Source: Candidatus Acidiferrum sp.
GTDB taxonomy: Bacteria; Acidobacteriota; Terriglobia; Acidiferrales; UBA7541
Assembly: GCA_036497825.1 (NCBI GenBank)
Contig: DASXIT010000134.1
Coordinates: forward strand, 17,936 to 81,935
Reading direction: 5' to 3'
DNA length: 64,000 nucleotides
Shown: one piece after another, positions 1-64,000 of the stretch
Layout of the letters: each line of letters begins with the position of its first letter
Position numbering within the stretch: the stretch's first letter is position 1
Program-made: the position numbers and the translations under genes
The notes under the pieces: model-generated
Database searches by the model: none
What the model was told of the DNA's origin: nothing
What the model saw: only the letters and a program-made list of their open reading frames with translations

Positions 1-1
1 A

Positions 2-97
2 AATGCCCTTAGCGATCGTGTTGGTAATTTTGATTTTGCAGGTGCACTCAATTCCGTTTCCGAGATTTCCGCTCGTTTGTCCCTAAAATTGGAGTGA
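2..97 (+). CDS. C-terminal fragment of a probable hybrid histidine kinase (5' end outside window)
   Basis: Frame from nt 2 reads NALSDRVGNFDFAGALNSVSEISARLSLKLE*. It resembles the post-HPt tail of the kinase at 39466-42539 and sits in the same position, just before a REC-PP2C gene. Confidence 0.55.
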   Translation, partial: NALSDRVGNFDFAGALNSVSEISARLSLKLE

Positions 98-101
98 AAC
101 T

Positions 102-1259
102 ATGCCTCAGGCAACACCTCAAAAGACAATTCTGGTTGTTGACGACACTCCCATCAATCTCGGCGTGATTTCCGGCGCCCTTAAGGATTTGTACAAGACG
201 AAGATTGCCACCAACGGCGAAAAAGCTCTGGCTATTGCTTGCGGAGAGGACAAGCCCGATTTGATCCTGCTCGATGTAATGATGCCAGAGATGGATGGCT
301 ACGAAGTCTGCCGTCGCTTGAAAGCCAATCCCGAAACGAGAGACATTCCTGTCATTTTTCTTACCGGACAAACCGGTGCGGAAGACGAGACAAAAGGATT
401 TGAAGTTGGTGCCGTAGATTACATTCACAAGCCTTTTTCCGAGCCAGTGGTGAAAGCCCGCGTGCACACGCACCTTACACTTCGCGAAGCTCATGAACAA
501 ATTGCCAGGCAATTAGTCGCTATCAATCTTGAGCTAGAGATGGCTCGACAAATTCAGCTCTCCATTCTGCCTCGCGACACTCCTAAGATTCATGGCCTCG
601 ATATTGTTGCACGATACATGCCCATGACTTCCGTAGCTGGTGACTTCTATGACTTCATAATCGTGGATGAAAACCATGTTGGTATTCTTGTCGCAGATGT
701 GTCTGGGCACGGCCTGCCTTCCGCATTAATCGCCTCAATGCTCCAGGTGTCGCTGACAGCCCAAGCCACCCATGCTTCCGACCCTGCTCGAGTGCTGTCG
801 GGTTTGAATCAAGCGCTGTGCGGAAAATTCGAACACAATTTCGTCACTGCTGCCTATGCATATATTGACATGGAAAAGAAACAAATGACGTACGCTGGCG
901 CGGGTCATCCGCCAATTCTTTTCTGGCGCAAATCTCTTGGAAAAGTCAGCGAAGTGGTGGAGAACGGTTTGTTCCTTGGCATGTTTCCGGAGGCAACTTA
1001 CGCTTCCCTACAATTACCCGTTGCCGGCAGCGACCGCCTCATTCTCTACACGGACGGAATTCCGGAGACGAAAAGCCCTTCGGACCAGGAATTTGGCACA
1101 GCACGGTTGATGAAGTTTATGGACACCAATCCGAGCCTGTCAGTGGATCAATTCGCGAATGGATTATTAGACGAGTTGGCTCGGTGGTCCGAACAGCCGG
1201 TTGGACAGGGTCAACAGGACGACATTACTGTGCTGACCATAGACTTCAAGGCGGTCTGA
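102..1259 (+). CDS. Response regulator receiver fused to PP2C/SpoIIE (RsbU-like) phosphatase
   Basis: REC motifs ILVVDD, LILLDVMMPEMDG, KPF. PP2C motifs VAGDFYD, VADVSGHG, YTDG, DDIT. Confidence 0.93.
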   Translation: MPQATPQKTILVVDDTPINLGVISGALKDLYKTKIATNGEKALAIACGEDKPDLILLDVMMPEMDGYEVCRRLKANPETRDIPVIFLTGQTGAEDETKGFEVGAVDYIHKPFSEPVVKARVHTHLTLREAHEQIARQLVAINLELEMARQIQLSILPRDTPKIHGLDIVARYMPMTSVAGDFYDFIIVDENHVGILVADVSGHGLPSALIASMLQVSLTAQATHASDPARVLSGLNQALCGKFEHNFVTAAYAYIDMEKKQMTYAGAGHPPILFWRKSLGKVSEVVENGLFLGMFPEATYASLQLPVAGSDRLILYTDGIPETKSPSDQEFGTARLMKFMDTNPSLSVDQFANGLLDELARWSEQPVGQGQQDDITVLTIDFKAV

Positions 1260-1262
1260 GTC

Positions 1263-2009
1263 TTATTGTCCTGGAGCAGAAAAGTATAGATAAAGCGCCA
1301 GGCCGACATAATTCTGCTGCCGGTTCGGCTTTTTGCCCGTATCATTCTCGTGCTCGTAATATGTATTGAATTCGAAGTGTTTGCCAACCGGAAATAAGCA
1401 GCCAGCGTAAACGTCCGTCGTGCTCCATTTGCTGTACTGGCTTTCATAAAATGGCTCAGCAGCAACATAGGGTATGAAATGATACGACCGAACGGCAAAC
1501 GCGCGTTCGAGCGTCAATTTATTCCGATAGCGCCAGGTGAAAACGCCGCTTTTCCAATCCAGGTCCGCGCGGTTTCGATCCGAAGCTCGAAGGCCTGCCC
1601 GCAGAGGGAAATTGAATGTCGCTGCCGCTAGTTCCCGATTTTCGAGCGCGGTGTTTGGCGCGGTGATGGCGCGGTATCCTGCTTCCAAGACGAGTGCCCT
1701 GGACTTCGAGTCATCCAGATCAAAAACTGTCAATTCCTTGAGCTTGAGTAAGGGTTTCAAATAGAACTGAATACTCGGACCAATCGTAAATTGAGTTGGA
1801 TCCCCGCCATCGCGGTCGTCTTTGGCCTCGAGATACGTTCGAAAATTTGAATTCAGTTTTAGATGAACATCAATCTCTGGCAGAAATTGAGGAGCTTGGG
1901 CGCACGCTGGAATGGCGGCGAGCGAAATGAGCGCTGCGACTGTGCAAAATACTTTGCAGCCCACTTTCAGTATTCGCCTGAACGGCATTCGAGGAGTTCG
2001 ATTTGGCAT
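1263..2009 (-). CDS. Outer-membrane beta-barrel protein (DUF2490-like)
   Basis: Signal peptide (ISLAAIPACA), alternating aromatic beta-strands, RYRNKLTLE and EPFY segments, C-terminal aromatic strand. Start uncertain. Confidence 0.65.
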   Translation of the reverse strand: MPNRTPRMPFRRILKVGCKVFCTVAALISLAAIPACAQAPQFLPEIDVHLKLNSNFRTYLEAKDDRDGGDPTQFTIGPSIQFYLKPLLKLKELTVFDLDDSKSRALVLEAGYRAITAPNTALENRELAAATFNFPLRAGLRASDRNRADLDWKSGVFTWRYRNKLTLERAFAVRSYHFIPYVAAEPFYESQYSKWSTTDVYAGCLFPVGKHFEFNTYYEHENDTGKKPNRQQNYVGLALYLYFSAPGQ

Positions 2010-2423
2010 TCCCGCTCGTTGTTCGTTGATGTGGACCCGACTAACAAATGGTTACGCGCGGGCGGCGCAGAAGATGAGCGTGCTTCATACTAATCCAGAG
2101 CCAGGGCGATAACAACAATAAGCGTCCATCCTTGCCTAAACACCAAATTGCCCGGGGTATCCTCTCAACTGTCGGAGTCATGCAGGAGATTGGGTGCACA
2201 CCGGCCTGGAACTGTATATACTGGCTGGGCCGACTAGCAGCAAGAAGGATCGAGTCGGCTATTTGAACGACGACACATCTTCCTGTTCTGTTTTCCTCAA
2301 GCCCGTTGAGTCGTGAAGTAAATATTTTTTAGATCCGTGACCGGTTAATTTCTCTCGCAGGCGATCCAGCCACGCCGTTACAGGCGGTACATTTCGTGTA
2401 CTGCCGGAAAAGGTTTCTCACCG

Positions 2424-3479
2424 GTGCACAGGTATCAAATAGTTCAAGCTTGGGGAAAGATTCTTAAAGGTGAGCCACCTTCTCTTTCCATTGAGATCAC
2501 GCGCGAATGCCCACTCAAATGTCCAGGATGTTACGCCTATGACGAAGCCCATCTCGGCGGTGGAAAAACACTACGGGAACTGAACGATCGGAGGGGCCAA
2601 GCTCTGGTCGACGGAGTTCTCAAAGTTGTCGATCGGCTGAAGCCCTTGCATTTATCGATCGTCGGTGGCGACCCCCTCGTCCGGTTTCGTGAATTAGAGC
2701 AGCTTATTCCGCTTCTATTGTCGCGAGGCATCCATGTGCAAATTGTTACCAGCGCTTTTCGGACAATGGGTCCAACCTGGGCAAGCCTTCCGCTTCTGAA
2801 CGTGGCTGTGTCCATTGATGGATTGCAACCGGAACACGATGCTCGTCGTGCACCGGCGACGTATGAGCGCATTCTGAGAAATATCCAGGATCAGAGAATC
2901 ACGATTCATTGCACGATTACCGGCCAAATGATGAAGCGACCCGGTTACCTGGCTGAATTTCTAGAATTCTGGACACCCCGCCCGCAAGTAAAAAAAGTAT
3001 GGTTCAGCATGTTCACTCCCCAAGTCGGTGACCGCATGCCAGAGATTCTTAGTCCGGAAGAACGGGCCATGGCCATCGCCGACATGCTGAAGTTGCGAAA
3101 ACAATATCCCAAACTAGACATGCGGGAAGGGCTAATTCGCCAATTCGCTTCGCCGCCGCACAGCCCTCAAGATTGTGTTTTCGCCCTTACCACCCAAACT
3201 TTGTCGGCCGATCTCGAAACCAAAATTACTCCTTGCCAGTTTGGAGGAACTCCTGATTGTTCCTCCTGCGGGTGCATTGCCTCCATGGGCCTAGCCGCTG
3301 TGGCTGCTCATAGATTGGGAGGAGTACTTTCAGTCGGTTCTATTTTTAGGAACTCCATAAAGATTGGCCAGAATCGCGTTCGTTCCAAAGCGAAGCGAGA
3401 ATCCAGCAACCCACTTCAAGTATTGCAAGTTGGCAACGAGAGCGCGGCAAGGGAAAACAAAGGAGAAATTGGTTTGTGA
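2424..3479 (+). CDS. Radical SAM protein with C-terminal Cys cluster (twitch/SPASM-like)
   Basis: CPLKCPGC (CxxxCxxC), GGDPL, SIDG, and C-terminal DC...PCQFGGTPDCSSCGC. GTG start. Confidence 0.88.
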   Translation: MHRYQIVQAWGKILKGEPPSLSIEITRECPLKCPGCYAYDEAHLGGGKTLRELNDRRGQALVDGVLKVVDRLKPLHLSIVGGDPLVRFRELEQLIPLLLSRGIHVQIVTSAFRTMGPTWASLPLLNVAVSIDGLQPEHDARRAPATYERILRNIQDQRITIHCTITGQMMKRPGYLAEFLEFWTPRPQVKKVWFSMFTPQVGDRMPEILSPEERAMAIADMLKLRKQYPKLDMREGLIRQFASPPHSPQDCVFALTTQTLSADLETKITPCQFGGTPDCSSCGCIASMGLAAVAAHRLGGVLSVGSIFRNSIKIGQNRVRSKAKRESSNPLQVLQVGNESAARENKGEIGL

Positions 3480-4573
3480 AGAAGGCAATCCAACCCAAAC
3501 TATTGTCCGCCCGGCATGAGAAAGAGTTCTCACACCTTCGCGATTTATCCGCGCGAATCGGAAACGATCCTCTCCTGGTACAAGCCAGCAACGGGAATAC
3601 CTCCATCAAACTCGGTGGAATTCTTTGGATTAAGGCCACCGGCAAATTGCTTGCCGATGCCGCCGAATCCGACATTTTTGTGCCCCTGGATTTGGGTGAA
3701 ATCAGAGCGTCGATTCGCCGCGAATCAGAAATCACGGCCCGTCACGCTCTCGAAGGTGAGTTGCGTCCGTCTATTGAAACCGCTATGCACTCGGTTCTTC
3801 GCCATCGCGTGGTTATTCATGTCCACTCCATCAACGCCATCGCCTGGGCAATTCGGATGGATGGGGCTGAATTGCTGAATGAACGGCTCTCTGGCTTACA
3901 TTGGCGCTGGATTCCCTACGCTGCATCCGGCATACCGCTTGCCCAGGAAATCGAAAAAGCCGTGGCTATTGCGCCGGAAACCGACGTTTTCATACTCGGG
4001 AATCACGGATTGGTCGTTTGCGGCCATGATTGCCGGGCCGCGGAAAAGCTTTTGAACAAGGTGGAGCATCGGCTGGCGATTGCTCCCAGGCACGTTCCTG
4101 CGCCCGACGATGCAGCACTTGCCATGATGGCGCGGTTCTCAAGTTGGCGATTTCCCGATGACGATTTGTTTCACGCCCCGGGTATAGATGCCATCTCTCG
4201 AGAAATTGTCAAAGGTGGTGTTCTTTATCCGTGCCAGGCGATTTTCTTAGGCCAGAATTTCCCCCTGCTTCCGCCGACAGTTTCCGCTTCAAATTTCCCG
4301 GAAGAATTACCCCGGGAAGACAGCGCTTGTTCCTTTATATCCATCGAAAAATGCGGAACGATGTTCAACGAAAAGATGACAACCGCAGAACGCGCCACTC
4401 TAATGGGCCTCATCCAAGTAACGCTGCGCACCGAACGATCCACCCGCCTGCGTTTCTTAAATTGCGCCGAAGTAAGAAACGTACTGACTGATGGCGCCAA
4501 TAGCTACAAATCGGAAGTCGTAAGTCTGAAGAAAACGGAAATGCCAATCGCGGTTTCCGTCCCCTCCGAATAA
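3476..4573 (+). CDS. Class II aldolase/adducin family protein
   Basis: GNTSIK, PSIETAMH, HVH and NHG metal-binding motifs. GTGA overlap with the radical SAM stop. Confidence 0.85.
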   Translation: MKKAIQPKLLSARHEKEFSHLRDLSARIGNDPLLVQASNGNTSIKLGGILWIKATGKLLADAAESDIFVPLDLGEIRASIRRESEITARHALEGELRPSIETAMHSVLRHRVVIHVHSINAIAWAIRMDGAELLNERLSGLHWRWIPYAASGIPLAQEIEKAVAIAPETDVFILGNHGLVVCGHDCRAAEKLLNKVEHRLAIAPRHVPAPDDAALAMMARFSSWRFPDDDLFHAPGIDAISREIVKGGVLYPCQAIFLGQNFPLLPPTVSASNFPEELPREDSACSFISIEKCGTMFNEKMTTAERATLMGLIQVTLRTERSTRLRFLNCAEVRNVLTDGANSYKSEVVSLKKTEMPIAVSVPSE

Positions 4574-4653
4574 TTTCGGCCCCACTCGCTCCAGTAGCAG
4601 GCATGAGCGGCATCTTGAATGCAATGTAGAAGAAAATTGAATGCATGCGACTA

Positions 4654-4682
4654 TTGCGGCCGACGCCACCTCTCGGTACACT
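4654..4682 (+). promoter_or_regulatory. sigma70-type promoter of the cys leader/operon
   Basis: TTGCGG (4654-4659), 17-nt spacer, TACACT (4677-4682). Predicted +1 at about 4689-4690. Confidence 0.6.
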
Positions 4683-4689
4683 TTGGAAC

Positions 4690-4785
4690 ATGTCATTGGG
4701 CTTTCGGAAATGCCGGATGGTTGCGTCGACCTGTTGTCGGTGTCGCGCATTTGTGTCTTCTGGCACCGGGAGGCTAGTGATCTAA
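4690..4785 (+). CDS. Putative leaderless Cys-rich leader peptide (31 aa, [31 protein letters not shown])
   Basis: ATG coincides with the predicted TSS. Four Cys codons, three of them in TGT TGT CGG TGT (4732-4743). Lies just before a terminator upstream of cysD. Too short for the ORF track. Confidence 0.6.
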
Positions 4786-4813
4786 AGCTCTAATTCTAGC
4801 CAAGCAGTTATTG

Positions 4814-4856
4814 AACCCACCGCCAGAGGTGAATTGGCAGGTGGGTTTTTTGTTTT
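4814..4856 (+). terminator. Intrinsic terminator/attenuator in the cysD leader
   Basis: AACCCACC-GCCA (4814-4825) pairs with TGGC-A-GGTGGGTT (4835-4847), followed by a T-rich tract, about 30 nt before the cysD ATG. Confidence 0.8.
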
Positions 4857-4888
4857 TATACCAGCATTTCGAACAAGAGGACAGACCA

Positions 4889-5866
4889 ATGGCAAGTGTG
4901 CCGCAAGAATTGTTCAGCACAACAGAACCTCGCAGTGGACAAGATCTGGCGATTCAGCCTCGGGTTGGCTCACGGTTAAGTCACCTGAAGGCTCTCGAGG
5001 CAGAAAGCATCTACATCCTCCGAGAGGCAGCAGCGGAGTTTTCGCGGCCAGTCATGCTCTATTCCATCGGGAAAGATTCCTCTGTGATGCTTCGTCTGGC
5101 CCAGAAAGCTTTTTTCCCCGGAAGGATTCCCTTCCCCCTCCTCCACGTAGACACGAGTTACAAATTCCCCGAAATGATTGCATTTCGCGATGAGTATCCA
5201 AAGCAGATCGGAGCGGAGTTGCTGGTCCACAAGAATCAGGAGGCGCTGGACGCTGGCGCCAATCCATTTGCGTTTGGCACACAAAAATGTTGTGGCTTGC
5301 TAAAAACGAAATCACTTCTTGATGCATTGGCGGAAGGCGAATTCAACGCAGCTTTCGGGGGAGCGCGGCGGGACGAAGAGAAGTCACGCGCAAAAGAAAG
5401 GATCTACTCCCTTCGTGATGTCCATGGACAGTGGGATCCCAAGAACCAACGGCCTGAGCTCTGGAATATCTTCAACTCGAAAATCGACAGAGGCGAAAGC
5501 ATTCGCATCTTCCCAATTTCAAATTGGACGGAACTCGACGTCTGGCTGTACATCTACACCGAAAGTATTCCGATTGTGCCGCTCTACTTCGCAAGAGAGC
5601 GCCAAGCGGTAGTGCGTGACGGCTCAATCGTTCTGATTTATCCCAACGACCAACTTCGACCAGGAGAGAAGCCTCAGTTGATCAAGTGCCGCATGCGATC
5701 GCTCGGTTGCGTGCCGTGCACGGGGGCAATCCGGTCGGACGCAGACACAGTTCCCAAGATCATCGAGGAGATGATTTCGTTCCGCAGGTCCGAGCGTGAA
5801 AATCGCGCGATCGATCATGACGAGGAAGGATCAATGGAAATCAAGAAACGCGAGGGCTATTTCTGA
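4889..5866 (+). CDS. cysD: Sulfate adenylyltransferase subunit 2
   Basis: [50 protein letters not shown] at 4889 follows an AAGAGG RBS; the track's TTG 4811 start runs through the terminator. Confidence 0.96.
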
Positions 5867-7605
5867 TGACCACTGTGACCGACGCAGAGATTCGGAGTGG
5901 GTTCGCGGAGTTCCTTGACCAAAACCTCAACAAGGAGCTTCTGCGATTTACTACTGCCGGAAGCGTGGATGACGGCAAGTCCACGCTGATCGGCCGGCTG
6001 CTGCACGACTCCAAAACCATATACGAAGATCAACTCACCTCCGTGAAGAAGAGCCGCATCAATCGTTCCAGCGGACCGATCGATTTTTCGTTGATCACCG
6101 ACGGGCTGCGCGCGGAGCGTGAGCAAGGCATCACCATCGACGTCGGATACCGCTACTTCACAACTGCACAGCGAAAATTCATCATCGCCGACACGCCTGG
6201 GCATGAGCAGTACACCAGAAATATGGCCACCGGCGCATCTACAGCCGACTTAGCGGTGATTTTGATTGATGGGACAAAAGGCCTGCTTCCCCAGACCCTG
6301 CGACATACCTACATCTCATCGCTTCTGGGAATATCAACCCTCGTTGCTGCAGTTAACAAGATGGACTTGCTGGAGTATCAAGAGCACAACTTCCGGAAAC
6401 TCGAGAAAGATTTTCTTGCGCTTGCGGAACAGTTGGGCGTCCAAGCGGTGCGTTGCATTCCCATCAGCGCGCTCGCGGGAGACAACGTTGTCGAGCGCAG
6501 TAAAAACATGCCGTGGTACCCCGGCCCAGCCCTGCTCGAACACTTGGAGCGCGTGCCGATTGCGCGGCCCGCAAGCACACTCGGTGTCAGATTCCCTGTT
6601 CAGTATGTCCTTCGTCCAGACGCCAACTTCCGCGGTTTCGCCGGGCAAGTGGCCGGCGGAGTAATCCGTCCGGGCGACGCCGTTACCGCCCTTCCCTCTG
6701 GCCAAAAATCGCGCGTGGATTCGATCGTCACTTACGATGGCCCGCTCGCGGAAGCGTCCTCTCCAATGTCGGTCACGCTGACACTGGAAGATGAAATCGA
6801 CCTGAGCCGGGGCGACATGCTCGTCTCTTCCACAAATCCGCCACACGTCTCTCAACAATTTCTTGCGACGGTTGTCTGGATGCACGCGCAACCACTCGAA
6901 ATCGGACGCCCCTATCTGATCAAACAATGCGCGCGTCAGGTACGAGGTAGAGCTACGGCGATTCGACAACGCGTGAACATTGACACGCTTGAACCGGAGG
7001 CCGCCGAACGCCTCCAGATGAATGATATTGCGGCCGTCACATTCGAAACCAGCAACCCACTTTTCTTTGACGCCTATCAACGCAATCGGACCACAGGAAG
7101 TTTCATCGTCATCGACCCTCTGACGAATGCAACTCTGGCAGCGGGAATGATTCGAGAAGATCTCTCGCACACTGAGGGGAATTTAAGCGGGAAAGAGATT
7201 CTGCCGCCGCACTCTGCGATTACTCCCCTTGAGCGGCAGCGTCGGCATGGGCACTACGCCGCGATCATCTTGGCCGACGGGCGCGCGTCGCTTGCAAACC
7301 GGCTCGAGCGCGCGCTCTTTGAAGAAGGATTTGAAGTCATGGCCGTCGATGAACATTCTTCGTTCTCTTCTGAGAAAAACGCGTGGACCGCACTACACGC
7401 CGCAGGATTCGTCGTCATCTACCAGAATCCATCGCTTGGAGTGGAAGAGCGGCTGGAATTGAGAAGCCTGGCTGGCGATCGCTTCTTCGATCTCGAAACG
7501 TTAGCGTTGCCCGTGAACGATGTGGACGCTGTGCAACACGTGCTGGCTTTAGTCGAGCCACTCCGCATTCCGCGGCAGACGGAGAAATTGAGAGGGGTGA
7601 ACTGA
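5866..7605 (+). CDS. cysN: Sulfate adenylyltransferase subunit 1 (GTPase) with degenerate C-terminal APS-kinase-like remnant
   Basis: GSVDDGKSTLIGRLL, REQGITIDV, DTPGHEQY, NKMD. The C-terminal extension resembles the start of CysC but lacks GxSGxGKST. Confidence 0.93.
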   Translation: MTTVTDAEIRSGFAEFLDQNLNKELLRFTTAGSVDDGKSTLIGRLLHDSKTIYEDQLTSVKKSRINRSSGPIDFSLITDGLRAEREQGITIDVGYRYFTTAQRKFIIADTPGHEQYTRNMATGASTADLAVILIDGTKGLLPQTLRHTYISSLLGISTLVAAVNKMDLLEYQEHNFRKLEKDFLALAEQLGVQAVRCIPISALAGDNVVERSKNMPWYPGPALLEHLERVPIARPASTLGVRFPVQYVLRPDANFRGFAGQVAGGVIRPGDAVTALPSGQKSRVDSIVTYDGPLAEASSPMSVTLTLEDEIDLSRGDMLVSSTNPPHVSQQFLATVVWMHAQPLEIGRPYLIKQCARQVRGRATAIRQRVNIDTLEPEAAERLQMNDIAAVTFETSNPLFFDAYQRNRTTGSFIVIDPLTNATLAAGMIREDLSHTEGNLSGKEILPPHSAITPLERQRRHGHYAAIILADGRASLANRLERALFEEGFEVMAVDEHSSFSSEKNAWTALHAAGFVVIYQNPSLGVEERLELRSLAGDRFFDLETLALPVNDVDAVQHVLALVEPLRIPRQTEKLRGVN

Positions 7606-7607
7606 AA

Positions 7608-8306
7608 ATGGGATCAACACTCGCCGCCGAAACGCTCGACAACCTGAAACCGGACGAGGTTCTCAGCGCTGTACTGAGCGCGCATTCTGGCCAGAACACT
7701 TGCCTGACATGCAGTTTCCAAGCCGAAGACATGATCGTCCTCGACCTTGTTCGCCAACGCATTCCTTCAATACCCGTTCTATTCCTCGAGACCGGTTATC
7801 ACTTTCCCCAGACGTATGAATACCGCGACCGCGTGGCGAAGGAATGGTCTCTGAACCTAGTAAATGTGATTCCGCGAAATACCGTGGAACAACAGAAATT
7901 GGAATTGGGGATTTTGTACCGAACCGACCCGACGCGATGCTGCCAACTCCGCAAAGTCGATCCGCTATTGCAAGCGTTGCAACCTTACGAGATTTGGTTC
8001 ACGGGATTGCGCCGCGAGCAATCGCCCACGCGGAAGAATCTTAAGAAGGTCGAAGAACATCGATTGCCAACCGGGAAAACACTTTTGAAAGTGAGCCTCC
8101 TTGCCGATTGGACATGGGGCCAAGTGTGGGAGTACACGGCCAAAAATCACCTTAGCTATTTGCCGCAGTACGACCAGGGTTATTTAAGCATTGGCTGCGA
8201 ACCATGCACGGCGGTTCCTGATGACCCGGCCAACCCTCGTTCGGGCCGCTGGGGTGGCAAGAAATTGGAATGCGGAATCCACACATTTTCCCAAGGCGGG
8301 CAATAA
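7608..8306 (+). CDS. cysH: APS/PAPS reductase, 4Fe-4S (APS reductase) type
   Basis: CCQLRKV, TGLRREQS, SIGCEPCT, RSGRW, ECGIH. ATG at 7608 just after the cysN stop. Confidence 0.92.
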   Translation: MGSTLAAETLDNLKPDEVLSAVLSAHSGQNTCLTCSFQAEDMIVLDLVRQRIPSIPVLFLETGYHFPQTYEYRDRVAKEWSLNLVNVIPRNTVEQQKLELGILYRTDPTRCCQLRKVDPLLQALQPYEIWFTGLRREQSPTRKNLKKVEEHRLPTGKTLLKVSLLADWTWGQVWEYTAKNHLSYLPQYDQGYLSIGCEPCTAVPDDPANPRSGRWGGKKLECGIHTFSQGGQ

Positions 8307-9115
8307 TGCATTACTTCGTAGGCTTCCTCATTGCCCTGGCAGTGGGATTGACCGGAGTCGGTGGCGGAAGTTTTACCGTTCCAGCGCTCGTACTTCTCGC
8401 TGGGTTGACAGCGGGAGAAGCCGTCGGCACCGCCTTCTTGTTTGCGGGAGTACTGCGGTTGATCGCTGCTCCTTTCTATCTCGCGGGAAAACACATTCAC
8501 TCTCGCTACCTGCGGCTGCTGTTGCAAGGAGCGGTGCCAGGACTTTTGGTCGGCACGTGGGCCCTCAGATTGTTAAATCGTGACGCGGGCAATCCGGTCG
8601 TAATTCTGCTCCTTGGCGTTATCCTGGCGGCGTCCTCTAGCGTCACCTTTATCCGGCGTATTCAAAATCCCGCGTTTGCGGCCAAGAACCATCGCTGGCT
8701 TCCCTGGCTCGCTCTGCCAATTGGCGTCGAATCAGGATTTTCATCTGCAGGTGCTGGAGCGCTGGGAACTGTTTTACTGCTGAACTATTCCGAAATGACG
8801 CCCACGCAGGTTGTGGGAACGGATTTACTCTTCGGATTGGTATTGGCGACGATTGGCAGCGTCTTTCACTGGAGCGTTGGCTCTGTCAGCCTTCCGATAC
8901 TTTCTCAACTTCTCCTCGGCGGCGTTCCCGGAGTCGTGCTCGGTTGCTTACTGGCTCCGAAAGTTCCTGCAAACAAATTGCGAACAGCTGTTGCCATGTT
9001 GGCTATCCTTGCGGGACTTCAGCTGGTCTGGAGTGGTGGCCACAAACTCGCTCAGAGGCACGCGACGAGCGTAGCCAAAGTCGAAGCGCACGCTGGAGTT
9101 GTCGATGCGCACTAA
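8306..9115 (+). CDS. TauE/SafE family membrane protein (sulfite exporter-like)
   Basis: GLTGVGGGS, SSAGAGALG and VVGTDL motifs with multiple TM helices. TAATG overlap with cysH. Confidence 0.85.
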   Translation: MHYFVGFLIALAVGLTGVGGGSFTVPALVLLAGLTAGEAVGTAFLFAGVLRLIAAPFYLAGKHIHSRYLRLLLQGAVPGLLVGTWALRLLNRDAGNPVVILLLGVILAASSSVTFIRRIQNPAFAAKNHRWLPWLALPIGVESGFSSAGAGALGTVLLLNYSEMTPTQVVGTDLLFGLVLATIGSVFHWSVGSVSLPILSQLLLGGVPGVVLGCLLAPKVPANKLRTAVAMLAILAGLQLVWSGGHKLAQRHATSVAKVEAHAGVVDAH

Positions 9116-9314
9116 TCATGTTGGTTCCACGCAAGAATCATTCAAAATTCCGCTGTCAGTGAATGCTGCTAATCCCTCCAGGCCTTCCCGAAGTTTCGCA
9201 CACCTCTGTTGTCCTTGTTGTTGACCTCATTCTGAGTCGTCCATCGTTCTTAAGCTGATCCAAGGCCACGGCACTGCACGGGCCAGGCAAAAAAAATCTA
9301 TTTCGGAGAAAAAA

Positions 9315-12300
9315 ATGAGTTCTGAGAGAATTCGTAACTTGTATTTCAAAGGTGCTTTCCGCTCTGGAATTTTGATGCTGAGCCTGTGGTTTGGCCTCGC
9401 AACTCTTAGCCTTGCGCAAGGTGACGCTTCTATTCAGGGCATCGTCAGCGATTCCTCGGGAGGAACCATTCAGGGTGCAGCCATTCAGGTAAGAAATCTC
9501 GAAACAGGTGCAGTGCGAAATCTGCTGACAGACGAAGCAGGGCGCTTCGATGCGGCCTCACTTCCAGTGGGCCGTTACGTGGTCAAAGTAGAAAAGGCCG
9601 GCTTTCGCGGGGAAGAAAAGACCGGAATTCCTCTCGTGCTCGGCCAACGAGAAGCAGTGGACGTGGTGCTTCAAGTCGGAGACACACGGCAAACCGTACA
9701 GGTGGAATCTTCCCCGACAGTCGTCATGATCACCACAGAAGACGATTCCGGTCTTGTCGGTGAGAAGCAAGTGAAAGATCTTCCGTTGAATGGCCGCAGT
9801 TATGATCAGCTCTTAACGCTGAACCCGGGTATTGTAAACTATACCTCGCAGCGAGCAGGAGGAATCGGGACTTCCAATTCCGTCGTGGGCAATATGTTTT
9901 CTGCTTCCGGCCGCCGTCCGCAAGAAAACTTGTACCTCTTGAATGGCGTCGAATTCACCAGCGCATCCGAAATCAACAACACCCCGGGTGGAGTCAGCGG
10001 ACAACTTCTGGGCGTGGATGCGGTGCGTGAATTTTCCGTGGTGAAGGACACGTACGGCGCGGAATATGGCAAGCGTCCTGGAGCCCAGGTCAACATCGCG
10101 ACAGCCTCGGGAACGAACCAGGTCCATGGCAGCGCTTATGAATTTTTGCGCAATAGCGCGTTGGATGCCCGCAATTACTTTGACCACGGCGATATCCCGG
10201 GATTTCGGCGCAACGTGTTCGGCGGCTCGCTTGGCGGTCCGATCCGTAAGGATAAAACTTTCGTATTCGCAAACTACGAAGGTTTCCGGCAAAGTCTGGG
10301 CCTCAGTGATTTATCGCTCGTGCCGGATAACGCTTCCAGAGCCAAAGCTGTCGCGAGTATCCAGCCGTTGCTCGCATTGTGGCCGGTCGCCAACGGAGCG
10401 GAAATTCTAACCTCAACGGGAGTGCCAAGTGGGATTGCGGAAGCATTCAGCAATCCCGATCAGAGGATTCGCGAAGACTTTGGAACCACAAGGTTGGATC
10501 AGATCTTCACCGAAAGAGATTCCCTCGCAGCCGTTTATACGGCCGACGACAGTGAAGCCCATTCGCCCACCAATAATCCATATACGCTGGTCGATATTTT
10601 CTTACGGGAACAGGTAGTCAGCCTGAGTGAAACTCATATTTTTTCGCCTAGCCTGCTGAACAAGGCGACTTTCGGCTTCTCCCGTGGCGCCTTCTATTTC
10701 AATAGCGGCACTACAGTAAATTTGCCTTCATGGATCAAAGATGGGCAGCCCGTGGGGGCAATCGTTGTTGGCGGTGGCACCACGCTGAACGGTGCTTCAC
10801 AAATCACCAATGGCGGCACAAACGCAGGAAGCAATCTCCGTGCAGCGCGCAATCTCTACACCGAATCGGACCAGATCACTTTCTCACGCGGCAAGCACCT
10901 GTTCAGCTTTGGAGGATGGTTGCAGCAACTGCAGTCCAACGACAGTCTGGTCCAGGATCAATACGGCCAGGTTTCCTTCACCAACCTGCAAACATTTTTG
11001 CAGGGGACCGTGAGCACATATACCTACGCCCCAGGCTATACGCCGTTGTCTTGGCGTTCGATCGAAGGAGCTTTCTATGCGGAAGACGTGATCAAAGTTA
11101 CGCACTCTTGGGAGATCCGGATTGGCTTTCGTGGCGAGTCTACTGACGGATGGAACGAAGCTTACGGACGGGCGTCAAATTATGCGTTTAATTCGAGTGG
11201 CGTAATCGAAACGCAGCCGGTTGTTGGCGGCTCGGCATTTACCGTCAACAATGCAAAATTCCTCCCAGCGCTACGCATCGGTACCGCATGGTCTCCCTTC
11301 GCATCAAAGAAGACCGTGATCCGGGCGGGTTTCGGAACCTACTACGCGTTACTTGATAATTTGAGTTACCGCTTGGATCAAAACGGCCCCTTCAACACAG
11401 TTTTTTCTGTAAAGAGCTTGCCCTTCTCCAGCATCGCTCCTGGTGCCAGCTATTCGGGCGTGAAAGCGATTCCCAGTGGCGTACAACCAGATTTGAAAAC
11501 ACCGACAGTGGAATCCTGGAGCTTGAAATTTGAGCAGGAGCTCTCTGCAAACACGTCGCTTGGCGTCAGCTACATCGGATCGCATGGCTACCACGAATTA
11601 CTCTCGGCTGATGCAAACCTGCCCACGCCGACGATATGCCCCGCGGCACCTTGCCCGGCAGGCTATCCGCCGGGCGCGTATTACTACCCGGCAGGAGCTG
11701 CCCTTGCCAACCCAGCCGTTTGGAATACTACGCATTGGCTCTCGCAAGGAATCAGTTCCTATCACGGGCTTGAGGTGGATGTGAATCGCCGGCTCGGACA
11801 CGGGTTGCAATTCCGCGGAGTCTACACATTTTCAAAAGCGCTCGACGATGGCGACAATATGAATACCAGCGTCGCAACCAACTCTCCCGCATTCGTGGCC
11901 AATCCGTTACAGCCAAAGTCCGACTATGGCAGAGCTTCCTTCGACGTGCGACATACGGCAGTCATTCAAGCTACCTACGACCTTCCCTTTGGACGCGGCG
12001 ATGCTTCTCAGACTCGTGGGTGGGTGCAACGCTTGGTAGGAAATTGGCAACTGAGTGGAATTCAGACAGTGCAGTCGGGATTGCCGTTTACACCCCAATT
12101 GTCTTACAACCCGTCCAATGACGGTGACACCCGCAATCCAGTGCGCCCCTCTTGGAATCCTAATTTCACGGGCCCAATAATTCTCGGCGGACCAAATCAA
12201 TATTTTAATCCCAACGCGTTCATTCAGCCGTTGCCAGGAACCTATGGCAACGTTGGCCGAAACATTCTGCAAGCACCGGGCCTGACGGAAACGGACCTAT

Positions 12301-12509
12301 CGCTCGCCAAATTATTCTCATTCACAGAACGATTGAATCTGCAATTCCGCACAGAAGTATTCAACGTGTTCAATCACACGAACTTCAACGCACCGAATCC
12401 AGTTGTCTACGCCGCCGCCACGGGAGGGCCATCACCGACCGCCGGAGTTATTACGTCCACTACCATCACTTCACGGCAAATTCAATTCGGGTTGAAACTG
12501 CTGTGGTGA
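9315..12509 (+). CDS. TonB-dependent receptor, Oar/acidobacterial type
   Basis: Signal peptide, carboxypeptidase-regulatory-like N-domain, LPLNGR, GAEYG, YEFLRNSALDARN, C-terminal RQIQFGLKLLW. Confidence 0.92.
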   Translation: MSSERIRNLYFKGAFRSGILMLSLWFGLATLSLAQGDASIQGIVSDSSGGTIQGAAIQVRNLETGAVRNLLTDEAGRFDAASLPVGRYVVKVEKAGFRGEEKTGIPLVLGQREAVDVVLQVGDTRQTVQVESSPTVVMITTEDDSGLVGEKQVKDLPLNGRSYDQLLTLNPGIVNYTSQRAGGIGTSNSVVGNMFSASGRRPQENLYLLNGVEFTSASEINNTPGGVSGQLLGVDAVREFSVVKDTYGAEYGKRPGAQVNIATASGTNQVHGSAYEFLRNSALDARNYFDHGDIPGFRRNVFGGSLGGPIRKDKTFVFANYEGFRQSLGLSDLSLVPDNASRAKAVASIQPLLALWPVANGAEILTSTGVPSGIAEAFSNPDQRIREDFGTTRLDQIFTERDSLAAVYTADDSEAHSPTNNPYTLVDIFLREQVVSLSETHIFSPSLLNKATFGFSRGAFYFNSGTTVNLPSWIKDGQPVGAIVVGGGTTLNGASQITNGGTNAGSNLRAARNLYTESDQITFSRGKHLFSFGGWLQQLQSNDSLVQDQYGQVSFTNLQTFLQGTVSTYTYAPGYTPLSWRSIEGAFYAEDVIKVTHSWEIRIGFRGESTDGWNEAYGRASNYAFNSSGVIETQPVVGGSAFTVNNAKFLPALRIGTAWSPFASKKTVIRAGFGTYYALLDNLSYRLDQNGPFNTVFSVKSLPFSSIAPGASYSGVKAIPSGVQPDLKTPTVESWSLKFEQELSANTSLGVSYIGSHGYHELLSADANLPTPTICPAAPCPAGYPPGAYYYPAGAALANPAVWNTTHWLSQGISSYHGLEVDVNRRLGHGLQFRGVYTFSKALDDGDNMNTSVATNSPAFVANPLQPKSDYGRASFDVRHTAVIQATYDLPFGRGDASQTRGWVQRLVGNWQLSGIQTVQSGLPFTPQLSYNPSNDGDTRNPVRPSWNPNFTGPIILGGPNQYFNPNAFIQPLPGTYGNVGRNILQAPGLTETDLSLAKLFSFTERLNLQFRTEVFNVFNHTNFNAPNPVVYAAATGGPSPTAGVITSTTITSRQIQFGLKLLW

Positions 12510-12652
12510 GCAGAGTCAGAATCAGGATTGAGGAACCCGTCGGAGACAGCACGCGTCATTCGTCGCAGCGTGATGGGCGTCACATCTCTCGCCGCCGGGA
12601 CACGCGAATATGAATAGAGGATATAAAGCGTTTTGACCTGCTAAACTGAAAT

Positions 12653-13033
12653 TTGATGCGAAGGATGCTCATTCTCGGACTGGCACTGAGCGTGTTTGCC
12701 GCTGGGCTTGCGCCACTTTCGGCTTGCGCGCTACTTTCTTCAAAAATGGCGGAGTGCGCTGAGGCCACTGCCCAGTCGTTATGCGATCAAATGCATTCCC
12801 CCAATGCGGGAATCCAGACCTTCAAAGGTTCGGATAAGTCCTGCTGTGTTACCTCGCAGGCCCCACTCCCAGAATTGCAGTTCAATAGCACAGAGGTTGG
12901 GCCGCTTGTTACGATCGATGTATCCCAGAACATGCTTGCGATTCCGAGCGCCAGGTTGTCCAGCACACCTGCTTCCTTCGAATGCTCTTCGCCTCCCTCT
13001 TCCCAATCACTTCTCTGTACCTTCCTGACCTGA
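12653..13033 (+). CDS. Small Cys-rich secreted/membrane protein (DUF2946/CutF-like candidate) heading the metal efflux operon
   Basis: N-terminal hydrophobic segment, several Cys (EC...LC...SCC), C-terminal SPP...LLCTFL. Located directly upstream of the TolC gene. Confidence 0.6.
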   Translation: MMRRMLILGLALSVFAAGLAPLSACALLSSKMAECAEATAQSLCDQMHSPNAGIQTFKGSDKSCCVTSQAPLPELQFNSTEVGPLVTIDVSQNMLAIPSARLSSTPASFECSSPPSSQSLLCTFLT

Positions 13034-13153
13034 ATCTGTCCTGATCACAGCTAGCCCTACGCACTGGTGTACCTGTGCGTTTCGTTTCTCGAGCTTTGAT
13101 TACATACATCGAGGTCAGTCGGCAATTGCCTCGACATCGTGAAAGGACAGTTT

Positions 13154-14431
13154 ATGAAGTTTACTTCAGCTTGGATTCTCGGAGTCTCACTCGTTGTACT
13201 TGCAATACCTGGCGTCCGCGCTCAAAACGATTTAGCAAGAGGAAACACAAAACTCGCGGACCTTTTAACTGAGGCGGAAAAGAACAATCCGCAAATACAG
13301 GCGGCGAGGCATGGCTGGCAATCCGCAAAGCAGATTTCGACGCAGGTCGCAACACTGCCCGATCCCCAAGTCATTCTGCAACAGATGAATGTGGGCAGTC
13401 CTCGTCCGTTCGCGGGGTATACGAACAGCGACTTCGCGTATATCGGGCTGGGCTTTTCGCAAGACTTACCCTACCCCGGCAAACTTCGGCTTCGCGGTGA
13501 GATTGCCCAAAAGGAAGCGGATGCAACCCAGCAGAAATATGAGTCGGTGCGGCGCGCGGTGCTGGCCGCGGTGAAGATGACCTACTTCCAGTTAGGCTAT
13601 TTGGCCAAGCGACAAACGATTCTCGACGAAGACGCACAACTCCTGGAGCAAGTTGAACAAGCGGCGGAGTCTCGCTATCGGAACGGCATGGGGAATCAGC
13701 AAGATGTTCTTCAGGCGCAACTCGAACGCACCAAGCTGCTTCGAGAAATCAATATGAATCAACTGGAACAGGGGAAAATGCAGGCAGCGCTCAAGAACCT
13801 GCTGAATCGCGCGCAATCTTCGACGGACATTGAAACCGAAGAACTCTCCGAAAGCACTCCTGCCTATAATTTCGATCAACTGCTAGCCGAAGCGAAAGCC
13901 GGTAATCCCGACCTCGCCGGTATGCAAAAGACGGTGGAGCGCCAGGGATTGCAGATAGACCTTGCGAAGAAGGATTTTTATCCCGATTTCAACGTGCAAG
14001 GCATGTGGCAGCGCACAGACCCTTCGCAATTCCGCGCTTACTACCAATTCAGCGTTGGCATGCGCATTCCACTCTATCGCAGCCGTCGGCAACGGCCCGA
14101 ACTGGCCCAGGCCGAGTCCGACCGGGACCGCGCAAAGAGTGAATATGAAGTCCAATCGCAGCAGACAGCATTCCAACTTCGCCAGCAATTTCTCAGTGCG
14201 GAAAAATCGGCGGAGTTACTCAAGATCTATCGAGAAGGCTTAATACCTCAAGCGCGCGCCGAATTGCAGGCCGGCATGGCTGCGTACCAATCCAATCGCC
14301 AGGATTTTCAGGCTTTGTTGGCGTCTTTCCTCGACGTCCTAAAGCTTGACGAAGAATACTGGCAGACCCTCTCTGAACACGAAACAGCGCTGGCACAGAT
14401 GGAAGAAGTGACGGGAGTAACGCTCCGTTGA
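13154..14431 (+). CDS. TolC-family outer membrane efflux protein (CzcC/CusC role)
   Basis: Signal peptide and helical TolC repeats (NNPQIQAA, FYPDFNV). First gene of the OMF-MFP-RND triad. ATG 13154 follows AAGGAC. Confidence 0.88.
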   Translation: MKFTSAWILGVSLVVLAIPGVRAQNDLARGNTKLADLLTEAEKNNPQIQAARHGWQSAKQISTQVATLPDPQVILQQMNVGSPRPFAGYTNSDFAYIGLGFSQDLPYPGKLRLRGEIAQKEADATQQKYESVRRAVLAAVKMTYFQLGYLAKRQTILDEDAQLLEQVEQAAESRYRNGMGNQQDVLQAQLERTKLLREINMNQLEQGKMQAALKNLLNRAQSSTDIETEELSESTPAYNFDQLLAEAKAGNPDLAGMQKTVERQGLQIDLAKKDFYPDFNVQGMWQRTDPSQFRAYYQFSVGMRIPLYRSRRQRPELAQAESDRDRAKSEYEVQSQQTAFQLRQQFLSAEKSAELLKIYREGLIPQARAELQAGMAAYQSNRQDFQALLASFLDVLKLDEEYWQTLSEHETALAQMEEVTGVTLR

Positions 14432-14454
14432 ACAATCGCGGAAAGGAATCATCC

Positions 14455-16029
14455 ATGAAAAACTATCGAACCGCATTCATCGTCGTGCTCGTTGCAAATT
14501 TGGTGTTGGTCGGAGTGCTTGCAGGTTTCTGGTGGCGCTCGCATCATCCCGTTGAGACCAAGACCGCCACCGCACCCGCTTCCATTGCTGCGCCCCTGCA
14601 GGAGATGGGTACTTCCGCCGTCCCGCCGCCATCTGCGGAGACACCGCTCTCTCCTATCCAACTTTCACCCGAACGCCTGCAATCCATCGGGGTGAAATTC
14701 GGAGTCGTTGGGCGGAAGGACCTGAAAGATACCATTCGCACGACGGGGACAGTCGCGATTGACGAGCGTCGTGTTTCTTATGTGCAGACGCGCATCTCCG
14801 GCCACATCGAAAGAGTCTTTGCGGATGCCACGTACCAATACGTGAGAAAGGGCCAGCCGCTATTTACCATTCACAGCCCCGAACTTGTGACCGCTGAACG
14901 TGAATATCTTCTTGCTAAACAAAATGCACAAAACCTTTCGCAAAGCACGGTACCCGGCGTGGCGACTGGAGTTGCCTCTCTGCAGGAATCGTCTCGTGAA
15001 CGGCTTGCACAGTGGGACATTCCTAAACAGGAGATCGCCCGGCTGGAGACGACGGGCCAAGTCAGCGAGACGCTGGAAATTGACTCGCCTGTTTCCGGCT
15101 ATATCACCGAACGAATTGCTCTTCCCAACTTGATGGTGCAGCCAGATACGAAGCTCTATACCGTTGTTGACCTTTCCACCGTTTGGGTCCTCGCTCAGGT
15201 CTTCCAAAATGATTTGGGCCGCATCAAAGCGGGCTCACCGGCATCTCTCACGGTGGATTCCTATCCAGGCCGCATATTCCGGGGGAGGGTGGACTTTATC
15301 TACCCGGACGTGGACATGACCACACGCACCGCTCGTGCCCGCTTGGTCTTTTCAAATTCGCAACTCACCCTTTCTCCTGGGATGTTTGTGAACGTAAGCC
15401 TGGATGTAAATCTGGGGAAGCAACTAGCGATTCCCGTAAGCGGAGTATTGCAATCGGGAACGCGGCAGATTGTTTTCGTGGATCGTGGAAGCGGCTACCT
15501 CGAGCCGCGTGAAGTGCAACTCGGCCCTCAAGCAAACGATGAATATATCGTTCTCAAGGGATTGCAGGCTGGGGAACGCATCGTTACTTCTGCAAACTTC
15601 TTGATCGATTCGGAAAGCCAACTGCAAGCTGCAATCGGTTCTTACACTTCTTTACCGCCGCCGGGTGTTAGCGCGTCAGAAAGCAAAAGCAATTCAACTA
15701 CTCAAACCGCGGCGCAAGTCGAATTTTCAACCGAGCCACAGTCTCCGCACAAGGGAACAAATCTCTATCGTGTGAAATTGTCCACTGCCGACGGCACAGC
15801 CATTACGGGCGCGCAGGTCAGTGTTCGCAGCTATATGGCTGGTATGCCAGAAATGGGCATGGCCGCGATGAATGTCGTCACGCCTCTCGCTGAAAAAGGG
15901 AATGGCATCTACGAAGGTAAGGTTACGCTCGAAAGCGGTGGAACCTGGAAAGTCACCATCACGGTAATTAAGAATGGCGCTGCCCTTGCAACCAAGCAGC
16001 TCAGCCTCCAGGCGCAAGGAGGCATGTAG
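14455..16029 (+). CDS. cusB: CusB-like periplasmic adaptor with C-terminal YtkA/FixH-like Met-rich domain
   Basis: VRKGQPLFTIHSPEL, SPVSGYI, LSPGMFV, VTSANFLIDSESQL, plus C-terminal YMAGMPEMGMAAM...GIYEG...GGTWKVTI. Confidence 0.85.
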   Translation: MKNYRTAFIVVLVANLVLVGVLAGFWWRSHHPVETKTATAPASIAAPLQEMGTSAVPPPSAETPLSPIQLSPERLQSIGVKFGVVGRKDLKDTIRTTGTVAIDERRVSYVQTRISGHIERVFADATYQYVRKGQPLFTIHSPELVTAEREYLLAKQNAQNLSQSTVPGVATGVASLQESSRERLAQWDIPKQEIARLETTGQVSETLEIDSPVSGYITERIALPNLMVQPDTKLYTVVDLSTVWVLAQVFQNDLGRIKAGSPASLTVDSYPGRIFRGRVDFIYPDVDMTTRTARARLVFSNSQLTLSPGMFVNVSLDVNLGKQLAIPVSGVLQSGTRQIVFVDRGSGYLEPREVQLGPQANDEYIVLKGLQAGERIVTSANFLIDSESQLQAAIGSYTSLPPPGVSASESKSNSTTQTAAQVEFSTEPQSPHKGTNLYRVKLSTADGTAITGAQVSVRSYMAGMPEMGMAAMNVVTPLAEKGNGIYEGKVTLESGGTWKVTITVIKNGAALATKQLSLQAQGGM

Positions 16030-16031
16030 CC

Positions 16032-19000
16032 ATGATCTCCCGCGTCATTGATTCGTGCGCGAACAACCGTTTCCTGGTTTTCACTGGCACCCTCCTGTTA
16101 CTCCTTGCCGGGATCTGGTCGCTCAGAAATATTCCCCTCGATGCCCTTCCGGACATTTCGGACGTCCAAGTGATCGTTCACATTCCCTGGGAAGGTCAGC
16201 CGCCGAACATCATCGAAGACCAAGTGACCTATCCTATTGTCTCCACGCTGCTCGCTGCTCCCCACGTCAAGGCGGTCCGCGCTCAAACCATGTTTGGAGA
16301 TTCTTACATCTTCGTTGTCTTCGAGGATGGAACGGACCTCTACTGGGCGCGGTCGCGCGTGCTCGAATATATCCAGCAATTGCAGGGAGTGTTGCCGAAA
16401 AATGTCTCGCCCATGATTGGGCCGGACGCTACCGGCGCGGGCTGGGTCTATGAATATGCCGTCATCGATCGCTCTCATCGTCATAGTCTTGCCGAATTGC
16501 GCAGTCTTCAAGACTGGTATCTACGTTTCCAACTGGAAACCGTTCCAGGCGTTGCGGAAGTCGCTTCGATGGGAGGATTCGTTCGACAGTATCAGGTGAA
16601 TATCGACCCGAACAAACTTCGCGGCTATAACATTCCGCTTTCCATGGTGATTGACCGCGTTCGAGATTCAACAAATGAGGTGGGTGGCCGCGTTCTGGAA
16701 ATGGCGGGTGCACGCTACATGATTCGCGGTTTGGGCTACTTGCGCTCGCTGCAGGATCTTGAAAGCGTTCCGGTCGCAACGAAGAACGGCACCCCGGTGC
16801 TCGTCCGTGACCTCGGCACCGTCACGTTTGGCCCTGATATTCGGGAAGGGGTTACCGAATGGAACGGCGAAGGCGAAGTTGTCGGCGGCATTATTGTGAT
16901 GCGCGACGGCATGAATGCTCTGAAAGTCATCGATGGCGTGAAGACAAAACTCGCGGAACTCAAGCCTGCACTTCCCGCTGGCGTCGAGATCGTCGCCGGT
17001 TATGACCGCTCTGGTCTGATCCATGATTCCATCAAAACTCTGCAGCGCGATCTTCTTCTAGAAGTGGTGATCGTCAGCTTTGTAACCATCGCCTTCCTGT
17101 TTCATTTTCGTTCCGCGCTTGTTCCGATTCTGGCGTTGCCGATTGCGCTTGTCGCTTCGTTCATCCCCATGTATTTCCTACGCGTCAGTTCGAACATCAT
17201 GTCACTTGGTGGCCTGGCACTGGCCATTGGTGTCCTTATTGATGCGTCCATTGTGATGGTGGAAAACGGCTACCGCCACTTGTCAGAGCGTATGGCGTCT
17301 GCGGCGCAATCGGGTACCGAAGTGTCGGACAGCGACAGGAAAGCTATCCTGATTGGTGCCGCGAAACAAGTTGGTCCGGCGATTTTCTCTTCCCTTCTGG
17401 TGATTCTCGTCTCGTTCCTGCCTGTTTTCCTGCTCGAAGCACAGGAAGGGAGGATGTTCCGCCCGCTCGCATGGACCAAAACGCTTTCAGTGGCCTTCTC
17501 CTCCATTCTCGCCATCACGCTAGTTCCCGTTTTAATGGTCATCTTTATTCGTGGCCATCTTCACCCGGAGTCCGAAAATCCTTTCTCCAGGTGGACGCAG
17601 GCGCTGTATCTGCCAATACTCCGCTTCTGCTTGCGTTACCGGAAAACGACACTTGTTCTCAATCTCATCTTTCTGGCAATCACTTTTCCCCTTGCCTGGC
17701 GCATTGGCAGTCAGTTCATGCCTCCGCTATATGAAGGCTCTTCTCTGTACATGCCTACAGCTCTTCCCGGAATTTCTATCACGCAAGCGTCCACACTTCT
17801 TCAAGAGCAGGACCGCATCATCAAGTCGTTTCCCGAGGTGGAAAGTGTGTTTGGCGCCGTAGGCCGCTCCGACAGTCCGACGGACAACGCGCCATTAGAC
17901 ATGTATGACACGACGATCATGCTGAAACCGCGGGAGCAATGGCGTCCGGGAATGACCTACGAAAAGCTAATTCGCGAGATGGACGAGAAGCTCCAATTCC
18001 CCGGACTGACAAATACCTGGACTATGCCCGTGCAGAACCGGCTCGACATGGAACTGACGGGCATCAAGACTCCCGTGGGACTCAAGATCCAAGGCCCTAA
18101 CGTGGAAGTGATTCAGCAAGCGGGTGCACAATTACAACAAATCCTGGGAAGCATTCCTGAACTGCGATCTATTTTTGCTGAGCGTGTCGCCGAGGGCTTC
18201 TACATTAGTATCGAAGTCAATCGACTGGAAGCGGCTCGCTACGGACTGACGGTAGGAGATGTCCATCGCGCAGTGACTTCTGGGATTGGCGGCGAAAACA
18301 TCGCAGAAAATGTAGAGGGGCGGCAACGCTATCCCGTGAATGTTCGCTACAGCCGGGACTTTCGCGACAACATCGAAGAACTCAAGCGCGTTGTGATTGG
18401 GACCCCAACAGGCGCGCAGATTCCCATCTCAGAAGTCGCCAAGGTCTATTTCAGCCGGGGCCCCGCCATGATTCGTGATGAGGATGGCCTGCTTACCGGA
18501 TATGTCTATCTGGACTTGGCTACCAAGGATTACGGTGGATTTGTCACAAAAGCAGATCGGCTCTTACGCGAGAAACTGAAGCTCCCTCCCGGCTATACCT
18601 ACAAGTGGTCCGGCGAATATGAGTTCGAGTTGCGCGCCAAGTCGCGACTGAAGATCATCGTGCCTATCGTTTTCTTCGTAATATTTTTGCTTCTTTACAT
18701 GGTCTTTCATTCCGCAACGGAAGCGGCCGTCCTGATTTTTCCCACCTTTTATGCGATGACCGGGGGACTGATTCTTCAATATTGGCTTGGCTACAATTTT
18801 AGCGTTGCGGTTTGGGTGGGCTACATCGCACTCTTTGGAATTGCCGTGGAAACGGGCGTCGTCATGGTCGTTTATCTCCATGAATCGTTAGACAAGCGTC
18901 TCGCTTCCGGTATTCCCCTCAAGCATGAGGATATTGAAGCAGCGGCCATCGAAGGAGCCGTTCAGAGATTGCGCCCAAAATTGATGACCGTGACGGCTGT

Positions 19001-19211
19001 ACTTGCGAGCCTCCTGCCAATCCTTTGGGAGACTGGCATCGGGTCCGACGTAATGAAACCAATCGCGGCACCCATCGTCGGGGGCATGGTCACTTCGACC
19101 GTCCATGTACTCATCCTCGTGCCCGTCTTCTTCGCCTTCATGAAGGAACGTGCCCTTCGCCGCGGTACACTCCGGGCAACCTCCAGCACCAGCACGGGTG
19201 GAAAACAGTGA
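16032..19211 (+). CDS. cusA: CusA/SilA heavy-metal efflux RND transporter
   Basis: LDALPDISDVQV, GPDATGAGWVYEY, NIMSLGGLALAIG, RLRPKLMT. The three CusA-type Met positions are present: LYMPT, PLDMYDT, NRLDMELTG. Confidence 0.93.
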   Translation: MISRVIDSCANNRFLVFTGTLLLLLAGIWSLRNIPLDALPDISDVQVIVHIPWEGQPPNIIEDQVTYPIVSTLLAAPHVKAVRAQTMFGDSYIFVVFEDGTDLYWARSRVLEYIQQLQGVLPKNVSPMIGPDATGAGWVYEYAVIDRSHRHSLAELRSLQDWYLRFQLETVPGVAEVASMGGFVRQYQVNIDPNKLRGYNIPLSMVIDRVRDSTNEVGGRVLEMAGARYMIRGLGYLRSLQDLESVPVATKNGTPVLVRDLGTVTFGPDIREGVTEWNGEGEVVGGIIVMRDGMNALKVIDGVKTKLAELKPALPAGVEIVAGYDRSGLIHDSIKTLQRDLLLEVVIVSFVTIAFLFHFRSALVPILALPIALVASFIPMYFLRVSSNIMSLGGLALAIGVLIDASIVMVENGYRHLSERMASAAQSGTEVSDSDRKAILIGAAKQVGPAIFSSLLVILVSFLPVFLLEAQEGRMFRPLAWTKTLSVAFSSILAITLVPVLMVIFIRGHLHPESENPFSRWTQALYLPILRFCLRYRKTTLVLNLIFLAITFPLAWRIGSQFMPPLYEGSSLYMPTALPGISITQASTLLQEQDRIIKSFPEVESVFGAVGRSDSPTDNAPLDMYDTTIMLKPREQWRPGMTYEKLIREMDEKLQFPGLTNTWTMPVQNRLDMELTGIKTPVGLKIQGPNVEVIQQAGAQLQQILGSIPELRSIFAERVAEGFYISIEVNRLEAARYGLTVGDVHRAVTSGIGGENIAENVEGRQRYPVNVRYSRDFRDNIEELKRVVIGTPTGAQIPISEVAKVYFSRGPAMIRDEDGLLTGYVYLDLATKDYGGFVTKADRLLREKLKLPPGYTYKWSGEYEFELRAKSRLKIIVPIVFFVIFLLLYMVFHSATEAAVLIFPTFYAMTGGLILQYWLGYNFSVAVWVGYIALFGIAVETGVVMVVYLHESLDKRLASGIPLKHEDIEAAAIEGAVQRLRPKLMTVTAVLASLLPILWETGIGSDVMKPIAAPIVGGMVTSTVHVLILVPVFFAFMKERALRRGTLRATSSTSTGGKQ

Positions 19212-19396
19212 GTGCTCGAATGAATCGAGCTAAAAAATCAGCAACGTAACACTAGCGGCGGCCAAACCGGCGATTCATGGTCGTCCTGCGGCGGTAACCC
19301 GCTGCATATTGACCTTCAACTCCGCAATTACTTCCGTACCCTGTCGAGTGAGGAAGCGCTCTCACTCGCGAGGAGAATCGCCAAACACCATTGCGA

Positions 19397-20869
19397 TTAC
19401 TGCCAACCACCGCCGAGGGCTTGATAGAGCTGCACCAGCGCGGTCAATTCATTTCCCTGAGCCTGCGCCAAAGCAAGTTCCGCGGAGAAATAGTTTGTTT
19501 CGTTGGTGAGTACTTCCAGATAGTCAGTGGTACCGGCCTTAAAGCGAAGTTCAGAGAGCTTGGCAGCGTCTTCGGCCGATTCGGCCAGGTGTTGTTCTTG
19601 AATCCTGAATTCGCGATTTTTGCGATAGGCTACAAGCGCATTCGCCACATCGCGGAAGGCCCCTTGGATTGTCTGCTGATACGTCAGGACCATTTGCTCC
19701 CGTTGGGCCTCGGCCAGCCGGACACCAGATTTGAGCCGCCCACCCTCGAAGATCGGTTGTGTCAGAGATCCCGCCAAAGTCCAAAGACCAGCCGGACCGG
19801 TAAACAGACTTGCAAGCGCGGGACTTTCAAATCCTGCTGACCCGGTCAAGGAGATCTGCGGAAAATAAGCCGCTCTGGCAACACCGATCTGCGCGTTGGC
19901 CGCGATCAGGTTGTCTTCCGCTTCACGGATGTCGGGGCGTCTTTCCAAGAGCGACGAAGGAAGGCCGACGGGTACCTCAGGAGCATGGGGTTGCTCCGTC
20001 AATTTCAAACCTCGCGGGATGTCTCCCGGATTATTTCCAAGAAGGATGCTGATGGCGTTCTCTTCCTGGGCAATTTGCCGCTCAAGGTCAGGGACCTCTG
20101 CCGCGGCCGTGAAAACCAATTGCTCGGACTGGCGTACGTCAAGCAACGAGTTGATTCCATGCTGCTCCAACACTTTGGTCAATTCCAAAGAGTCCTGGCG
20201 CGAGTTCAGTGTGTTCTTTGAGATCTCCAATTCCAGATCCAACTGACGAAGTACAAAATAGTCCGCCGCCAAGTTGGCCACCAAGATAGCGATGACTTCT
20301 TTCTGCGCCCATTCATTGGCCAGCAGAGTTGCTCTTGCCGATTCCGTCGCTCTTCGATACTTGCCCCAGAAATCGAGATTCCAAGCGGCTGATGCGGTAA
20401 TTTGCCCTTGTGTGACCTCGTAGCCGGGAATCGGGCCAACCGCAGGATTGCGCTGGCCGGCAATGTTCGCGCCGACGCCCAGTGAAGGATATTGATCGGC
20501 ACGGGTGATTCCAAGTTGTGCTTGGGCTTGTAGAACTCGCGCGGCGGCGATACGAACATCATAGTTGTTCTGCAAGGCCGCACGGATCAGCCCCTGCAGT
20601 TCCTTGTCTTGAAAGACCTCCCACCATTTCTCGTCGCCGAGCGAGCCGTTGCCAACGTCACTGGAGCCGGGCGGAGTTGTGGCCGTAGGCGCAGACTCGT
20701 TTGTCGGAGCTTCGCTGCCGGGGACCCCGCGAAAAGAACCCGGGACATTGGCGGCTGGCCTTTTGTAGTCCGGACCTACGGTGCACCCGGCCGTGCAAAG
20801 TAGAACAGCACAGACCATCGACATCGCAAAAAATCGTGAATGACCCAAGTAAGCGCGCTGCAAAGGCAT
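19397..20869 (-). CDS. NodT/OprM-family outer membrane lipoprotein (efflux channel)
   Basis: Lipobox TAGCTVGPDYKRP, WWEVF, LLERRPDIREAE, LYQALGGGW. Likely start ATG 20869. Confidence 0.9.
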   Translation of the reverse strand: MPLQRAYLGHSRFFAMSMVCAVLLCTAGCTVGPDYKRPAANVPGSFRGVPGSEAPTNESAPTATTPPGSSDVGNGSLGDEKWWEVFQDKELQGLIRAALQNNYDVRIAAARVLQAQAQLGITRADQYPSLGVGANIAGQRNPAVGPIPGYEVTQGQITASAAWNLDFWGKYRRATESARATLLANEWAQKEVIAILVANLAADYFVLRQLDLELEISKNTLNSRQDSLELTKVLEQHGINSLLDVRQSEQLVFTAAAEVPDLERQIAQEENAISILLGNNPGDIPRGLKLTEQPHAPEVPVGLPSSLLERRPDIREAEDNLIAANAQIGVARAAYFPQISLTGSAGFESPALASLFTGPAGLWTLAGSLTQPIFEGGRLKSGVRLAEAQREQMVLTYQQTIQGAFRDVANALVAYRKNREFRIQEQHLAESAEDAAKLSELRFKAGTTDYLEVLTNETNYFSAELALAQAQGNELTALVQLYQALGGGWQ

Positions 20870-20873
20870 CGCT

Positions 20874-23800
20874 CTAGTCTCCATTCTGTTCTTGCACGGC
20901 ATACGCCGGACTCGGAGCCGCCGAGTGCGCACGGCCGGCACGGGTCGACCGGAAAAACGAAAATCGATCCAGAACCTTTTCCTGAAATTCTTCAAGGTAT
21001 AAATAGATTGCGGGCGTGACGAATAACGTCACGAACTGCGAGACGATCAATCCGCCGATAACAACAAGACCTAACGGCCGGCGGGACGAACCGTCGGCGC
21101 CATAGCCCAGGGCAATCGGGAGAGCACCAAGTAAAGCGGCCATAGTCGTCATCATGATCGGCCGGAAGCGTTCCATGCTGGCATCGTGGATAGCTTGATC
21201 GTCTTTGATACCCTGGCGTACTCGTTGCTCCGCAAAATCGACGATCATGATGCCGTTCTTTTTCACGATTCCCATCAGCATGAACATTCCAATGTAGGCG
21301 TACAGCGAAGCTTCCGCCCCGAACAGCCACAGAGTCAAAAGCCCACCAACTAAGGCAACCGGCAATGAGGAGAGCACCGTGATCGGGTGCAAGTAACTTT
21401 CATAGAGAATCGCGAGAATCACGTACATCACAAATACAGCGACGAACATCAGGACGATCAGGTCCGAAACGGTGTTGCGAAATGTCAGAGCTTCTCCCTG
21501 GAGCGCGCCGTGAACGTCGGGCGGGAGAATTTGCTTGGCCGAGGCTTCGACAAAGTCAGTTGCTTGGCCTACCGTGAATCCGGGCTTCATGTTGAAGAAC
21601 AAAGTGACACTGGTGAACTGGTTGATGTGATTGACAGCTTGCGGGCCGATGATCGTATGCCAACTGGTAACGGCATTCAGAGGAATCATCCGCTGACCGT
21701 CATCGCTCTTGATGTAGAGCCGGCTCAAATCCTGCGGGTCGGATCGCTGATCGTCGGCAACCTCTAAGATGACCTGGTATTGGTCCGTAGTTTTCTTGAT
21801 CAGGTAGCTATAGTTCTGCGAATAGGCGTCGTGAAGCAGGGTAAGAATGCGCGTTTCTGAAACGCCGTAGAGCTTTGCTTGATCGCGCAGAATATCGACT
21901 TGCAAATTCGGTGTGTGATTAAAAAGATCCGAGTTCACAAACAAAAAACCCGGATACTCATACATTTTGGACATCATCTTGTCTGCGGCGTCGTACACCT
22001 GGTTTGGATCAATCCCGGAAAGAGCGTAGGCAAATTGGCCCTGCACGTTTGCGATCGCACCGGTACTAATTTCAAGCACGGGATTTGGTTGGAGGAAGGT
22101 GAGTGCACCAGGAACGGTTGACATGACTCCTCCCATAAGCTGTCCCGCTACCTGGTCAATGGGGGCGCGTTTCGATGGGTCTGTCAAAAAGGAGATGAGA
22201 AACGCCTGGTTCGAGGGCATGAACTGTCCATTTCCGCTCATCGTGAACGTGGCAGCCACCGCGGGATTCGCGTGCATGACCTTCTCGGCTTCATCTTGAT
22301 ACTTATGCATCTGTTCTGGAGAAAACCCTTCCTGCGCAACAAGTACTCCACGAATGAACGAGCTATCCCCCACGGGCAGGAACGATTTGGGAACCGTGTA
22401 AAACAGATAGCCTGTTCCTATGAGACAGATGACCCAGGCCACCGCGGAAATCCAACGATGCCGGAGAAAGAACCACAACCAACGTCCGTAGACGGTCAAC
22501 ACCCGATGTTCCGTGCCGCCGATCACCCGTTCCATCCACGTTTTCTTCGCGCCGGCACCGCGTCCCGAGAGTAGTCGTGAAGTCATCAGTGGAGTCAGCG
22601 TCAGCGATACGATGCCGCTGGCCAGAATCGAAACCACGATGGTGATGGAGAACTCGCGGAAAATTCGCCCCACCAGGCCGCTCATGAATACCAAGGGAAT
22701 GAATACGGCGGCAAGCGACAGCGTCATGGTCAAGATCGTGAAACTGATTTCTTTCGCCGAATTCAGCGACGCTTCGAGTGCATCCTGGCCTTCTTCCATC
22801 AACCGAACGGTGTTCTCCAGAAAAACGATGGCGTCGTCTACCAGGAATCCAATCGCAAGAGTAATGGCCATCAAAGACAAATTGTCCAGGCTGTAGCCAA
22901 GAATATTCATGGCAATAAAAGTAAGCAGCAGAGAGAGAGGCAACGCCACGGCAGGAATTAGCGTGTCTGTCGCACGGCCAAGGAACACGAAGATGACCAT
23001 AACAACGAGCACGAACGCGATGTAAAGGGTGGCCTGCACGTCCTTGGCGCTGGTGACGATGGTCTGCGACCGGTCATATGCGGAAACAATTCTTACCGAC
23101 GTGGGCAACTGGTTCTGGATGCTGGGAAGCAAGTCACGCACCGCTTTCGTGACTTCGACAGCATTCGCACCGGCACGACGGAAAACCGCAACAACCACCG
23201 TTGCGCCCGGTGTGGGGTATCCTCTCGCCCAGAAGCGCATATCGATGCGTTCGTCCTGCACACCCTGCTTTGCCGTCGCAACGTCCTTCAGAAAAACGGG
23301 AGCGCCATTACCCTGCCCCACAATGAGTTGGTTGTATTGCTCCGCAGTGCTCAGCTGGCCTTGTGGCTGAAGTAAGAACGTGCGATGCGGACCATCGAAT
23401 TGTCCGGCTCCGGTGTAACTCGTTCCGTTTTTAATTGCGTTGGTGAGATCTTCTAACGTGATATTGCGAGTCGCTATTGCCGATGGGTCTGCTTTGATGC
23501 GCACGGCGGATTGCGTACCGTATACCGCTACTTGGCTGACGCCGGGCAGAATGCTGATGCGCTCGCCGACTTGCGTATTCGCGTAGTCGTAGAGCTGGCC
23601 TTCTGTCGCCGTATCGCTGACCAACACTAAATACTGGATGGGCTGATCGTTGGGATTGGTTTTCGTAAACGTGGGCGGACTGGGCAGGTCGACGGGAAGT
23701 TGACCAGTCGCGCGCGTGATGGCAGCCTGAACGTCGGTCGCGGCACCGTCCAAGCTCTTCGACAAATCGAACTGAAGAACGAAGCTTGAGTGCCCCTGCC

Positions 23801-24053
23801 CATTGTTCGAGGTGACCATCTCGAGTCCCGGAATTTGCATGAACTGGCGCTCAAGCGGAGTCGCCACATTGTTCGCCATTGTTTCAGGCGTCGCGCCGGG
23901 ATAGCTCACTTGCACCTGGATGACTGGGTAGTCCACAGCCGGAAGATCGCTGACGGGCAAGCGAAAATAGGCAAATACACCGAACAGGATGACGGAGACC
24001 GTCAGAGCGACGGTCATCACCGGGCGACGAATAAATGGTTCGGAGAGGTTCAC
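20874..24053 (-). CDS. HAE1 RND efflux permease (MdtB/C-like)
   Basis: FIRRPVMT, LPVSDLPAVDYPVIQV, GFLVDDAIV, KKNGIMIVDFA, RFRPIMMTT. Confidence 0.93.
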   Translation of the reverse strand: MNLSEPFIRRPVMTVALTVSVILFGVFAYFRLPVSDLPAVDYPVIQVQVSYPGATPETMANNVATPLERQFMQIPGLEMVTSNNGQGHSSFVLQFDLSKSLDGAATDVQAAITRATGQLPVDLPSPPTFTKTNPNDQPIQYLVLVSDTATEGQLYDYANTQVGERISILPGVSQVAVYGTQSAVRIKADPSAIATRNITLEDLTNAIKNGTSYTGAGQFDGPHRTFLLQPQGQLSTAEQYNQLIVGQGNGAPVFLKDVATAKQGVQDERIDMRFWARGYPTPGATVVVAVFRRAGANAVEVTKAVRDLLPSIQNQLPTSVRIVSAYDRSQTIVTSAKDVQATLYIAFVLVVMVIFVFLGRATDTLIPAVALPLSLLLTFIAMNILGYSLDNLSLMAITLAIGFLVDDAIVFLENTVRLMEEGQDALEASLNSAKEISFTILTMTLSLAAVFIPLVFMSGLVGRIFREFSITIVVSILASGIVSLTLTPLMTSRLLSGRGAGAKKTWMERVIGGTEHRVLTVYGRWLWFFLRHRWISAVAWVICLIGTGYLFYTVPKSFLPVGDSSFIRGVLVAQEGFSPEQMHKYQDEAEKVMHANPAVAATFTMSGNGQFMPSNQAFLISFLTDPSKRAPIDQVAGQLMGGVMSTVPGALTFLQPNPVLEISTGAIANVQGQFAYALSGIDPNQVYDAADKMMSKMYEYPGFLFVNSDLFNHTPNLQVDILRDQAKLYGVSETRILTLLHDAYSQNYSYLIKKTTDQYQVILEVADDQRSDPQDLSRLYIKSDDGQRMIPLNAVTSWHTIIGPQAVNHINQFTSVTLFFNMKPGFTVGQATDFVEASAKQILPPDVHGALQGEALTFRNTVSDLIVLMFVAVFVMYVILAILYESYLHPITVLSSLPVALVGGLLTLWLFGAEASLYAYIGMFMLMGIVKKNGIMIVDFAEQRVRQGIKDDQAIHDASMERFRPIMMTTMAALLGALPIALGYGADGSSRRPLGLVVIGGLIVSQFVTLFVTPAIYLYLEEFQEKVLDRFSFFRSTRAGRAHSAAPSPAYAVQEQNGD

Positions 24054-25288
24054 GACTTACCCCTCTCTGTGTTTTCCTTGCCGCCAGATTCTGAAGACGC
24101 TGCAGGCCCAGCGTTGATCTGAACCTTGCTGCCGGGTCGAACGAGTAATTGACCCGCAAGGACAACTCGCTCGTTGGCCGCCAACCCGCTGGTGATAACC
24201 ACATCGTTTCCTTGCCGCTGGCCCAAGATCACTGGACGGAGTTCGGCCGTATCGTCGGCCTTGATCACGTACACGAAAGGCCCCTGCTGGCTGATCTGCG
24301 CGGCTTGGCTAGGAATGAGCACGGCACTTTTCTGCGTGGCCAGTACAAGTTTCACATCGACAAACTGGCCCGGCCAGAAGTGATGGTCAAGATTCGAAAT
24401 GGTGGCGCGCAAGTTCACTGTGCCAGTAGAGTTCTGCACTGCGTTATCCAAAAACTCCACCTTCCCGGCTCGTGCCATATTTTCGGTTTCGCCGGAAAGA
24501 CGAATCATTGCTTTCAACAGGCCGCCCTTCATCTGTTTTTGGACTTCAGGAAGATCACGCTCCGTAATAGTGAACGTCGCGTAGATGGGATCCAGCCGTT
24601 GAATGGAAAGAAGCGAAGTCGAATTTGCTTGCACCACATTGCCTATGTCGACAATCCGCGCGCCAGCCCGACCGTCAATCGGAGAGTGAATATAGCAATA
24701 ATCAAGATTAATTTGTGCCGTCTCAATCGCGGCCTTTGCCGCTTCTACTTGAGCCTGATTGACGTCAACCGTATTTTTCTTCGTGTCATAGTCTTGCTTG
24801 GAAATGGCCCGCGTTCCGACGAGATCTTGATCGCGAGCGAACTGAATTTTTGCGAGATCCAACGCTGCTTCGGCCTGCGCTAGGCCCGCTTGCGCGGAAT
24901 CAAGTTGTGCCTTGTAGGGACGCGGGTCAATGACGAAAAGGAGCTGCCCTTTGCTCAAATTCTCCCCATCCTGGAAGTGCCGTTCCGTAATGCGCCCCGC
25001 CACTTGAGGAGTCACTGTTACCGATTCGAATGCGACATTCTTGCCGATCTCGTCCAAATATCGCGGGACATCCTGGGAGGTCGCTTTTGTCAGGGAAACG
25101 AGTGGAGGCGGTAACCCCGCAGGTCCAGCGGCCCGTGCACTTCCGTGATTACAGGAGACACAAATCCCCAAGATTGGCAGCAAGAGAATCGAGATGAGGA
25201 CACCCTTTCGCGAAGACCATGCATTTCTCATCGAAATCATTTCGAGAGCCTTTGATTTTCGATTTGCGACGTCACCATTGAGCACCAT
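24050..25288 (-). CDS. RND periplasmic adaptor (MdtA-like)
   Basis: VTPQVAGRI, IDPRPY, IHSPIDGRAG, FWPGQFV. GTGA overlap with the permease. Start uncertain. Confidence 0.9.
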   Translation of the reverse strand: MVLNGDVANRKSKALEMISMRNAWSSRKGVLISILLLPILGICVSCNHGSARAAGPAGLPPPLVSLTKATSQDVPRYLDEIGKNVAFESVTVTPQVAGRITERHFQDGENLSKGQLLFVIDPRPYKAQLDSAQAGLAQAEAALDLAKIQFARDQDLVGTRAISKQDYDTKKNTVDVNQAQVEAAKAAIETAQINLDYCYIHSPIDGRAGARIVDIGNVVQANSTSLLSIQRLDPIYATFTITERDLPEVQKQMKGGLLKAMIRLSGETENMARAGKVEFLDNAVQNSTGTVNLRATISNLDHHFWPGQFVDVKLVLATQKSAVLIPSQAAQISQQGPFVYVIKADDTAELRPVILGQRQGNDVVITSGLAANERVVLAGQLLVRPGSKVQINAGPAASSESGGKENTERGKS

Positions 25289-25322
25289 CTCTGCCCCCCG
25301 GACTCCATATCGCTTTCAATTT

Positions 25323-25643
25323 TCAATCACTTGATGAACCCTGATTCATCACTTCCCACAGGTTGACTTGGCATTTCACCGCCAATTGCCTGAGCAAGTA
25401 TTTTGTGAAAACGCCGGCGCAGGAAAATTTCGCTCCCTCTCTCATCAACTCGAGGAGCGTATTTTCTCCCTCCTTGCTGATAGCAGTTACGTTATTCAGG
25501 TCGACGAGTAGGCTGCGCTGCTGCAACCCGTCGCCGGCAGCACTCCAAACATTCTTGAGTTCCGCAATCCACGGCTGCACCAATGCGCCTTCCAGAACCA
25601 GCCTGCGCTGGTCACGCGTTTCAATGATTGTGACCTTGAGCAT
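25323..25643 (-). CDS. Small STAS-like protein
   Basis: MLKVT...RLVLEGALVQPWIAEL...VDLNNVTAISKEG, a minimal STAS fold. ATG 25643 lies downstream of a sigma54 promoter. Confidence 0.7.
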   Translation of the reverse strand: MLKVTIIETRDQRRLVLEGALVQPWIAELKNVWSAAGDGLQQRSLLVDLNNVTAISKEGENTLLELMREGAKFSCAGVFTKYLLRQLAVKCQVNLWEVMNQGSSSD

Positions 25644-25671
25644 GTTCGTTCTTTGTGACTCAGGAACGAAG

Positions 25672-25688
25672 TGCACCTTCGATGCCAA
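25672..25688 (-). promoter_or_regulatory. sigma54 (-24/-12) promoter for the STAS-MFP-RND-OMF operon
   Basis: Minus strand TTGGCATCGAAGGTGCA, with GG and GC separated by the canonical 10 nt. Lies directly downstream of an enhancer-binding protein gene. Confidence 0.72.
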
Positions 25689-25803
25689 TCCAAAACACAC
25701 TTGTATCTTCTGCATGTGACTGAATCTTGAGGTTTAAGGAATTGCGGATTGATGACGTGTCGAAAACCGGCGAAGCATTTGTCGAAGTTGCCGAAGTTGT
25801 CGA

Positions 25804-27867
25804 CTACTTTCGAGAGTCGATTCCCAACTTCTTCATGCGGGAAATCAGAGTTGTACGCTTAATTCCCATCCGAGCCGCGGCCCCATTGGGGCCAGCCACG
25901 CGTCCTTTGGTTTCTTTTAGGACCCGGAGAATCTCTTCGCGTTCCTCGTTTGCGCGTGTTCCTTGCATCTCCACTCCGTACGTATCAGTCGCCGAGGCGG
26001 ATTTGCTCAGTTCGCTAACTGGCACCTGAAGTGCCGAGCCTTGCGTTAAAATCACGGAACGCTCAATGAAATTTTCCAACTCGCGAATATTCCCGGGCCA
26101 ATGCCAATCCGAGAGCTTCTGCATCGCGCCTGCCGGTATCGATTCTATTTGTTTTTCCATCCGGCGCCCGTACTTCTGGGTGAAATACCGAACCAACAGC
26201 GGAATATCTTCAGGCCGTTCGCGAAGCGGTGGGATCCGAATAGGAAAAACATTGAGCCGATAGTACAAATCGCTGCGGAATTCGCGATTCTCAATCATCT
26301 TCTCCAAATCCCGGTTGGTGGCGGCGATCAACCGTACATCCACCTTCTTCGTTTGCGTGCTACCCAAGCGTTCGAATTCGCGCTCCTGCAGGGCCCGAAG
26401 CAATTTCGGTTGTATCTCGGTAGGAATGTCTCCGACCTCATCAAGAAAGAGCGTCCCCGCGTCAGCGAGTTCAAGCCGCCCGATTTTTTGCGTAATTGCG
26501 CCCGTAAATGCGCCGCGCTCGTGTCCAAAAAGTTCGCTTTCCAGAAGTCCCGTGGGAATCGCGGCGCAATTCAGTTTCACAAACGTTTGATTCCGCCGTC
26601 GGCTTCGATCATGAATGGCGCGGGCAATCCGTTCTTTCCCGGTTCCTGTCTCGCCCAAAAGCAGAACCGTAGAATCGCTGGGAGCAACTGTCTCTACCAG
26701 TTTCAAAACGTGACGCAGAACTGAACTCTGGCCTATGATGCCCTCAAAATCCATTTCGCCACGAATCTCGTCTTCGAGATAAAGTTTCTCCTGAGCCAAT
26801 TTGTTTTTGAGATCGGCGATTTCACCAAACGCCAACGCGTTTTCCACTCCAATCGCTACCTGTGTTGCAACTTGCGTCAAGAAGGCCACTTCCTTCTCAT
26901 CGAAGGCGTTCTCCTCTCGCCTCGCCACTCCCAGAACTCCAAGCAGGCGATCGCGGCTGATGAGCGGAACATCACAAAACGAATGTAGGCCCTCCGCGAT
27001 GGCTTTGCTGTACATGTCGGGCGGCATGTCTGTGGGATCCAGGCGATTCACGACGATCGCTTTTCCGGTCTTGAACGCTTCGCCAGGCATCGTTCCTTCA
27101 ATGGGAGCCAAGCTCACTTCCGTGAACACTCCCCTATTCTCGGGATAGTCCAAAGCAAAAACACGCAAGTGTTTGCCGTCAGGATCCGGAAGCATGATGG
27201 CCGCCGCATCTCCACGCATGACTCGTCGAACACTAGCCGAGATGGTCCTTAGAAGTTCCTTGAATTCCAGATTGGAGACGACCTGATTGGTCAATTCCAG
27301 GATCAGCTCTAAGCGTTCCTGCGCAAGCTGCGAAGTTTGAAAATTCACGGCAGAGTCGATCGCCAACCCGACTTGATCGGCAACCACAGAGAGAAACTGT
27401 ACTTCGACTTCAGGAAACGCATGCGGACGAAAGCTTCCTACACTTAACACACCCAGGCGCCGACGGCCATTTGCAACCGGCAGGGTGCATGTGGAAGCGA
27501 TTCCTAATTCAGTCAAGAATTGTTTATGTCGGGCAAACCTTGTTTCACGATACCAATCGCAGGTTACCAGCGGACGTTGCTGTTCGTAAACCCAGGCAAT
27601 CGGTGTCTCCTCGAATGAAGAATTCTTTTGTGAAGTGCACTCTACGCGCTTGCCGTTGGCTTCCAGTAACCGCCAGGCCGGCTGATTCGTTTCTTGATCG
27701 AAGGCAACGAAATGAAGGTAGTCCAACGGGATGACGTCGCGCAGCTCTCCCGTAATCGTGAATACGCGCCCGTCGCTGTCAGACGCGGCAATCGCTTTTG
27801 TCGCCCGCAACAGTAATTCGTAACGTTGTGTGGCGGAACTGCGCTCCATTCCAGGCGCGATATTCAT
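25804..27867 (-). CDS. FhlA-like sigma54 enhancer-binding protein (GAF-GAF-AAA+-HTH)
   Basis: GETGTGKE, ELFGHERGAFTGA, LFLDEVG, FRSDLYYRLNVFPI, WPGNIRELEN, C-terminal HTH. Confidence 0.93.
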   Translation of the reverse strand: MNIAPGMERSSATQRYELLLRATKAIAASDSDGRVFTITGELRDVIPLDYLHFVAFDQETNQPAWRLLEANGKRVECTSQKNSSFEETPIAWVYEQQRPLVTCDWYRETRFARHKQFLTELGIASTCTLPVANGRRRLGVLSVGSFRPHAFPEVEVQFLSVVADQVGLAIDSAVNFQTSQLAQERLELILELTNQVVSNLEFKELLRTISASVRRVMRGDAAAIMLPDPDGKHLRVFALDYPENRGVFTEVSLAPIEGTMPGEAFKTGKAIVVNRLDPTDMPPDMYSKAIAEGLHSFCDVPLISRDRLLGVLGVARREENAFDEKEVAFLTQVATQVAIGVENALAFGEIADLKNKLAQEKLYLEDEIRGEMDFEGIIGQSSVLRHVLKLVETVAPSDSTVLLLGETGTGKERIARAIHDRSRRRNQTFVKLNCAAIPTGLLESELFGHERGAFTGAITQKIGRLELADAGTLFLDEVGDIPTEIQPKLLRALQEREFERLGSTQTKKVDVRLIAATNRDLEKMIENREFRSDLYYRLNVFPIRIPPLRERPEDIPLLVRYFTQKYGRRMEKQIESIPAGAMQKLSDWHWPGNIRELENFIERSVILTQGSALQVPVSELSKSASATDTYGVEMQGTRANEEREEILRVLKETKGRVAGPNGAAARMGIKRTTLISRMKKLGIDSRK

Positions 27868-28006
27868 GCAGTAGTTTCCAGTTCTCTACAAACTGTTCCC
27901 GAGCACGAAATTACTGTCCAGCTCCTCGGGTGAGATTGATTCTTCACGAGATCCCTCCCGATTTTACGTTTGATGTGCCTGAGGCTCGATTGGGTACCGC
28001 CCCCAC

Positions 28007-28038
28007 GACCATTCGAACGAACCTTCGAACGAATGGTC
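28007..28038. repeat. 32-nt quasi-palindrome containing two TTCGAACGAA units
   Basis: GACCATTCG-AACGAACCTTCGAA-CGAATGGTC, upstream of the FhlA-like gene. Confidence 0.7.
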
Positions 28039-28204
28039 TCGCACTGGAGAAGATCGAGTCGCCGCCGCATTGGAACTTATCTATGCAGGTATACCGGCCC
28101 TCCCTGAAGGTCACGACATGATGGTGCAGTCGGTCCGTATGTTTGCATACCAGAAGTGAAGTTGAATCACAGCACGGGGCGCAACGCGAATCGGTTTACA
28201 ATCA

Positions 28205-29695
28205 TTAACCTTTCTTTTCGTTCGCGAGTAACGCGTGAAGGCGGTGTACCGCCTTAGGCATCTCCTCAACAGCCGTGCTTGAAAACCCCAAGACGAATCC
28301 TTGACGAATATCACTGCCCAAATAATGGAGAGAAAGAGGCCATAGCCAGAGCTTCTCTGGTACAGCTTTGTGTGCAATCTTCACGTCGCTGAGTTCCTTG
28401 GGCAATATCACGACAAGGTGCATGCCCGCTTCCGCTCCAAGGATCTCCAAGGTGGATCCAAATTCCTTGCGTAGACAATTGACGAGCGCGGCCCGGCGTT
28501 CACCATAGAGCAGCCGCATCCTACGAATATGGCGCGCAAAATGGCCTTCGCTCATGAAGTCCGAAAGTACGGCCTGGTAAAAGTGCGGCGAGCCCAGATC
28601 CATAAGATTGCGGACTGTCGCAAACCGATCGACAAGATCCGGCGGCATGACAAGATAACCGATTCTCAGAGACGGGAATAAAGTCTTGCTGAAAGTTCCG
28701 ATGTAGATGACACGAGCGTTGTGGTCGAGCCCCTGCAAAGACGCGATGGGCATGCTTCCGTAACGATACTCGCTGTCGTAATCATCCTCGACAATCCAAG
28801 AGCCAGAGCTTTGTGCCCAATCGAGAAGTTGGAATCGGCGGGAAGCGCTCATCGTTGCGCCGAGCGGAAACTGGTGAGAGGGCGCCACAAAAGCAGCCCT
28901 CGCTTTGCGGCAGCGTTTGATACCGGCAGACACATCTATTCCTTCGGAATCAACGGGAACAGGCACCAGGCGAGCGCCTGCCACGATAAGCACATTTCGC
29001 GTCAACGGGTATCCCGGTTCTTCGATCCATGCGGGACTCCCGGGATCAAGAATAACTCGCGCAGAGATCTCCAGCGCTTGTTGAGAGCCGGAGACAATCA
29101 TGACCTGCTGCGGATCGCAGCGCACAGCGCGGGCAGTCCTGAGATAGGTGCAAATGCTCTCTCGCAAAGGCTCTAAACCCATCGGTCCACCGTAATACAG
29201 CCCGCTCGCATGAGGGCTACGGCAATGGCGCATCACCAGGCTAGACCATACCTGGTTCGGAAACTGATCAAAAGCTGGCTGGCTCAAGTTGAATGCCCCC
29301 AAGCCTGCTGCCCAGGGAAGCCTCTTGTACAAAGGGAGAAACAGAGAGCGTTGCGCAACTGGCCGCGAACCGGTTCGAGCGTTGTTGGATCGTGAGGCTC
29401 TGCGTTCACTTGTGGTCAGTTGGTCTGGCAGAGTACTGCACACAAAGGTTCCCGCTCCAGGACGGGACTCGAAATAACCCTCGGCCAGCAATTGAGCGTA
29501 GGCAGTGAGAACAGGAATTCGAGAGATCTTCAATTCGATAGCAAGGGCACGAGTTGATGGGATTTGCTGCCCGGCTCCCAAGATACGTTCCACAATCATG
29601 GTCTGGTACGTATCGTAAATTTGCTTGTGCAAAGGTTTGGCAGATTTTCGGTCGACGGCGATGACCGGCGACAACGTGCTTGGGACCTTCTTCAT
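28205..29695 (-). CDS. MocR/GabR family PLP-binding transcription regulator
   Basis: GntR wHTH (PSTRALA...LLAEGYF), EEPGY, EDDYDSEYRY, TFSKTLFPSLRIGY. Confidence 0.93.
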   Translation of the reverse strand: MKKVPSTLSPVIAVDRKSAKPLHKQIYDTYQTMIVERILGAGQQIPSTRALAIELKISRIPVLTAYAQLLAEGYFESRPGAGTFVCSTLPDQLTTSERRASRSNNARTGSRPVAQRSLFLPLYKRLPWAAGLGAFNLSQPAFDQFPNQVWSSLVMRHCRSPHASGLYYGGPMGLEPLRESICTYLRTARAVRCDPQQVMIVSGSQQALEISARVILDPGSPAWIEEPGYPLTRNVLIVAGARLVPVPVDSEGIDVSAGIKRCRKARAAFVAPSHQFPLGATMSASRRFQLLDWAQSSGSWIVEDDYDSEYRYGSMPIASLQGLDHNARVIYIGTFSKTLFPSLRIGYLVMPPDLVDRFATVRNLMDLGSPHFYQAVLSDFMSEGHFARHIRRMRLLYGERRAALVNCLRKEFGSTLEILGAEAGMHLVVILPKELSDVKIAHKAVPEKLWLWPLSLHYLGSDIRQGFVLGFSSTAVEEMPKAVHRLHALLANEKKG

Positions 29696-29935
29696 TAGGT
29701 AATCCTAGTGGTCATGACAATTTTGCCCAAAGTGGATATTGCTTCCAACCAGTCCTCTGCGCAAGATTCAAAATAACGATTTTGTTCTACAGGCTTCTTG
29801 TAGACCGCCGGTGCAGGCATTGGTGCAAGCGTGAATGACGCAAGGCACAAACTGCCGCAACTCAGTGTCGTGCCTCTTCGCATTCGCGCAAAAAGTTAAT
29901 CGAGAATCTGGAAGCTATAGGGGAGGGGTGAAAAA

Positions 29936-32900
29936 ATGCATTTTATTTTGCCTAAGCACTTGGAAAGGCTCGTAACGGCTATGAAGAAATACAAGGCGCG
30001 CCATCTGTTAATGTTTTGCATTCTGTTGGTGGGATTGCCATTTCTGGCTTATGGACAGGACTCGACGATCATTGGTACGGTTACAGACCCCGCGGGCGCC
30101 GTTATACCAAACGTCACAGTAACTATCACACATGTAGAAACGCGCAAGGTTCGAGTCGTTACGACGAGCGACTCCGGGCAGTATGCTGCAACCGCCTTGG
30201 ACATTGGTCATTACAATGTCAAAGCAGAAGTGACCGGGTTCAAAGTCGAAGAACGCCAGAACATCGTTTTGAACGTTACCGACCGCCAGCGCATTGATTT
30301 TCAACTGCGATTGGGCACGACAGCAGAGTCGATTTCTGTAGAAGGCGACGCCGTTGCAGTACAAGCAGACAGCGGTGAGCAAAGTTCGCTGCTAACTGGC
30401 CAGCAAATCACCCAACTGGCAACCAACGGCCGGAGCATTTACAACATTGTGAATCTGACGACAGGTGCTTCCTCATTGCAAATGGATTTTCAAGTTCCTA
30501 CGCCAGTAGGCGGGAATGCGAGTGTCAGTTTTAACGGAAATCGTATGGGCCACAATATTTACTTGCTCGACGGTGGAGAAAACCTGGATCGCGGCGGCTC
30601 GGGTACATTCAGCGTGATGCCCTCACTCGACTCACTTTCGGAAACGCAAATTCAGACCTCAAACTACAGCGCGCAATACGGCTTGTCTTCCGGCGCGACG
30701 ATTACTACGGTCGTAAAATCAGGAACGAAAGATTTTCACGCCACCCTTTGGGAGTTTCTGCGGAACAACGATCTGGACGCCCGGAACTTTTTTAACCCGG
30801 CGCCCCTCCCCGTTGCGAAGTTGAACTTCAACACCTATGGTTTTAACGCCGGCGGACCAATTACCCTCGGAAAGTTTTACAATCCAAGCAGGAACAAGAC
30901 GTTCTTCTTTTACAACATGGAATGGCGCAGTCTGATTCAAGGTGGATTGTTAAACCAAACCGTCCCTCCGACTTCGGAGTATCCGACGGCTTCGGGCGCG
31001 AATTTTGGCTCCACAGCGATCACTGTTCCGAGTGTGACCCAGGTTGCTCCTAATGTTCTATTTGCTAATTGCCCTGGTGGGGTTGCCCCATCGGGCATTA
31101 CCCAAGGAAGTTCTTTCCCCAACAACATCATCCCGTCGTGCATGGTCAGTCCAAACGCTGCCGCTCTTCTTACTGCAGGCGGCAAGTATGGTGGTATTTT
31201 TCCTGCCCCGACTGGCTTGAACAGTAACGGACTTCCTGCGTTCGCTGGCGGCAACAATACCCCTACGAACGTGCGCGAAGAAGTGGTCCGGATCGACGAA
31301 AACGTTACAGACAAGTTCACAATCTATGGGCACTTCATTGCCGAGCAAATTAACCAGGGGTTTGGGACCACAATGTGGAGTGCTGACAACCTTCCGACCG
31401 GCGCCAACAACTTCGGAAATCCTTCCTACAGCGGCGTTGTACACACAGCCTACGTGATTAACCCGAGCTTAGTAAACGAAGCTTCATTCAACTACAACGG
31501 CAACCGCATCAATATCACACCGACCGGATTATACGCAGCCCCCTCCGGATTTACCTTCAACCGCTATTTCAGTAGCGCGCCAAATGCACTAAACCGCATC
31601 CCTTCCGTCCAGTTGCAAACCACGGGAAGCGATTACACCATGAATTGGGTACCTTGGCAGAACGACGCCAACGATTACCAGATTCGTGACGACGTTTCCT
31701 GGACCAAGGGCAGGCATCAAATCAAGATGGGGGCAAGCTGGGCGTTATATACGAAGGTTCAATACTTGTTCGCCCCAACGCAGGGTTCCTTCCAATTCAA
31801 CGGCAGCTACACCGGAAACGACTTCGCAGACTATCTGCTCGGCGCTTCCGATCTTTATCAACAGAACGCCGTGCAGGATAGTGGTCACTGGAACAATCAA
31901 TCTTGGGCGCTGTATGTTGAGGACAACTACCGCGTAAACAACCGTTTGACATTAAATCTTGGCTTGCGTTGGGACGGAGTACCGCACACCTACGAAGCAA
32001 ACAACCGCGCATCGAACTTCTACCCGGGGCTTTATAGTTCGGCGAATACAGCGGTATTCACCGACCCGACATGTAACACTCAACCAGTCCCACTTGCGTG
32101 CAATCCGAGCGCCATCAGCAGTGCAAGCCCCGGCTTGGGAAACAGCCCGAATCCACTTTTGGCGGGCCAGGAATTTTACTTGAACGGCGTGGGGATCTCC
32201 GGACAACCCGGCGTTCCACGAGGCCTCGTGACGAATCACTGGCTAGCTTTTGGTCCTCGCCTTGGATTTGCGTACGACCTCGATGGTTCAGGAAAGACCG
32301 TAATCCGCGGCGGATTCGGCATCATGTACGAACGCATCCAGGGCAACGACATGTACAATGCCGGACCGGATGTCCCGTTCTCTGCCAGCGTCTCGTTTAA
32401 CAACATATCGCTAGACAATCCACATGCACAGCTCAATGGCGATACTGTCCAAGCTGGTGGCATTCCCGTCAGCAGCATCGTCGGACTTAACTCGAACCAG
32501 TATCAGTTGCCTGCAAGTACCCAGTTCAGTTTGGGCATACAGCGGGCCATCGGAAAGTCGGTGTTTTCGGCCTCGTACGTAGGTTCACAAAACCGGCATC
32601 AAAGTTTCTATCAGGAAATTAACCTGCCGAACCAATCGCAGCTTTCAAGTCTCGTCGCCAGCTCGCAATCTTATAACGCAGCCTTGCCCTACCTGGGCTT
32701 CCATGCCATCACGCTAGCGAATAACGAAGCAAATGGCGATTACAATTCGCTTCAATTGGCAATGCGTGGAACCTTGAAGAGTGATTTGACTTACCAAGTC
32801 GGTTACACGTATGCCCACTCGAACGATCCGTCGACACTTGGGACTGGCAGTGGCGGTGACTTGCAAACCGTTTCGAACCCTTACGCGGGGTGGAAGTATG

Positions 32901-33523
32901 ATTTCGGACCGTCCGCGTTCGACCGCAGAAACGTATTCTTTGCCAACTTTGTTTACCAGATCCCATTCTTGAAGAACAGTGAAAACAAAATGTTGAAGAC
33001 GTTCGTGGGTGGATGGGAAGTATCCGGAGTTGTCACCGCGCAGTCGGGAGCACCCGTCAACCTAAATATTGGCAGTTACCCGGGCAATCCATGCAACGTT
33101 ATTAACAATCCCACGTTCGGGAACCCCACCTGCTTTGACCGGCCCGACTTGGTTGGGTCGATCACTTATCCTCACACCGTCGGTCAATGGTTCAGCGTGA
33201 GCGATTTTGCTACACCAGCCGCCGGATCCTGGGGCAATTTGGGTCACAACGCAATCCGCGGCCCGGGACGAGACAACTGGAACCTATCCCTTTTCAAAAA
33301 TTTCTTGCTTAGCGAATCGCGGGGAAGCAGCCTGCAATTCCGTGCGGAGTTCTTTAACGTGTGGAACCATACACAATTCCAGGGAAATGTCGGCAACGGC
33401 GGCATCGTCAACTCAATCGCTTTCACGTCCGCCGGCGCACTTGCTCCCAACCAGAACACCGGAGCGATCACTTCCGCCTTTGATCCCCGAACCATCCAGT
33501 TGGGATTGAAGCTTATTTTCTGA
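29936..33523 (+). CDS. TonB-dependent receptor, Oar/acidobacterial type
   Basis: Signal peptide, N-terminal carboxypeptidase-like domain, WEFLRNNDLDARN, C-terminal PRTIQLGLKLIF. Confidence 0.92.
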   Translation: MHFILPKHLERLVTAMKKYKARHLLMFCILLVGLPFLAYGQDSTIIGTVTDPAGAVIPNVTVTITHVETRKVRVVTTSDSGQYAATALDIGHYNVKAEVTGFKVEERQNIVLNVTDRQRIDFQLRLGTTAESISVEGDAVAVQADSGEQSSLLTGQQITQLATNGRSIYNIVNLTTGASSLQMDFQVPTPVGGNASVSFNGNRMGHNIYLLDGGENLDRGGSGTFSVMPSLDSLSETQIQTSNYSAQYGLSSGATITTVVKSGTKDFHATLWEFLRNNDLDARNFFNPAPLPVAKLNFNTYGFNAGGPITLGKFYNPSRNKTFFFYNMEWRSLIQGGLLNQTVPPTSEYPTASGANFGSTAITVPSVTQVAPNVLFANCPGGVAPSGITQGSSFPNNIIPSCMVSPNAAALLTAGGKYGGIFPAPTGLNSNGLPAFAGGNNTPTNVREEVVRIDENVTDKFTIYGHFIAEQINQGFGTTMWSADNLPTGANNFGNPSYSGVVHTAYVINPSLVNEASFNYNGNRINITPTGLYAAPSGFTFNRYFSSAPNALNRIPSVQLQTTGSDYTMNWVPWQNDANDYQIRDDVSWTKGRHQIKMGASWALYTKVQYLFAPTQGSFQFNGSYTGNDFADYLLGASDLYQQNAVQDSGHWNNQSWALYVEDNYRVNNRLTLNLGLRWDGVPHTYEANNRASNFYPGLYSSANTAVFTDPTCNTQPVPLACNPSAISSASPGLGNSPNPLLAGQEFYLNGVGISGQPGVPRGLVTNHWLAFGPRLGFAYDLDGSGKTVIRGGFGIMYERIQGNDMYNAGPDVPFSASVSFNNISLDNPHAQLNGDTVQAGGIPVSSIVGLNSNQYQLPASTQFSLGIQRAIGKSVFSASYVGSQNRHQSFYQEINLPNQSQLSSLVASSQSYNAALPYLGFHAITLANNEANGDYNSLQLAMRGTLKSDLTYQVGYTYAHSNDPSTLGTGSGGDLQTVSNPYAGWKYDFGPSAFDRRNVFFANFVYQIPFLKNSENKMLKTFVGGWEVSGVVTAQSGAPVNLNIGSYPGNPCNVINNPTFGNPTCFDRPDLVGSITYPHTVGQWFSVSDFATPAAGSWGNLGHNAIRGPGRDNWNLSLFKNFLLSESRGSSLQFRAEFFNVWNHTQFQGNVGNGGIVNSIAFTSAGALAPNQNTGAITSAFDPRTIQLGLKLIF

Positions 33524-33671
33524 GATCGGCCGGGAGTCTTTTCGACAGCGGCTTTTCCAGGGCTTGGTGCAGTTTCAAGCCAGCAACCGGTGCCACCAAG
33601 AGATTGTGCACAGTCCATGGAAGAGCCGCTCCCCCTCAGGGGGCCTCATCAAAAGGGAGGTACTTGTGACA

Positions 33672-34514
33672 TTGAATCGCGCCTCGAGTCACTCTCAAGA
33701 ATCGTGGTCGGGAAGGTGTGTTGAACTAAGTACTGGCCGCGAATTTCTGAGAGTGCTTGGGGTTTTGCTCGTGATCCTCTGCGTGGTTGGTGCAGACTAC
33801 GGACGCGCCACGGATTCTGCGTCACCTGTTCTTGTCGAGTTATTTACTTCGGAGGGGTGTTCAAGCTGTCCCCCGGCGGATCTTTTGCTGCAACAACTGG
33901 ATGCTGTTCAACCCTTCCCTGCCGCACACGTGATCGTCCTTAGCGAGCACGTAGACTACTGGGATCATGAGGGCTGGAAAGACCCATATTCCTCGCCTTT
34001 GCTAACGGAACGGCAGAGCGGCTATGTCCGTGCTCTCAGTCAAAAGAACCCATATACACCGCAATTTATTGTCGACGGAATTGTCGAATTGCGAGCAAGT
34101 GGCTCAAAGGAAATGAACGAAATCTTTCAGAAGGTGGCCGCCGCGCCGAAAATTTCCGTTCGAATCAGTTCCCTTAGCATTGAAGGTGAATTCCCGATGC
34201 TTCTTCGAGCGCGCATCGAAGCCGATGGCGGTTCCGAGAAACACAAGGCCGATATCTACGTGGCAGTCGCCCTTGATCGTACGGAATCTCAGGTCTTGCA
34301 CGGAGAAAATACCGGGCAACATCTGACACACGTTGCTGTCGTTCAAGACCTCACAAGGATTGGAAAGCTAGAGAAGCAAACGAGCTTTGGCCAAGATTTC
34401 CAGGTCAAACTTAAATCCGGCACGGATCCCAGAAATATTCGGATTGTGGCTTTTGTGCAGGAGTCGGGCTTTGGCAAAGTACTCGGGGCGGCGATGCAAA
34501 AAATCACCAACTGA
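33672..34514 (+). CDS. DUF1223 secreted thioredoxin-fold protein
   Basis: VLVELFTSEGCSSCPPAD, HVDYWD...W.DPYS, YTPQ, GEN.G..L.H. Start uncertain (TTG 33672 after GGGAGG). Confidence 0.85.
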   Translation: MNRASSHSQESWSGRCVELSTGREFLRVLGVLLVILCVVGADYGRATDSASPVLVELFTSEGCSSCPPADLLLQQLDAVQPFPAAHVIVLSEHVDYWDHEGWKDPYSSPLLTERQSGYVRALSQKNPYTPQFIVDGIVELRASGSKEMNEIFQKVAAAPKISVRISSLSIEGEFPMLLRARIEADGGSEKHKADIYVAVALDRTESQVLHGENTGQHLTHVAVVQDLTRIGKLEKQTSFGQDFQVKLKSGTDPRNIRIVAFVQESGFGKVLGAAMQKITN

Positions 34515-34525
34515 GAGACTCGGGC

Positions 34526-35623
34526 GTGTGTTCTAGCCAGCGCTTGTTTGAAAAAGAGGATCCGGGGGTGACCACCACGGAAAGGTCTCCTATGGCTAAC
34601 TTCTACCACAACTGTTATCAGTTCACTTTTGCCCTTCTAGTCTTCTCCTTCTCAGGCGCTACGTTCTGGCCCTATTTTGGGGGAGCAGCCATTCTAGTCA
34701 TCGGAACAGCAATGTCCCGGAAGCATGGAGTCCCTCAGGCGTACGGATTGGATGCGCTGATTCCGTTTGGCCCCGTGTTGTTTGCGATTCCGATGGCCAT
34801 CTTCGGCATGGATCATCTCGTAGCGGCCAAAGCTGTCGCAACGATTGTCCCGTCATGGATTCCGGGACACTTATTCTGGGCCTATTTTGTCGGAGTCGCT
34901 CTGATCGCTGCTGCGCTCAGTCTGGCCACAAAAATTAGCTGGCGCCTGTCCTCGGCATTGCTTGGAATCATGATTTTCCTTTTCGTGGTCTTGATTCACA
35001 TACCTTCTTGCTTCGCGATTCCCTACGACAAGACGCGACTCACCATCGTCTTTAGGGACTTGGCTCTGAGTGCTGGTGCGCTCACCTTCGCCGCATCGGA
35101 AACTGAGCATGACAGGGGGTTGGCCATCCACGGATGGTTTCAGAGTTTGCAGCTTCAAAAACTCTGTTCAAGGTTGATCGCTTTGGCTCGCTTGGTAGTC
35201 GCGATTTCGGTCGCGGCTTTTGGCATCAACCATTACCTCTACCCGACCTTTGCGCCTGGAATTCCTCAGGAAGGGCCCGCTTTCGTGACCATGCCAGCAT
35301 GGATTCCCGGACATGTGTTCTGGGCATATCTCATCGGCACGATCTTTGTTGTGTGTGCAGCCGGTCTCACAACTCGGAAACATGCTCGTTCCGCAGCGAC
35401 GTTACTTAGCGCGGCGCTCCTTATCCTAGTTTTGTTTGTTTACATTCCCCTTACGGTTGCCAACCGCTCGGATGTAGCGAACGGTCTGAACTATCTTGCC
35501 ATCCACTTGGCCTTGGCCGGAGCTGTCTTGCTTGTCGCCGGTGCCTCACCCGCTGCTGATGCTGAGCATTCCGCTCCCATTAAAGTCCGAGAAGCAGGCC
35601 TTCGCCACGCGGCAGATTCGTAA
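34526..35623 (+). CDS. DoxX-like integral membrane protein with two internal repeats
   Basis: Repeated FG.xH...(V/M)P.WIPGH(L/V)FWAY motif in both halves. Start uncertain. Confidence 0.7.
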   Translation: MCSSQRLFEKEDPGVTTTERSPMANFYHNCYQFTFALLVFSFSGATFWPYFGGAAILVIGTAMSRKHGVPQAYGLDALIPFGPVLFAIPMAIFGMDHLVAAKAVATIVPSWIPGHLFWAYFVGVALIAAALSLATKISWRLSSALLGIMIFLFVVLIHIPSCFAIPYDKTRLTIVFRDLALSAGALTFAASETEHDRGLAIHGWFQSLQLQKLCSRLIALARLVVAISVAAFGINHYLYPTFAPGIPQEGPAFVTMPAWIPGHVFWAYLIGTIFVVCAAGLTTRKHARSAATLLSAALLILVLFVYIPLTVANRSDVANGLNYLAIHLALAGAVLLVAGASPAADAEHSAPIKVREAGLRHAADS

Positions 35624-35690
35624 ACGGTGGGTTACCAACTTGGCTTGAAATTAGTCTTCTAAAACCCCACCCACTGCAGAACCTAACCCG

Positions 35691-35722
35691 GCGCGGCGGG
35701 CAATTGCCCGCCGCGCTTTTTT
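35691..35722 (+). terminator. Intrinsic terminator
   Basis: GCGCGGCGGGC-AATT-GCCCGCCGCGC followed by T6. Confidence 0.88.
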
Positions 35723-35838
35723 CGTGCCGCTCGAATTAACCCGGGTATCTCGGGAAAATTCCAGAGAAGCATCAGTTCTGCAGCAGATGAAAGAGCAAAA
35801 CACAAGTACCTCTCAACAAAGGGAAGCACTTCGATGTG

Positions 35839-37203
35839 TTAATCCCTTTCATCGTCTCGGTCGTCATCTAGTGTGCGCATCGCGTGTCTCGACACATAGT
35901 GCGCCACTGCTCTGCCCAGCACATTTGCGCGGACGCAGCTGGTTCGGAAGTGAATGCCACCAAAGACGCGCGCATCGGCGATCTCCGCTACTGCGTCGGA
36001 GAAACTCGAAAACGCGCGAGTGCCGGGACGCACTTCCGAAGTGACCGTAAACGCGGTGTTCTCTCCAAACACGGACGCAAGGACGAAAGCCGCTGCTCCA
36101 CTCATCGAGGAGTGAGCTGAGGGATACTCGGGATGCGCCGGAGTGCCAGCCTTAGTGTCCAGCCATGGCTCCCACAGCGGGTCGGCATCCGCAGGAATGA
36201 GGCCCGCTCGGATTGCGGTGATCGGCCGCCAGAAAACGTAGCGGTACTTGCTATCCCAGCAAGCGATAGTTGCGTCGGCAATCGAGATATTGAGTAGCGC
36301 AAATAGGTGCGCATTCTCGGCCAGGCTGAGCCCGCGTTCGGCCGAAAGCTGCGAGGCAATACGGTTCCAATAAAGCGCAGTGTTCCCTGCCCAAAACAGG
36401 GCCAGTTCCGATTGATCCAGAGTACGCGCCGAACCAGAGAGGACGCCCATAACCTTCACCTCATTGAGATCAGCGGCGTACTCCGGACTGTTGAGGGCCA
36501 GAGGCGGCGGCAAGCGGAACTGCGATGGCCTCGATAGTACCCACGGCGTCATGGAGGCGATCTGCGGCGTTGCACCTGATGCGTTAGCGGGCGGGGTGGG
36601 ACGCCAAACGCCCACGGCAGCCGGTGTTCCGGCGATGCCCAGCACGCCAAGAAATGGCGGAGGCGCGGGCGTGAATCCGTCTGTAAGCCGCGAGGCCCAG
36701 ACAGCGTCCGCAACAGTTTGTCCCCAGGCGACGCCCTCCCCGATCGATTCAGCTCTTTCGGTCAACGCGAGGGCCGCGAGCGATGCATTCCTCTGGGTCG
36801 TGAGGGTGCCACTCTGCCCCGGATATAGATCCAGAAGAATCGCGTAGGCCGCCTGAATCGCCGCAGCACGTCGCGATGCGTCTTGCGGCGCGTCCGGTCT
36901 CACTAGCAGTGGGCGGAACCTTGGCTCGATACCGTTGACGGCGTCAAATACCGAAGCCGATACCAACGGGACTACGCGGCTGCTGGTTACATTCGGGGTG
37001 GTGCCGCCCGCAATGACGGTGCTGTTCATGATGCCAATCCACTCCAGCACTGGGTCCGGCGTGGCAGCCGACACCGAAAAGGCATTGGCAGTGAGCAGGG
37101 CCACAATCAGTATCAATTGTGCGCCTTTGATCGTTGCGCCGACCGTCCACCGGCGAAGTAATAAAAATAGCTCTAGTTTAAAGGCTGTTAAGTTACGAAT
37201 CAC
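35839..37203 (-). CDS. Secreted vanadium-dependent haloperoxidase/PAP2 superfamily enzyme
   Basis: KYRYVFWRP, HPEYPSAH and ARVFGGIHF vanadate/phosphate-binding motifs, with a Sec signal. GTG start at 37203 after AGGAGG. Confidence 0.82.
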   Translation of the reverse strand: MIRNLTAFKLELFLLLRRWTVGATIKGAQLILIVALLTANAFSVSAATPDPVLEWIGIMNSTVIAGGTTPNVTSSRVVPLVSASVFDAVNGIEPRFRPLLVRPDAPQDASRRAAAIQAAYAILLDLYPGQSGTLTTQRNASLAALALTERAESIGEGVAWGQTVADAVWASRLTDGFTPAPPPFLGVLGIAGTPAAVGVWRPTPPANASGATPQIASMTPWVLSRPSQFRLPPPLALNSPEYAADLNEVKVMGVLSGSARTLDQSELALFWAGNTALYWNRIASQLSAERGLSLAENAHLFALLNISIADATIACWDSKYRYVFWRPITAIRAGLIPADADPLWEPWLDTKAGTPAHPEYPSAHSSMSGAAAFVLASVFGENTAFTVTSEVRPGTRAFSSFSDAVAEIADARVFGGIHFRTSCVRANVLGRAVAHYVSRHAMRTLDDDRDDERD

Positions 37204-37472
37204 GTATCCTCCTAATCGACTGGGTTGTCTCGAGCTGGCGAACAGTCTGTGGCGACCTGGCAAATGGCTTGAACCTCCGTGGGTACTCGCTGATTGAACG
37301 TGCAACTCGTCGCAGCCGGATGCTGTGCCCGGCGGGCGTTTCGGCACAACGGGCAAGGAGAGGCAAACAAGAGCAAAGTGCGGCATTCGTGGATTTTTTG
37401 GTGTGATCAGGCAGTTGCCCTCAAACAAAGCCGGTGTGATAATCCTCCCAACTAGCTGGAGTCCTCAGGCTC

Positions 37473-39248
37473 ATGTCTGTCCAGGCGACAACAAACCCGA
37501 AGATTGGTGCGGATGCTCAAGGGCGTCGCCTTGAATCATGGAAGGAGATTGCCGCATTTCTGGGGCGAGACGTCACCACCGTCCGCCGCTGGGAAAAGCG
37601 TGAGGGGCTGCCCGTCCATCGTCTCCATCACAGCCGGCTCGGTTCGGTATATGCCTACATCGCAGAACTCGATGCATGGCGAAATGAACGGTCGCCTGCG
37701 GCCACAACCGAAGCTCTCGATGCTCGTCAGGTACCAGTAGTCGTCCGCCGTGGGGCTTATGTGCGCACGGCGGCAGCTCTCGCTGTGCTGGCGTTGACGC
37801 TAGTCGCTGGAGTGATATGGATTGTGCGCTGGCGGAGCACCGTACAACCCGCGATTGCCAGTGCGCCCATTCGGTCCATCGCCGTCCTTCCACTAGAGAA
37901 TTTGTCTGGCAATCCCGAGCAGGACTACCTCGCCGATGGCATGACCGAAGCGCTCATTGGCCGGCTCGCAACGATCCGGGGTCTTCGGGTGATCTCGCGG
38001 CGATCCTCGATGCAGTTCAAGGGCGAACGCAGTTCGGTGCCAGAGATTGCCCGAAAGTTGAGCGTGGGTGCGGTAGTGGAGGGCTCGGTAATTCGCTCGG
38101 GCAATCGGATTCGCATTAGCGCGCAGCTTATTCAAGGTGAAACCGATGTGCACCTGTGGTCGGGCACGTTTGATCGTGAATTGCGCGACGTGCTGGAACT
38201 GCAGAGCGAGGTTGCGCAGTCCATTGCGCGGCAGATCGCGGTCGCCGTTACCGGAGAGGAGCGCAGTAGGCTGGTGGCAGCGCGTGCGGTGTCGCCCGAC
38301 GTCTACGAAGATTACCTGAAGGGCCGCTTTGAGTTGCATAAGAACACGCGGGCGGGGCTCGGTCAGGCCCTCCTGCATTTCCAGGCTGCAGTAAATGCTG
38401 ACCCCACGTTTGCGCCGGCCTATGCGGGCTTGGCGGATACTTACTCTGCTCTTGGGCTGGTTTTCTATGGCGAGCCTCCGAACGAAACTCGTCCAAAGGT
38501 AATCGTCGCGGCTCGGAAAGCTCTGGAATTGGATCCGGAGCTTGCAGAGGCCCGTGCACTGCTTGCAAACGCCTTGCAAAAAAACTGGCAGTGGGCGGAA
38601 GCGGAGGCCGAATACAGGCAGGCCCTTGAACTGAGCCCCAGCAATGCGGCCGCTCACGCAGGCTTGGCCGATTGGCTACTATGCCAGGGCCGGACTGAGG
38701 AAGCATTGGCTTCGGCCCGACGGGCGCAGGAGCTGGACCCACTGGCATTCAACGGCGTTCAGGTTGGCTGGATTCTCTTTCAGGCTCGGCGCTACGATGA
38801 GGCCATTCGGGAATTGCGAACTGCGCTGACAATGGAAGCCAAGGATCCGATGGCCGTCTGGTTTCTTGGTTATGCGCTTATCGGCGCCAAGCAGTTCGAT
38901 GAGGCGATCACAACTCTGGAGAAAGCCGCTTCCCTTTCTGACCGCAGCTCCGCAGTGCTGGGTGTGCTCGTACGTGCCTATGCCGGTGCCGACCGCCGGA
39001 CGGAAGCATTGCGGGTGCTCGACGAACTTCGCCGGCGCCGACTGAAGGGATACGTCCCACCAGCCGCATTTTTGAACGCTTACCTGGGACTCGGCGACAA
39101 AGAGGAAGCATTTACATGGCTAGAACGCTCCGCCGAGGAACGATCGAACATCATGCAGTTCCTCAAAGTGCATCCGTTCTTCGATTTGATACGCAGCGAC
39201 CCACGGTTTGCGGAGTATCTCCGGCGCGCGAACTTCTCACCTAACTAG
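37473..39248 (+). CDS. Membrane-anchored regulator: N-terminal HTH, TM, TolB-like domain, TPR repeats
   Basis: LESWKEIAAFLGRDVTTVRRWEK, TM helix, SIAVLPLENLSG...DGMTEALI, TPRs. Confidence 0.85.
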   Translation: MSVQATTNPKIGADAQGRRLESWKEIAAFLGRDVTTVRRWEKREGLPVHRLHHSRLGSVYAYIAELDAWRNERSPAATTEALDARQVPVVVRRGAYVRTAAALAVLALTLVAGVIWIVRWRSTVQPAIASAPIRSIAVLPLENLSGNPEQDYLADGMTEALIGRLATIRGLRVISRRSSMQFKGERSSVPEIARKLSVGAVVEGSVIRSGNRIRISAQLIQGETDVHLWSGTFDRELRDVLELQSEVAQSIARQIAVAVTGEERSRLVAARAVSPDVYEDYLKGRFELHKNTRAGLGQALLHFQAAVNADPTFAPAYAGLADTYSALGLVFYGEPPNETRPKVIVAARKALELDPELAEARALLANALQKNWQWAEAEAEYRQALELSPSNAAAHAGLADWLLCQGRTEEALASARRAQELDPLAFNGVQVGWILFQARRYDEAIRELRTALTMEAKDPMAVWFLGYALIGAKQFDEAITTLEKAASLSDRSSAVLGVLVRAYAGADRRTEALRVLDELRRRRLKGYVPPAAFLNAYLGLGDKEEAFTWLERSAEERSNIMQFLKVHPFFDLIRSDPRFAEYLRRANFSPN

Positions 39249-39465
39249 CAACTTCACCTACATACACTCTACAGAGTGCCAGACCACATGTAGTGCGGGA
39301 ATCTCGGATCGGCTAATCGTAAGCTATTGATAAATTTGAGGTAAGCGTTGAATTTGCAGCTCGGCTGCAAGTCGGTCCCCTGGTCTACTGGATAGGACCC
39401 GTAATTATTGACAATACCAATGTGCCCGGCACGGGGATAGCGTCACTCTTTAACCTTTACCCGTC

Positions 39466-42400
39466 TTGGAAGGAACCGTGCTCCAGCCTAACAAAAAAAA
39501 TCTATGTGCGAGCGAGCAACTCTTCCGATCAATTTTCGAGAATGCCCAGTTAGGAATCGGCATCTTTAAAATTGAGAGCCTGGAACACATCTCGAACCAT
39601 GCACTGCAGGGAAATGTTGGGGTATACGCAAGAACAACTGAGCCATTTGGAGCAATGGGATGAAATTGTTCCCGCGGACGAACGAGTTGCATGCGCGGAA
39701 CGCTATATGGAACTCGTCCAGGGAAAGCGGGAGAAGGACGAGTATGAGCAACACTTCATTCGACGTGACGGTAGCATTTTCCTCGGCAATGGAAGGTTTC
39801 AATTACTCAGGGACGCGACTGGAAAACCAGAATATATTCTTGCTTACTGAAGATATCACTGAGCGCAAGTGCGCCGAGGAAGCCCTTCAGGAGAGTGAAA
39901 AGCTGTTTCGCTCGATATTTGAGAACGCCCAGATCGGGATCAGCATATTTGGAATAGATTCCAAGGAGCACATATGCAATCGCGCTTTGGAAGAAATGTT
40001 GGGTTATTCTGAGAAAGAATTACGCCGGCTGGAACAATGGGACGAGATTGTCCATCCCGAGGAACGCACTTCGGGCGCGGAACGGTATTCTGCCCTCATC
40101 AAAGGTGAGCGCGATAACGACGAGTATGAAAATCGCTTCATCCGCCGCTACGGCCGCATTGTGGTCGCAAACGGGCGATTTAAGTTGTTGCGTGAGACTG
40201 CGGGCAAACCAGCGCACCTTGTCGCTTTGACGGAAGACATTGCGGAACGCAAGAGGGCCGAAGCGGAACTGGTTACTGCCAGAGACATAGCCGAAGCCGC
40301 TACAAAGGCGAAATCAGACTTCCTTGCGAATATGAGTCACGAGATCCGCACCCCGATGAACGCTATTTTGGGGATGACGCATCTGGCGCTCAAAACAGAC
40401 TTGAGTCCTAAGCAACGTGACTACCTGACAAAAACAAAAACTGCCGCTCAATCCCTTCTGGGCATCATCAACGACGTTCTGGATTTCTCTAAAATTGAGG
40501 CTGGCAAGCTGGATATGGAGCTGACGGAATTCAGCCTGGACGAAGTGCTCGCGAATGTTTCAAGCATAATCAGTGAGAAAGCTCACCACAAGAATTTGGA
40601 ATTTCTTATCGCCGTGGAACAGGATCTGCCGCCAAACTTAATTGGCGATTCTCTGCGACTCGGTCAGATCTTGATCAACCTTGTTAACAACGCATTGAGA
40701 TTCACTGAACGGGGGGAGATTTTGGTTTCAGTTGCGATGGTTGAAAAGTCTCTGGACAAGGCAAATATAAAATTCACTGTGCGCGACAGCGGTATCGGAA
40801 TGACAGCAGAACAATCAGCGCGGCTGTTCCAGGCGTTCAGTCAGGCTGATAGTTCCACCACCAGGAAGTACGGCGGCACCGGCCTCGGATTATCTATTTC
40901 CAGAAGACTGGTCGAGATGATGGACGGCAACATCTGGGTTGAAAGCAAATATGGTGCAGGGAGCACATTTCATTTTAATGCGTGGTTCGGCATAGGGTCA
41001 GGGGAAATAAAGAGAAGACTTTTGATTCCAGACATTGCAGGGATTCGAGTCCTGGTTGTCGACGACAATTCGCAAGCCTGTGAAATTCTGTCCGACTCAT
41101 TAAAGGCATTTGGTTTAAGGGCCGAATCAGCCTTGTCCGGAGAGGACGCGATCCTGAGGATTGTAACTGCTGACTCCAACGATCCATATCAACTTGTCAT
41201 GATGGACTGGCGCATGCCTGAAATGGACGGGCTGGAAACGAGCCGAATCATAAAACGCGACTCTCGCATCAAGCATTTGCCCAAGATCATAATGGTCACT
41301 GCCTTCGGACGAGAAGACATACGTACGCAAGCGGAGGAGATGGAAATCGACGGTTATATTCTGAAGCCAGTCACTCCATCGACGCTTTACGACATGCTTA
41401 TGGAATTGTTTGGCGACCTCGGACTCGAAACGAGTTTATCGCGCATGGACAAAGTGGCTCCCCAGTTGCACGACGTCACTGGCCTCCGGATTTTGTTAGT
41501 CGAAGATAATGAGATAAATCGACAGGTAGCGACGGAACTGCTGGAGAGTGCCGGCGCCCTCGTTCAGATCGCCAATCACGGTCGTGAAGCCGTAAATATT
41601 TTGATGTCCGGAGAAAAACTGCCCCCGTTTGACGCTGTACTCATGGACCTGCAAATGCCCGAGATGGACGGAATTACGGCTACTAAACTCCTACGCACTA
41701 GATCGTATCTACGAGAACTTCCGATCATCGCAATGACCGCACACGCAATGGTGGCAGAGCGGCAACGATGTTTGGAAGCTGGGATGAACGATCACGTGAG
41801 CAAGCCCATTGAACCCGATGTTTTGTTTGCCACGCTCATCCGATGGGCGAAACCAGAGCATAGTCAAATTGGTGCAACGGGAGTGAATGCCGCGACACCA
41901 TCCCACGAATTGGTTTTTCCTGAGATTGACGGCGTTGACTTTGTGAATGGTCTTAAGCGCGTGGCCGGAAACCGGCGCCTTTATTCGGATTTACTGACAC
42001 AATTCGCCGCGAAGCGGCAGGAGGTTCATTCTCAGATCTCAAGCGCGGTAGAAACTGGAGACCGGATTCTGACAGAACGAATCGTTCACACAGTTAAAGG
42101 AGTCGCGGGGAATCTTGGTTTGAATCAAGTATTCTCTTGCGCGGAAAGGCTGGAACAAGCCGTTTGTGAAGAATTTCCGGATATCTCCAAGGCTCTTGAA
42201 GAATTCACCGCGGTGTTGAACAGCCAGGTTGATCCCATTCAGCAGGCATTGCACGACTCGGTTGTTGATTTGCCTGAGAAAGAAATGCAAAAAGCAGCAA
42301 ACTTTGATGGACGGATGGCATCAGCCGCAATCTTGCATCTAAAGGCTCTCTTGGAGTCTGGAGTTGGAGACGCTGCAGAGGCTTTCGTCACTTTGGAAGA

Positions 42401-42539
42401 GGCTCTTGCAGGGACCTGTGACAAATCCCGCCTGGGTGCTCTTGGCGCGGCAATGAGCGAGTTTAACTATAATGTTTCCCTTTTCAAACTGGACGAGATC
42501 GCCAAACAATATGGTGTGAATTGGAAGCACACAAAATGA
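39466..42539 (+). CDS. Hybrid histidine kinase PAS-PAS-HisKA-HATPase-REC-REC-HPt; first PAS interrupted by two frameshifts
   Basis: FLANMSHEIRTP, DSGIG, GGTGLGL, two DxxMPEMDG receivers, HTVKGVAG. The first PAS is split across ORFs 39466, 39572 and 39660. Confidence 0.88.
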
Positions 42540-43693
42540 AAGATACGGCCGAAAAACAACTTGTTCTATTAGTGGACGATGCCCCTGCCAACCTTCAAAT
42601 GATGCGTTCGATTCTTAAGGATGATTTCAAGATCCGAGTTGCAACAAGCGGCGCAAAGGCGTTGGAACTGGTAAAAACCAAACCACAGCCTGATTTAATT
42701 CTGCTGGATGTCATGATGCCGGAAATGGACGGTTACGAGGTCTGTGGAATATTGAAATCCATGCCAGAGGTCAGGGACATACCCGTGATCTTTCTGACTG
42801 GAAAAACAGAAGCCGATGACGAAACGAAGGGATTTGAAGTGGGAGCAGTAGATTACATCCACAAACCATTTTCTCCGGCAGTCGTTAAGGCGCGCGTCCA
42901 CACTCATCTGGTCCTTCGTGAATCGCGCGAACAATTGGCCCGACAGCTCCTATATATAAACAATGAGATGGAAATGGCACAGGAGATTCAATTATCAATT
43001 TTGCCGCATCAAACCCCCACAGTGCGGGGCCTGGAAATTGCTTCGCGTTATCTTCCTATGCGCTCTGTTGCAGGCGACTTCTACGATTACATTATTGTTG
43101 ACGAGCAGCACGTAGGAATTCTAGTTGCCGACGTTTCGGGTCATGGCCTCCCAGCCGCTCTTATAGCCTCAATGCTGAAGGTCGCTCTGTCGGCTCAGGC
43201 GCCACACGCTTCCGATCCTGCCCGGGTTTTGGCCGGATTGAATCGCTCGATGTGCGGTCAATTCAAACATCATTTCGTAACCGCGGCTTATGTATTTGTA
43301 GATATGGAGAAAAATTCCCTAAGTTATGCCGGTGCAGGACATCCCCCCCTCCTTCTATGGCGCACATCAACAGCCCATGCTTCAGAGGTTACGGAGAATG
43401 GTCTGCTAATGGGTATGTTCCCCGAAGCAACCTACTCTTTAGTTGAGATACCGCTGGAACCGGGGGACAAGTTCGTCGTTTATACCGACGGCATTCTGGA
43501 AACAAGGAGCCCCGCGGATCAGGAATTTGGTGCGGACCTCTTTAGAGAGTTCCTCGAGGCCAATCATAATCTCAACGCAGACAGGTTTGCCGATCTATTG
43601 CTTGCTGAATTGAACGCCTGGTCAGAGCATCCAAATGGAGATGGACGCGAGGATGATATTACATTGTTGGTGATCGACTTTCGGAACGCTTGA
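42536..43693 (+). CDS. REC-PP2C/SpoIIE phosphatase, paralog of 102-1259
   Basis: Same motifs as 102-1259. ATGA overlap with the kinase stop. Confidence 0.93.
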   Translation: MKDTAEKQLVLLVDDAPANLQMMRSILKDDFKIRVATSGAKALELVKTKPQPDLILLDVMMPEMDGYEVCGILKSMPEVRDIPVIFLTGKTEADDETKGFEVGAVDYIHKPFSPAVVKARVHTHLVLRESREQLARQLLYINNEMEMAQEIQLSILPHQTPTVRGLEIASRYLPMRSVAGDFYDYIIVDEQHVGILVADVSGHGLPAALIASMLKVALSAQAPHASDPARVLAGLNRSMCGQFKHHFVTAAYVFVDMEKNSLSYAGAGHPPLLLWRTSTAHASEVTENGLLMGMFPEATYSLVEIPLEPGDKFVVYTDGILETRSPADQEFGADLFREFLEANHNLNADRFADLLLAELNAWSEHPNGDGREDDITLLVIDFRNA

Positions 43694-43787
43694 ATGGTTC
43701 CGAATAACTCATATATGTTCCACTGTATTTGAAGCTTGGGTAAGGCAGAGAAGGAATGAGGAATATCCCACTTCTCTTTTGGAGCCT

Positions 43788-44135
43788 TTAGCCAAAGCTC
43801 CCAATTGCAGTTTGTTCATTTGTATGCACTTCGAAAACTTTGTCAAGTTGGGTGGTCTGCAACACCGCTAGAACCTTTTTCTTTGGATTCAGAAATTTCA
43901 ATTCGCCACCACTGGACTTCACTGGGACATAGGCGCCAGCTAATTCTCCCACTCCAGCGCTGTCCAGAGAATCTACCTGAGAGAGATTGAGGACGATCTT
44001 TGTTCGGCCGCTTTTTACTAAATCGCGGATAGTGTGACGGAGCGTGAGGCTAGCTTCTCCAAGATCTATGCTCCCGCGCAAGTCCACGATGGTAATCGAA
44101 CCGAATTGCCGGTGACTTGTGAGCAACGCTGGCAT
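43788..44135 (-). CDS. STAS anti-sigma factor antagonist (RsbV/SpoIIAA-like)
   Basis: IVDLRGSID, IVLNLSQVDSLDSAGVGEL with the phosphorylatable Ser. Confidence 0.9.
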   Translation of the reverse strand: MPALLTSHRQFGSITIVDLRGSIDLGEASLTLRHTIRDLVKSGRTKIVLNLSQVDSLDSAGVGELAGAYVPVKSSGGELKFLNPKKKVLAVLQTTQLDKVFEVHTNEQTAIGSFG

Positions 44136-44458
44136 GCATTCAATCCGTTTTTGTAATTCAAGAGATCAAAGGGAGGCCGCAAACAACCACCAACACATAA
44201 CGTTTAAACTGCCAGTAGTCAAATCTAGAATCCTAGGAAATAGGCTTCTCGAAGGTATCCTCCGAGTTCCATCGGACGGTAAGAACCCGCATCTGGCCAA
44301 TGCCTTTAGCGCCTCCTCCCGATTCCGATTGACTGCTGGTTGCTACCAATGTAGATTGTCCCAGATTGAATCGATTTAATGAATTCGGGGATTTGCCCAG
44401 AATAACTTGCTTGTATCATCTTATGGCCGGAACCAATCGTCGTAGAAAGGAACTTGTT

Positions 44459-46666
44459 GTGATCTTTACAATTGACGCTTCTTTTCTCGTCATTCGAATT
44501 TTTCGTCGCTGCTGCACACTTTTAGTGTGCCTTGCAGCGGCCAGCGGCCTTTCACCCGCAAACGCACAAATCATCCGCGTTGATACAAACCAAACTCATT
44601 CGACCAATGCGATTCGACCAACGAAAGCGCTCGGTGCAGGAATCGATCGTTTGCCATACGGTGCTGCCGACAAACTGTACGTCGATTCAACTCTAAAACA
44701 AGTTCTCGCCGCTGGTTGGCAAACCGTCACCTATCGCCAGAATACAGAACTCCATATGGAAGCCTGGCACTGGAATCCGCAAGGGACGTGGAGCGATCCC
44801 TCTGGAAAAGGTTACTTCACTGGCAGCACCTCTCCGGGACCAGAACCTATTCGTCATTCCTATGGTTATCCTTTGCCTCACCGCGGCGTGACACGTGACG
44901 ACGGAACCGACACTGTGGGCTATTCGCGTCTCACCGATGGCGATCCCAATTCCTACTGGAAGACCAATCCTTATCTCTCTTCAACATTCACAGGGGAGAG
45001 CGATTCACTTCACCCGCAGTGGGTGATCATCGATCTCGCAACTCGCCATGAAGTTAACGCCATTCGCATCGCATGGGCCGAGCCGTACGCTGTTCGCTAT
45101 GTCGTTCAATATTTCACCGGTACCGATCCCATAAAGAAACCGACCGAAGGTGTGTGGCAGACATTTCCCGGCGGAATTGTAACGAACGGTAAAGGAGGAC
45201 CCGCGCTCTTAAGCCTGGCTTCGACACCGCTTCTGGTCCAGCACCTCCGCATCCTGATGACAGAATCCTCCAACACCTGCGATATGCATGGAAACGCAGA
45301 CAAGCGCAATTGTCTCGGCTATGCGATTCGCGAGCTCTTCATTGGCACCACGACTCCCGACGGAAAATTCCACGATTTAGTCCGCCATACTCCCGACCAG
45401 GACCAGACCATGACGTTCTGCTCTTCCGTTGATCCCTGGCACGAACCCAGCGATTTGGAGGAAAAGGCTGGCGATCAAGTGGGGTTCGACCTTTTCTATA
45501 CCGGCGGTTACACTCGTGGCCTTCCCGCAATGATTCCCATCGCCATGATTTACAGCACTCCAGAGGACGCGGCTGCGGAAATCACCTATATCGAAAAACG
45601 CGGATATCCGATCTCGCACGTCGAGATGGGCGAGGAACCAGACGGGCATTACATGCCGCCGGAAGATTACGCCGCACTGTACATCCAGTTCGCAGCCGCC
45701 TTACATCGCGTCGACCCCAAACTCAAACTCGGCGGCCCCATCTTCACCGGCGTAAACAAAGATATCGAAACGTGGCCAGATTCCGAGGGGCGTACTTCTT
45801 GGACCCGTCGCTTCATCGATTATCTGCAGTCGCACGGGAAAATGAACGAACTGGCCTTCTTCTCCTTCGAACATTACCCGGAGGGGCCCGGCAAAATTCA
45901 GTGGAGCGATCTCTACCACGAAGCGGATCTTGTAACGAACATCATGAAAATCTGGCGGCAGGATGGCGTCCCGGAGAATGTGCCTCTTCTCATCACCGAG
46001 TCCAACATTTCCTGGGTCAGTTCCGAAGCGTTCGTGGACGTCTGGGGCGCTCTTTGGCTCGCCGATTATATTGGGGCATTTCTCAGCGCGGGCGGCGAAG
46101 CCGTTTACTATTTCCACTATTTGCCGCTAGGCGTTCATCACGGTGTGAATGGTTCCCTGGGTACTTTTGGGATGTTCTCGACCGATGGCGATCTCAAGAT
46201 TAAGCAGCCACTTTCTCAATATTTCGCGAGTCAACTGATCACTTTGGAGTGGTTGCAACCCGGCGACACTGTGAACACACTCTACTCTGCAGAGAGCGAC
46301 GTTCGGGATGCGGCCGGCAATCGCCTGATCACGGCGTACGCCGCAGCAAGACCGGACGGCACTTGGTCATTGATGGTCATCAACAAGGATCAAGAAAACG
46401 CGCATACGGTTCAAATTGCATTTGCGGATGATTCGCGCAATCTAAAAGAGGAATTCTCCGGTCCCGTTAGCGTGAAGACCTTCGGTAGCGCGCAATATAC
46501 CTGGCATCCATTGCTCAACGGTGGAACCGCTGACCCGGACGGCCCCATTGCGGTTTCCAGCGTGGCCGCCAGCCCAGGCAGTTCCTTTATTCTTCCTGCT
46601 GCTTCCATTACGGTTCTCCGCGGAAACATCAAATCCTCGGAGAATTCGGCAAGGTCGAAACACTAG
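44459..46666 (+). CDS. Secreted clan GH-A-like glycoside hydrolase with inserted discoidin (F5/8C, CBM32-like) domain
   Basis: Signal peptide, DGDPNSYWK...QWVIIDL discoidin, EMGEEPD, KLGGP, FEHYP, ITESN, C-terminal LPAASITVL beta-sandwich. Start uncertain. Confidence 0.75.
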   Translation: MIFTIDASFLVIRIFRRCCTLLVCLAAASGLSPANAQIIRVDTNQTHSTNAIRPTKALGAGIDRLPYGAADKLYVDSTLKQVLAAGWQTVTYRQNTELHMEAWHWNPQGTWSDPSGKGYFTGSTSPGPEPIRHSYGYPLPHRGVTRDDGTDTVGYSRLTDGDPNSYWKTNPYLSSTFTGESDSLHPQWVIIDLATRHEVNAIRIAWAEPYAVRYVVQYFTGTDPIKKPTEGVWQTFPGGIVTNGKGGPALLSLASTPLLVQHLRILMTESSNTCDMHGNADKRNCLGYAIRELFIGTTTPDGKFHDLVRHTPDQDQTMTFCSSVDPWHEPSDLEEKAGDQVGFDLFYTGGYTRGLPAMIPIAMIYSTPEDAAAEITYIEKRGYPISHVEMGEEPDGHYMPPEDYAALYIQFAAALHRVDPKLKLGGPIFTGVNKDIETWPDSEGRTSWTRRFIDYLQSHGKMNELAFFSFEHYPEGPGKIQWSDLYHEADLVTNIMKIWRQDGVPENVPLLITESNISWVSSEAFVDVWGALWLADYIGAFLSAGGEAVYYFHYLPLGVHHGVNGSLGTFGMFSTDGDLKIKQPLSQYFASQLITLEWLQPGDTVNTLYSAESDVRDAAGNRLITAYAAARPDGTWSLMVINKDQENAHTVQIAFADDSRNLKEEFSGPVSVKTFGSAQYTWHPLLNGGTADPDGPIAVSSVAASPGSSFILPAASITVLRGNIKSSENSARSKH

Positions 46667-46675
46667 AATTGCAAG

Positions 46676-46695
46676 AACTCGCGCTTCGAGTTTTT
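46676..46695 (+). terminator. Probable terminator between convergent GH and MFS genes
   Basis: AACTCG-CGCTT-CGAGTT followed by Ts. Confidence 0.5.
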
Positions 46696-46715
46696 ATTAT
46701 GCCTTCAGCGTGCCA

Positions 46716-48026
46716 TTACTCTTTTGTGGAAATAATTTCCGGCACTTGCGGCAGTCTGCGGTTTGGATCTACCAAAAGCCACGCCAAAGCTCCCATAACA
46801 CTCAGGGCCGCGGCGACGTGAAAAGATGAATTCCACCCATACTGCTTGGCAATCGCTGGCGTCAACGAAGCCGTCAATGCTCCGCCAAGTTGCCCACCCA
46901 TGTTCATGAATCCGGAGGCTGCGCCCGCACTACGTCCAGCAATATCCGCAGTCACCGACCAATAGGAACTCTGCGAGAGATACAATGCGCCCGCACCTCC
47001 GGAAAGTACCACGCTCGCCAGGCGTGCATTTTCCGCGTGCGAACCTAAGACGAGAAAGAACCCGGCAAGCAAGAGTGAAAACACTCCCACACTGCACCGT
47101 CCCACCCGCTTTCCGTGTGATTTAGTTAATGCGTCGCTGATCGCTCCGCCCAACAAACTGCAGGTAACCATCGCGATCGGAGGAATCGTGCTGTAAAACG
47201 CGCTGGCCTTTAAATCTAGTCCGCGCACCTTCAGCAGATAAATGTAAAACCAACTGAAAAAAATCCAGGCTACGTACCCGAAACAAAAATAACTAAGCGT
47301 CACGCCCCACACTTCTTTGCTTCGAAGAATTTTTTTCCAGGTTGTCTTTCCGTCCCGGGTCGCAGAAGCATCAATCCCCGCCGTCCGGTTGTCCTCGATG
47401 TACTTGAGCTCTGTTGCAGAAACGTGTGAATGCTCTTCCGGATTATCACGAGCCGCGACGAACCAGACTGCACCGACCAGCAATCCCAACACTGCGCTGA
47501 CCCAGAACGACGCTCGCCACCCGTAATGGACCATAATATAGGTCACAATTACCGGTGCAGCTCCTGCTCCGGCGCCAACTCCGGCGAAGATCAATCCGTT
47601 GGCGATTCCTCTTTCTTGCGTGGGAATCCATCGCGACACAAATTGATTCGAAGCGGGAAAGATAATGGCTTCTCCCGCTCCGAGCAAAAATCTCACGAGA
47701 ACAAACAATAGAATTGCCCCCGCAAGCGTTGTGGATACCGCTGCTGTCAGCGCCGTAAACACCCCCCACCAGGCCACACCCGCCGTTAAAACTCGGCGGG
47801 GTCCCAGCCGGTCCGCGAGCCATCCTCCAGGTGTCTGAAAGAGTGCGTACCCGATCAGGAACGCGCTGAAAACCAATCCAAGTTGCGTCTGTTGTAAATG
47901 AAACTCTTCCGCAATCGAACTTCCCGCGATGGAGATGTTCACTCGATCCAGATACGACACAGCACTCAGCACAAAGAGCCAAAACACAAGAAACCAGCGC
48001 ACCTTGCCCGTGCCGCGAGCTATCAT
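46716..48026 (-). CDS. MFS transporter, anion:cation symporter (sugar-acid; GudP/DgoT-like)
   Basis: SYLDRVNISIA, GWLADRLGPRR, RFLLGAGEA, ERGIANG, MNMGGQLGG. Confidence 0.88.
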   Translation of the reverse strand: MIARGTGKVRWFLVFWLFVLSAVSYLDRVNISIAGSSIAEEFHLQQTQLGLVFSAFLIGYALFQTPGGWLADRLGPRRVLTAGVAWWGVFTALTAAVSTTLAGAILLFVLVRFLLGAGEAIIFPASNQFVSRWIPTQERGIANGLIFAGVGAGAGAAPVIVTYIMVHYGWRASFWVSAVLGLLVGAVWFVAARDNPEEHSHVSATELKYIEDNRTAGIDASATRDGKTTWKKILRSKEVWGVTLSYFCFGYVAWIFFSWFYIYLLKVRGLDLKASAFYSTIPPIAMVTCSLLGGAISDALTKSHGKRVGRCSVGVFSLLLAGFFLVLGSHAENARLASVVLSGGAGALYLSQSSYWSVTADIAGRSAGAASGFMNMGGQLGGALTASLTPAIAKQYGWNSSFHVAAALSVMGALAWLLVDPNRRLPQVPEIISTKE

Positions 48027-48094
48027 CCGCGCACCGTTGTTCTAAAAATGCAAACGAAGTACAGATTAATGAGAATGGCTCTTTTCCTTATAAG

Positions 48095-49372
48095 TTACGC
48101 TGAATGCACCTTGAGATATGCCGACAGCTTCTCCGCGATGATCTTGTCTTCCCCCGGCTTCAGCATGAATGAGTTCATCGACAACGCGGGGCTCTCCTCG
48201 CCCGCCGAAAGCACAATCGCTGGCTTCCCTTGCCGCAGCGCCTTCACAACTTCCCGCGGAGTGACTGTGATCCGTTTGTCCCAGTGAATTTCCATATGCG
48301 GCACGTGATTTGCCATGTCCGGCATCGAAAACATTGTCGTCACACCAGGAATCTTCACCAGTTCGCTGGAAATCAATTCAAGTCGCCCCTGCCATTCCTT
48401 GTTCAGCTCCTCGTGGTCTTCCTTCAAATAGCACTCCAGTGCCTTCACCATTCCTACGATCTCTTCCTTGCCCACTTTCTGGCTTCGCCCAAGTGTGTCC
48501 TCATGCGGTGAGTTGTTGAGCAGAGCATTGGCCACTATCTCTGTTCGTCCCAGCAGCAGTCCCGCGCATTGTGGCCCGCGAATCGCTTTCCCGCCACTAA
48601 ATGCCACCATGTCGTATCCCATATTCACATAGTCCCAAAGATGCGAGACCGGCGGAGTATCCGCCGCAGCATCAATAAACGTGGGAATTTTGTATTCCTT
48701 CGCCAGATTCACCCACTCCTCCACTTTTATCTGTCCCGCAGCATTCGCAAAATTGCTGAAGTGCATCATGGCTGTCTGCGGTCCCACTGCACGCCGCAAA
48801 TCTTCGCGCGTTTCGATTACCACAAGCTTGATTCCCGTCGCTCGCAATTGATGATCGAAAGGGTTCCGGTGCGATTTTTGAATAATCACTTCCGATTTCA
48901 TTCCTGTAAGATCCGGAAGCTGCTCGATGAATTTCGGATTATTCCCCGTAAGTAGTCCTGCAAGCCCGGACTGCATCGCCGCAGCCGCACCGGAAGTCAC
49001 CAGCGCGGTGTAGCCCGGTGGAAGCTTAAGCATTTCCGCGATGCGCTTTCCGGCCGCAACTTCAAGATCCGGAATGCTCACGAAATGTTGCCCCGCCATG
49101 TCCATTACCGCATCGACCTCCGGCCGCATCAGAGAACCGCCGAGCACCGTCATCGTCCCTTGGCCGTTGATCAGCGTAGTGACCCCGAGCTCTTCATACA
49201 CGTTTCCCGTTGAGCCGAATCCTGTCACCGTGGTTTGGGGCGCTGGGTTCGACGCAGTCACAGTCACGGGCGCCGCGAGCAATTTACGCGCATTTAGCAG
49301 CGCTCCCACCAACGCGCTGATTCCACCGACAAACATTCGTCGCGACCACTTTGTGCTGATCTCCATTGCCAT
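48095..49372 (-). CDS. SelA-like PLP-dependent enzyme (DgaE-like ammonia-lyase) with Tat signal
   Basis: SRRMFV twin-arginine motif, INGQGTMTVLGGS, VTSGAAAA, IDAAA, FSGGKAIRGPQ (PLP Lys), KVGKEEIVG. Confidence 0.82.
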   Translation of the reverse strand: MAMEISTKWSRRMFVGGISALVGALLNARKLLAAPVTVTASNPAPQTTVTGFGSTGNVYEELGVTTLINGQGTMTVLGGSLMRPEVDAVMDMAGQHFVSIPDLEVAAGKRIAEMLKLPPGYTALVTSGAAAAMQSGLAGLLTGNNPKFIEQLPDLTGMKSEVIIQKSHRNPFDHQLRATGIKLVVIETREDLRRAVGPQTAMMHFSNFANAAGQIKVEEWVNLAKEYKIPTFIDAAADTPPVSHLWDYVNMGYDMVAFSGGKAIRGPQCAGLLLGRTEIVANALLNNSPHEDTLGRSQKVGKEEIVGMVKALECYLKEDHEELNKEWQGRLELISSELVKIPGVTTMFSMPDMANHVPHMEIHWDKRITVTPREVVKALRQGKPAIVLSAGEESPALSMNSFMLKPGEDKIIAEKLSAYLKVHSA

Positions 49373-49384
49373 GTCTCCTCTCCG

Positions 49385-49891
49385 TTACTTGCGCAGTACC
49401 GCCGCCGTGCAGTTGATTTCCACCAGCGACTGTCCAGGAAGCGCCGCCACGGCGACCGTCGTCCTGGCCGGCCCGCCATTCGGAAAGTACGTCTTGAAAA
49501 CTTTGTTCATTCCGTCGTAGTCGTCAATCTTGGTCAGGTAAACCGTGAGCTGCAGTATGCTGTCCATCGTTCCGCCGCCGGCCTCAACTAGCGTCTTCAC
49601 ATTGTCCATCACCTTTTTTGTGTGTACCCCAATCTCCATCGCGAAATCGCCGTTCGGATCATGCGAGTGCGCGCCCTGGCCCGCGATGTAAATCACACCG
49701 CTGTGAATGATCAGCGGCGTAATGAATCCAGTTCCGGCTGGCTTGCCTTCGTAGTCCAGCTTCTGTACTCCGCTCGCCACCTGGGCCATTGTCGGTTCTG
49801 CATCGGGTAGCAAACTGGCCGCGCCAACTCCCGTGAAAAGTGCTGCCAATCGAGCCGCGAAACCTCTCCGTGTACTAAATGTCGAAAACAT
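49385..49891 (-). CDS. RidA/YjgF family imine deaminase with Tat signal
   Basis: TRRGFA twin-arginine motif, IYIAGQ, VYL...DYDGMN.VF..YF, PART (catalytic Arg), VEI. Confidence 0.85.
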   Translation of the reverse strand: MFSTFSTRRGFAARLAALFTGVGAASLLPDAEPTMAQVASGVQKLDYEGKPAGTGFITPLIIHSGVIYIAGQGAHSHDPNGDFAMEIGVHTKKVMDNVKTLVEAGGGTMDSILQLTVYLTKIDDYDGMNKVFKTYFPNGGPARTTVAVAALPGQSLVEINCTAAVLRK

Positions 49892-49929
49892 TCTTGTTCT
49901 CCTTTAAATAGTGCGTTACGAAATTGTTT

Positions 49930-51569
49930 TCAAGGCAACCGGAAGCAGAAAATATCGCTGCCTGCCGCAATCGCTACATGTTGAATCCCGTTCACAGAAT
50001 AACTCATTGGCGATGCATGAATGTTTTGGCCAGTCTGAAAATGCCACAGCGGCACGCCAGACCGCGCGTCGGCCGCCTCGAATGAGCTGGCCGAATCGCC
50101 AAAAAAAAACGATTCCGCCTTCTGTCGTCATTGTTCCTCCACTCGAATGATCCGCGCCCACCTGCGGATATTTCCACACAGGAACGCTCGCTCCCAGTTC
50201 ATACGCCAGCAAAATCTTTTTTCCAGCGTCTCCGGGACTTTTCTTTACACCGGTCGCATAATACGTGTGCCCCTTGGAAAACTGCTCTGGTTTCAAGAAA
50301 TACATATCGCAATTTTCCGATGCAAGAAAATAGAACAGGCGTGTCGCTGGATTGTAGGAAGGCGCATACCAATTCGTCGCGCCCCCCAAACCCCGGACAA
50401 ACACGCGTGCCATTCCGTGAAGGCATTACATCCGTGCGAATCGGCCGTCCCTTCTCGTCGATTCCCTTTGCCCAATTGAGCTTTTCCACAAACGGCACCG
50501 CTGAAAGAAAGGCGCCGTTCGTCCGGTCAAGAACATAAAGAAATCCGTTGCGGTTGGCTTCTACCAGTAGCTTGCGAGGCTCTCCCTTATACACCGCATC
50601 AATCAGCACTCCCGTTTCGGTCGCGTCATAATCATACAGGTCGTGCGGTGTGAACTGGAAATACCATTTCAACTTGCCCGTGTCAGGATCGAGAGCAAGC
50701 ACGCAATCCGTGTAGATATCGTCGCCTGGCCGCGGCCCTCCGTCGAAATCCGGCGACGGATTGCTTGTACCCCAATACAAAGTGTTCAACTCCGGGTCAA
50801 AGGTTCCGGGCATCCACGTAGTCCCACCTCCATGCTTGTACAAATCGCCCGGCCAGCTCGACGATCCTGCCTCGCCAGGTCCAGGAATCGTCCAGAATCG
50901 CCACGCAAGCTTTCCCGTTTCCGCATCGATTGCGGCTAAAAAGCCGCGGACTCCATCGTCTCCCCCGGACGTGCCAACAAGGACCTTGTCTTTCACCACG
51001 AGAGGTGCGCTCGTCGCTCCGTAGTTCTTGTTTCCGTCGGTGTACGGCACATCCCACAGCAAATGTCCCGATCGCGCATCCAGGCAGAGCAGATGTGCGT
51101 TGTCCGTCAGCATGTACACTCGCGAATGCCAAACTCCCACCCCGCGATTGTGGTGCTGCGCAGCATCGTCGATCAGTCCTTCTGTCACCGGTCGCGCGTA
51201 GTGCCAGATGATCCGGCCCGTCTGGCTATCCAGAGCATACGCATCGTTTGCCGATGTCACGAACATCAATCCATCGACGACCACCGGCGTTACCTCGAGT
51301 GCATCGGAATGCGGCGCATGAAACACCCAAGCTGCGCGCAAATTGCCAACATTGTTCACATTGATCTGGCTCAATGCGCTGTAACGCCGCCCGGTGTAGT
51401 CACCGTTATACGACAACCAGCTAGTGCCGACCGGTTGAGCGGCAAGTTGTGCAGCCTGTACATCAACCTTCACGGAAATAGAGTTCTGCTCGGGCACTTG
51501 AGCGTCCGCGCCACCGGCAATCCATCCACATAACAAAACTACTTGCACCGCGAATTGATCCCACCGCAT
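49930..51569 (-). CDS. PQQ-dehydrogenase-like beta-propeller quinoprotein, two +1 frameshifts in homopolymers
   Basis: Signal peptide, W.SYNGDY.G.RYS, TPVVVDG, TPHDLYDYD, NRNG..YVLDR. The frame is restored by removing one G (C6 at 50382-50387) and one T (A9 at 50101-50109), giving CPGFGGATNW...FFGD...WHFQTG...ASPMSY. Confidence 0.85.
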
Positions 51570-51574
51570 CTTTT

Positions 51575-51880
51575 CTACAAGCCTCCGGATTTCGGCTGCA
51601 CATTTGCGCTTCCCAGTTCTCCGCAATCGATCCCCCGCAAATTCACAATGTTGCCACCTAATTGCGGAACAATCACTACCCTCAACCACGCTTGCCATCC
51701 TTCAAACACCGTCGACTCGATTTTGCACGGCGCGGCGAATCCATTCGCTGTCTGTCCAGGTGACGCTGCGGAAACAAAAGCCGAAATCAGAAAAAACGAA
51801 AGGGCGCGCACTGCAATTCCACGGACCTCGACTCGAATTGTCCGTGGAGGCTGCCCTTCGATAATGAAATCCCGCTTCAT
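51575..51880 (-). pseudogene. Probable truncated remnant of a secreted aldose-epimerase/DUF4380-like protein
   Basis: Signal peptide, then CKIESTVFEGWQA-WLRVVIVPQLGG and an early stop. Family resemblance is from memory only. Confidence 0.4.
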
Positions 51881-51894
51881 CAGATAAGAACCCC

Positions 51895-52680
51895 TTACAA
51901 TCGCCCAAATTTCTTCACCGCTTCTTCGATCGACTTCAATTTTTCAATCCAGGCGTACATGGAATGCTCTTTGAAGTCCATCTCTTGCGCCAGGGTCAGC
52001 ACTTTTTCCGCCTCCGCGCGTGGCACGACCACTACTCCATCCGCGTCGGCCACCACGATGTCCGCGGGTTTCACTTCGACACCATCACAAATAACCGGGA
52101 TATCCGCACCGTCGAAGCGGTAGTGATGCACCGAGGTCGAAGGAACAATTCCCAGCGCATAAACGGGAAACCCGATCTTCTGCAGATAGGCCACGTCGCG
52201 CACACCCCCATTGATCACCGCCCCAGAAAAATCTCGTGCAGACATAGCCGTTCCCATCAAGCCGCCCATCCCCGCAATATCCGCACCGTCTTCCACCACC
52301 ATCACATAAACCGAATTGGGCGCTCCTCGGTCAATCGCAGCCAGCATGCCATTTAGTGCCTGCGGATCGTCATTAGTTTCCTTTTTCAACCTGACCGTCA
52401 CCGCGTATCCGGCAAACTTTGTTGGGAAAATCGGGCGCATCCGGTGCGTCATGTACATTCGCTTTCCCGTAAGCTGTTCCAGAGCGTCGGACACCGATGC
52501 GACTTCCACATGCCGGTAACCATCTAGAAGAGAGGCGCTTTCCTGTTTTGCGTGTGGTTCCTGGCCCGCCCGCGCGGCCCGCGCCCAAGCAATCCCGCCT
52601 AGGACTGTCAAAACAACTAGTCCACTTGCAACAATTTTGTGGATCGAATGGTGTTCTTTCCTATGACGTTCTGTATTCAT
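51895..52680 (-). CDS. RraA/HMG-aldolase family protein with N-terminal signal peptide
   Basis: IVASGLVVLTVLGGIAWARA signal, VSDAL, FAGYAVTV, GGVRD, GFPVYA, DIVVADADGVVVVP. Confidence 0.85.
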   Translation of the reverse strand: MNTERHRKEHHSIHKIVASGLVVLTVLGGIAWARAARAGQEPHAKQESASLLDGYRHVEVASVSDALEQLTGKRMYMTHRMRPIFPTKFAGYAVTVRLKKETNDDPQALNGMLAAIDRGAPNSVYVMVVEDGADIAGMGGLMGTAMSARDFSGAVINGGVRDVAYLQKIGFPVYALGIVPSTSVHHYRFDGADIPVICDGVEVKPADIVVADADGVVVVPRAEAEKVLTLAQEMDFKEHSMYAWIEKLKSIEEAVKKFGRL

Positions 52681-52775
52681 GACCTTCTCCCACATCAGCA
52701 GTTGCAGACTCTACCGCAACTTCCCTCGCTCGCGAAGTGCTTTTCCGAATTCCAGGAAACCAGCGGAAAAATGAG

Positions 52776-52804
52776 TTGACACGTTTTAATCCTTGCGGTA
52801 TCAG
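52776..52804 (+). promoter_or_regulatory. Possible sigma70 promoter of the TBDT-cytochrome-lactonase unit
   Basis: TTGACA, 17-nt spacer, TATCAG. Confidence 0.45.
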
Positions 52805-52918
52805 TGACAAACTAGCAGGGGAGATTCTTGTTAGTCCAGCCTGATTTTCAAATGATAGAAGTTACCCTTCTAGTAGCAAAGGTATCGTAGCGATTCAATT
52901 CTTCGAAGGGGTATCGTC

Positions 52919-55900
52919 ATGCGTGTTTATTTCGCTCCAACGCTTGTCGTGGTTATCCTATTTCTCATAGCCATTCCCGCCTGGCCCAGCATTAACGGCA
53001 GTATCTCCGGTATCGTGACCGATCCGAGCGGCGGTGTTGTGACCGGGGCCCAAGTGGTCGCGATCGAAACTCAGACCCAGGTACGCACCGAAGTAACCAC
53101 CGACTCGAAAGGTTTCTTCAATTTTCCTACGCTTCCCATCGGCAACTACACCATAGAAATTCATGCCAATGGTTTTAAGACCTACAAGCAAGAAGGACTG
53201 GCCATTGACGCAAACTCTGCTCTTCGCGTGGATGCGACTTTGCAGCTGGGCCAGGCCACCGAGGAAGTTTCTGTTACCAGCGACGCCGTCCGGGTTGAGA
53301 CGCAAAGCACGCAAATGGGTGAAGTGATCAGCGGTTCCCGCATGACCGCTGTCCCCCTCAACGGCCGCGCCTACACCGATCTTCTTTCCCTTCAGCCCGG
53401 CGTCGTCCCCTCCGCCTATGGATCCACGGCGCCAGGTATGAACGACCGCTCGCCATCCGGTGCGCCGGCTTCAACTGGCGGTGGTGGACTTAATTCGGGC
53501 AATCAATCGGTCAATGGTCAGCGAGAAGCCGCAAATGGCTTCATGGTGAACGGCTCTAACGTTACGGAGGGAAAGAATAACGGCGCGGCGGTTATTCCTA
53601 ATCTTGATTCGATTTCTGAATTCCGGATCATCACGAATAATTTTGATGCGGAGTACGGAAACTTCAGTGGCGGCCAAATTAACGTTGCCACCAAATCCGG
53701 TACCAATGCCATCCATGGGAGCGCATTCGAATTCGTACGCAACACTGCTCTCAACGCGCGGAATTTCTATAATCCGACTTCCTCGGGCCCGAAAGGCGAG
53801 TTTAATCAGAATCAGTTTGGCGGCACTGTTGGAGGGCCCATCAAGAAGGACAAAGTTTTCGTCTTTGTTGATTATCAGGGAACGCGACAGACTCAAGGCA
53901 GTACGGTCAATACTGTCGTGCCCACCGCTGCAGACCGCACTGGGAATCTGACAGATCTCGCTTCTTCCCTTTCGAGTGCCTACGCCGCATCTTTGCAACC
54001 GGGCGGGTCACCTGCCGGTACGGTTCAGGGAGCACAGATGGCCGCAAATCTCTCCGCTGCTCTGGGCTACTCCGTAAGTACGGGGGAACCGTACTATTAC
54101 GGCGTTGGAGCGAACCCGAACAATATGACGAACGTGTGCACAAGTGGCACAGGGGCAAATCCTTGCGTCTTCCCAAATGCGCAGATTCCCATGACTGCAA
54201 TCCAACAACTCTCTCCGCCGGCTGCAGCTCTCCTGCAGGGATCCTTTATTCCGCAAGGTGATCCAATCACGGGTGCCTTCACGACATCAGCTTTCGCCAA
54301 CACATTGAATGACGACAAGGGTGGCATTCGTGTGGACGCCAATACGCATTTGGGATCCTTCTTCGCTTACTATTTTATCGACAACTACAGTGAGAACGAT
54401 GCGTACCCGAACGGTGGGGCTACTGTTCCGGGCTATAACGGACTTTCTCTTGGCCGCGCGCAATTAGTAAATCTTGGCTTTACCAAGACCGTCAACGCGA
54501 CCAGCGTGAATGAATTCCATTTCAGCTATACCCGAAACGCCGCCAATCTTTTCACTCCGCAGGGTGGTCTGGGCCATTCTCTGACTTCTCTTGGGTTTAC
54601 TGCTGCCAATTGTCCGGCAAATGCTCCAACAGCTGGTTGTCAATTCAACGGCGGCATCTTGGCCACGAGCCCCAGTCTCGAGGGTGTGCCCAACATCGTG
54701 TTTAATAACTATACGATCGGCGTGCCGGCCGATACCGTGGGCCAATTCAACAATACCTTCCAGTGGCAAGACGTCTTTTCCAAGATCATCGGCCCGCACA
54801 GCCTCCGGTTCGGCGGCCAATATCATTACGACCAGATCAACGAGCGGAATTATTACGGAGAAAATGGACAATATACGTTTAACGGAAACGAAACTGGAGT
54901 TGATTTCGCGGACTTCCTGATCGGTGCTCCGGTTAGCTTCATCCAGGCGAGCCATCAGGTTCTCGATTCTCGCTCGCAGTATCTCGGACTCTTTATTCAG
55001 GACAGTTGGCGCGTAAAGCCCAGTTTCACTTTCAACTACGGTTTGCGTTACGAAATCAGCCTCCCGTGGTATGACACGCAGAACAAAATCGAGACCATCA
55101 TTCCCGGCGAGCAATCCGTTGTCTTCCCGACCGCTCCCACAGGCTGGCTCGTGCCGGGGGATCCAAATGTTCCTCGCACTCTTGCTCCGCCCAAGTACAA
55201 CGCCTTTTCTCCCCGTCTCGGCATCGCCTATTCGCCGGATTCGACCGATGGATTCCTCGCCAAACTTACCGGTGGGCCCGGCAAAACCAGTATTCGCGCC
55301 GGCTTTGGAATCTATTACACCTCCGTCGAGGATCTGAGCCAATTCTTGGAAGTCGGCGATCCTCCGTATGGAATATTCTGGGTATCCAGTGCACCGCCCT
55401 TCTTTTCAACGCCATTTCTTTCTCGCATGGACAATAGTGTCGAAACAGCTTCCGGCACGAATCCCTTTCCATTCGTGTTTCCCCCAACGAACGTTTCTGC
55501 GAAGAACCCAGACTCGTCCTTTCCATGGCAAAACGTAGAACCAATCTCCAGCGGCTTCGTGTTCTGGCATCAAAATCGGATGCCCTATTCGGAACACTAC
55601 GAGCTTTCTCTGCAAAGACAGTTCGGGTCGAGCACCGTGGTAAGCGCAAGTTACGTGGGCAACCAGGGTCACAAATTAATCACTTCAATTGAAGCGAATC
55701 CGGGGAGCGCCTCGATTTGTAACCAGGTGAATCAACTTGTAGGCTCTGGGACGTGCGCTCCCTTTGGCGAGAACACGCAATACACACAACCCACCGGCAC
55801 ACCCACCATCCCGGGCGCTTTCTACATTCAGGGAACGAATACCATCACCGGCACGCGAACTGTTCTCAATCCGACCTCTTTTGGCAGCAATCCCTATATG

Positions 55901-56617
55901 AAGGAAATCGCCAACTCCGCGTACAACTCTTTCCAAGCCAGCGTCCGCCATTCCAGCGCCCGAGGAGAATTCCTCTTTGGATATACTGTCAGCAAGTGCC
56001 TGGACAACTCCTCCGGCTTGCAGGACACTACCAATCCTTTTAATACGCGGCTTAGCCGCTCGCTCTGCTCCTTTAACGTCACGCAGAATTTTGTCGCTAG
56101 TTACGACGTAAATTTTCAACTGGAAAAGCTATTCCATGCCGACCATGGCTTTGCGAACAAAATCTCAGCAGGTTGGTCGCTCTCTGGCATCACCACCTTC
56201 GCGACTGGTCTGCCGATTACACTTTCAGAAAACGATGACAACTCTCTGACTGGCGCCGTTGGCGTTGATGTCCCGCAGCTAAGCGGTACCGGAAGTCTCT
56301 TCACGAACAAGAATCCCCGCTCTGGTCAGCCATACTTCAATCCGGGTTACTTCACAACTGAGCCTCTCGGCCAGATCGGGAACGCCAACCGGCGATTTTT
56401 CTCCGGCCCGGGCTTGAACAACTGGGACATAGCCCTGCTCAAGAGTACGAATTTCACTGAATCCAAGGTTTTGCAATTGAGGTTTGAGACCTTCAACACC
56501 TGGAATCACGCACAATTCGAAAACCCGACCGGCGTAATCAACAGCAGTCTGTTCGGTGTGGTAACCAACGCGCGCTCTGCCCGTGTCATGCAGGTGGGCG
56601 CAAAATTCTTGTTTTAG
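52919..56617 (+). CDS. TonB-dependent receptor, Oar/acidobacterial type
   Basis: Signal peptide, VPLNGRAYTDLLSLQPG, FDAEYG, FEFVRNTALNARN, C-terminal RVMQVGAKFLF. Confidence 0.92.
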   Translation: MRVYFAPTLVVVILFLIAIPAWPSINGSISGIVTDPSGGVVTGAQVVAIETQTQVRTEVTTDSKGFFNFPTLPIGNYTIEIHANGFKTYKQEGLAIDANSALRVDATLQLGQATEEVSVTSDAVRVETQSTQMGEVISGSRMTAVPLNGRAYTDLLSLQPGVVPSAYGSTAPGMNDRSPSGAPASTGGGGLNSGNQSVNGQREAANGFMVNGSNVTEGKNNGAAVIPNLDSISEFRIITNNFDAEYGNFSGGQINVATKSGTNAIHGSAFEFVRNTALNARNFYNPTSSGPKGEFNQNQFGGTVGGPIKKDKVFVFVDYQGTRQTQGSTVNTVVPTAADRTGNLTDLASSLSSAYAASLQPGGSPAGTVQGAQMAANLSAALGYSVSTGEPYYYGVGANPNNMTNVCTSGTGANPCVFPNAQIPMTAIQQLSPPAAALLQGSFIPQGDPITGAFTTSAFANTLNDDKGGIRVDANTHLGSFFAYYFIDNYSENDAYPNGGATVPGYNGLSLGRAQLVNLGFTKTVNATSVNEFHFSYTRNAANLFTPQGGLGHSLTSLGFTAANCPANAPTAGCQFNGGILATSPSLEGVPNIVFNNYTIGVPADTVGQFNNTFQWQDVFSKIIGPHSLRFGGQYHYDQINERNYYGENGQYTFNGNETGVDFADFLIGAPVSFIQASHQVLDSRSQYLGLFIQDSWRVKPSFTFNYGLRYEISLPWYDTQNKIETIIPGEQSVVFPTAPTGWLVPGDPNVPRTLAPPKYNAFSPRLGIAYSPDSTDGFLAKLTGGPGKTSIRAGFGIYYTSVEDLSQFLEVGDPPYGIFWVSSAPPFFSTPFLSRMDNSVETASGTNPFPFVFPPTNVSAKNPDSSFPWQNVEPISSGFVFWHQNRMPYSEHYELSLQRQFGSSTVVSASYVGNQGHKLITSIEANPGSASICNQVNQLVGSGTCAPFGENTQYTQPTGTPTIPGAFYIQGTNTITGTRTVLNPTSFGSNPYMKEIANSAYNSFQASVRHSSARGEFLFGYTVSKCLDNSSGLQDTTNPFNTRLSRSLCSFNVTQNFVASYDVNFQLEKLFHADHGFANKISAGWSLSGITTFATGLPITLSENDDNSLTGAVGVDVPQLSGTGSLFTNKNPRSGQPYFNPGYFTTEPLGQIGNANRRFFSGPGLNNWDIALLKSTNFTESKVLQLRFETFNTWNHAQFENPTGVINSSLFGVVTNARSARVMQVGAKFLF

Positions 56618-56708
56618 CAGTGGCGGACCAAAATAATTTGGCGCTTCATCAGGCCATAAACGCCGAGTGCGCCCTCCGAGTAAGTATTTGAAAGAGAGCT
56701 TCTCTTCC

Positions 56709-57557
56709 ATGTACGCGCGTCGCATCCACAAGATAGCAAGTGCAGTTGTCTGCGCAATTTTGGCCTTGGCCCGTGGCACTTACACTGCCCAGACTGCGCC
56801 ACAGTCAAGAATTATGCGGGCGCAACAACAAACAACGTCTGGCCGCGCCACTTTCGAATCGACTTGCGCGGCCTGCCATGGTCTTGACGGCCAAGGTGGC
56901 GAGCGCGGCCCCAACATTGCCTCACGCCGCGAGGTCCTTCGACTCTCCGACTCTGAACTGCTCAAAATTCTTCACGACGGAATTCCTTCCGCCGGCATGC
57001 CTCCTTTTGCTTCCCTCGGCAGCGCCAAGCTTGCCGCTCTCGTCGCCTATGTCCGCACGCTCCAAGGGAACGGAAAAGTCGTCGCAATTCCCGGGGATCC
57101 GCAAAAAGGCAAACAACTCTTCTTCGGCTCTAGTCGCTGCTCGGAATGTCATATGGTTCGCGGAAAAGGAGGTTTCGTCGCCGCCGATCTTTCCCATTAC
57201 GCCGCGACTCTCTCTCTGCCCGAAATCCGCGCCGCGATCACCAATCCCGGGATCGATTCTCCGCAGCGCAGCACTCTCATCGCCGTCATTCTGCACAATG
57301 GCCAAGTGGTCGAGGGTGTCATTCGAAACGAAGACAATTTCTCGCTCCAGTTGCAATCTCTCGACGGAACCTTCCATCTCTTTCAGAAATCAGACATCGC
57401 TAAAGTCGAGCCTCACGCGCAAACCCTGATGCCTTCGGATTACGCCTCCACCCTCACTGCTGCTCAGCTCGATGATTTGATCGGATATCTGATGACCGTT
57501 GCCCGGGAAACGAAAGGCGCGTCCTCTGGCAAACCAAACTGGGAGGACGATGATTGA
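56709..57557 (+). CDS. Periplasmic diheme c-type cytochrome
   Basis: Signal peptide, CAACH and CSECH motifs, GMP and LMP axial Met candidates. Confidence 0.88.
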   Translation: MYARRIHKIASAVVCAILALARGTYTAQTAPQSRIMRAQQQTTSGRATFESTCAACHGLDGQGGERGPNIASRREVLRLSDSELLKILHDGIPSAGMPPFASLGSAKLAALVAYVRTLQGNGKVVAIPGDPQKGKQLFFGSSRCSECHMVRGKGGFVAADLSHYAATLSLPEIRAAITNPGIDSPQRSTLIAVILHNGQVVEGVIRNEDNFSLQLQSLDGTFHLFQKSDIAKVEPHAQTLMPSDYASTLTAAQLDDLIGYLMTVARETKGASSGKPNWEDDD

Positions 57558-57638
57558 TTCGTTCCTCAGTTTGCCTGGTCAACGAATGAGTTATTCAATC
57601 TCGCTCACCCACATTTCGACTCCCTTGAACAGGACACC

Positions 57639-58604
57639 ATGATGAAAAAACTCTGCCTCTTGACGCTAACTCTGTTTCTGCTGGCCATCCCTCTTCACGC
57701 GCAAGAGGCTAAACCTCCTAAGCGCCAGTTCCAGCTCAAAGCGGAATCCCCCCAATTCTGGAAATTTATTCCGCAAGACGCCAAGCTCGAAATGCTCGCC
57801 ACCGGATTTGGCTTCACCGAAGGCCCAGTTTGGGATCTAGCAGGGTTTGTTTATGTCAGCGACGAGGAACTCAATAAAATTTTCCGCGTCTATCCAGACG
57901 GCCACAAGGAAGTTCTCCTTTCGCTTGGCGATCCGGATGGCAACACCTACGATCAGCAGCATCGCCTCCTCGATTGCGCCAGCTATCTGCGTGCCATTAT
58001 CCGCATTACCCCTGACGGCCAATACACCACACTCGCGGATCACTTCGAAGGAAAGAAATTCAACAGCCCCAACGATGTCGTTGTCGGTCCTGATGACGCA
58101 ATCTATTTCACCGATCCTGCCCTGGATGTCCCTCCAGGTGAAAAACAGGAACTCACTTTCCAAGGCGTATATCGGCTAGACACAAACGGTAAGGTCACGC
58201 TACTGACCAAAGAACTCACCCAGCCCAACGGCCTGGCTTTCTCTCCCGATGGCAAACACCTGTATATAGACGATAGCCAGCAGCGTAACATCCGCGTTTA
58301 TGATTTTCTGCCGGGTGGGACGTTAGCTAACAGCCGCATCTTCGGTGAAGAACCGGGCGGCAAGGGCGATGGCGTTCCGGACGGCATGCGCGTCGATCGC
58401 GAAGGCAATCTCTACGTCACCGGCCCGGGCGGCATTTGGGTCTGGGATTCCCACGGCCAACATCTCGGCACAATCTTCCTGCCTGAGCAGCCTGCCAATC
58501 TCGCCTGGGGCGATCCGGATCTCAACACGCTCTACATTACTGCAACTACCTCAGTCTATAAGCTGAAAATTTCCGCCCAAGGTTTCGTCCCATATTTGAA
58601 ATAG
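57639..58604 (+). CDS. Secreted SMP-30/gluconolactonase family protein
   Basis: Sec signal (LLAIPLHA), FTEGPVW, NSPND, PNGLAFSPD, PDGMRVD. Confidence 0.9.
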   Translation: MMKKLCLLTLTLFLLAIPLHAQEAKPPKRQFQLKAESPQFWKFIPQDAKLEMLATGFGFTEGPVWDLAGFVYVSDEELNKIFRVYPDGHKEVLLSLGDPDGNTYDQQHRLLDCASYLRAIIRITPDGQYTTLADHFEGKKFNSPNDVVVGPDDAIYFTDPALDVPPGEKQELTFQGVYRLDTNGKVTLLTKELTQPNGLAFSPDGKHLYIDDSQQRNIRVYDFLPGGTLANSRIFGEEPGGKGDGVPDGMRVDREGNLYVTGPGGIWVWDSHGQHLGTIFLPEQPANLAWGDPDLNTLYITATTSVYKLKISAQGFVPYLK

Positions 58605-58637
58605 CAAAAATTAAGAACTAATCAGTCATTCGCAATC

Positions 58638-59402
58638 TCAGCGTGCGAGCCAACCGCCATCGACCACAAGTACATGGCCATGTACGTAATCACTGGCAGC
58701 GGAACACAGAAAAATGGCTGCTCCTGCAAGATCGGGAGGTTCTCCCCAGCGGCCCGCGGGAATCCGATCGAGGATCTGGCGGCTGCGGAGTTGGTCGTCG
58801 CGGAGGGCGGCAGTGTTGTCTGTGACCATGTAACCGGGTGCGATGGCGTTTACATTAATCCCCTTGGCCGCCCATTCATTTGCGAACGCTCGAGTGAGTT
58901 GAACGACTCCCCCTTTGGCCGCCGCATACGACGGGACTAGAATTCCTCCCTGGAAGGAAAGCACTGAAGCAATATTCAAGATTTTTCCGGGACTGGCTTG
59001 CTTGAACATTTGGCGTGCCGCCAGTTGCGAGAGGCGAAAGACTGCTGTCAGATCGATAGAGATGACTTGGTTCCAATCTTCGAAGGCGTGTTCGACAGCC
59101 GGTGAGCGACGGATGATGCCAGCATTGTTGACGAGGATATCGAGCGAACCAAATTCCGAAACAGTTTTCTCGATTAGGGCGGAGCAGACCTGTGATTCAG
59201 CCAGGTCGCCAGAGAAATAAGCCGAGCGACCTCCAAGCGCTTGAATATCCGCGCAGATGGTTCCTGGCTGCGAACTAAGACCATGGCACGCAACATTGGC
59301 ACCCGCTTCGGCGAGCGCGAGCGCGATGCTGGCACCTAGCCCTCTATGTGATCCGGTAACCAGTGCATTCTTGCCGTTGAGTTGGAAGGCTGAAAGGCTC
59401 AT
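58638..59402 (-). CDS. kduD: 2-dehydro-3-deoxy-D-gluconate 5-dehydrogenase-like SDR
   Basis: TGSHRGLG, NNAGIIRR, IASVLSFQGGILVPSYAAAKGG, NAIAPGYM.TDNT, RIPAGRWG, DGGWLAR. Confidence 0.85.
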   Translation of the reverse strand: MSLSAFQLNGKNALVTGSHRGLGASIALALAEAGANVACHGLSSQPGTICADIQALGGRSAYFSGDLAESQVCSALIEKTVSEFGSLDILVNNAGIIRRSPAVEHAFEDWNQVISIDLTAVFRLSQLAARQMFKQASPGKILNIASVLSFQGGILVPSYAAAKGGVVQLTRAFANEWAAKGINVNAIAPGYMVTDNTAALRDDQLRSRQILDRIPAGRWGEPPDLAGAAIFLCSAASDYVHGHVLVVDGGWLAR

Positions 59403-59452
59403 CGATTCACTCCCCCGAAAATAGTAGTGCGGAAGTCTGTTGCAGAGCAGGA

Positions 59453-60790
59453 TCAAATCCTCCGCACCAGCCCGCGATCGGTTGCCTCAGTGTTGCGAAC
59501 GAGTAGAAGCACAAGAAGCATCCCAGTGAACGGGATTAGACCGGCAATAATCATCAGCGGATCGAACAGATGTGTGCCCGTGGAAAGTCGCGCGTCGGAA
59601 ATCTGACCAGCCAATAGATACACGATAATGGTGCCGATTGCGGCGCCTGTTCCGCTCAGACCGCTGACGGAAGCGACCGAATCGCTGTGGAAGAGATCTG
59701 AAGGGAGCACGTTGGCGATAGTGGTAAAAGATGCATAAGAGAAAGTAGCAAGGCCAAAAAGGAGAGCGAGCAACGAGAGATTCACAGTGAAAATGGTGGG
59801 GATGAGCAAGGTAACGCCGAGACCTCCGAACACCGCTAGAGCCTTGCGCGCGTTGCCGACTGACCAGCCGCGTTTGATGAGATAGCCCGACATACCGCCG
59901 CCAAAAAAATTGCCGAGATCCGCCGCGACAAATGGAATCCAAACGGCAATCAAACCACTTTTGAGAGAGATGCCCTTGGCGACGAGATAGATGGGAAACC
60001 AGTCGGCAATGAAAAAGAAAACCGGGTCCGTGAAAGTTCGGGCGATGATGGTTCCCCAGGTCTGAGGCAACTTCAGCAGATCAACTAAGCTGGGACGAAC
60101 CTTGTTGGGGGACGCCTGTTCCCTCGCATCGGAAAGGATCATACGGCGCTCGCTATCTCCAATGCGCGGATGCTCCTGAGGCGTGTAGTAGAGCCAGCGC
60201 CAAGCCACCAGCCAAGGAATGCCTAGGAGGCCAGGAACGACAAATGCGACCCGCCAGCCGAAGCGAAAGTAAATCCACAGAACAAGGAAAGGAGCGATCG
60301 CGCCGCCAATGGAAGAGCCGCTATCAAACAAGGCCGTTGCCAGTCCTCGTTCGTGTTTCGGGAACCATTCGGAGACAGCCTTGGTTGCAGCGGGCCAGTT
60401 ACCCGATTCGGCCGCTCCGAGAAAAAAGCGAAAACCCAGAAAAGAGTAAAAGCCGCGGGCGAGAGGGGTAAGCAAAGAAACGAGGGAATACCAGGCCACA
60501 GTAATGGTCAATCCGCGTTTGGTACCAAGGCGGTCCATGAGCCGCCCACAAAGGGTCTGCCCGATGGAATACGCTGCACGAAACGCAATGACGATAGCGG
60601 CGTAATCCGTGTTGGTCCAGTGATAGTCGCGTTTTAGAAAGGGCGCGAGAAGTGAGAGTGTCTGCCTATCAATATAATTAATGACCGTCGAGGCAAAGAG
60701 GATTCCCCCGATCCACCAGCGAAGGTTTGGGATCGTGCGGCGCCCGCCGGAATCACCGGGCTGTGGGCCGGAATGCGTGACATGCTCCAT
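59453..60790 (-). CDS. MFS transporter, ExuT hexuronate-like
   Basis: LRWWI, INYIDRQTLS, AESGNWPAATKAVSEWFP.ERG, FDSGSSIG. Confidence 0.88.
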   Translation of the reverse strand: MEHVTHSGPQPGDSGGRRTIPNLRWWIGGILFASTVINYIDRQTLSLLAPFLKRDYHWTNTDYAAIVIAFRAAYSIGQTLCGRLMDRLGTKRGLTITVAWYSLVSLLTPLARGFYSFLGFRFFLGAAESGNWPAATKAVSEWFPKHERGLATALFDSGSSIGGAIAPFLVLWIYFRFGWRVAFVVPGLLGIPWLVAWRWLYYTPQEHPRIGDSERRMILSDAREQASPNKVRPSLVDLLKLPQTWGTIIARTFTDPVFFFIADWFPIYLVAKGISLKSGLIAVWIPFVAADLGNFFGGGMSGYLIKRGWSVGNARKALAVFGGLGVTLLIPTIFTVNLSLLALLFGLATFSYASFTTIANVLPSDLFHSDSVASVSGLSGTGAAIGTIIVYLLAGQISDARLSTGTHLFDPLMIIAGLIPFTGMLLVLLLVRNTEATDRGLVRRI

Positions 60791-60830
60791 CAACAAGCCG
60801 TCAAGCGACAAGAGCGACGGGCAACCATTG

Positions 60831-61595
60831 TCAGGCGGAAGCCGTGAGCGCCGACAGCGTGGCTGGGCTAAGCAAAGCGGAGGATTGCTGGTCTAGATAG
60901 ACCGTGGCATTGGGATGGTTCCGCAAGATTGACGACGGCGCCATCGGACTGATTGGCCCATCGAAACAAGCTTTGATGGCGGCGGCTTTGCGGGCGTCAG
61001 GAACGACGGCAAGAATTTCCTTGCTCTTGAGAACCTGGCGCACGGACATCGAGATGGCTTGCTTGGGAACTGCGTCGAGATTCTTGAACCAGCCTTCGCC
61101 AACCTGCTGGAGGCGGCACGCGTGGTCGAGGGCGACAATGATGTAAGGTTCTTCAGTCTCGAAATCCGCGGGAGGATCGTTGAATGCAATGTGCCCATTT
61201 TCGCCGATACCCAGGAAAGCGATATCAATCGGTGAAGTAGTGATGGCCTTGCCCACGCTACAAATCACCTCCGCAGGATCCTGGCTGCCATCGAGAAGGT
61301 GATAGTTAACGATGCCGGTCCTCGCAATCAAACGTTCCTGAAGGAATTTGCAGAAGCTTGCAGGATGGGTCATGGGGAGTCCGATATATTCGTCCAGATG
61401 AAAAAGCTCAACTTGCTTCCAGAGAATCCCTGAGGTTGCGATGAGAGCTTCGAGGAATTCGAATTGAGACGCAGCACTGGCAGCCACGACACGAGCTTGC
61501 CCACGCTCTGCGATAGCAGAGCGGATGGCTGCCGCAGCCTGAATGGCCGCTGCTTTGCCAAGTGAAACTTTGTCATCGAAAATTCTCAGACGCAT
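60831..61595 (-). CDS. nagB: Glucosamine-6-phosphate deaminase family protein
   Basis: [37 protein letters not shown]-type tail. No signal peptide. Confidence 0.78.
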
Positions 61596-61682
61596 TTCTA
61601 AATCTCCTCTCGCAAAACCTTGGCGGATCGAGAGTGCAAACGATAGCAGCGTGCTTGCCCGGAAATCCGGCCCAAGAACCTT

Positions 61683-61707
61683 GACATCATATCAGACGCA
61701 TGATGTC
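61683..61707. promoter_or_regulatory. Palindromic operator candidate overlapping an extended -10 of the nagB unit
   Basis: GACATCAT-N9-ATGATGTC perfect inverted repeat. Minus-strand TGATATGAT at 61694-61686. Confidence 0.55.
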
Positions 61708-61797
61708 CTCTTCCTTTCAGCTGACAACAGAAGAACCTGCCTCGGGAAGGCATTGCTGTCCGCGTGTTTTAAAATCCAACTGGTCCAAGGGGAGAGA

Positions 61798-64000
61798 ATG
61801 CAAAAGAAAAGTGAGATGGAGACAGCTGTTGGATTAGGTCAAAGCCTGTACGCGGTCGCAAGAACGGTGTTCGCGCTGTTGGCTGTCCTGCCGCTGTGGT
61901 GGCCCTCGGCGGCCGAGGCGCAGACCATCCGCGTGGACACAACTCCCAGCCATGTTGTGAACACATTCAGCCCGCTTTATGCACTTGGATCAACGGTGGA
62001 TCGCGTGCCCAGCAATGCCACCGATCCATTTTTTAAGCCGGAGGCAATTCAAAAGATTTTGTCAGCCGGGTGGGGAGCGATCAGCTATCGCCAAAATACA
62101 GATTTATTCGTGCAGGCGTGGCATTGGAACCCAAAGGGAAGCTGGAGCGATCCTGCAGGCAAAGGCTATTTCACAGGCAACGCAAACCCCACGGAGATGA
62201 TTCGCCATTCTTATGGTTATGCTCTGCAGCACCGGGGATTCACGCGCAACGGAGGCTTGGAAGACGAACTCTACTCGCGGCTGAACGACGGGGACCTGAA
62301 TTCCTACTGGAAAAGTAACCCCTATTTGTCGGATGCGTTCACGGGAGAGGCTGATGCAGTTCATCCCCAGTGGATAGTGATGGACCTGGAGTCCAAGCAA
62401 AAAGTGAACGCGATCCGCATTGCATGGGCGGAGCCCTACGCGCGAGTGTACGAAGTGCAGTATTGGAGCGGCACGGGCGACGCCATGGATGAGCAGGCTT
62501 CCGGCGACTGGAAGAGATTCACGTCGGGCGCGATGAAAAATGGGCAGGGAGGAACGATCACGCTGCGTCTTAGTTCGTCAGGGGTTTCTACTAGATGGGT
62601 GCGCGTGCTCATGAGCAAGTCTTCGAATACGTGTGATACACACGGTTCCGGTGACAAACGCAACTGCGTGGGTTATGCAATCAATGAAGTTTATTTGGGT
62701 ACGCTGGATGGAAAAGGTGCATTCCAGGATCTGCTGAGGCATTCAAAGGACCAGAAGCAATCCGCGACCTACTGCTCTTCCGTGGATCCCTGGCACGAAC
62801 CCAGTGACCTCTTCGTTGCGCCGGATCAGATGGCATCCGGAGACCAACCGGGGTTTGACTTGTTTTATACCAGCGGCATTACGCGAGGACTGCCTGCAAT
62901 CATTCCTGTTGCCATGCTGTATGGCACACCAGAGGATTCCGCCGCACAAATCGCTTACATCGAGAAACGCGGATATCCAATTGCCTACGTGGAAATGGGA
63001 GAAGAAGCTGACGGGCAGTACATGATTCCAGAGGACTATGGAGCGTTGTACTTGCAATGGGCCAAGGCGCTTCATGCCGTTAATCCGAAGTTGAAATTAG
63101 GGGGCCCGGTTTTCCAAGGAGTGACCGAAGACATCAAGGTGTGGAAAGACGCGCGAGGCCATGATTCGTGGTTCGGGCGATTTCTCGAATATCTCAAGGA
63201 GCATCAGCGTCTCTCGGACTTTGCCTTCATGTCCTTCGAGCACTATCCCTACGATGGCTGTGAGACTCCGTGGGAAAACTTGTACCAAGAGCCGCAACTG
63301 ATCACCCACATCATGAAAGTGTGGCGAGACGATGGATTGCCACCTGGAATTCCGATGTTCGACACAGAAACCAACGCTCACGGCGGAGAAGCCTCCGTGG
63401 AAGTGTTTGGCGCTCTATGGTTGGCCGATTCGTTTGCCGGGTTTTTGACCGCCGGCGGAAAAGGCACGTTTTACTATCATGCCCTGCCCTACTCTCCTCC
63501 TCATCCCAATTGCAAAAACAGTTGGGGAACGTATCGAATGTTCATGACCGACGAGAAGTACGAGATGAAGACACCGACATCGCAGTATTTCGCTGCGCAA
63601 TTGCTAACCAAGGAGTGGGTGCAGCCAGAAGATGCCGAACACCGGCTCTTTCGCGCCATGGGGGATATTAAAGATTCTAGCGGCAATGTCTTGGTAACGG
63701 CCTATCCCGTTTTGCGCCCAGATATGCAATGGTCCGTTCTGCTGATCAATAAGGACCACGACCACGATCACGCGGTTCGGATCTTGTTCCAAGATTCCGA
63801 AGCCAAAAAAGATAGTGCCTTTGCCGGGCCGGTTACGATGATCACTTTCGGTAAAAATCAGTATCAGTGGCATCCAGCCCGCAGGAATGGATATGCGGAT
63901 CCGGATGGGCCAGCCGCTAGTTCCACCATTGCAGGAGACAACGCGGTTTACACGCTGCCAGCCGCGTCCGTGACCGTGTTGCGGGGTGAAATTGCAGAAG
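61798..64000 (+). CDS. Second discoidin-containing clan GH-A-like hydrolase (runs off window end; absent from the ORF track)
   Basis: Manually translated from ATG 61798: signal peptide, QTIRVD, WHWNPKG, YWKSNPYL, EMGEEAD, KLGGP, FEHYP, DTETN, AASVTVLRG. Colinear with 44459-46666. Confidence 0.85.
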   Translation, partial: MQKKSEMETAVGLGQSLYAVARTVFALLAVLPLWWPSAAEAQTIRVDTTPSHVVNTFSPLYALGSTVDRVPSNATDPFFKPEAIQKILSAGWGAISYRQNTDLFVQAWHWNPKGSWSDPAGKGYFTGNANPTEMIRHSYGYALQHRGFTRNGGLEDELYSRLNDGDLNSYWKSNPYLSDAFTGEADAVHPQWIVMDLESKQKVNAIRIAWAEPYARVYEVQYWSGTGDAMDEQASGDWKRFTSGAMKNGQGGTITLRLSSSGVSTRWVRVLMSKSSNTCDTHGSGDKRNCVGYAINEVYLGTLDGKGAFQDLLRHSKDQKQSATYCSSVDPWHEPSDLFVAPDQMASGDQPGFDLFYTSGITRGLPAIIPVAMLYGTPEDSAAQIAYIEKRGYPIAYVEMGEEADGQYMIPEDYGALYLQWAKALHAVNPKLKLGGPVFQGVTEDIKVWKDARGHDSWFGRFLEYLKEHQRLSDFAFMSFEHYPYDGCETPWENLYQEPQLITHIMKVWRDDGLPPGIPMFDTETNAHGGEASVEVFGALWLADSFAGFLTAGGKGTFYYHALPYSPPHPNCKNSWGTYRMFMTDEKYEMKTPTSQYFAAQLLTKEWVQPEDAEHRLFRAMGDIKDSSGNVLVTAYPVLRPDMQWSVLLINKDHDHDHAVRILFQDSEAKKDSAFAGPVTMITFGKNQYQWHPARRNGYADPDGPAASSTIAGDNAVYTLPAASVTVLRGEIAE

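Follow-up and report, generated by a model that had tools for sequence, protein, structure and literature searches.

A predicted cysteine-sensing leader-peptide attenuator upstream of the cysD-cysN-cysH-tauE operon of a Candidatus Acidiferrum genome

The window analysed here, a stretch of 64,000 nucleotides from Candidatus Acidiferrum sp. (contig DASXIT010000134.1), carries the sulfate assimilation operon cysD-cysN-cysH-tauE, which is preceded by a promoter-like sequence, a short open reading frame (sORF) with clustered cysteine codons and a hairpin that runs into a series of T residues (Table 1). The start of cysH is approximate, its frame being open from 7383, and the start codon of cysD, which an earlier note made from the letters of this DNA had placed at 4890, is corrected to 4889.

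Table 1. Leader elements and genes of the cysD locus (positions are those of the window)
Feature	Position	Strand	Basis
-35 box TTGCGG	4654-4659	+	read from sequence
-10 box TACACT	4677-4682	+	read from sequence
Leader ORF, 31 codons plus TAA stop	4690-4785	+	sequence; predicted leaderless
Region 1, 5' strand of putative anti-antiterminator	4692-4719	+	pairs with 4757-4781; folding
Putative regulatory Cys cluster TGT TGT CGG TGT (CCRC)	4732-4743	+	sequence
Region 2, putative switch strand CUUCUGGCACCGGGAGGCUAGUGAU	4757-4781	+	core 4757-4770 pairs with region 3, whole strand pairs with region 1
Hairpin P2, GGCUAG 4772-4777/CUAGCC 4796-4801	4772-4801	+	folding; encloses leader stop 4783-4785
Region 3, terminator 5' arm AACCCACCGCCAG	4814-4826	+	sequence, folding, conservation
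Region 4, terminator 3' arm (4834-4847) plus T-run TTTTTTGTTTTT (4846-4857)	4834-4857	+	folding, conservation
Shine-Dalgarno sequence AAGAGGA of cysD	4875-4881	+	sequence; 7 nt before ATG, 3' of terminator
cysD, sulfate adenylyltransferase subunit 2	4889-5866	+	Pfam PAPS_reduct; NCBIfam CysD 447-454 bits, above cut-off
cysN, sulfate adenylyltransferase GTPase subunit, 579 aa	5866-7605	+	NCBIfam CysN equivalog 628.9 bits, cut-off 590
cysH, APS/PAPS reductase	7605-8306	+	NCBIfam phosphoadenylyl-sulfate reductase 231.8 bits, cut-off 154
TauE/SafE-family anion permease (tauE)	8270-9115	+	Pfam TauE, E = 1e-33

The leader ORF opens with the ATG at 4690-4692, 7 nt after a -10 box that is separated from the -35 box by a spacer of 17 nt, and 4 of its 31 codons specify cysteine, three within the CCRC cluster and one (TGC) at 4711-4713. 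A 46-codon frame starting from the ATG at 4645 was also considered as the leader ORF and was dropped because this ATG lies upstream of the -35 box. By the yardstick of the E. coli consensus the promoter is weak (7 of 12 positions), and a scan for promoters and terminators of the E. coli type found no site at the leader, a result which we ascribe to the thresholds of the scan and do not read as absence. With only 7/12 for the promoter, and with a terminator whose stem is bulged and whose loop is 9 nt long, the observation in a single genome is weak on its own; judged by comparison with relatives, the arrangement of the leader is far above chance. A Cys-rich sORF followed by a terminator is located upstream of cysD in all 15 genomes of the same genus that carry cysD and in 78 of 80 further relatives (MAG loci of Ca. 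Acidoferrum/Acidiferrales, Acidobacteriota), and the in-frame Cys clusters which the earlier note had proposed to look for upstream of cysD in relatives were found there.

Among 79 unique leaders of these relatives the promoter follows the consensus TTGCag-17-gTAnnnT. The TAnnnT motif stands 5-9 nt before the start codon, most often 7 nt (47/79) or 6 nt (14/79), so that in 61 of the 79 the -10 box is found 6-7 nt from the ATG or GTG. TTGC occurs at the -35 position, at the fixed 17-nt spacing, in 56-74 of the 79 leaders, which had been chosen without regard to this motif. Since the -10 box usually precedes the ATG/GTG by 7 nt, the cysDNH leader mRNA is predicted to be leaderless, with transcription starting at A4690 or 1 nt before it. 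The sORFs themselves have 25-34 codons (median 31) and always end in TAG or TAA; start codon, frame, stop position and promoter-to-ATG spacing are conserved and the number of Cys clusters varies. Each leader contains 3-8 in-frame Cys codons, with runs of CC or longer in the examined relatives, and cysteine accounts for 17% of leader codons as compared to 0.86% of codons genome-wide, a 20-fold enrichment. TGY triplets are distributed over the three reading frames in the ratio 418/157/62. TGT makes up 76% of the leader Cys codons but only 26% of those in the whole genome, a reversal of preference, and the sole tRNA-Cys anticodon is GCA. The sORF is probably translated, and ribosomes may be expected to stall on its Cys codons.

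The GC-rich stem formed by regions 3 and 4 has a predicted free energy of -19.3 kcal/mol and contains one bulged A and a 9-nt loop. It leads into the 12-nt run TTTTTTGTTTTT (U6GU5), which ends about 30 nt (32 nt) before the cysD ATG. In an alignment of 51 leaders 93% of the cells of this stem are paired and four pairs have changed on both sides, which was matched in 0 of 500 shuffles. The hairpin might be taken for the terminator of an aldolase gene that lies upstream and has its end at 4573; we rejected this reading because the hairpin lies 240 nt downstream and the conserved promoter stands between them. Promoter, leader frame and terminator had all been pointed out in the earlier note, and all of them hold: the promoter TTGCGG-17-TACACT with its presumed +1 near the ATG at 4690 has conserved counterparts in relatives, the 31-codon frame with its CCRC lies where it had been described, and the strong terminator ahead of cysD, here delimited to 4814-4857, is conserved in the 51 leaders.

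The pairing of CUUCUGGC (4757-4764) with GCCAGAGG (4822-4829), which the earlier note had put forward as an antiterminator overlapping the 5' arm of the terminator, comprises 8 bp including one G-U and is conserved as well. Folding extends it by GGG 4768-4770 with CCC 4816-4818 and adds the hairpin P2, stacked inside the antiterminator, so that both together amount to -22.1 kcal/mol; the CUAG/CUAA context around the leader stop codon is conserved. As RNAalifold cannot show alternative helices, and recovered the terminator as the only structure in the 51 leaders, the named structures were counted instead. The duplex of regions 2 and 3 (2:3) is found in all 51 leaders with a mean of -18.3 kcal/mol, and 86% of the antiterminator is paired as compared to 38-47% in slid registers. 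Its covariation score was equalled by 9 of 500 shuffles. This covariation is modest, which we attribute to the high conservation of the element, and is mostly confined to one or two positions: pair 72:136 is mostly U-A, U.G in five leaders and C-G in one leader (L007) and in the type-B subtype, its partner in the terminator changing in step, and 15 of the 51 sequences mispair at column pair 84/170. When the state with a stalled ribosome was refolded using only the RNA 3' of the ribosome, and before the 3' arm of the terminator is made, 8 or more out of 11 nt in region 3 were paired to region 2 in 50 of the 51 leaders, as compared to 34% of shuffles. An earlier way of folding, in which the ribosome was masked and pairs were still allowed to span it, had kept the pairing of regions 1 and 2 (1:2) in the stall and 2:3 at the stop and was rejected as unphysical.

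Folding also revealed a long anti-antiterminator, absent from the earlier note, in which region 1 pairs with region 2. It is part of the minimum free energy structure of the naked leader (RNA positions 3-30 with 68-92, P = 0.83), and region 2 is paired to the 5' part of the transcript in 38 of 51 naked leaders as compared to 26% of shuffles; 1:2 pairing was not detected in about a quarter of the relatives among the 51 leaders folded. The longer 5' strand is to be preferred to a 5-bp version of region 1 (GCCAG alone), which was significant in only 24 of the 51 leaders. A CCAG(A) motif in region 1 is kept even though it falls into different reading frames. All three pairings that define a classical attenuator (1:2, 2:3 and 3:4) show conservation. 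In leaders of types B and C an automated test gave values weakly above those of shuffles (0.63 vs 0.49), partly because the script mis-called some terminators, and the type-B pairing is consistent with the model when read by eye. In some relatives Cys codons directly abut region 2, and a ribosome stalled on them would stand in the way of the antiterminator.

Given these sequence elements, their conservation and pairing potential and their association with sulfur assimilation genes, we consider it very probable (roughly 85%) that the leader is a ribosome-mediated leader-peptide transcription attenuator which senses charged tRNA-Cys and controls cysD-cysN-cysH-tauE. Those predictions of such a device that can be examined in sequence are all borne out, in support of the earlier note, which had proposed classical cysteine-sensing attenuation and for which conserved Cys clusters, promoter, terminator, antiterminator and operon content now speak. 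Transcription would begin at the A of the leader ATG and a 70S ribosome would load onto the 5' AUG. When Cys-tRNA-Cys is scarce, the ribosome would stall at UGU UGU CGG UGU (4732-4743) and cover roughly 4714-4756 including region 1, leaving region 2 (4757-4770) free to pair with region 3 (4816-4829) as soon as the latter is made. With P2 stacked within the 2:3 pairing (in sum about -22 kcal/mol) the terminator would be blocked and RNA polymerase would continue into cysD. When cysteine is ample, the ribosome would pass region 2 and reach the stop codon inside P2, region 2 would re-pair with region 1 (4692-4719) behind the ribosome or after its release, and the 3:4 terminator (-19 kcal/mol plus U-run) would form and end the transcript at about 4857. 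Read-through into cysD is thus predicted to depend on cysteine.

But how would the antiterminator be excluded at high cysteine? The earlier note had suggested that a ribosome at the stop codon masks 4757-4764 and thereby allows termination. The predicted outcome is kept here, the masking is not, since the footprint would reach no more than the 3' portion of the strand that forms the antiterminator; with a standard footprint at the stop 4757-4764 would stay uncovered. We favour a steric and kinetic argument, according to which the terminating ribosome would stand between regions 2 and 3 and melt P2.

A covariance model of the leader element (R1) gave matches in relatives upstream of cysD, ATP sulfurylase (sat), sulfite reductase, rhodanese, siroheme synthase and tRNA-Cys genes, and also before genes for an NMT1-type binding protein and a porin. 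Besides the copy at cysD, the genome under study has copies ahead of two tRNA-Cys genes and a further, divergent one ahead of a beta-carbonic-anhydrase-like gene; relatives have 1-5 copies per genome, before sat, sulfite reductase, rhodanese and other genes. Several independent copies at cysteine/sulfur loci within one genome are likewise a mark of the mycobacterial Cys ribulon. A BLAST search for the tRNA-linked leader in relatives gave no matches, and the covariance model was used instead. In a class-wide survey the element upstream of cysD was absent from five other families and confined to family f1 and family f11. The same genome contains leaderless His, Thr/Ile and aromatic leader-peptide attenuators before hisIGDC, asd and DAHP synthase, respectively. 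It is possible, although we would stop a little short of even odds, that in the Acidoferrales/Acidiferrales one modular leaderless scaffold serves as the main regulator of sulfur assimilation (a 'Cys ribulon' replacing a CysB-type factor), with dedicated extra tRNA-Cys genes among its outputs and with its terminator platform re-coded for other amino acids; as part of this same joint reading, the platform CCCACCGCC...GGUGGG-U run would have had its codon run swapped to yield Thr attenuators (asd, aspartate kinase) and branched-chain attenuators (acetolactate synthase).

Of the side observations, the most novel is the position of tRNA-Cys genes themselves behind this Cys attenuator. On the joint reading just given, with these genes among the outputs, a ribosome that stalls for want of Cys-tRNA-Cys would directly increase the transcription of the tRNA it senses. 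Attenuator control of tRNA-Cys genes, should it be confirmed, would form an unusual loop of feedback on the supply of tRNA.

A cysteine-sensing sORF could also act on the initiation of cysD translation, like the mycobacterial Ms5788A, or on the access of Rho, the hairpin and U-run being minor or insulating. The mycobacterial poly-Cys LL-sORFs do operate through Shine-Dalgarno sequestration, and many of the poly-Cys sORFs that precede cysD in f11, the sister family, have no obvious intrinsic terminator, so that the sORF may predate the terminator platform. We nevertheless regard this explanation as improbable for the leader described here, as the -19 kcal/mol hairpin with its 12-nt U-run hardly varies across more than 90 loci, its 5' arm is conserved as the sequence with which the switch strand pairs, and the element also stands before tRNA genes, which have no Shine-Dalgarno sequence. 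Moreover, that of cysD lies outside all conserved pairings and is not sequestered in the manner of the mycobacterial attenuators.

Two other explanations deny the sORF its role as a sensor and seem to us very improbable. According to one, the sORF is a gene for a small functional peptide rich in Cys, for instance a metal- or redox-active one, the terminator ends that gene and cysDNH has its own promoter; small Cys-rich proteins exist, and the C-terminal motif ..V(S/C)SG.GRL.. appears to be conserved as peptide. The conservation is, however, at the nucleotide level, synonymous sites of region 2 being frozen such that Ser-Gly is encoded by TCT GGC in 28 of 28 cases in spite of a genome-wide TCT share of 12%. 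In addition, the N-terminal half varies freely save for its complementarity to region 2, subtypes with unrelated peptide tails retain the Cys run and the switch, the element occurs before many different sulfur genes, and the distance between the U-run and the cysD ATG is too short for a promoter. The other holds that the leader is a riboswitch-like RNA which binds a ligand, such as a sulfur metabolite, or a protein, and that the ORF is incidental. High conservation of the primary sequence together with alternative helices would indeed be as expected of riboswitch expression platforms, but RNAalifold gives no conserved multi-helix aptamer beside the terminator, and an Rfam scan of positions 4000-5500 of the window at E <= 10 found no leader family, only three chance-level matches to unrelated sRNAs. 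Neither would an incidental ORF account for the conserved start codon, frame, in-frame Cys clusters, stop position and promoter-to-ATG spacing, nor for the sister attenuators with His, Thr/Ile and aromatic codon runs before the matching pathways.

Acidobacteriota are among the most abundant bacteria of soil, and to our knowledge almost nothing is known about metabolic regulation in this phylum. A survey remarked that hardly any of the attenuators predicted in Acidobacteria had been assigned a function (PMC2965389), and, as the earlier note had stated, no attenuator of the present kind was found described there in the literature searched. The ribosome-mediated attenuator that we favour would give an uncultured order a concrete and testable mechanism by which sulfate assimilation is regulated, and would extend leaderless leader-peptide attenuation with intrinsic terminators beyond the Actinobacteria and Proteobacteria. 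The covariance model outlines a sulfur regulon of cysDN, sat, sulfite reductase, siroheme synthase, rhodanese, transport genes and tRNA-Cys, and can help in the annotation of MAGs. The mechanism proposed is classical and, in the literature searched, not described for the phylum Acidobacteriota; as it is textbook, the gain lies in breadth and regulon content and not in a new principle.

The classical leader-peptide attenuators are trpL, hisL, thrL, leuL, pheL and ilvL of E. coli and Salmonella. Like these, the cysDNH leader has a short ORF in which codons for the amino acid that the pathway makes stand in a run, four segments that can form the mutually exclusive pairings 1:2, 2:3 (antiterminator) and 3:4 (intrinsic terminator), and a position directly before a biosynthetic operon, and in both a ribosome stalled on region 1 would free region 2. 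Different from them, however, it would sense cysteine, an amino acid outside that set, its mRNA is predicted to be leaderless and its ORF has no Shine-Dalgarno sequence, and the stop codon lies about 13-26 nt 3' of region 2, inside P2, whereas classically it is found just before region 2. It also belongs to the phylum Acidobacteriota and has no sequence similarity to the Rfam leader families (Thr_leader, His_leader, Leu_leader, Trp_leader and others).

Closer in one respect or another are three further systems. In Rhodobacterales the uORFC-8-2 motif, located ahead of cysS (Brewer et al. 2021, PMC8632094), likewise combines tandem Cys codons in a predicted uORF with a subsequent intrinsic terminator stem and U-run, and ribosome-mediated attenuation sensing Cys-tRNA has been proposed for it. 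It controls cysteinyl-tRNA synthetase in Alphaproteobacteria and not sulfate assimilation, carries its two Cys codons at positions 14-15 and differs in sequence and structure; its description does not make it leaderless. The ilvBNC (and trp/leu) attenuators of Corynebacterium glutamicum (PMC11857589; Neshat et al. 2014 via PMC8079986), resemble the cysDNH leader in combining a leaderless peptide with three hairpins (anti-antiterminator, antiterminator and terminator), the 5' hairpin also taking in the start codon region; they respond to branched-chain amino acids or Trp, belong to Actinobacteria and bear no sequence relationship to it. Finally, Cys leader peptides of Actinobacteria were predicted early on (Seliverstov et al. 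2005, PMC1262725), with 'no obvious terminators', unlike the cysDNH leader, and polycysteine leaderless sORF attenuators have been described as the 'Cys ribulon' of mycobacteria (Canestrari et al. 2020, 10.1101/834739 / Mol Microbiol 114:93). With the latter the present element shares a leaderless RUG start, at least two consecutive Cys codons and several copies per genome before cysteine/sulfur genes, which suggests a regulon-like coordination via the ribosome. Yet it comes from an unrelated phylum, is dissimilar in sequence, has a strong conserved intrinsic terminator where Ms5788A controls translation by Shine-Dalgarno sequestration, and counts tRNA-Cys genes among its outputs.

The bases at 4654-4889 agree with what the earlier note had described there, namely a promoter, a 31-codon open reading frame encoding CCRC and a terminator ahead of cysD (see table); the cysD ATG is at 4889, not 4890. 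The operon runs cysD, cysN, cysH and a gene for a TauE-family permease. CysN (window 5866-7605) has 579 residues, of which only residues 7-496 are spanned by the match to the bifunctional CysNC model, with a score below the model cut-off, and no APS-kinase domain was detected in its approximately 140 extra C-terminal residues. An in-frame ATG at 4645 was ruled out as part of the unit as it lies upstream of the -35 box. An Rfam search of the locus returned no match and a scan with E. coli-type consensus found neither promoter nor terminator, so that in isolation the observation would be suggestive only. The window comes from contig C134 of a 5.0 Mb assembly of 234 contigs, and its placement in the Acidobacteria is correct, the closest public cysD loci being those of MAGs labelled Candidatus Acidoferrum/Acidiferrum, Acidoferrales/Acidiferrales, 'Acidobacteria gp2' and Terriglobia.

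Coordinates of the cysD leader (window positions) and of related elements (G000, the window's own genome, with contigs as C numbers; L, loci)
Feature	Position	Strand	Details
-35 box TTGCGG	4654-4659	+	sequence
-10 box TACACT	4677-4682	+	sequence; 17-nt spacer from -35
Leader ATG	4690	+	7 bases past -10 box
Leader ORF, 31 codons	4690-4785	+	stop TAA 4783-4785
Additional Cys codon TGC	4711-4713	+	in leader ORF
Cys cluster TGT TGT CGG TGT	4732-4743	+	in leader ORF
Terminator hairpin AACCCACCGCCAG / UUGGC(A)GGUGGGUU	4814-4826 / 4834-4847	+	-19.3 kcal/mol
T-run TTTTTTGTTTTT	4846-4857	+	3' end of terminator
Shine-Dalgarno AAGAGGA	4875-4881	+	precedes cysD
tRNA-Cys with leader	L208 (G000:C201) 1383-1631	minus	poly-Cys leader and terminator
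tRNA-Cys with leader	G000:C63:1286-1643		poly-Cys leader and terminator
tRNA-Cys with leader	L210 151-381; also L236, L239, L245, L249, L250, L251, L254, L259		
Third tRNA-Cys copy	C175:26018-26092		plain promoter
Divergent poly-Cys leader and carbonic-anhydrase-family gene	G000:C175, reverse-complement coordinates 8113-8935		
Other-codon attenuators	L002 1356-1560 (G000:C166:47415-47620); G000:C85:9062-9220; G000:C228:3373-3540		listed as Thr/Ile, His, aromatic
Terminator platform	L002 1501-1543; L204, L207, L220, L222, L225-L229		

The Cys codons on which the earlier note had built its reading are kept among relatives. A Cys-rich short ORF (sORF) and a near-identical terminator precede cysD in all 15 cysD-bearing genomes of the genus, and 78 of another 80 loci, all taken from named MAGs, share the arrangement, cysD lying behind another gene in one exception and having no leader within 330 nt in the other. 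The 79 unique leaders comprise 25-34 codons (median 31), start with ATG (54), GTG (21) or TTG (4), always end in TAG or TAA and never in TGA, and contain 3-8 Cys codons each. TGY triplets number 418 in frame as compared to 157 and 62 out of frame, and Cys makes up 17% of leader codons as opposed to 0.86% in long ORFs of the window's genome. TGT accounts for 76% of the leader Cys codons whereas the genome prefers TGC (74%); since all three tRNA-Cys genes of this genome have the anticodon GCA, UGU is decoded by wobble. Across the class (201-genome sample), poly-Cys sORFs upstream of cysD were found in the window's own family and one other, f11, and were absent from five further cysD-bearing families. 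The f11 upstream regions (L025-L029, L042, L057) carry leaderless-looking poly-Cys sORFs such as MVVFVNRACCCCRMLPCPCPRCCR, many without an evident intrinsic terminator, and these leaders may therefore use translational or Rho-dependent attenuation. Several f11 genomes are closed, so that cultivated strains may exist.

The 79 leaders were anchored on a TAnnnT hexamer 5-9 nt before the start codon; in 47 of them the distance is 7 nt, and in another 14 it is 6 nt. The -35 motif TTGC(a), which played no part in their selection, stands at a fixed 17-nt spacing (T in 74, T in 65, G in 66 and C in 56 of 79). The leader ORF has no room for a Shine-Dalgarno sequence (SD), and because a pyrimidine often stands immediately 5' of the start codon (spacers of the 79 leaders inspected by eye), the natural reading would place +1 on the A or G of the start codon. 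In Acidobacteria, 10-19% of genes are predicted to be leaderless (PMC3160421).

Folding of the RNA, a check suggested in the earlier note, points to four regions (1, 4692-4719; 2, 4757-4781, antiterminator core 4757-4770; 3, 4814-4826; 4, 4834-4857). With A4690 as position 1, the naked leader forms a long helix of regions 1 and 2 (3-30 with 68-92, probability 0.83) together with the terminator (0.96). The antiterminator joins 68-75 to 133-140, which is the CUUCUGGC/GCCAGAGG pairing proposed earlier, is extended by GGG 79-81 with CCC 127-129, and has stacked inside it a hairpin, P2 (83-88 / 107-112), containing the leader stop codon; antiterminator plus P2 amount to -22.1 kcal/mol versus -19.3 for the terminator. 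In 51 aligned leaders of subtype A the antiterminator is 86% paired as compared to 38-47% in slid registers, with a covariation score reached by 9 of 500 shuffles, and the terminator is 93% paired and has four pairs changed on both sides, reached by none of 500 shuffles. Covariation, limited by strong conservation, is nonetheless informative: column pair 84/170 is C-G in 17, U-A in 11 and U.G in 7 leaders, and pair 72:136, mostly U-A but U.G in five leaders, is C-G in one locus (L007) and throughout subtype B (CCCRLQMTA...), where the base that 136 pairs with in the terminator is altered too. The RNA lying 3' of a ribosome stalled on the cluster's second Cys codon was also folded by itself, ending before the terminator 3' arm; in this fold region 2 paired with 8 or more of 11 nt in region 3 in 50 of 51 leaders (34% of shuffles). 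In naked full-length leaders the variable 5' part paired with region 2 in 38 of 51 (26% of shuffles), the 5' sequence involved differing between leaders: CUUUCGG in the window's leader and GCCUCC, CUCCC, CCUCC or GAGUUUCCU in relatives. Folds letting base pairs cross a masked ribosome were misleading and were discarded. Ser-Gly in region 2 is TCT GGC in 28 of 28 cases despite the rarity of TCT (12% of genome Ser codons), which argues that the constraint acts on the RNA and not on the peptide.

But how would the ribosome set this switch? When Cys-tRNA-Cys is scarce, it would stall when one of the cluster's Cys codons is in the A site and occupy about 4714-4756, region 1 included. Region 2, starting just outside at 4757, would pair with region 3 while region 4 has yet to be transcribed, and RNA polymerase would thus read through. 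With ample cysteine the ribosome would translate past region 2 to the stop codon within P2. The earlier note had it mask the antiterminator strand there, which is only partly right, since by standard footprints a ribosome at the leader stop codon would cover about 4765-4797 and hence GGG 4768-4770 but not 4757-4764. We suggest that it would instead stand between regions 2 and 3, melting P2; in its wake region 2 would pair with region 1 again, and the terminator would form. A perfect and conserved SD-like GGGAGG (4768-4773, within 4768-4785) would lie 6-7 nt upstream of the P site with the stop codon in the A site, so that anti-SD pairing could keep the terminating ribosome on region 2. We infer the transcription start, sORF translation, stalling and cysteine response; with this refinement, we consider cysteine-sensing leader-peptide attenuation of cysDNH, as originally interpreted, to be about 85% probable.

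A covariance model of the element, R1, was built from 38 leaders (Cys cluster through U-run). Within the family, 28 of 61 genomes contain 1-4 matches to it, and within the genus 29 of 41 contain matches. Directly downstream lie cysD and genes for ATP sulfurylase, ferredoxin-type sulfite reductase, a two-domain rhodanese, a siroheme synthase-like protein, an NMT1-type binding protein, a Porin_5 protein, tRNA-Cys and an O-acetylhomoserine sulfhydrylase-like protein (named from N-terminal sequence only). By the standard comparative argument, one element before functionally linked sulfur genes would point to a shared cysteine-related signal. In the window's genome, the gene for a 193-aa protein of the beta-class carbonic-anhydrase family (Pfam Pro_CA) lies behind a divergent poly-Cys leader, MFIRSHSQAPHSTGFCAPVFCCCTCCFAGAWAESSG, that has a terminator of its own. 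As COS and CS2 hydrolases are members of this fold, the protein could be a sulfur-scavenging enzyme. Of the three tRNA-Cys(GCA) genes in the window's genome, two are preceded at a distance of 45-110 nt by a poly-Cys leader, (L)NIHFQTGSMRRGCCPCCCCVRSGGGMLMI and MKSLSPNAGLCCCCSGSVCLTSGEGFPNLE, plus terminator of the same family, and tRNA-Cys directly behind the attenuator is seen in the window's genome and at least nine others of the genus, giving at least 10 in all. A literature search found no published precedent for tRNA-Cys genes in this position, and an amino-acid attenuator with its own tRNA as output appears to be undescribed.

Further leaderless attenuators in the window's genome have leaders rich in His (MILRAHRHHHHHG..., MILRAHRHHHHHGFLPRPCWTA) before hisI-hisG-hisD-hisC, Thr/Ile (..VITITATRSTTIKRTTTA..) before asd and aromatic residues (YSYWWRFTY; MKFAAYSYWWRFTYRS..) before DAHP synthase. 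In each of them the ATG follows a -10 hexamer at a distance of 7-9 nt, and an intrinsic terminator is present. This genome has just two copies of the terminator platform CCCACCGCCAG..CUGGC.GGUGGG-U run, one ahead of cysD and the other ahead of asd; in relatives the platform is common to Cys leaders, Thr-type leaders (aspartate kinase, asd) and one leader before acetolactate synthase. This, together with the region-2-like CUUCGGGCGACGGGAG of the asd leader, suggests a single scaffold re-coded for different amino acids.

The cysDNH leader follows the same logic as the classical trp, his, thr and leu attenuators. Among Actinobacteria, leaders specific for Cys have already been described; there, the studied case acts on translation (10.1101/834739) and no terminators are evident (PMC1262725), whereas the cysDNH leader has an intrinsic terminator. 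Cys codons and terminator are shared with the Cys-Cys uORF predicted upstream of cysS in Rhodobacterales (PMC8632094), and a leaderless leader peptide and terminator with Corynebacterium ilvBNC (PMC11857589). In agreement with the earlier note, a literature search found no paper describing such an attenuator in Acidobacteria. Each component therefore has a precedent; what is new is the phylum, the regulon and the combination of a leaderless start, poly-Cys codons, an intrinsic terminator and sulfate assimilation.

Follow-up and report, generated by a model that had tools for sequence, protein, structure and literature searches.

The window analysed here is a stretch of 64,000 nucleotides from the genome of a Candidatus Acidiferrum sp. 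(contig DASXIT010000134.1), and the genes lie at the positions given in an initial annotation. The genes fall into three units: a minus-strand operon that begins with an RraA-like gene and ends with an MFS permease gene; a plus-strand unit encoding an outer-membrane barrel, a cytochrome c and an SMP-30/gluconolactonase-family (SGL) lactonase; and a second minus-strand unit with genes for KduD, another MFS permease and a NagB-like protein. Paralogous genes for glycoside hydrolase (GH)-like proteins flank the units on both sides. The first (44459..46666, plus strand; Pfam F5_F8_type_C_2, weak GH39) encodes a secreted clan GH-A-like hydrolase into which a discoidin (F5/8-C) domain is inserted; its structural model is of low confidence (pLDDT 57.5) and is closest to the GH79, GH44 and GH51 folds. 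The second (61798..64000, plus strand, extending past the window end), a secreted GH-A-like hydrolase with the same insertion recognized by Pfam, is 51% identical to the first, and a third copy lies on contig C77.

In the first minus-strand unit, the RraA-like gene (51895..52695, likely start 52680) encodes a protein of the HMG/CHA-aldolase / oxaloacetate-decarboxylase fold (PF03737, 122.5 bits). The operon further encodes a RidA-family enamine/imine deaminase (49385..49891; PF01042, 75.6 bits); a DgaE-family (SelA-like, fold-type I) PLP enzyme (48095..49372), a predicted periplasmic aminoaldonate ammonia-lyase whose scores lie under the family cut-off (TIGR01437, 177.5 bits vs 385) and the equivalog cut-off (128 vs 600); and the permease MFS1 (46716..48026; MFS_1, 246 bits; TIGR00893, 260 bits, under its cut-off), of the anion:cation symporter (D-galactonate/sugar-acid) type. 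A quinoprotein dehydrogenase gene is present as initially annotated (49930..51569), but it is broken by two +1 homopolymer frameshifts, one at G6 (about 50379-50384) and one at T9 (50101-50109), leaving frame segments 51569-50383, 50380-50101 and 50100-49930. The intact quinoproteins of loci L005 and L006 (92% identical, 545-548 aa) served as the reference for the insertions, and the window gene is a pseudogene as assembled. Nor does it belong to the aldose dehydrogenases: we rejected that family because the match is to the PQQ methanol/ethanol type (TIGR03075/TIGR04528, 'acido-empty-quinoprotein'). PqqC was not found in the genome. Beside the quinoprotein gene lies a mutarotase-like (DUF4380) gene that had been missed, a 101-codon remnant with an internal in-frame deletion (51575..51880) whose product aligns with residues 1-87 and 451-481 of its counterpart in L005 (481 aa); the gene weakly matches the TTE1925 mutarotase family.

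The plus-strand unit comprises the TonB-dependent-type barrel (52919..56617; Pfam CarboxypepD_reg + OMP_b-brl_4), a cytochrome c predicted to be exported (56667..57557, likely start 56709; Cytochrome_CBB3/Cytochrom_C, TIGR02603 haem domain) whose translation contains two CxxCH motifs, as expected of the dihaem protein first proposed, and the SGL lactonase, likewise predicted to be exported (57639..58604; PF08450, 169.7 bits), for which the best PDB matches are a putative gluconolactonase (3E5Z) and an 'exported gluconolactonase' (3DR2). In the second minus-strand unit, cytoplasmic KduD (2-dehydro-3-deoxy-D-gluconate 5-dehydrogenase; 58638..59456) scores above its cut-off (TIGR01832, 348.1 bits vs 338.85); the unit also encodes MFS2 (59453..60811; TIGR00893, 224.6 bits, under its cut-off), likewise of sugar-acid type, and a cytoplasmic protein of the glucosamine-6-phosphate deaminase / 6-phosphogluconolactonase superfamily (60831..61595; PF01182, 59.8 bits). 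The NagB of the initial annotation is better described as NagB-like, with 121 bits against a TIGR00502 cut-off of 237.

Relatives are encoded in at least 576 species, and we compared 80 species-level loci. The genes strongly co-occur, so the ground for refutation named in the initial annotation, an absence of co-occurrence in related genomes, does not apply. The core genes come in the order RraA-like, (quinoprotein), RidA, DgaE-like and MFS, with cytochrome c and lactonase divergent. RidA is found in 76 of the 80 loci, where it adjoins the PLP enzyme gene, MFS1 downstream of the DgaE-like gene in 73, the RraA-like protein in 68, cytochrome c in 58, the quinoprotein in 56, where its gene is part of the operon and separates the RraA-like gene from that for RidA, and the SGL lactonase in 48. 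A full mutarotase-like gene lies between the RraA-like and quinoprotein genes in 16/80 loci, and a barrel of TonB-dependent type within 10 kb in 22/80. Downstream of the MFS gene, 32/80 loci carry a KDG-kinase-like gene and/or Eda (KdgK-like in 18, Eda in 32). The kinase, which lies between MFS and Eda, has KDG/KDGal kinases as best matches, and Eda in these loci scores above the TIGR01182 cut-off; import of a 2-keto-3-deoxy acid is therefore plausible. The host genome encodes a KDG-kinase-like protein and Eda on contig C232. Some neighbours connect the module with amino sugars. Aga-type genes adjoin it in L008, L026, L035 and L036, with a GatZ-DeoR-SIS-PfkB block directly beside the RraA-like gene in L008. 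Signal peptide-bearing amidohydrolases/deacetylases of the EF_0837 type occur in L002-type loci and in L093, a low-GC locus (44% identical) where a lactonase, an amidohydrolase, a RidA and a pair of DgaE-like enzymes are encoded, each with a leader. The DgaE-like family has undergone strong expansion in the class: a genome can carry up to 8 paralogues, and in L002 and L093 a single module holds two. Even inside the genus the closest orthologue has a patchy distribution, a point against the reading that we prefer below. The module is patchy yet widespread in Terriglobia and may be an accessory catabolic locus.

The N-termini of these proteins bear on where the enzymes would act. The twin-arginine-type leaders described initially, SRRMFV in the PLP enzyme and TRRGFA in RidA, are present, and follow the pattern [ST]RRxF, hydrophobic stretch and AxA-like site. 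The RraA-like protein has a Sec-type leader or anchor and the lactonase a Sec-type leader (MMKKLCLLTLTLFLLAIPLHA), again as initially described, and the cytochrome c carries a Sec-type leader too; hydrophobic N-termini of this type occur in the orthologues of all three and in those of the quinoprotein. The N-termini of KduD and the NagB-like protein carry no leader. Tat-like motifs can arise by chance in single sequences, and the extensions might be non-functional, the enzymes being cytoplasmic like DgaE and RidA elsewhere. We consider this highly improbable: 77/80 orthologues of the DgaE-like enzyme and 70/76 of RidA retain the RR motif, it recurs in distant family members (33-54% identity) whereas cytoplasmic members have no trace of the entire 35-55-residue N-terminal extension, TatC is encoded in the genome, and the neighbouring cytochrome c, lactonase and quinoprotein are classic periplasmic proteins.

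The PDB entry closest to the PLP enzyme is Salmonella DgaE/DGL (7LC0/7LCE), with which it shares fold and family. The PLP lysine is present in 80/80 orthologues, and the Arg/Lys pair matching DGL R242/K245 is invariant. In contrast, the positions of R301, R332 and R346, the proposed phosphate-binding arginines of DGL (PMC9529869), hold His, no Arg and Phe in 80/80 orthologues, a pattern that fits an enzyme whose substrate acid carries no phosphate. Also missing are His162/His163, described as strictly conserved in DGL; together with scores far under the cut-offs, this means that the reaction could differ from that of DgaE. Salmonella DgaE is moreover cytoplasmic and fed by a PTS that phosphorylates its substrate, its product being a 2-keto-3-deoxy acid that a KDPG-type aldolase then cleaves (PMC9529869), whereas the window enzyme has a Tat leader and is paired with RidA, an MFS permease and periplasmic redox proteins. 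The catalytic Arg of RidA, in 'PART', aligns with RidA structures, and the adjacency of the two genes argues for a lyase that releases an enamine or imine and against an aminotransferase. The RraA-like protein shares its fold with the HMG/CHA aldolase LigK/ProA (3NOJ) and keeps Arg123-Asp124 (GGVRD), but it has Gly for Asp102, carries a signal peptide, scores under the equivalog cut-offs and stands outside any aromatic-degradation context. Its role might be that of an aldolase, of a C4 epimeriser working by retro-aldol chemistry, or of a decarboxylase.

Starting from the observed gene content, synteny, conserved leaders and residue patterns, and from the gene decay as assembled, we infer that the conserved core of the module acts outside the cytoplasm and there removes the amino group of a 2-amino-2-deoxy-aldonic acid in its unphosphorylated form (glucosaminate, galactosaminate or a related acid), with a probability of roughly 0.5; the substrate is suggested by gene context, and the periplasmic location and each catalytic step are predictions. 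The Tat-exported DgaE-family lyase would remove the 3-OH of the aminoaldonate and release an enamine/imine, which the Tat-exported RidA would hydrolyse to a 2-keto-3-deoxy-aldonate (KDG or KDGal) and ammonium. The sugar-acid MFS permease would bring the keto-deoxy acid into the cytoplasm, where the KDG-kinase-like enzyme and Eda would convert it to pyruvate and glyceraldehyde-3-phosphate. In relatives, the aminoaldonate may come from a free amino sugar oxidised by the exported quinoprotein, with the dihaem cytochrome c as presumed electron acceptor, the SMP-30 lactonase and sometimes the mutarotase-like protein taking part, or from an N-acetylated acid through the exported EF_0837-type amidohydrolase. 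With the genes for both the quinoprotein and the mutarotase-like protein degraded here, the cell would rely on pre-formed aminoaldonates or another oxidase. The periplasmic amino-sugar pathway of the initial annotation gains from co-occurrence, conserved leaders, PLP-site residues, KdgK-like/Eda neighbours and the amino-sugar-related genes nearby, but loses its oxidising quinoprotein in this genome, and that protein is of the alcohol-dehydrogenase type. A periplasmic RraA-like aldolase, in addition, sits poorly with KDG import.

Several known systems resemble parts of this scheme. An oxidative route that leads from glucosamine by way of glucosaminate to KDG has been part of the biochemical literature for a long time. 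The PQQ glucose dehydrogenase of pseudomonads also oxidises glucosamine, after which a glucosaminate ammonia-lyase (EC 4.3.1.9) acts, and Zymomonas combines a Tat-exported GFOR with a periplasmic gluconolactonase. These systems likewise yield aldonic acids through a periplasmic dehydrogenase and lactonase, but deaminate in the cytoplasm with unrelated enzymes, while in the window export is predicted for both the lyase and RidA, and the dehydrogenase, an 'empty quinoprotein' of the alcohol-dehydrogenase type, is accompanied by a soluble dihaem cytochrome c.

The ong cluster of Pseudoalteromonas prydzensis, which acts on oxidised chitin, encodes the deacetylase OngB, the deaminase OngC, the RidA OngD and KdgK (PMC9537276). 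As in our scheme, an N-acetyl-aminoaldonate is converted without phosphorylation to the aminoaldonate and then to KDG and NH3, with RidA encoded alongside, a TonB-dependent outer-membrane importer and a KDG kinase acting afterwards (PMC9537276); the amidohydrolase variants (L002-type, L093) mirror OngB. However, OngB, OngC and OngD are cytoplasmic and act once an SSS transporter has taken up GlcNAc1A (PMC9537276), OngC belongs to the fold-type III PLP enzymes and not to the DgaE/SelA type, and the cluster lacks genes for a quinoprotein, a cytochrome c, a lactonase and an RraA-like protein. In contrast to this system, LPMO_10 was not found in the host genome. RidA-family proteins outside the cytoplasm, beside an imine producer and a cytochrome c, have precedents in the extracytoplasmic L-amino-acid oxidases of Chlamydomonas (LAO1 M-alpha/M-beta) and Gluconacetobacter diazotrophicus (lao-cccA-ridA) (PMC5053998), but there the imine comes from a flavin oxidase with L-amino acids as substrates, in place of a PLP lyase, and there is no sugar-acid context. 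The chemical route from amino sugar through aminoaldonate to KDG is not new, being known from Salmonella dga and Pseudoalteromonas ong (PMC9529869, PMC9537276); only the predicted periplasmic compartment and the enzyme family employed look new.

Part of the same evidence can be read differently. The exported lyase and RidA might serve to recover nitrogen from small beta-hydroxy amino acids (D-/L-serine, threonine, 3-hydroxyaspartate). The products would be ammonium and either pyruvate, 2-oxobutyrate or oxaloacetate, the RraA-like protein would be an oxaloacetate decarboxylase, and the sugar-oxidising genes would be a separate function linked by chance. SelA/DgaE chemistry is a beta-elimination on a serine-like moiety, the DGL-specific residues are gone, OngC deaminates D-Ser and D-Thr too (PMC9537276), the RraA family includes oxaloacetate decarboxylases besides aldolases (NF006731 and TIGR02798 names; 3NOJ), and periplasmic amino-acid deamination with RidA is precedented (PMC5053998). 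We nevertheless think this unlikely, as it leaves unexplained the KdgK-like and Eda genes after MFS, the lactonase, cytochrome c and mutarotase-like genes at a shared, conserved divergent promoter region, the sugar-deacetylase-type amidohydrolases, and the adjacency to Aga-type genes.

A division into two unrelated periplasmic functions seems to us improbable as well. Quinoprotein, cytochrome c, lactonase and mutarotase-like protein would here oxidise a neutral aldose (or an alcohol or aldehyde) and feed an aldonate to MFS-KdgK-Eda through a dehydratase encoded elsewhere, while the DgaE-like/RidA/RraA-like unit would act on a different amine. The oxidative genes are indeed dispensable, the quinoprotein being missing in 24/80 loci and all three oxidative genes in L008- and L002-type loci; the quinoprotein family is alcohol-dehydrogenase-like, and in the window its gene has decayed with the rest intact. 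However, the quinoprotein gene sits within the operon in 56/80 loci, no aldonate dehydratase is seen in the module, and distant L093 retains the lactonase with amidohydrolase, RidA and DgaE-like genes. The expansion of the DgaE-like family suggests several substrates, and, with GH-like genes and an outer-membrane transporter linked to the module, the PLP enzyme might cleave some other amine-bearing glycoconjugate freed by neighbouring hydrolases, for instance by beta-eliminating the sugar from free O-glycosyl-serine/-threonine, or act on other amino-deoxy acids. This we find quite improbable: KdgK-like and Eda proteins point to a six-carbon keto-deoxy acid product, and we know of no glycosyl-serine lyases in this family.

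Periplasmic aminoaldonate deamination, our preferred reading, is weakened by the fact that KduD, the NagB-like protein and the GHs accompany the module in a minority of loci: a close KduD orthologue lies near it only in L014, a homologue of GH paralogue 1 adjoins MFS in 13/80 loci, and NagB-like genes occur nearby in 12/80. In most of these 12, the MFS2 match is merely a 28-31% cross-match to the MFS1 gene; close MFS2 orthologues (69-90% identical) adjoin NagB-like orthologues in L014, L040, L076, L077 and L090.

Three transcription units make up the module region according to an ORF listing and family scans of the window, which bear out the genes and coordinates of the initial annotation. The first, on the reverse strand, carries an RraA-like gene (51895-52695, with a likely start at 52680), a 101-codon ORF resembling the remnant of a mutarotase-like gene (51575-51880), a quinoprotein gene (49930-51569), a RidA gene (49385-49891), a PLP enzyme of the DgaE family (48095-49372) and an MFS permease of the sugar-acid type (46716-48026). 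The second unit, divergent from the first and on the forward strand, encodes an outer-membrane barrel of the TonB-dependent type (52919-56617), a dihaem cytochrome c (56667-57557) and a protein of the SMP-30/gluconolactonase family (57639-58604; hereafter the lactonase). The third, again on the reverse strand, consists of a NagB-like gene (60831-61595), a second MFS gene (59453-60811) and KduD (58638-59456). Secreted hydrolase-like paralogues lie on the forward strand on either side of the module (44459-46666, and 61798 to past the window end). A promoter and terminator scan of the window gave a site count not above chance.

The PLP enzyme begins with MAMEISTKWSRRMFVGGISALVGALLNARKLLAAP and RidA with MFSTFSTRRGFAARLAALFTGVGAASLL. 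The leaders of the SRRMFV and TRRGFA type first noticed on these two proteins are present and well kept among relatives: a W[TN]RRxF[LM] motif occurs in 77 of 80 PLP-enzyme orthologues, from loci of different species, and the form [ST]RRxFA in 70 of the 76 RidA proteins in the same 80-locus set. The leaders combine [ST]-R-R-x-F-[LM] with an h-region of moderate hydrophobicity and an AxA-like site, which predicts export by the Tat system, and the genome encodes TatC (195 bits, cut-off 132.7). More distant members of the DgaE family (33-54% identical) also bear RR leaders; leaderless members are about 370-380 aa long and miss the whole 35-55-residue extension. Sec-type hydrophobic N-termini are found on the RraA-like protein, the lactonase, the cytochrome c and the intact orthologues of the quinoprotein. 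KduD and the NagB-like protein, taken as cytoplasmic from the outset, have N-termini without a leader, as does the KDPG-type aldolase (Eda) of relatives.

Relatives of the PLP enzyme are encoded in at least 576 species of the genome collection, and neighbours within 10 kb were counted in the best 80 of these, which are 69-92% identical to the PLP enzyme. Most of the best 80 are labelled Acidoferrales, Sulfotelmatobacter, Acidobacteriaceae or Terriglobia, and a few are soil MAG records named as other phyla. The module genes co-occur, as had been expected: RidA is a neighbour at 76/80 loci, an MFS at 73/80 and the RraA-like gene at 68/80, followed by the cytochrome c (58), the quinoprotein (56), the lactonase (48), Eda (32), the outer-membrane barrel (22), a kinase between MFS and Eda (18), the mutarotase-like gene (16), a gene resembling glycoside hydrolases (GH-like, 13), the NagB-like gene (12), a second exported RraA-like gene (11) and an amidohydrolase together with a second DgaE-like gene (5-6). 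KduD and the NagB-like protein had been placed in the pathway; they do accompany the PLP enzyme, but in a minority of loci only. At locus L008, a GatZ-DeoR-SIS-PfkB block of the galactosamine/tagatose type stands directly upstream of the RraA-like gene of an RraA-RidA-DgaE-MFS module, and DeoR-SIS-PfkB genes are found near the module at three further loci (L026, L035 and L036). The window's genome retains this same block, as GH-like (629 aa)-GatZ/KbaZ-DeoR-SIS-PfkB, on a different contig from the module (C5:124368-130378).

The close orthologue is patchily distributed, being encoded in one of the five other genomes of the genus. Members of the DgaE family are present in 69 of the 201 genomes of the window's class, in which the family is strongly expanded, with up to eight copies each (for example genomes G395, G322 and G355). 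Many copies start at query residue 45-57 within longer ORFs, which suggests a large share of exported paralogues. A metagenome contig of 39% GC (locus L093) carries a 44%-identical homologue; there the order is DUF4434 (Tat), MFS, lactonase (Sec), DgaE-like (Tat), amidohydrolase (Sec), RidA (RR) and a second DgaE-like gene (Tat); the exported module is thus not confined to one phylum. The DUF4434 protein that heads this low-GC module (L093:2582-3670) has the Tat leader SRRDFFKKAS.

With 177.5 bits against TIGR01437 (cut-off 385.3) and 127.8 bits against NF047797 (cut-off 600), the PLP enzyme scores under the thresholds for the DgaE family and for D-glucosaminate-6-P ammonia-lyase, and a whole-genome profile search with TIGR01437 had the same below-cut-off outcome. 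We aligned the Salmonella DgaE enzyme (DGL; PDB 7LC0/7LCE) with the 80 orthologues and 36 diverse family members. The PLP lysine (Lys213 in DGL) and the neighbouring Arg242 and Lys245 are invariant in 80/80 orthologues and 36/36 diverse members. His162 and His163, a strictly conserved pair and the C3 proton donor according to the DGL authors (PMC9529869), are not kept in the orthologues, in which the region is absent or reads SNF. The same authors place Arg301, Arg332 and Arg346 at the substrate phosphate (PMC9529869); in a C-terminal alignment that is at low identity and leaves single positions somewhat uncertain, the first is His in 80/80 orthologues, the second is never Arg and the third is Phe in 80/80. 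A lyase that released its enamine without protonating it would need RidA, and the apparent absence of the phosphate site would suit an unphosphorylated periplasmic substrate. RidA itself passes PF01042 (75.6 against a cut-off of 27.3), is below the cut-off of TIGR00004 (77 against 106) and keeps the catalytic arginine, the Arg of PART being aligned to PAR of 2CSL. Clustered at 50% identity, the DgaE family makes up 4354 clusters of the reference library. PDB 8T7J, a 399-aa 'putative selenocysteine synthase', is as close to the DgaE-like family as DGL is, and our literature searches found no paper that mentions it.

Among the remaining enzymes, the RraA-like protein matches the fold model (PF03737, 122.5 against a cut-off of 24.5) and falls below the equivalog models. 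Compared with HMG/CHA aldolase, it keeps Arg123-Asp124 (GGVRD), of which Asp124 is a metal ligand, and has Gly for Asp102; it might cleave or C4-epimerise 2-keto-3-deoxy-gluconate (KDG) or its galacto isomer (KDGal), or serve as a keto-acid decarboxylase. Loci of the Acidobacteriaceae type (L065, L074, L077, L081, L083, L084, L086, L087, L089, L091 and L092) encode a further RraA-like protein of about 300 aa, PRK08245-like and bearing a signal peptide; its gene stands between those of the DgaE-like protein and the MFS, on the other strand (about 11300-12250, reverse strand). The lactonase belongs to the SMP-30/gluconolactonase family (PF08450, 169.7 bits) and matches the structures of a putative gluconolactonase (3E5Z) and an 'exported gluconolactonase' (3DR2) at E 1e-34 to 1e-40. 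The identity proposed for KduD stands, with 348.1 bits against an equivalog cut-off of 338.85 (TIGR01832). The protein first named NagB scores well below the NagB cut-offs, with 121.2 bits against 236.9 for the NagB equivalog TIGR00502 and 82 against 271 for the galactosamine-6-P isomerase model.

A quinoprotein dehydrogenase gene does lie where it had been annotated, but it is broken by two frameshifts, one in a G6 run (near 50379-50384) and the other in a T9 run (50101-50109). Two related loci, L005 and L006, whose contigs are 92% identical, are one base shorter at both runs and encode an intact quinoprotein of 545-548 aa. The adjacent 101-codon ORF joins, in frame, residues 1-87 to residues 451-481 of a mutarotase-like (DUF4380) protein, which is complete in L005 (481 aa) and has lost about 1.1 kb in the window copy. 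The remaining long genes of the window are unbroken, and uncompensated indels relative to L005 elsewhere fall outside coding regions. Because an internal deletion adjoins the frameshifts and the other long genes are free of them, these sequence changes are more likely to reflect genuine decay of this lineage's oxidative sub-module than assembly error, by about 3:1. The intact L005 protein scores 483.2 against 480.05 with TIGR03075 and 526 against 650 with TIGR04528; the quinoprotein belongs with the PQQ methanol/ethanol dehydrogenases (TIGR03075) and the 'acido-empty-quinoprotein' group (TIGR04528) and not with an aldose dehydrogenase family. The window copy reads DDAAQHHNRG where a vicinal Cys-Cys would be expected. 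PqqC was not found in the 93%-complete genome. About 12 kb past the window end, the contig breaks off within a stretch (C134:93802-94206) that matches the C-terminal 135 aa of the quinoprotein at 71% identity and follows unrelated genes of the trehalose/glycogen type; this possible second paralogue might compensate for the broken gene.

We consider the most likely mechanism, at a probability of about 0.5, to be periplasmic deamination of an aminoaldonate, import by an MFS and breakdown through a KdgK-like kinase and Eda, with two sources of aminoaldonate. A DgaE-like lyase and RidA would convert a 2-amino-2-deoxy-aldonate in the periplasm to KDG or KDGal and ammonium; the keto-deoxy acid would then be taken up by the MFS, and a KdgK-like kinase followed by Eda would complete its breakdown. 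The kinase found between MFS and Eda has KDG/KDGal kinases as its best matches, Eda is above its family cut-off, and the two genes adjoin each other on another contig (C232) of the window's genome. The aminoaldonate could be made from free amino sugar by the quinoprotein, cytochrome c and lactonase, sometimes with the mutarotase-like protein, or from an N-acetylated aldonate by an exported deacetylase. Quinoprotein, cytochrome and lactonase are all missing from the five amidohydrolase loci, which are close relatives of each other and therefore count as about one observation. In the window's genome, the oxidative source of aminoaldonate appears to have been lost.

A more extensive reading, which we hold only tentatively, is that many Terriglobia and at least some members of another phylum possess a full amino-sugar pathway outside the cytoplasm. 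A quinoprotein of the PQQ type, possibly a lanthanide-type one, would send electrons from free hexosamine to the dihaem cytochrome c, the lactonase would open the ring, and a Tat-exported, cofactor-loaded DgaE-type lyase with Tat-exported RidA would yield ammonium and KDG or KDGal in the periplasm. If true, this would place a PLP lyase/RidA pair outside the cytoplasm and couple amino-sugar oxidation directly to respiration.

Periplasmic aminoaldonate deamination, which we favour, follows the same logic as the cytoplasmic ong cluster for oxidised chitin of Pseudoalteromonas prydzensis, where a deacetylase, then a PLP deaminase with RidA, lead to KDG and on to KdgK (PMC9537276), but with different enzymes in a different location. 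Of the ong set (an OngB-type D-aminoacylase, the fold-type III deaminase OngC, RidA, KdgK, an SSS transporter and an LPMO), the window has RidA only and a KdgK-like gene is found only elsewhere in the genome; the window deaminase is from another fold family than OngC, and LPMO_10 was not found in the window's genome. The likeness is one of analogy in logic, not of membership. Extracytoplasmic RidA has precedents (PMC5053998), as do exported gluconolactonases among PDB matches. The compartmentation had been put forward as unprecedented: literature searches turned up neither a Tat-exported DgaE-type lyase paired with an exported RidA nor deamination of aminoaldonates in the periplasm, but the chemistry that leads from amino sugar via aminoaldonate to KDG is already known. 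The exported DgaE/RidA module is itself predicted, not demonstrated.

Amino sugars from chitin, peptidoglycan and fungal and bacterial exopolymers form a large pool of soil organic nitrogen, and Acidobacteriota, whose physiology is poorly known, rank with the most abundant bacteria of soils. The proposed module, if real, would represent a widespread route mineralising amino-sugar nitrogen to ammonium outside the cytoplasm and would assign a function to the Tat-exported SelA/DgaE-like PLP enzymes, a large clade that is still uncharacterised. It would also extend RidA biology to the periplasm in bacteria and provide a physiological context for the puzzling 'acido-empty' quinoproteins. With its compact layout and soluble enzymes, the module lends itself to a direct test of the prediction.

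The secreted hydrolase-like proteins form a set of three paralogues of about 735-770 aa (44459-46666, 61798 to beyond 64000, and C77:36133-38322 on another contig of the same genome), each built as a clan GH-A barrel interrupted by a discoidin domain and showing a weak GH39 match. A chitosan-binding reading of the discoidin domain was rejected, the match being too weak (E = 0.002). So was any polymer target for the hydrolases: the structure model is poor (pLDDT 57.5) and Foldseek resolves clan GH-A only, with GH79, GH44 and GH51 nearest. On this low-confidence model, the fold would be closest to GH79 beta-glucuronidase/heparanase. No NCBIfam model matches the three paralogues, which may constitute an undescribed GH family.

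Follow-up and report, generated by a model that had tools for sequence, protein, structure and literature searches.

Introduction

Work on RidA has centered on how PLP enzymes of the cytoplasm and of organelles are shielded from stress of the 2-aminoacrylate type. Organellar RidA proteins exist; in bacteria, those investigated to date are, to our knowledge, cytoplasmic. The general statement that RidA is regarded as cytoplasmic, made in the first-pass annotation of the DNA described here, is too strong. A periplasmic RidA-like protein is also on record, the M-β subunit of an L-amino-acid oxidase complex in the periplasm of Chlamydomonas (PMC5053998). A 2015 survey of the Rid family makes no mention of the periplasm, signal peptides, or exported bacterial Rid proteins (Niehaus et al., 2015), and a 2026 review of Tat export does not mention exported bacterial Rid proteins either (PMC13673990). 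That review supports the premise that Tat exports cofactor-loaded proteins: PvdN and PtaA, two enzymes of pyoverdine maturation in Pseudomonas, are loaded with PLP in the cytoplasm and exported in folded form (Ringel et al., 2016, 2017; PMC13673990). Our literature search on PLP-dependent enzymes with a Tat signal in the periplasm returned no match.

Three described enzymes are relevant to the chemistry discussed below. The DGL (DgaE) of Salmonella converts D-glucosaminate-6-phosphate to KDG-6-phosphate and NH3; its His163, the C-3 proton donor, is strictly conserved in DGLs and is thought to prevent release of the reactive intermediate (PMC9529869). The Ong pathway for oxidized chitin (GlcNAc1A) in Pseudoalteromonas prydzensis ACAM 620 comprises the deacetylase OngB, the PLP deaminase OngC, the RidA protein OngD, and KdgK; OngC turns glucosaminate into KDG and NH3, and the RidA-family protein OngD is essential (PMC9537276). 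Cap15, from capuramycin biosynthesis, is an O2- and PLP-dependent monooxygenase-decarboxylase that acts on a β-hydroxy-α-amino acid borne on a sugar (PMC7497351).

Here, we describe a gene pair in a 64,000-nucleotide stretch of Candidatus Acidiferrum sp. DNA (hereafter the window). Both a PLP enzyme and its RidA neighbor carry Tat-type leaders, as predicted from sequence; pairing of a PLP deaminase with RidA is already known from the cytoplasmic Ong pathway. On balance, we think it probable that the pair performs a periplasmic β-elimination and deamination of a non-phosphorylated 2-amino-3-hydroxy (sugar) acid, in which RidA hydrolyzes the released enamine or imine.

Results

A RidA-like gene lies directly upstream of a PLP enzyme gene

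The RidA-like gene precedes the PLP enzyme gene on the reverse strand (Table 1), and the two are separated by 12 nt (49373-49384) rather than the 13 nt first reported. The initial description of two adjacent genes with good ribosome-binding sites is otherwise accurate: strong Shine-Dalgarno sequences stand before the upstream starts, i.e., AAGGAGAA 7 nt 5' of the RidA ATG and GGAGAGGAG 5' of the ATG of the PLP gene. In the PLP gene, M3 (49366) is no worse a start than M1 and is used by most homologs. The public call for this gene (P0001) is 413 residues long and begins at M13, 3' of the twin arginines.

Table 1. Features of the locus, in window coordinates.
Feature	Position	Strand	Remarks
RraA-like protein (HMG/CHA-aldolase family)	51895..52695	(-)	PF03737, E = 2e-35; hydrophobic N-terminal signal/anchor; first operon gene
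Quinoprotein dehydrogenase-like protein (acido-empty-quinoprotein group A)	49933..51698	(-)	TIGR04528, E = 1e-124
Rid-family (RidA-like) gene	49891..49385	(-)	ORF, 168 aa; predicted N-terminal Tat leader
Predicted RidA Tat leader, residues 1 to ~37	49781..49891	(-)	MFSTFSTRRGFAARLAALFTGVGAASLLPDAEPTMAQ; RR codons 49865-49870
SelA/DgaE-like fold-type-I PLP enzyme gene	49372..48095	(-)	ORF, 425 aa; predicted N-terminal Tat leader
Predicted PLP-enzyme Tat leader, residues 1 to ~34	49271..49372	(-)	MAMEISTKWSRRMFVGGISALVGALLNARKLLAA; RR codons 49337-49342
MFS transporter, D-galactonate/sugar-acid (ACS) type	46716..48026	(-)	MFS_1, E = 5e-73; TIGR00893, E = 4e-77; last operon gene
TonB-dependent-receptor-like outer-membrane barrel	52919..56617	(+)	OMP_b-brl_4, E = 5e-172, and CarboxypepD_reg; divergent
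Cytochrome c	56667-57557	(+)	Pfam
Exported SMP-30/gluconolactonase-like protein	57639-58604	(+)	Pfam
KduD	58638-59456	(-)	TIGR01832, 348 bits (cut-off 338.85); 9 kb from the pair

The PLP enzyme resembles DgaE and Cap15 more closely than SelA

The PLP enzyme has the fold-type-I, SelA-like architecture that its original label implied, but its sequence and fold scores place it closer to DgaE and Cap15 than to SelA, without full membership in any of these families. It scored 39 bits against the SelA (L-seryl-tRNA(Sec) selenium transferase) model TIGR00474 (cut-off 267.9), with residues 189-320 alone matching rather than the whole length with its N-terminal tRNA-binding domain, and SelA structures gave E values of about 1e-5 and TM scores of 0.43-0.46; a selenium link was rejected because SelA membership fails. 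The DgaE-family model TIGR01437 gave E = 3e-52 and 177.5 bits, below its cut-off of 385.3, and NF047797 gave 127.8 bits against a cut-off of 600. Among PDB entries, the enzyme matched DGL (7LC0, E = 5e-26) and Cap15 (8T7J, E = 1e-23), and these two also ranked first in a fold search with an AlphaFold model, in which Cap15 came top (TM 0.65-0.75). The model was built from 30 close homologs, had a mean pLDDT of 66, and was used for the fold search only.

Alignment confirmed the catalytic residues that had been picked out in both proteins at first pass. In the PLP enzyme, Lys262 in FSGGK (AAA, 48589..48587) aligns with the PLP-binding Lys213 of Salmonella DGL and is invariant in homologs, and R276 in LLLGR aligns with the α-carboxylate Arg226 of DGL, a position that is mostly Arg and sometimes Lys in homologs. 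The KSHH of DGL and of the DgaE proteins of C. difficile and E. faecalis aligns with FSNF (N207, F208), such that the His162/His163 loop is absent and the segment is two residues shorter; the His163 column holds Phe, in a somewhat uncertain alignment at 27% identity. To read this loop, we used a small alignment (A1) together with segments for which the PLP lysine served as the anchor; a 118-sequence MAFFT alignment misaligned the columns concerned. R300, R304, R335, and R349 of C. difficile DgaE, which are conserved in cytoplasmic DgaE proteins and which we take to be the phosphate-binding arginines, align with H356/M360, S389, and F402 and are not kept, although the C-terminal alignment shares the uncertainty of the loop and two alignments differ on one arginine column. 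Three DgaE-family genes on plasmids served as stand-ins for full-length Salmonella DGL, and equating these arginines with its phosphate cluster (Arg301, Arg332, Arg346) depends on an inferred numbering. The non-basic residues at these columns are consistent with a non-phosphorylated periplasmic substrate.

The pair is part of a conserved operon with predicted sugar-acid functions

The RidA-PLP pair belongs to a larger operon for putatively exported functions, which also contains the RraA-like, quinoprotein, and MFS genes, with the TonB receptor adjoining (Table 1). RidA stands directly upstream of the PLP gene in 79 of 80 related acidobacterial loci, mostly 3-33 nt apart. In nearly all 80, the pair is preceded by the RraA-like gene, and in most the MFS gene follows directly 3' of the PLP gene. 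The conserved order is thus RraA-like aldolase, (quinoprotein), RidA, PLP enzyme, and MFS sugar-acid transporter, beside a TonB receptor. TonB receptors recur both beside this operon and beside other exported SelA-like genes. The RraA-like leader is hydrophobic (Kyte-Doolittle 2.72), and HMG/CHA aldolases of this kind are annotated as aldolase/oxaloacetate decarboxylase in NF006731. The quinoprotein gene, present in about two-thirds of related loci and absent from about one-third, spans three frames with two frameshifts in the window (tblastn with the intact L001 orthologue). Farther along the locus is KduD, a KDG-specific enzyme. Genes for a NagB-like protein and glycoside-hydrolase-like proteins also occur in the locus, and an exported OngB-like amidohydrolase and an SGL lactonase are present in related loci.

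Homology and this gene context point to β-elimination as the reaction of the PLP enzyme. They do not secure it, because the scores lie far below the DgaE cut-offs and the fold is equally close to Cap15. The proposal of the first-pass annotation, of PLP β-elimination outside the cytoplasm with an imine-quenching partner, gains from the Tat-type leaders, the near-constant pairing, and the exported Rid proteins of relatives described below, but its chemistry is deduced from homology and context, and the same fold has also given rise to a decarboxylase.

Both proteins might be exported and the PLP enzyme nevertheless catalyze O2-dependent oxidative decarboxylation or deamination in the manner of Cap15 and PvdN, transamination in the manner of PtaA, or retro-aldol cleavage, with the Rid protein hydrolyzing the resulting imine or serving another role. 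Such a reaction would fit the proximity of Cap15, which equals that of DGL in fold and sequence, and the sugar-borne β-hydroxy-α-amino acid that Cap15 uses (PMC7497351); it would also fit the missing catalytic His-His loop and the known cases of Tat export among PLP enzymes, one of which is an oxidative decarboxylase and the other a transaminase. We nonetheless regard it as unlikely: a Rid partner is typical of enzymes from which enamines or imines are set free (dehydratases, ammonia-lyases, amino-acid oxidases), the combination of an RraA-like 4-hydroxy-2-oxo-acid aldolase with a sugar-acid MFS transporter and KduD suits a 2-keto-3-deoxy acid product, and Cap15 belongs to a secondary-metabolite pathway that has no such gene context.

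The chemistry and compartment that we favor could also serve a plain hydroxy-amino acid, e.g., D-serine, D-threonine, or 3-hydroxyaspartate, with the RraA-like protein acting on the keto acid as an oxaloacetate decarboxylase or pyruvate aldolase. The lactonase, quinoprotein, cytochrome c, KduD, NagB-like, and glycoside-hydrolase-like genes of the locus argue against these substrates, as do the exported amidohydrolase and SGL lactonase of relatives, which parallel the GlcNAc1A pathway. The NF006731 annotation covers both activities, OngC deaminates D-Ser and D-Thr as well, and the core of RraA, RidA, PLP, and MFS genes is independent of the sugar-oxidizing genes, which one-third of loci lack; even so, we judge an amino-acid substrate of this kind to be rather improbable.

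Both leaders have the features of conserved Tat signals

The twin-arginine leaders noted at first pass on both genes proved to be conserved features. In RidA, the arginines are residues 8-9 (CGG AGA; motif TRRGFA), and in the PLP enzyme residues 11-12 (CGA CGA; motif SRRMFV). Compared with S/T-R-R-x-F-L-K, both T-R-R-G-F-A-A and S-R-R-M-F-V-G match at positions 1-5 but not at the L-K positions. The motif [ST]RRxF is kept in 120 of 120 RidA homologs and W[ST]RRxF in 118 of 120 PLP homologs, the two exceptions being truncated gene calls; at genome loci that hold both genes, the RR motif is present in 79/79 PLP genes and, under a strict pattern, in 76/79 RidA genes. The rest of each leader drifts, with a mean majority-residue frequency in homolog alignments of 0.50 for the leader against 0.87 for the mature part of the PLP enzyme, and of 0.71 against 0.90 for RidA. 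After the arginines come 15 uncharged residues in RidA (Kyte-Doolittle 1.79) and 16 in the PLP enzyme (2.16), whereas Sec leaders of the same locus are more hydrophobic (2.7-3.4). C-region ends of the NARKLLAA and TMAQ/AAAQA types were seen among homologs. In the AlphaFold model of the PLP enzyme, residues 11-26 form a helix followed by a low-confidence linker (pLDDT < 50 for residues 1-97). The same genome encodes TatC (PF00902, 216.9 bits, contig C214).

The Tat call rests on motif, h-region, and homolog conservation. When the isolated leaders were searched against Pfam and NCBIfam, which should include the Tat-signal models TIGR01409 and PF10518, there was no match at E ≤ 10; this counts only weakly against the signals, such short models being insensitive. 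Taken across thousands of homologs, the sequences support the view that both leaders behave as genuine, selected Tat signals, and export of the pair appears very likely. With a leader on each of the two proteins, we rejected the idea that RidA leaves piggy-back on the PLP enzyme.

Relatives with Tat leaders fall in one clade, and Rid neighbors in the subclade of the window enzyme bear export signals

A 50%-identity representative library alone contains more than 4,000 relatives of the PLP enzyme. A phylogeny of Tat-bearing versus cytoplasmic homologs had been suggested by the first-pass annotation. Of the 118 full-length representatives, 45 have Tat leaders, and a single 66-sequence clade (support 97) contains all of these, with 10 label changes on the tree as against 34.7 with shuffled labels. 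Within the subclade of the window enzyme, an exported Rid neighbor occurred in all five contexts examined, bearing a Tat, Sec, or lipoprotein signal; this variety of signals supports, as independent evidence, an extracytoplasmic location. In one Sec-exported partner, three Rid domains are joined on one polypeptide. The Rid neighbor of a cytoplasmic relative (P0317) bears no leader. Three other exported subclades (P0264, P0276, and P0280) showed no Rid neighbor in the available context (0/3), and a pairing with Rid across the whole exported clade was rejected on that account. The orthologue is patchily distributed, being found in about 6 of 150 other genomes of the class (E ≤ 1e-40) and absent from two genomes of the same genus. 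A phylum-wide genome search at E ≤ 1e-120 recovered the window's own genome only, because that threshold was too strict.

It had been recognized at first pass that true starts 3' of the RR motifs would undo the export reading. The genes would then encode an ordinary cytoplasmic pair of DgaE-like lyase and RidA, with the RR N-termini untranslated or unused for export. The public call at M13 and the lack of a Tat-HMM match could be read in this way, and some cytoplasmic relatives do have Rid neighbors. Such downstream starts are nevertheless unlikely, because the alternative methionines, M13 in the PLP enzyme and M35 in RidA, are not conserved in homologs whereas the RR motif is, with RR-x-F upstream of them in about 99%. 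A start at M13 would still retain the hydrophobic leader, the Shine-Dalgarno sequences precede the upstream starts, and Rid partners in related loci bear Sec and lipoprotein signals, so that a wholly cytoplasmic pair seems very improbable.

The RidA-like protein retains the active-site arginine and glutamate of RidA

The RidA-like protein belongs to the Rid family (Pfam Ribonuc_L-PSP, PF01042; E = 4e-21, 75.6 bits, cut-off 27.3) and matches PDB RidA homologs at E = 3e-17, but it scores 77 bits against the RidA-subfamily model TIGR00004, below the cut-off of 106 (106.25). Its mature domain starts at about residue 38-45. Arg143 in GGPART (AGG, 49465..49463) shares its alignment column with the PAR arginine found in 2CSL and 3MQW, and both Arg143 and Glu158 are invariant in 120 homologs; the position equivalent to Tyr17 is Ile. 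We take Arg143 to correspond to Arg105 of Salmonella RidA, the arginine that separates the deaminase-competent RidA/Rid1-3 proteins from Rid4-7. Imine hydrolysis is predicted from this conserved active site. Enamines and imines hydrolyze spontaneously in water, so it is not self-evident that a periplasmic pathway needs RidA.

A structural, chaperone-like, or regulatory Rid partner, e.g., a non-catalytic one as proposed for Chlamydomonas M-β, would accord with the low subfamily score, the Ile at the Tyr17 position, the still undefined role of the essential OngD, and the several Rid paralogues that often flank a single PLP gene, but we hold it to be highly unlikely given an active-site Arg and Glu that are invariant in 120 homologs and separate leaders that make piggy-back export unnecessary.

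Discussion

A proposed periplasmic deamination route

Since both genes carry conserved twin-arginine signals, the deamination of amino (sugar) acids, known only from the cytoplasm, probably takes place in the periplasm here. Rid proteins are trimers in every solved structure known to us. Folding and cofactor loading of the PLP enzyme would take place in the cytoplasm before Tat export, probably with assembly into an oligomer as in the octameric DGL, and the Rid protein would also leave through Tat. The substrate is most likely a 2-amino-2-deoxy-aldonate, e.g., glucosaminate or galactosaminate, which could arise from an imported amino sugar oxidized by the neighboring quinoprotein dehydrogenase, cytochrome c, and lactonase. 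Removal of the β-hydroxyl by the PLP enzyme would release an enamine or imine, which the Rid protein would convert to a 2-keto-3-deoxy acid and ammonium. The exported RraA-like aldolase could then cleave this keto acid, or the MFS transporter could bring it into the cytoplasm to be metabolized there, in keeping with the KduD encoded nearby.

More tentatively, the locus may represent a widespread periplasmic deamination system in Acidobacteriota and other soil and sediment bacteria (metagenome contigs), in which the amino group of oxidized amino sugars would be removed non-phosphorylatively before the inner membrane, and in which imine hydrolysis of the RidA type would, for the first time in bacteria, be placed outside the cytoplasm. 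That this clade lacks the proton donor His163 of DGL would explain why a separate imine/enamine handler is retained. If the reading is true, an exported bacterial RidA beside an exported PLP lyase extends the idea of RidA protection to the periplasm; alternatively, RidA could be a true pathway enzyme rather than a housekeeper, paralleling the unexplained essentiality of OngD. A large catabolic family would also join the short list of PLP-carrying Tat cargoes, and abundant soil Acidobacteria would have a periplasmic, ATP-independent means of using amino sugars or oxidized chitin/chitosan products, which would bear on soil carbon and nitrogen turnover. Annotation masks this family: its members appear under the names 'seleniumtransferase' or 'aminotransferase class V-fold', and the start chosen in some gene calls, that of the window's own genome among them, lies 3' of the RR motif.

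Comparison with known systems

DGL is the best characterized sequence relative of the PLP enzyme, with the same fold-type-I SelA-like architecture and a common PLP lysine and carboxylate arginine, and DgaE/DgaF likewise pair a lyase with an aldolase on a 2-keto-3-deoxy acid. DgaE, however, is cytoplasmic, PTS-fed, and active on a 6-phosphate, and the three plasmid DgaE loci hold PTS, kinase, and KDGP-aldolase genes and no RidA; the window enzyme has a Tat leader, RidA, and an RraA-fold aldolase, without the His162/His163 loop and phosphate arginines. Cap15 is the top structural and second sequence match, but is a cytoplasmic secondary-metabolite enzyme that performs an O2-using decarboxylation outside any Rid, aldolase, or transporter context.

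The Ong pathway is similar in that a PLP deaminase is encoded with a RidA-family protein beside TonB receptors, and an OngB-like amidohydrolase occurs in relatives of the window's operon. It differs in that its catabolic enzymes all reside in the cytoplasm, OngC has fold type III and is not homologous to the PLP enzyme of the window, and KDG is phosphorylated, whereas the window has an RraA-like aldolase, quinoprotein, and lactonase and no deacetylase. For the export step, PvdN and PtaA, which are fold-type-I PLP enzymes, provide direct experimental precedent; they belong to other subfamilies, catalyze siderophore-tailoring reactions, and are not known to have a Rid partner or a catabolic operon. 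The window's Rid protein shares with RidA/Rid1-3 proteins, for which Salmonella is the paradigm, the fold, the active-site Arg and Glu, and a partner enzyme of the (here predicted) imine-releasing kind, and is set apart by its own Tat leader and by a score below the RidA-subfamily cut-off. The M-β subunit of Chlamydomonas shows that the cytoplasm is not the only place where a Rid protein can work.

Twin-Arginine Leaders of the Rid Protein and PLP Enzyme

The RidA-like protein and the adjacent SelA/DgaE-like PLP enzyme begin with the sequences MFSTFSTRRGFAARLAALFTGVGAASLLPDAEPTMAQ and MAMEISTKWSRRMFVGGISALVGALLNARKLLAAP, respectively. As proposed in the first-pass annotation, both carry twin-arginine leaders, and the motifs are highly conserved. 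Among the 120 best homologs of the PLP enzyme (73–96% identity), 118 contain, around residue 9, the motif W-[ST]-R-R-x-F; its RidA equivalent, [ST]-R-R-x-F around residue 8, occurs in all 120 homologs. The two PLP homologs lacking the motif (P0001 and P0019) are shorter gene calls. P0001 is the public call for the PLP gene of this genome and spans 413 aa, starting at M13 just past the twin arginines (49337–49372); P0019 is similarly truncated. When a call starts beyond the twin arginines, annotation pipelines miss the Tat leader. The possibility raised earlier that the real starts lie downstream of the twin arginines appears unlikely: neither M13 of the PLP enzyme nor M35 of RidA, the internal methionines at which shorter products might begin, is conserved among homologs.

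Apart from the RR-x-F core, no part of either leader is invariant. For the PLP enzyme, the mean majority-residue frequency falls from 0.87 in the mature part to 0.50 in the leader, and for RidA from 0.90 to 0.71; a targeting peptide would be expected to vary in this way around a fixed core. Each twin arginine is followed by 15–16 uncharged residues with Kyte-Doolittle values of 1.8–2.2, lower than those of the Sec-type leaders of the same locus (2.7–3.4), as is usual for Tat signals. The source genome contains a gene for TatC. Curated Tat-signal HMMs matched neither leader. These sequence patterns indicate that both leaders are real, selected signals, and the pair is very probably exported.

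A Conserved Gene Pair Within a Putative Sugar-Acid Locus

The source genome is acidobacterial (5.0 Mb, 234 contigs) and the closest loci are from 'Candidatus Acidoferrales' and other Acidobacteriota MAGs. Five minus-strand genes lie head to tail, in the order RraA-like protein, quinoprotein, Rid protein, PLP enzyme, and MFS transporter. Shine-Dalgarno sequences precede both the RidA and PLP genes, confirming the good ribosome-binding sites reported previously; the two genes are indeed close together, though separated by 12 nt from stop to start rather than the 13 nt first given. Divergent from the operon are genes for a TonB-dependent-receptor-like barrel, a cytochrome c, and an exported SMP-30/gluconolactonase-like protein, the latter two being partners to be expected for a periplasmic sugar dehydrogenase. 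The quinoprotein of relatives is a single open reading frame of ~557 aa. Both frame shifts in the window copy fall in homopolymer runs, i.e., G6 near 50385 and a nine-base T/A run near 50105, and could reflect assembly error or pseudogenization.

Coordinates of genes at the locus, ordered by position in the window
Feature	Coordinates	Strand	Remarks
Large exported protein	44366–46666		F5/8-type-C (discoidin) domain, weak GH39-like similarity; brackets the locus; paralog of 61543–63999
MFS transporter, D-galactonate/sugar-acid type	48026..46716	minus	
SelA/DgaE-like PLP enzyme	49372..48095	minus	425 aa
Rid-family protein	49891..49385	minus	168 aa
'Acido-empty-quinoprotein' dehydrogenase-like gene	51698..49933	minus	Frame-shifted; read in three frames (51539–50382, 50392–50102, 50109–49933)
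RraA-like aldolase-family protein	52695..51895	minus	N-terminal hydrophobic leader
Cytochrome c and SMP-30/gluconolactonase-like protein	56667–58604	plus	3' of TonB receptor; cytochrome c with two CxxCH motifs (CAACH, CSECH); lactonase-like protein with Sec signal
KduD, 2-dehydro-3-deoxy-D-gluconate 5-dehydrogenase (SDR)	58638–59456	minus	Above curated TIGR01832 cut-off
Second sugar-acid MFS transporter	59453–60811		After KduD
NagB-like protein (weak)	60831–61595		After second MFS transporter
Large exported protein	61543–63999		As for 44366–46666

Synteny was compared across 80 genome loci encoding relatives (68–92% identity). RidA is directly upstream of the PLP gene in 79 of these, mostly with gaps of 3–33 nt. 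In these paired loci, every one of the 79 PLP genes encodes the RR motif, and the strict RR-x-F pattern fits 76 of the 79 RidA genes. Nearly all 80 loci have an RraA-like gene upstream and an MFS gene downstream, approximately two thirds contain the quinoprotein gene, and TonB receptors and GH-like discoidin proteins recur near the operon in related loci. Homologs of the bracketing discoidin proteins themselves lie beside the operon in several of them. The ortholog is patchily distributed: of 150 other genomes in the class, ~6 have it, and two congeneric genomes lack it. SelA/DgaE-like paralogs number up to 10 per genome in the class, with 8–10 in G395, G322, and other genomes, pointing to a large radiation with diversified substrates. 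The source genome has one close copy only, together with a distant 505-aa relative on another contig (C105).

Rid Partners Are Predicted to Be Exported by Different Routes

In the subclade of the window, every readable context contains a Rid neighbor predicted to be exported, although by varying routes. At locus L087 (2015–5133), one Tat lyase is ringed by three Rid genes, two with Tat signals and one of lipoprotein type. The Rid neighbor has a Sec signal at L089 and a Tat signal at L093, the latter alongside an amidohydrolase and a lactonase, both with Sec signals, and a second lyase with a Tat signal; the YjgF-like neighbor at L095 also has a Tat signal. Two further loci, L004 (4205–5458) and L005 (4210–5463), encode a 417-aa Sec-leader protein with three tandem Rid (PF01042) domains, i.e., a single-chain pseudo-trimer, as would be expected if a trimeric fold had to pass Sec unfolded. 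Its gene overlaps, at the start, with the stop of a SelA-like paralog, the second to carry a Tat signal. One of the two Tat-leader Rid proteins at L087 has a Gly/Arg-rich insert, and quinoprotein, RraA, and MFS neighbors are present there as in the window.

For the leaderless relative P0317, the YjgF/Rid neighbor is also leaderless. The Rid partner appears to change compartment along with the lyase, and its predicted export by differing routes to the same compartment provides independent evidence for a periplasmic location. In the available flanking DNA, no Rid gene was found beside three Tat-bearing members of other subclades, near which TonB receptors are present; hence the pairing is not universal.

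Placement and Evolution of the PLP Enzyme

The PLP enzyme is a fold-type-I protein. It matches the capuramycin biosynthesis enzyme Cap15 (PDB 8T7J; E = 1e-23, TM 0.65–0.75), and SelA (selenocysteine synthase) is a much more distant match; the enzyme is nearer to DgaE and Cap15 than to the SelA of the original 'SelA-like' label. It also falls far under curated DgaE cut-offs. We aligned it with three plasmid DgaE-family proteins, whose genes adjoin PTS, kinase, and KDGP-aldolase genes but no RidA, and with a fragment from a PDB search of the closest characterized sequence relative, Salmonella DGL, an ammonia-lyase for D-glucosaminate-6-phosphate (PDB 7LC0; E = 5e-26). The PLP-binding Lys213 of DGL is kept as K262, in line with the earlier assignment of a catalytic lysine, and Arg226, which binds the alpha-carboxylate, is kept as R276. 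The KSHH loop containing His162 and His163 is replaced by FSNF in a loop two residues shorter, and the phosphate-binding Arg301, Arg332, and Arg346 (about R300, R335, and R349 in the C. difficile protein) by His/Met, Ser, and Phe. His163 is the donor of the C-3 proton in DGL and is proposed to keep a reactive intermediate from being released (Phillips et al., PMC9529869). Loss of this residue and of the phosphate pocket, as read from alignments at 27% identity, would be expected of a lyase that acts on a non-phosphorylated substrate in an ATP-free compartment and leaves its enamine/imine to a Rid protein of its own.

In a search across 1.84 billion cluster representatives, 4,354 relatives were recovered. 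A Tat motif is present in 45 of 118 full-length representatives, and 63 are leaderless. The phylogeny of Tat-bearing vs. cytoplasmic homologs suggested by the first-pass annotation, rooted with true DgaE proteins, placed all 45 Tat-bearing representatives inside one clade of 66 (support 97). Every basal group lacks a leader, and the leader label changes 10 times on the tree vs. 34.7 for shuffled labels. Several 'leaderless' members of this clade may stem from truncated gene calls in metagenomes. It follows from the tree that export arose early in a large radiation, within which the PLP enzyme is predicted to use Tat nearly always; this fits cofactor loading and oligomerization in the cytoplasm.

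Proposed Mechanism and Relation to Known Systems

Taking the signals, catalytic residues, synteny, and family placement together, we infer a sequence of reactions for the locus. The TonB receptor would admit an amino sugar or oxidized amino sugar, from which the quinoprotein, cytochrome c, and lactonase, where present, would yield a 2-amino-2-deoxy-aldonate. The Tat-exported lyase would remove the 3-hydroxyl and RidA would hydrolyze the resulting enamine/imine to a 2-keto-3-deoxy acid and ammonium. The RraA-like protein, which falls in the family of 4-hydroxy-2-oxo-acid aldolases, may cleave this product; alternatively, the MFS transporter may import it for cytoplasmic enzymes such as KduD. 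We lean slightly toward this full mechanism of a periplasmic lyase with RidA. Its weakest link is the reaction type, since the PLP enzyme can instead be read as performing O2-dependent chemistry: Cap15, of the same fold, is a monooxygenase-decarboxylase that depends on O2 and PLP and acts on glycyluridine (PMC7497351). The substrate could also be a simple hydroxy-amino acid, and the spontaneous hydrolysis of imines makes a periplasmic need for RidA less self-evident. The original interpretation, PLP-dependent beta-elimination outside the cytoplasm with an imine-quenching partner, is hence partly supported: export is likely, but the reaction type and substrate stay conditional, with Cap15 chemistry as a rival.

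A functional precedent for a PLP deaminase acting with RidA is the cytoplasmic Ong pathway, which comprises the deacetylase OngB, the PLP deaminase OngC, which converts glucosaminate to KDG and NH3, and the RidA protein OngD, which is essential for growth for reasons unknown (PMC9537276). In contrast to the Ong enzymes, the pair in the window carries Tat leaders. At three related loci (L006, L007, and L012; ~2600–5470), the RraA gene is preceded by an amidohydrolase with a Sec signal and by a SelA-like paralog (42% identity), the second with a Tat signal, an arrangement resembling the deacetylase-plus-deaminase logic of that pathway. For export, a precedent is provided by PvdN and PtaA, PLP enzymes carried by Tat (PMC13673990). 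RidA had been regarded as cytoplasmic, and we came across no report of bacterial Rid proteins being exported, nor mention of one in the 2015 Rid survey (Niehaus et al.) or a 2026 Tat review; however, a Rid protein located outside the cytoplasm is known, in the periplasmic L-amino-acid oxidase of Chlamydomonas (PMC5053998). The predicted exported Rid and lyase pair would extend these known kinds rather than constituting a new category.
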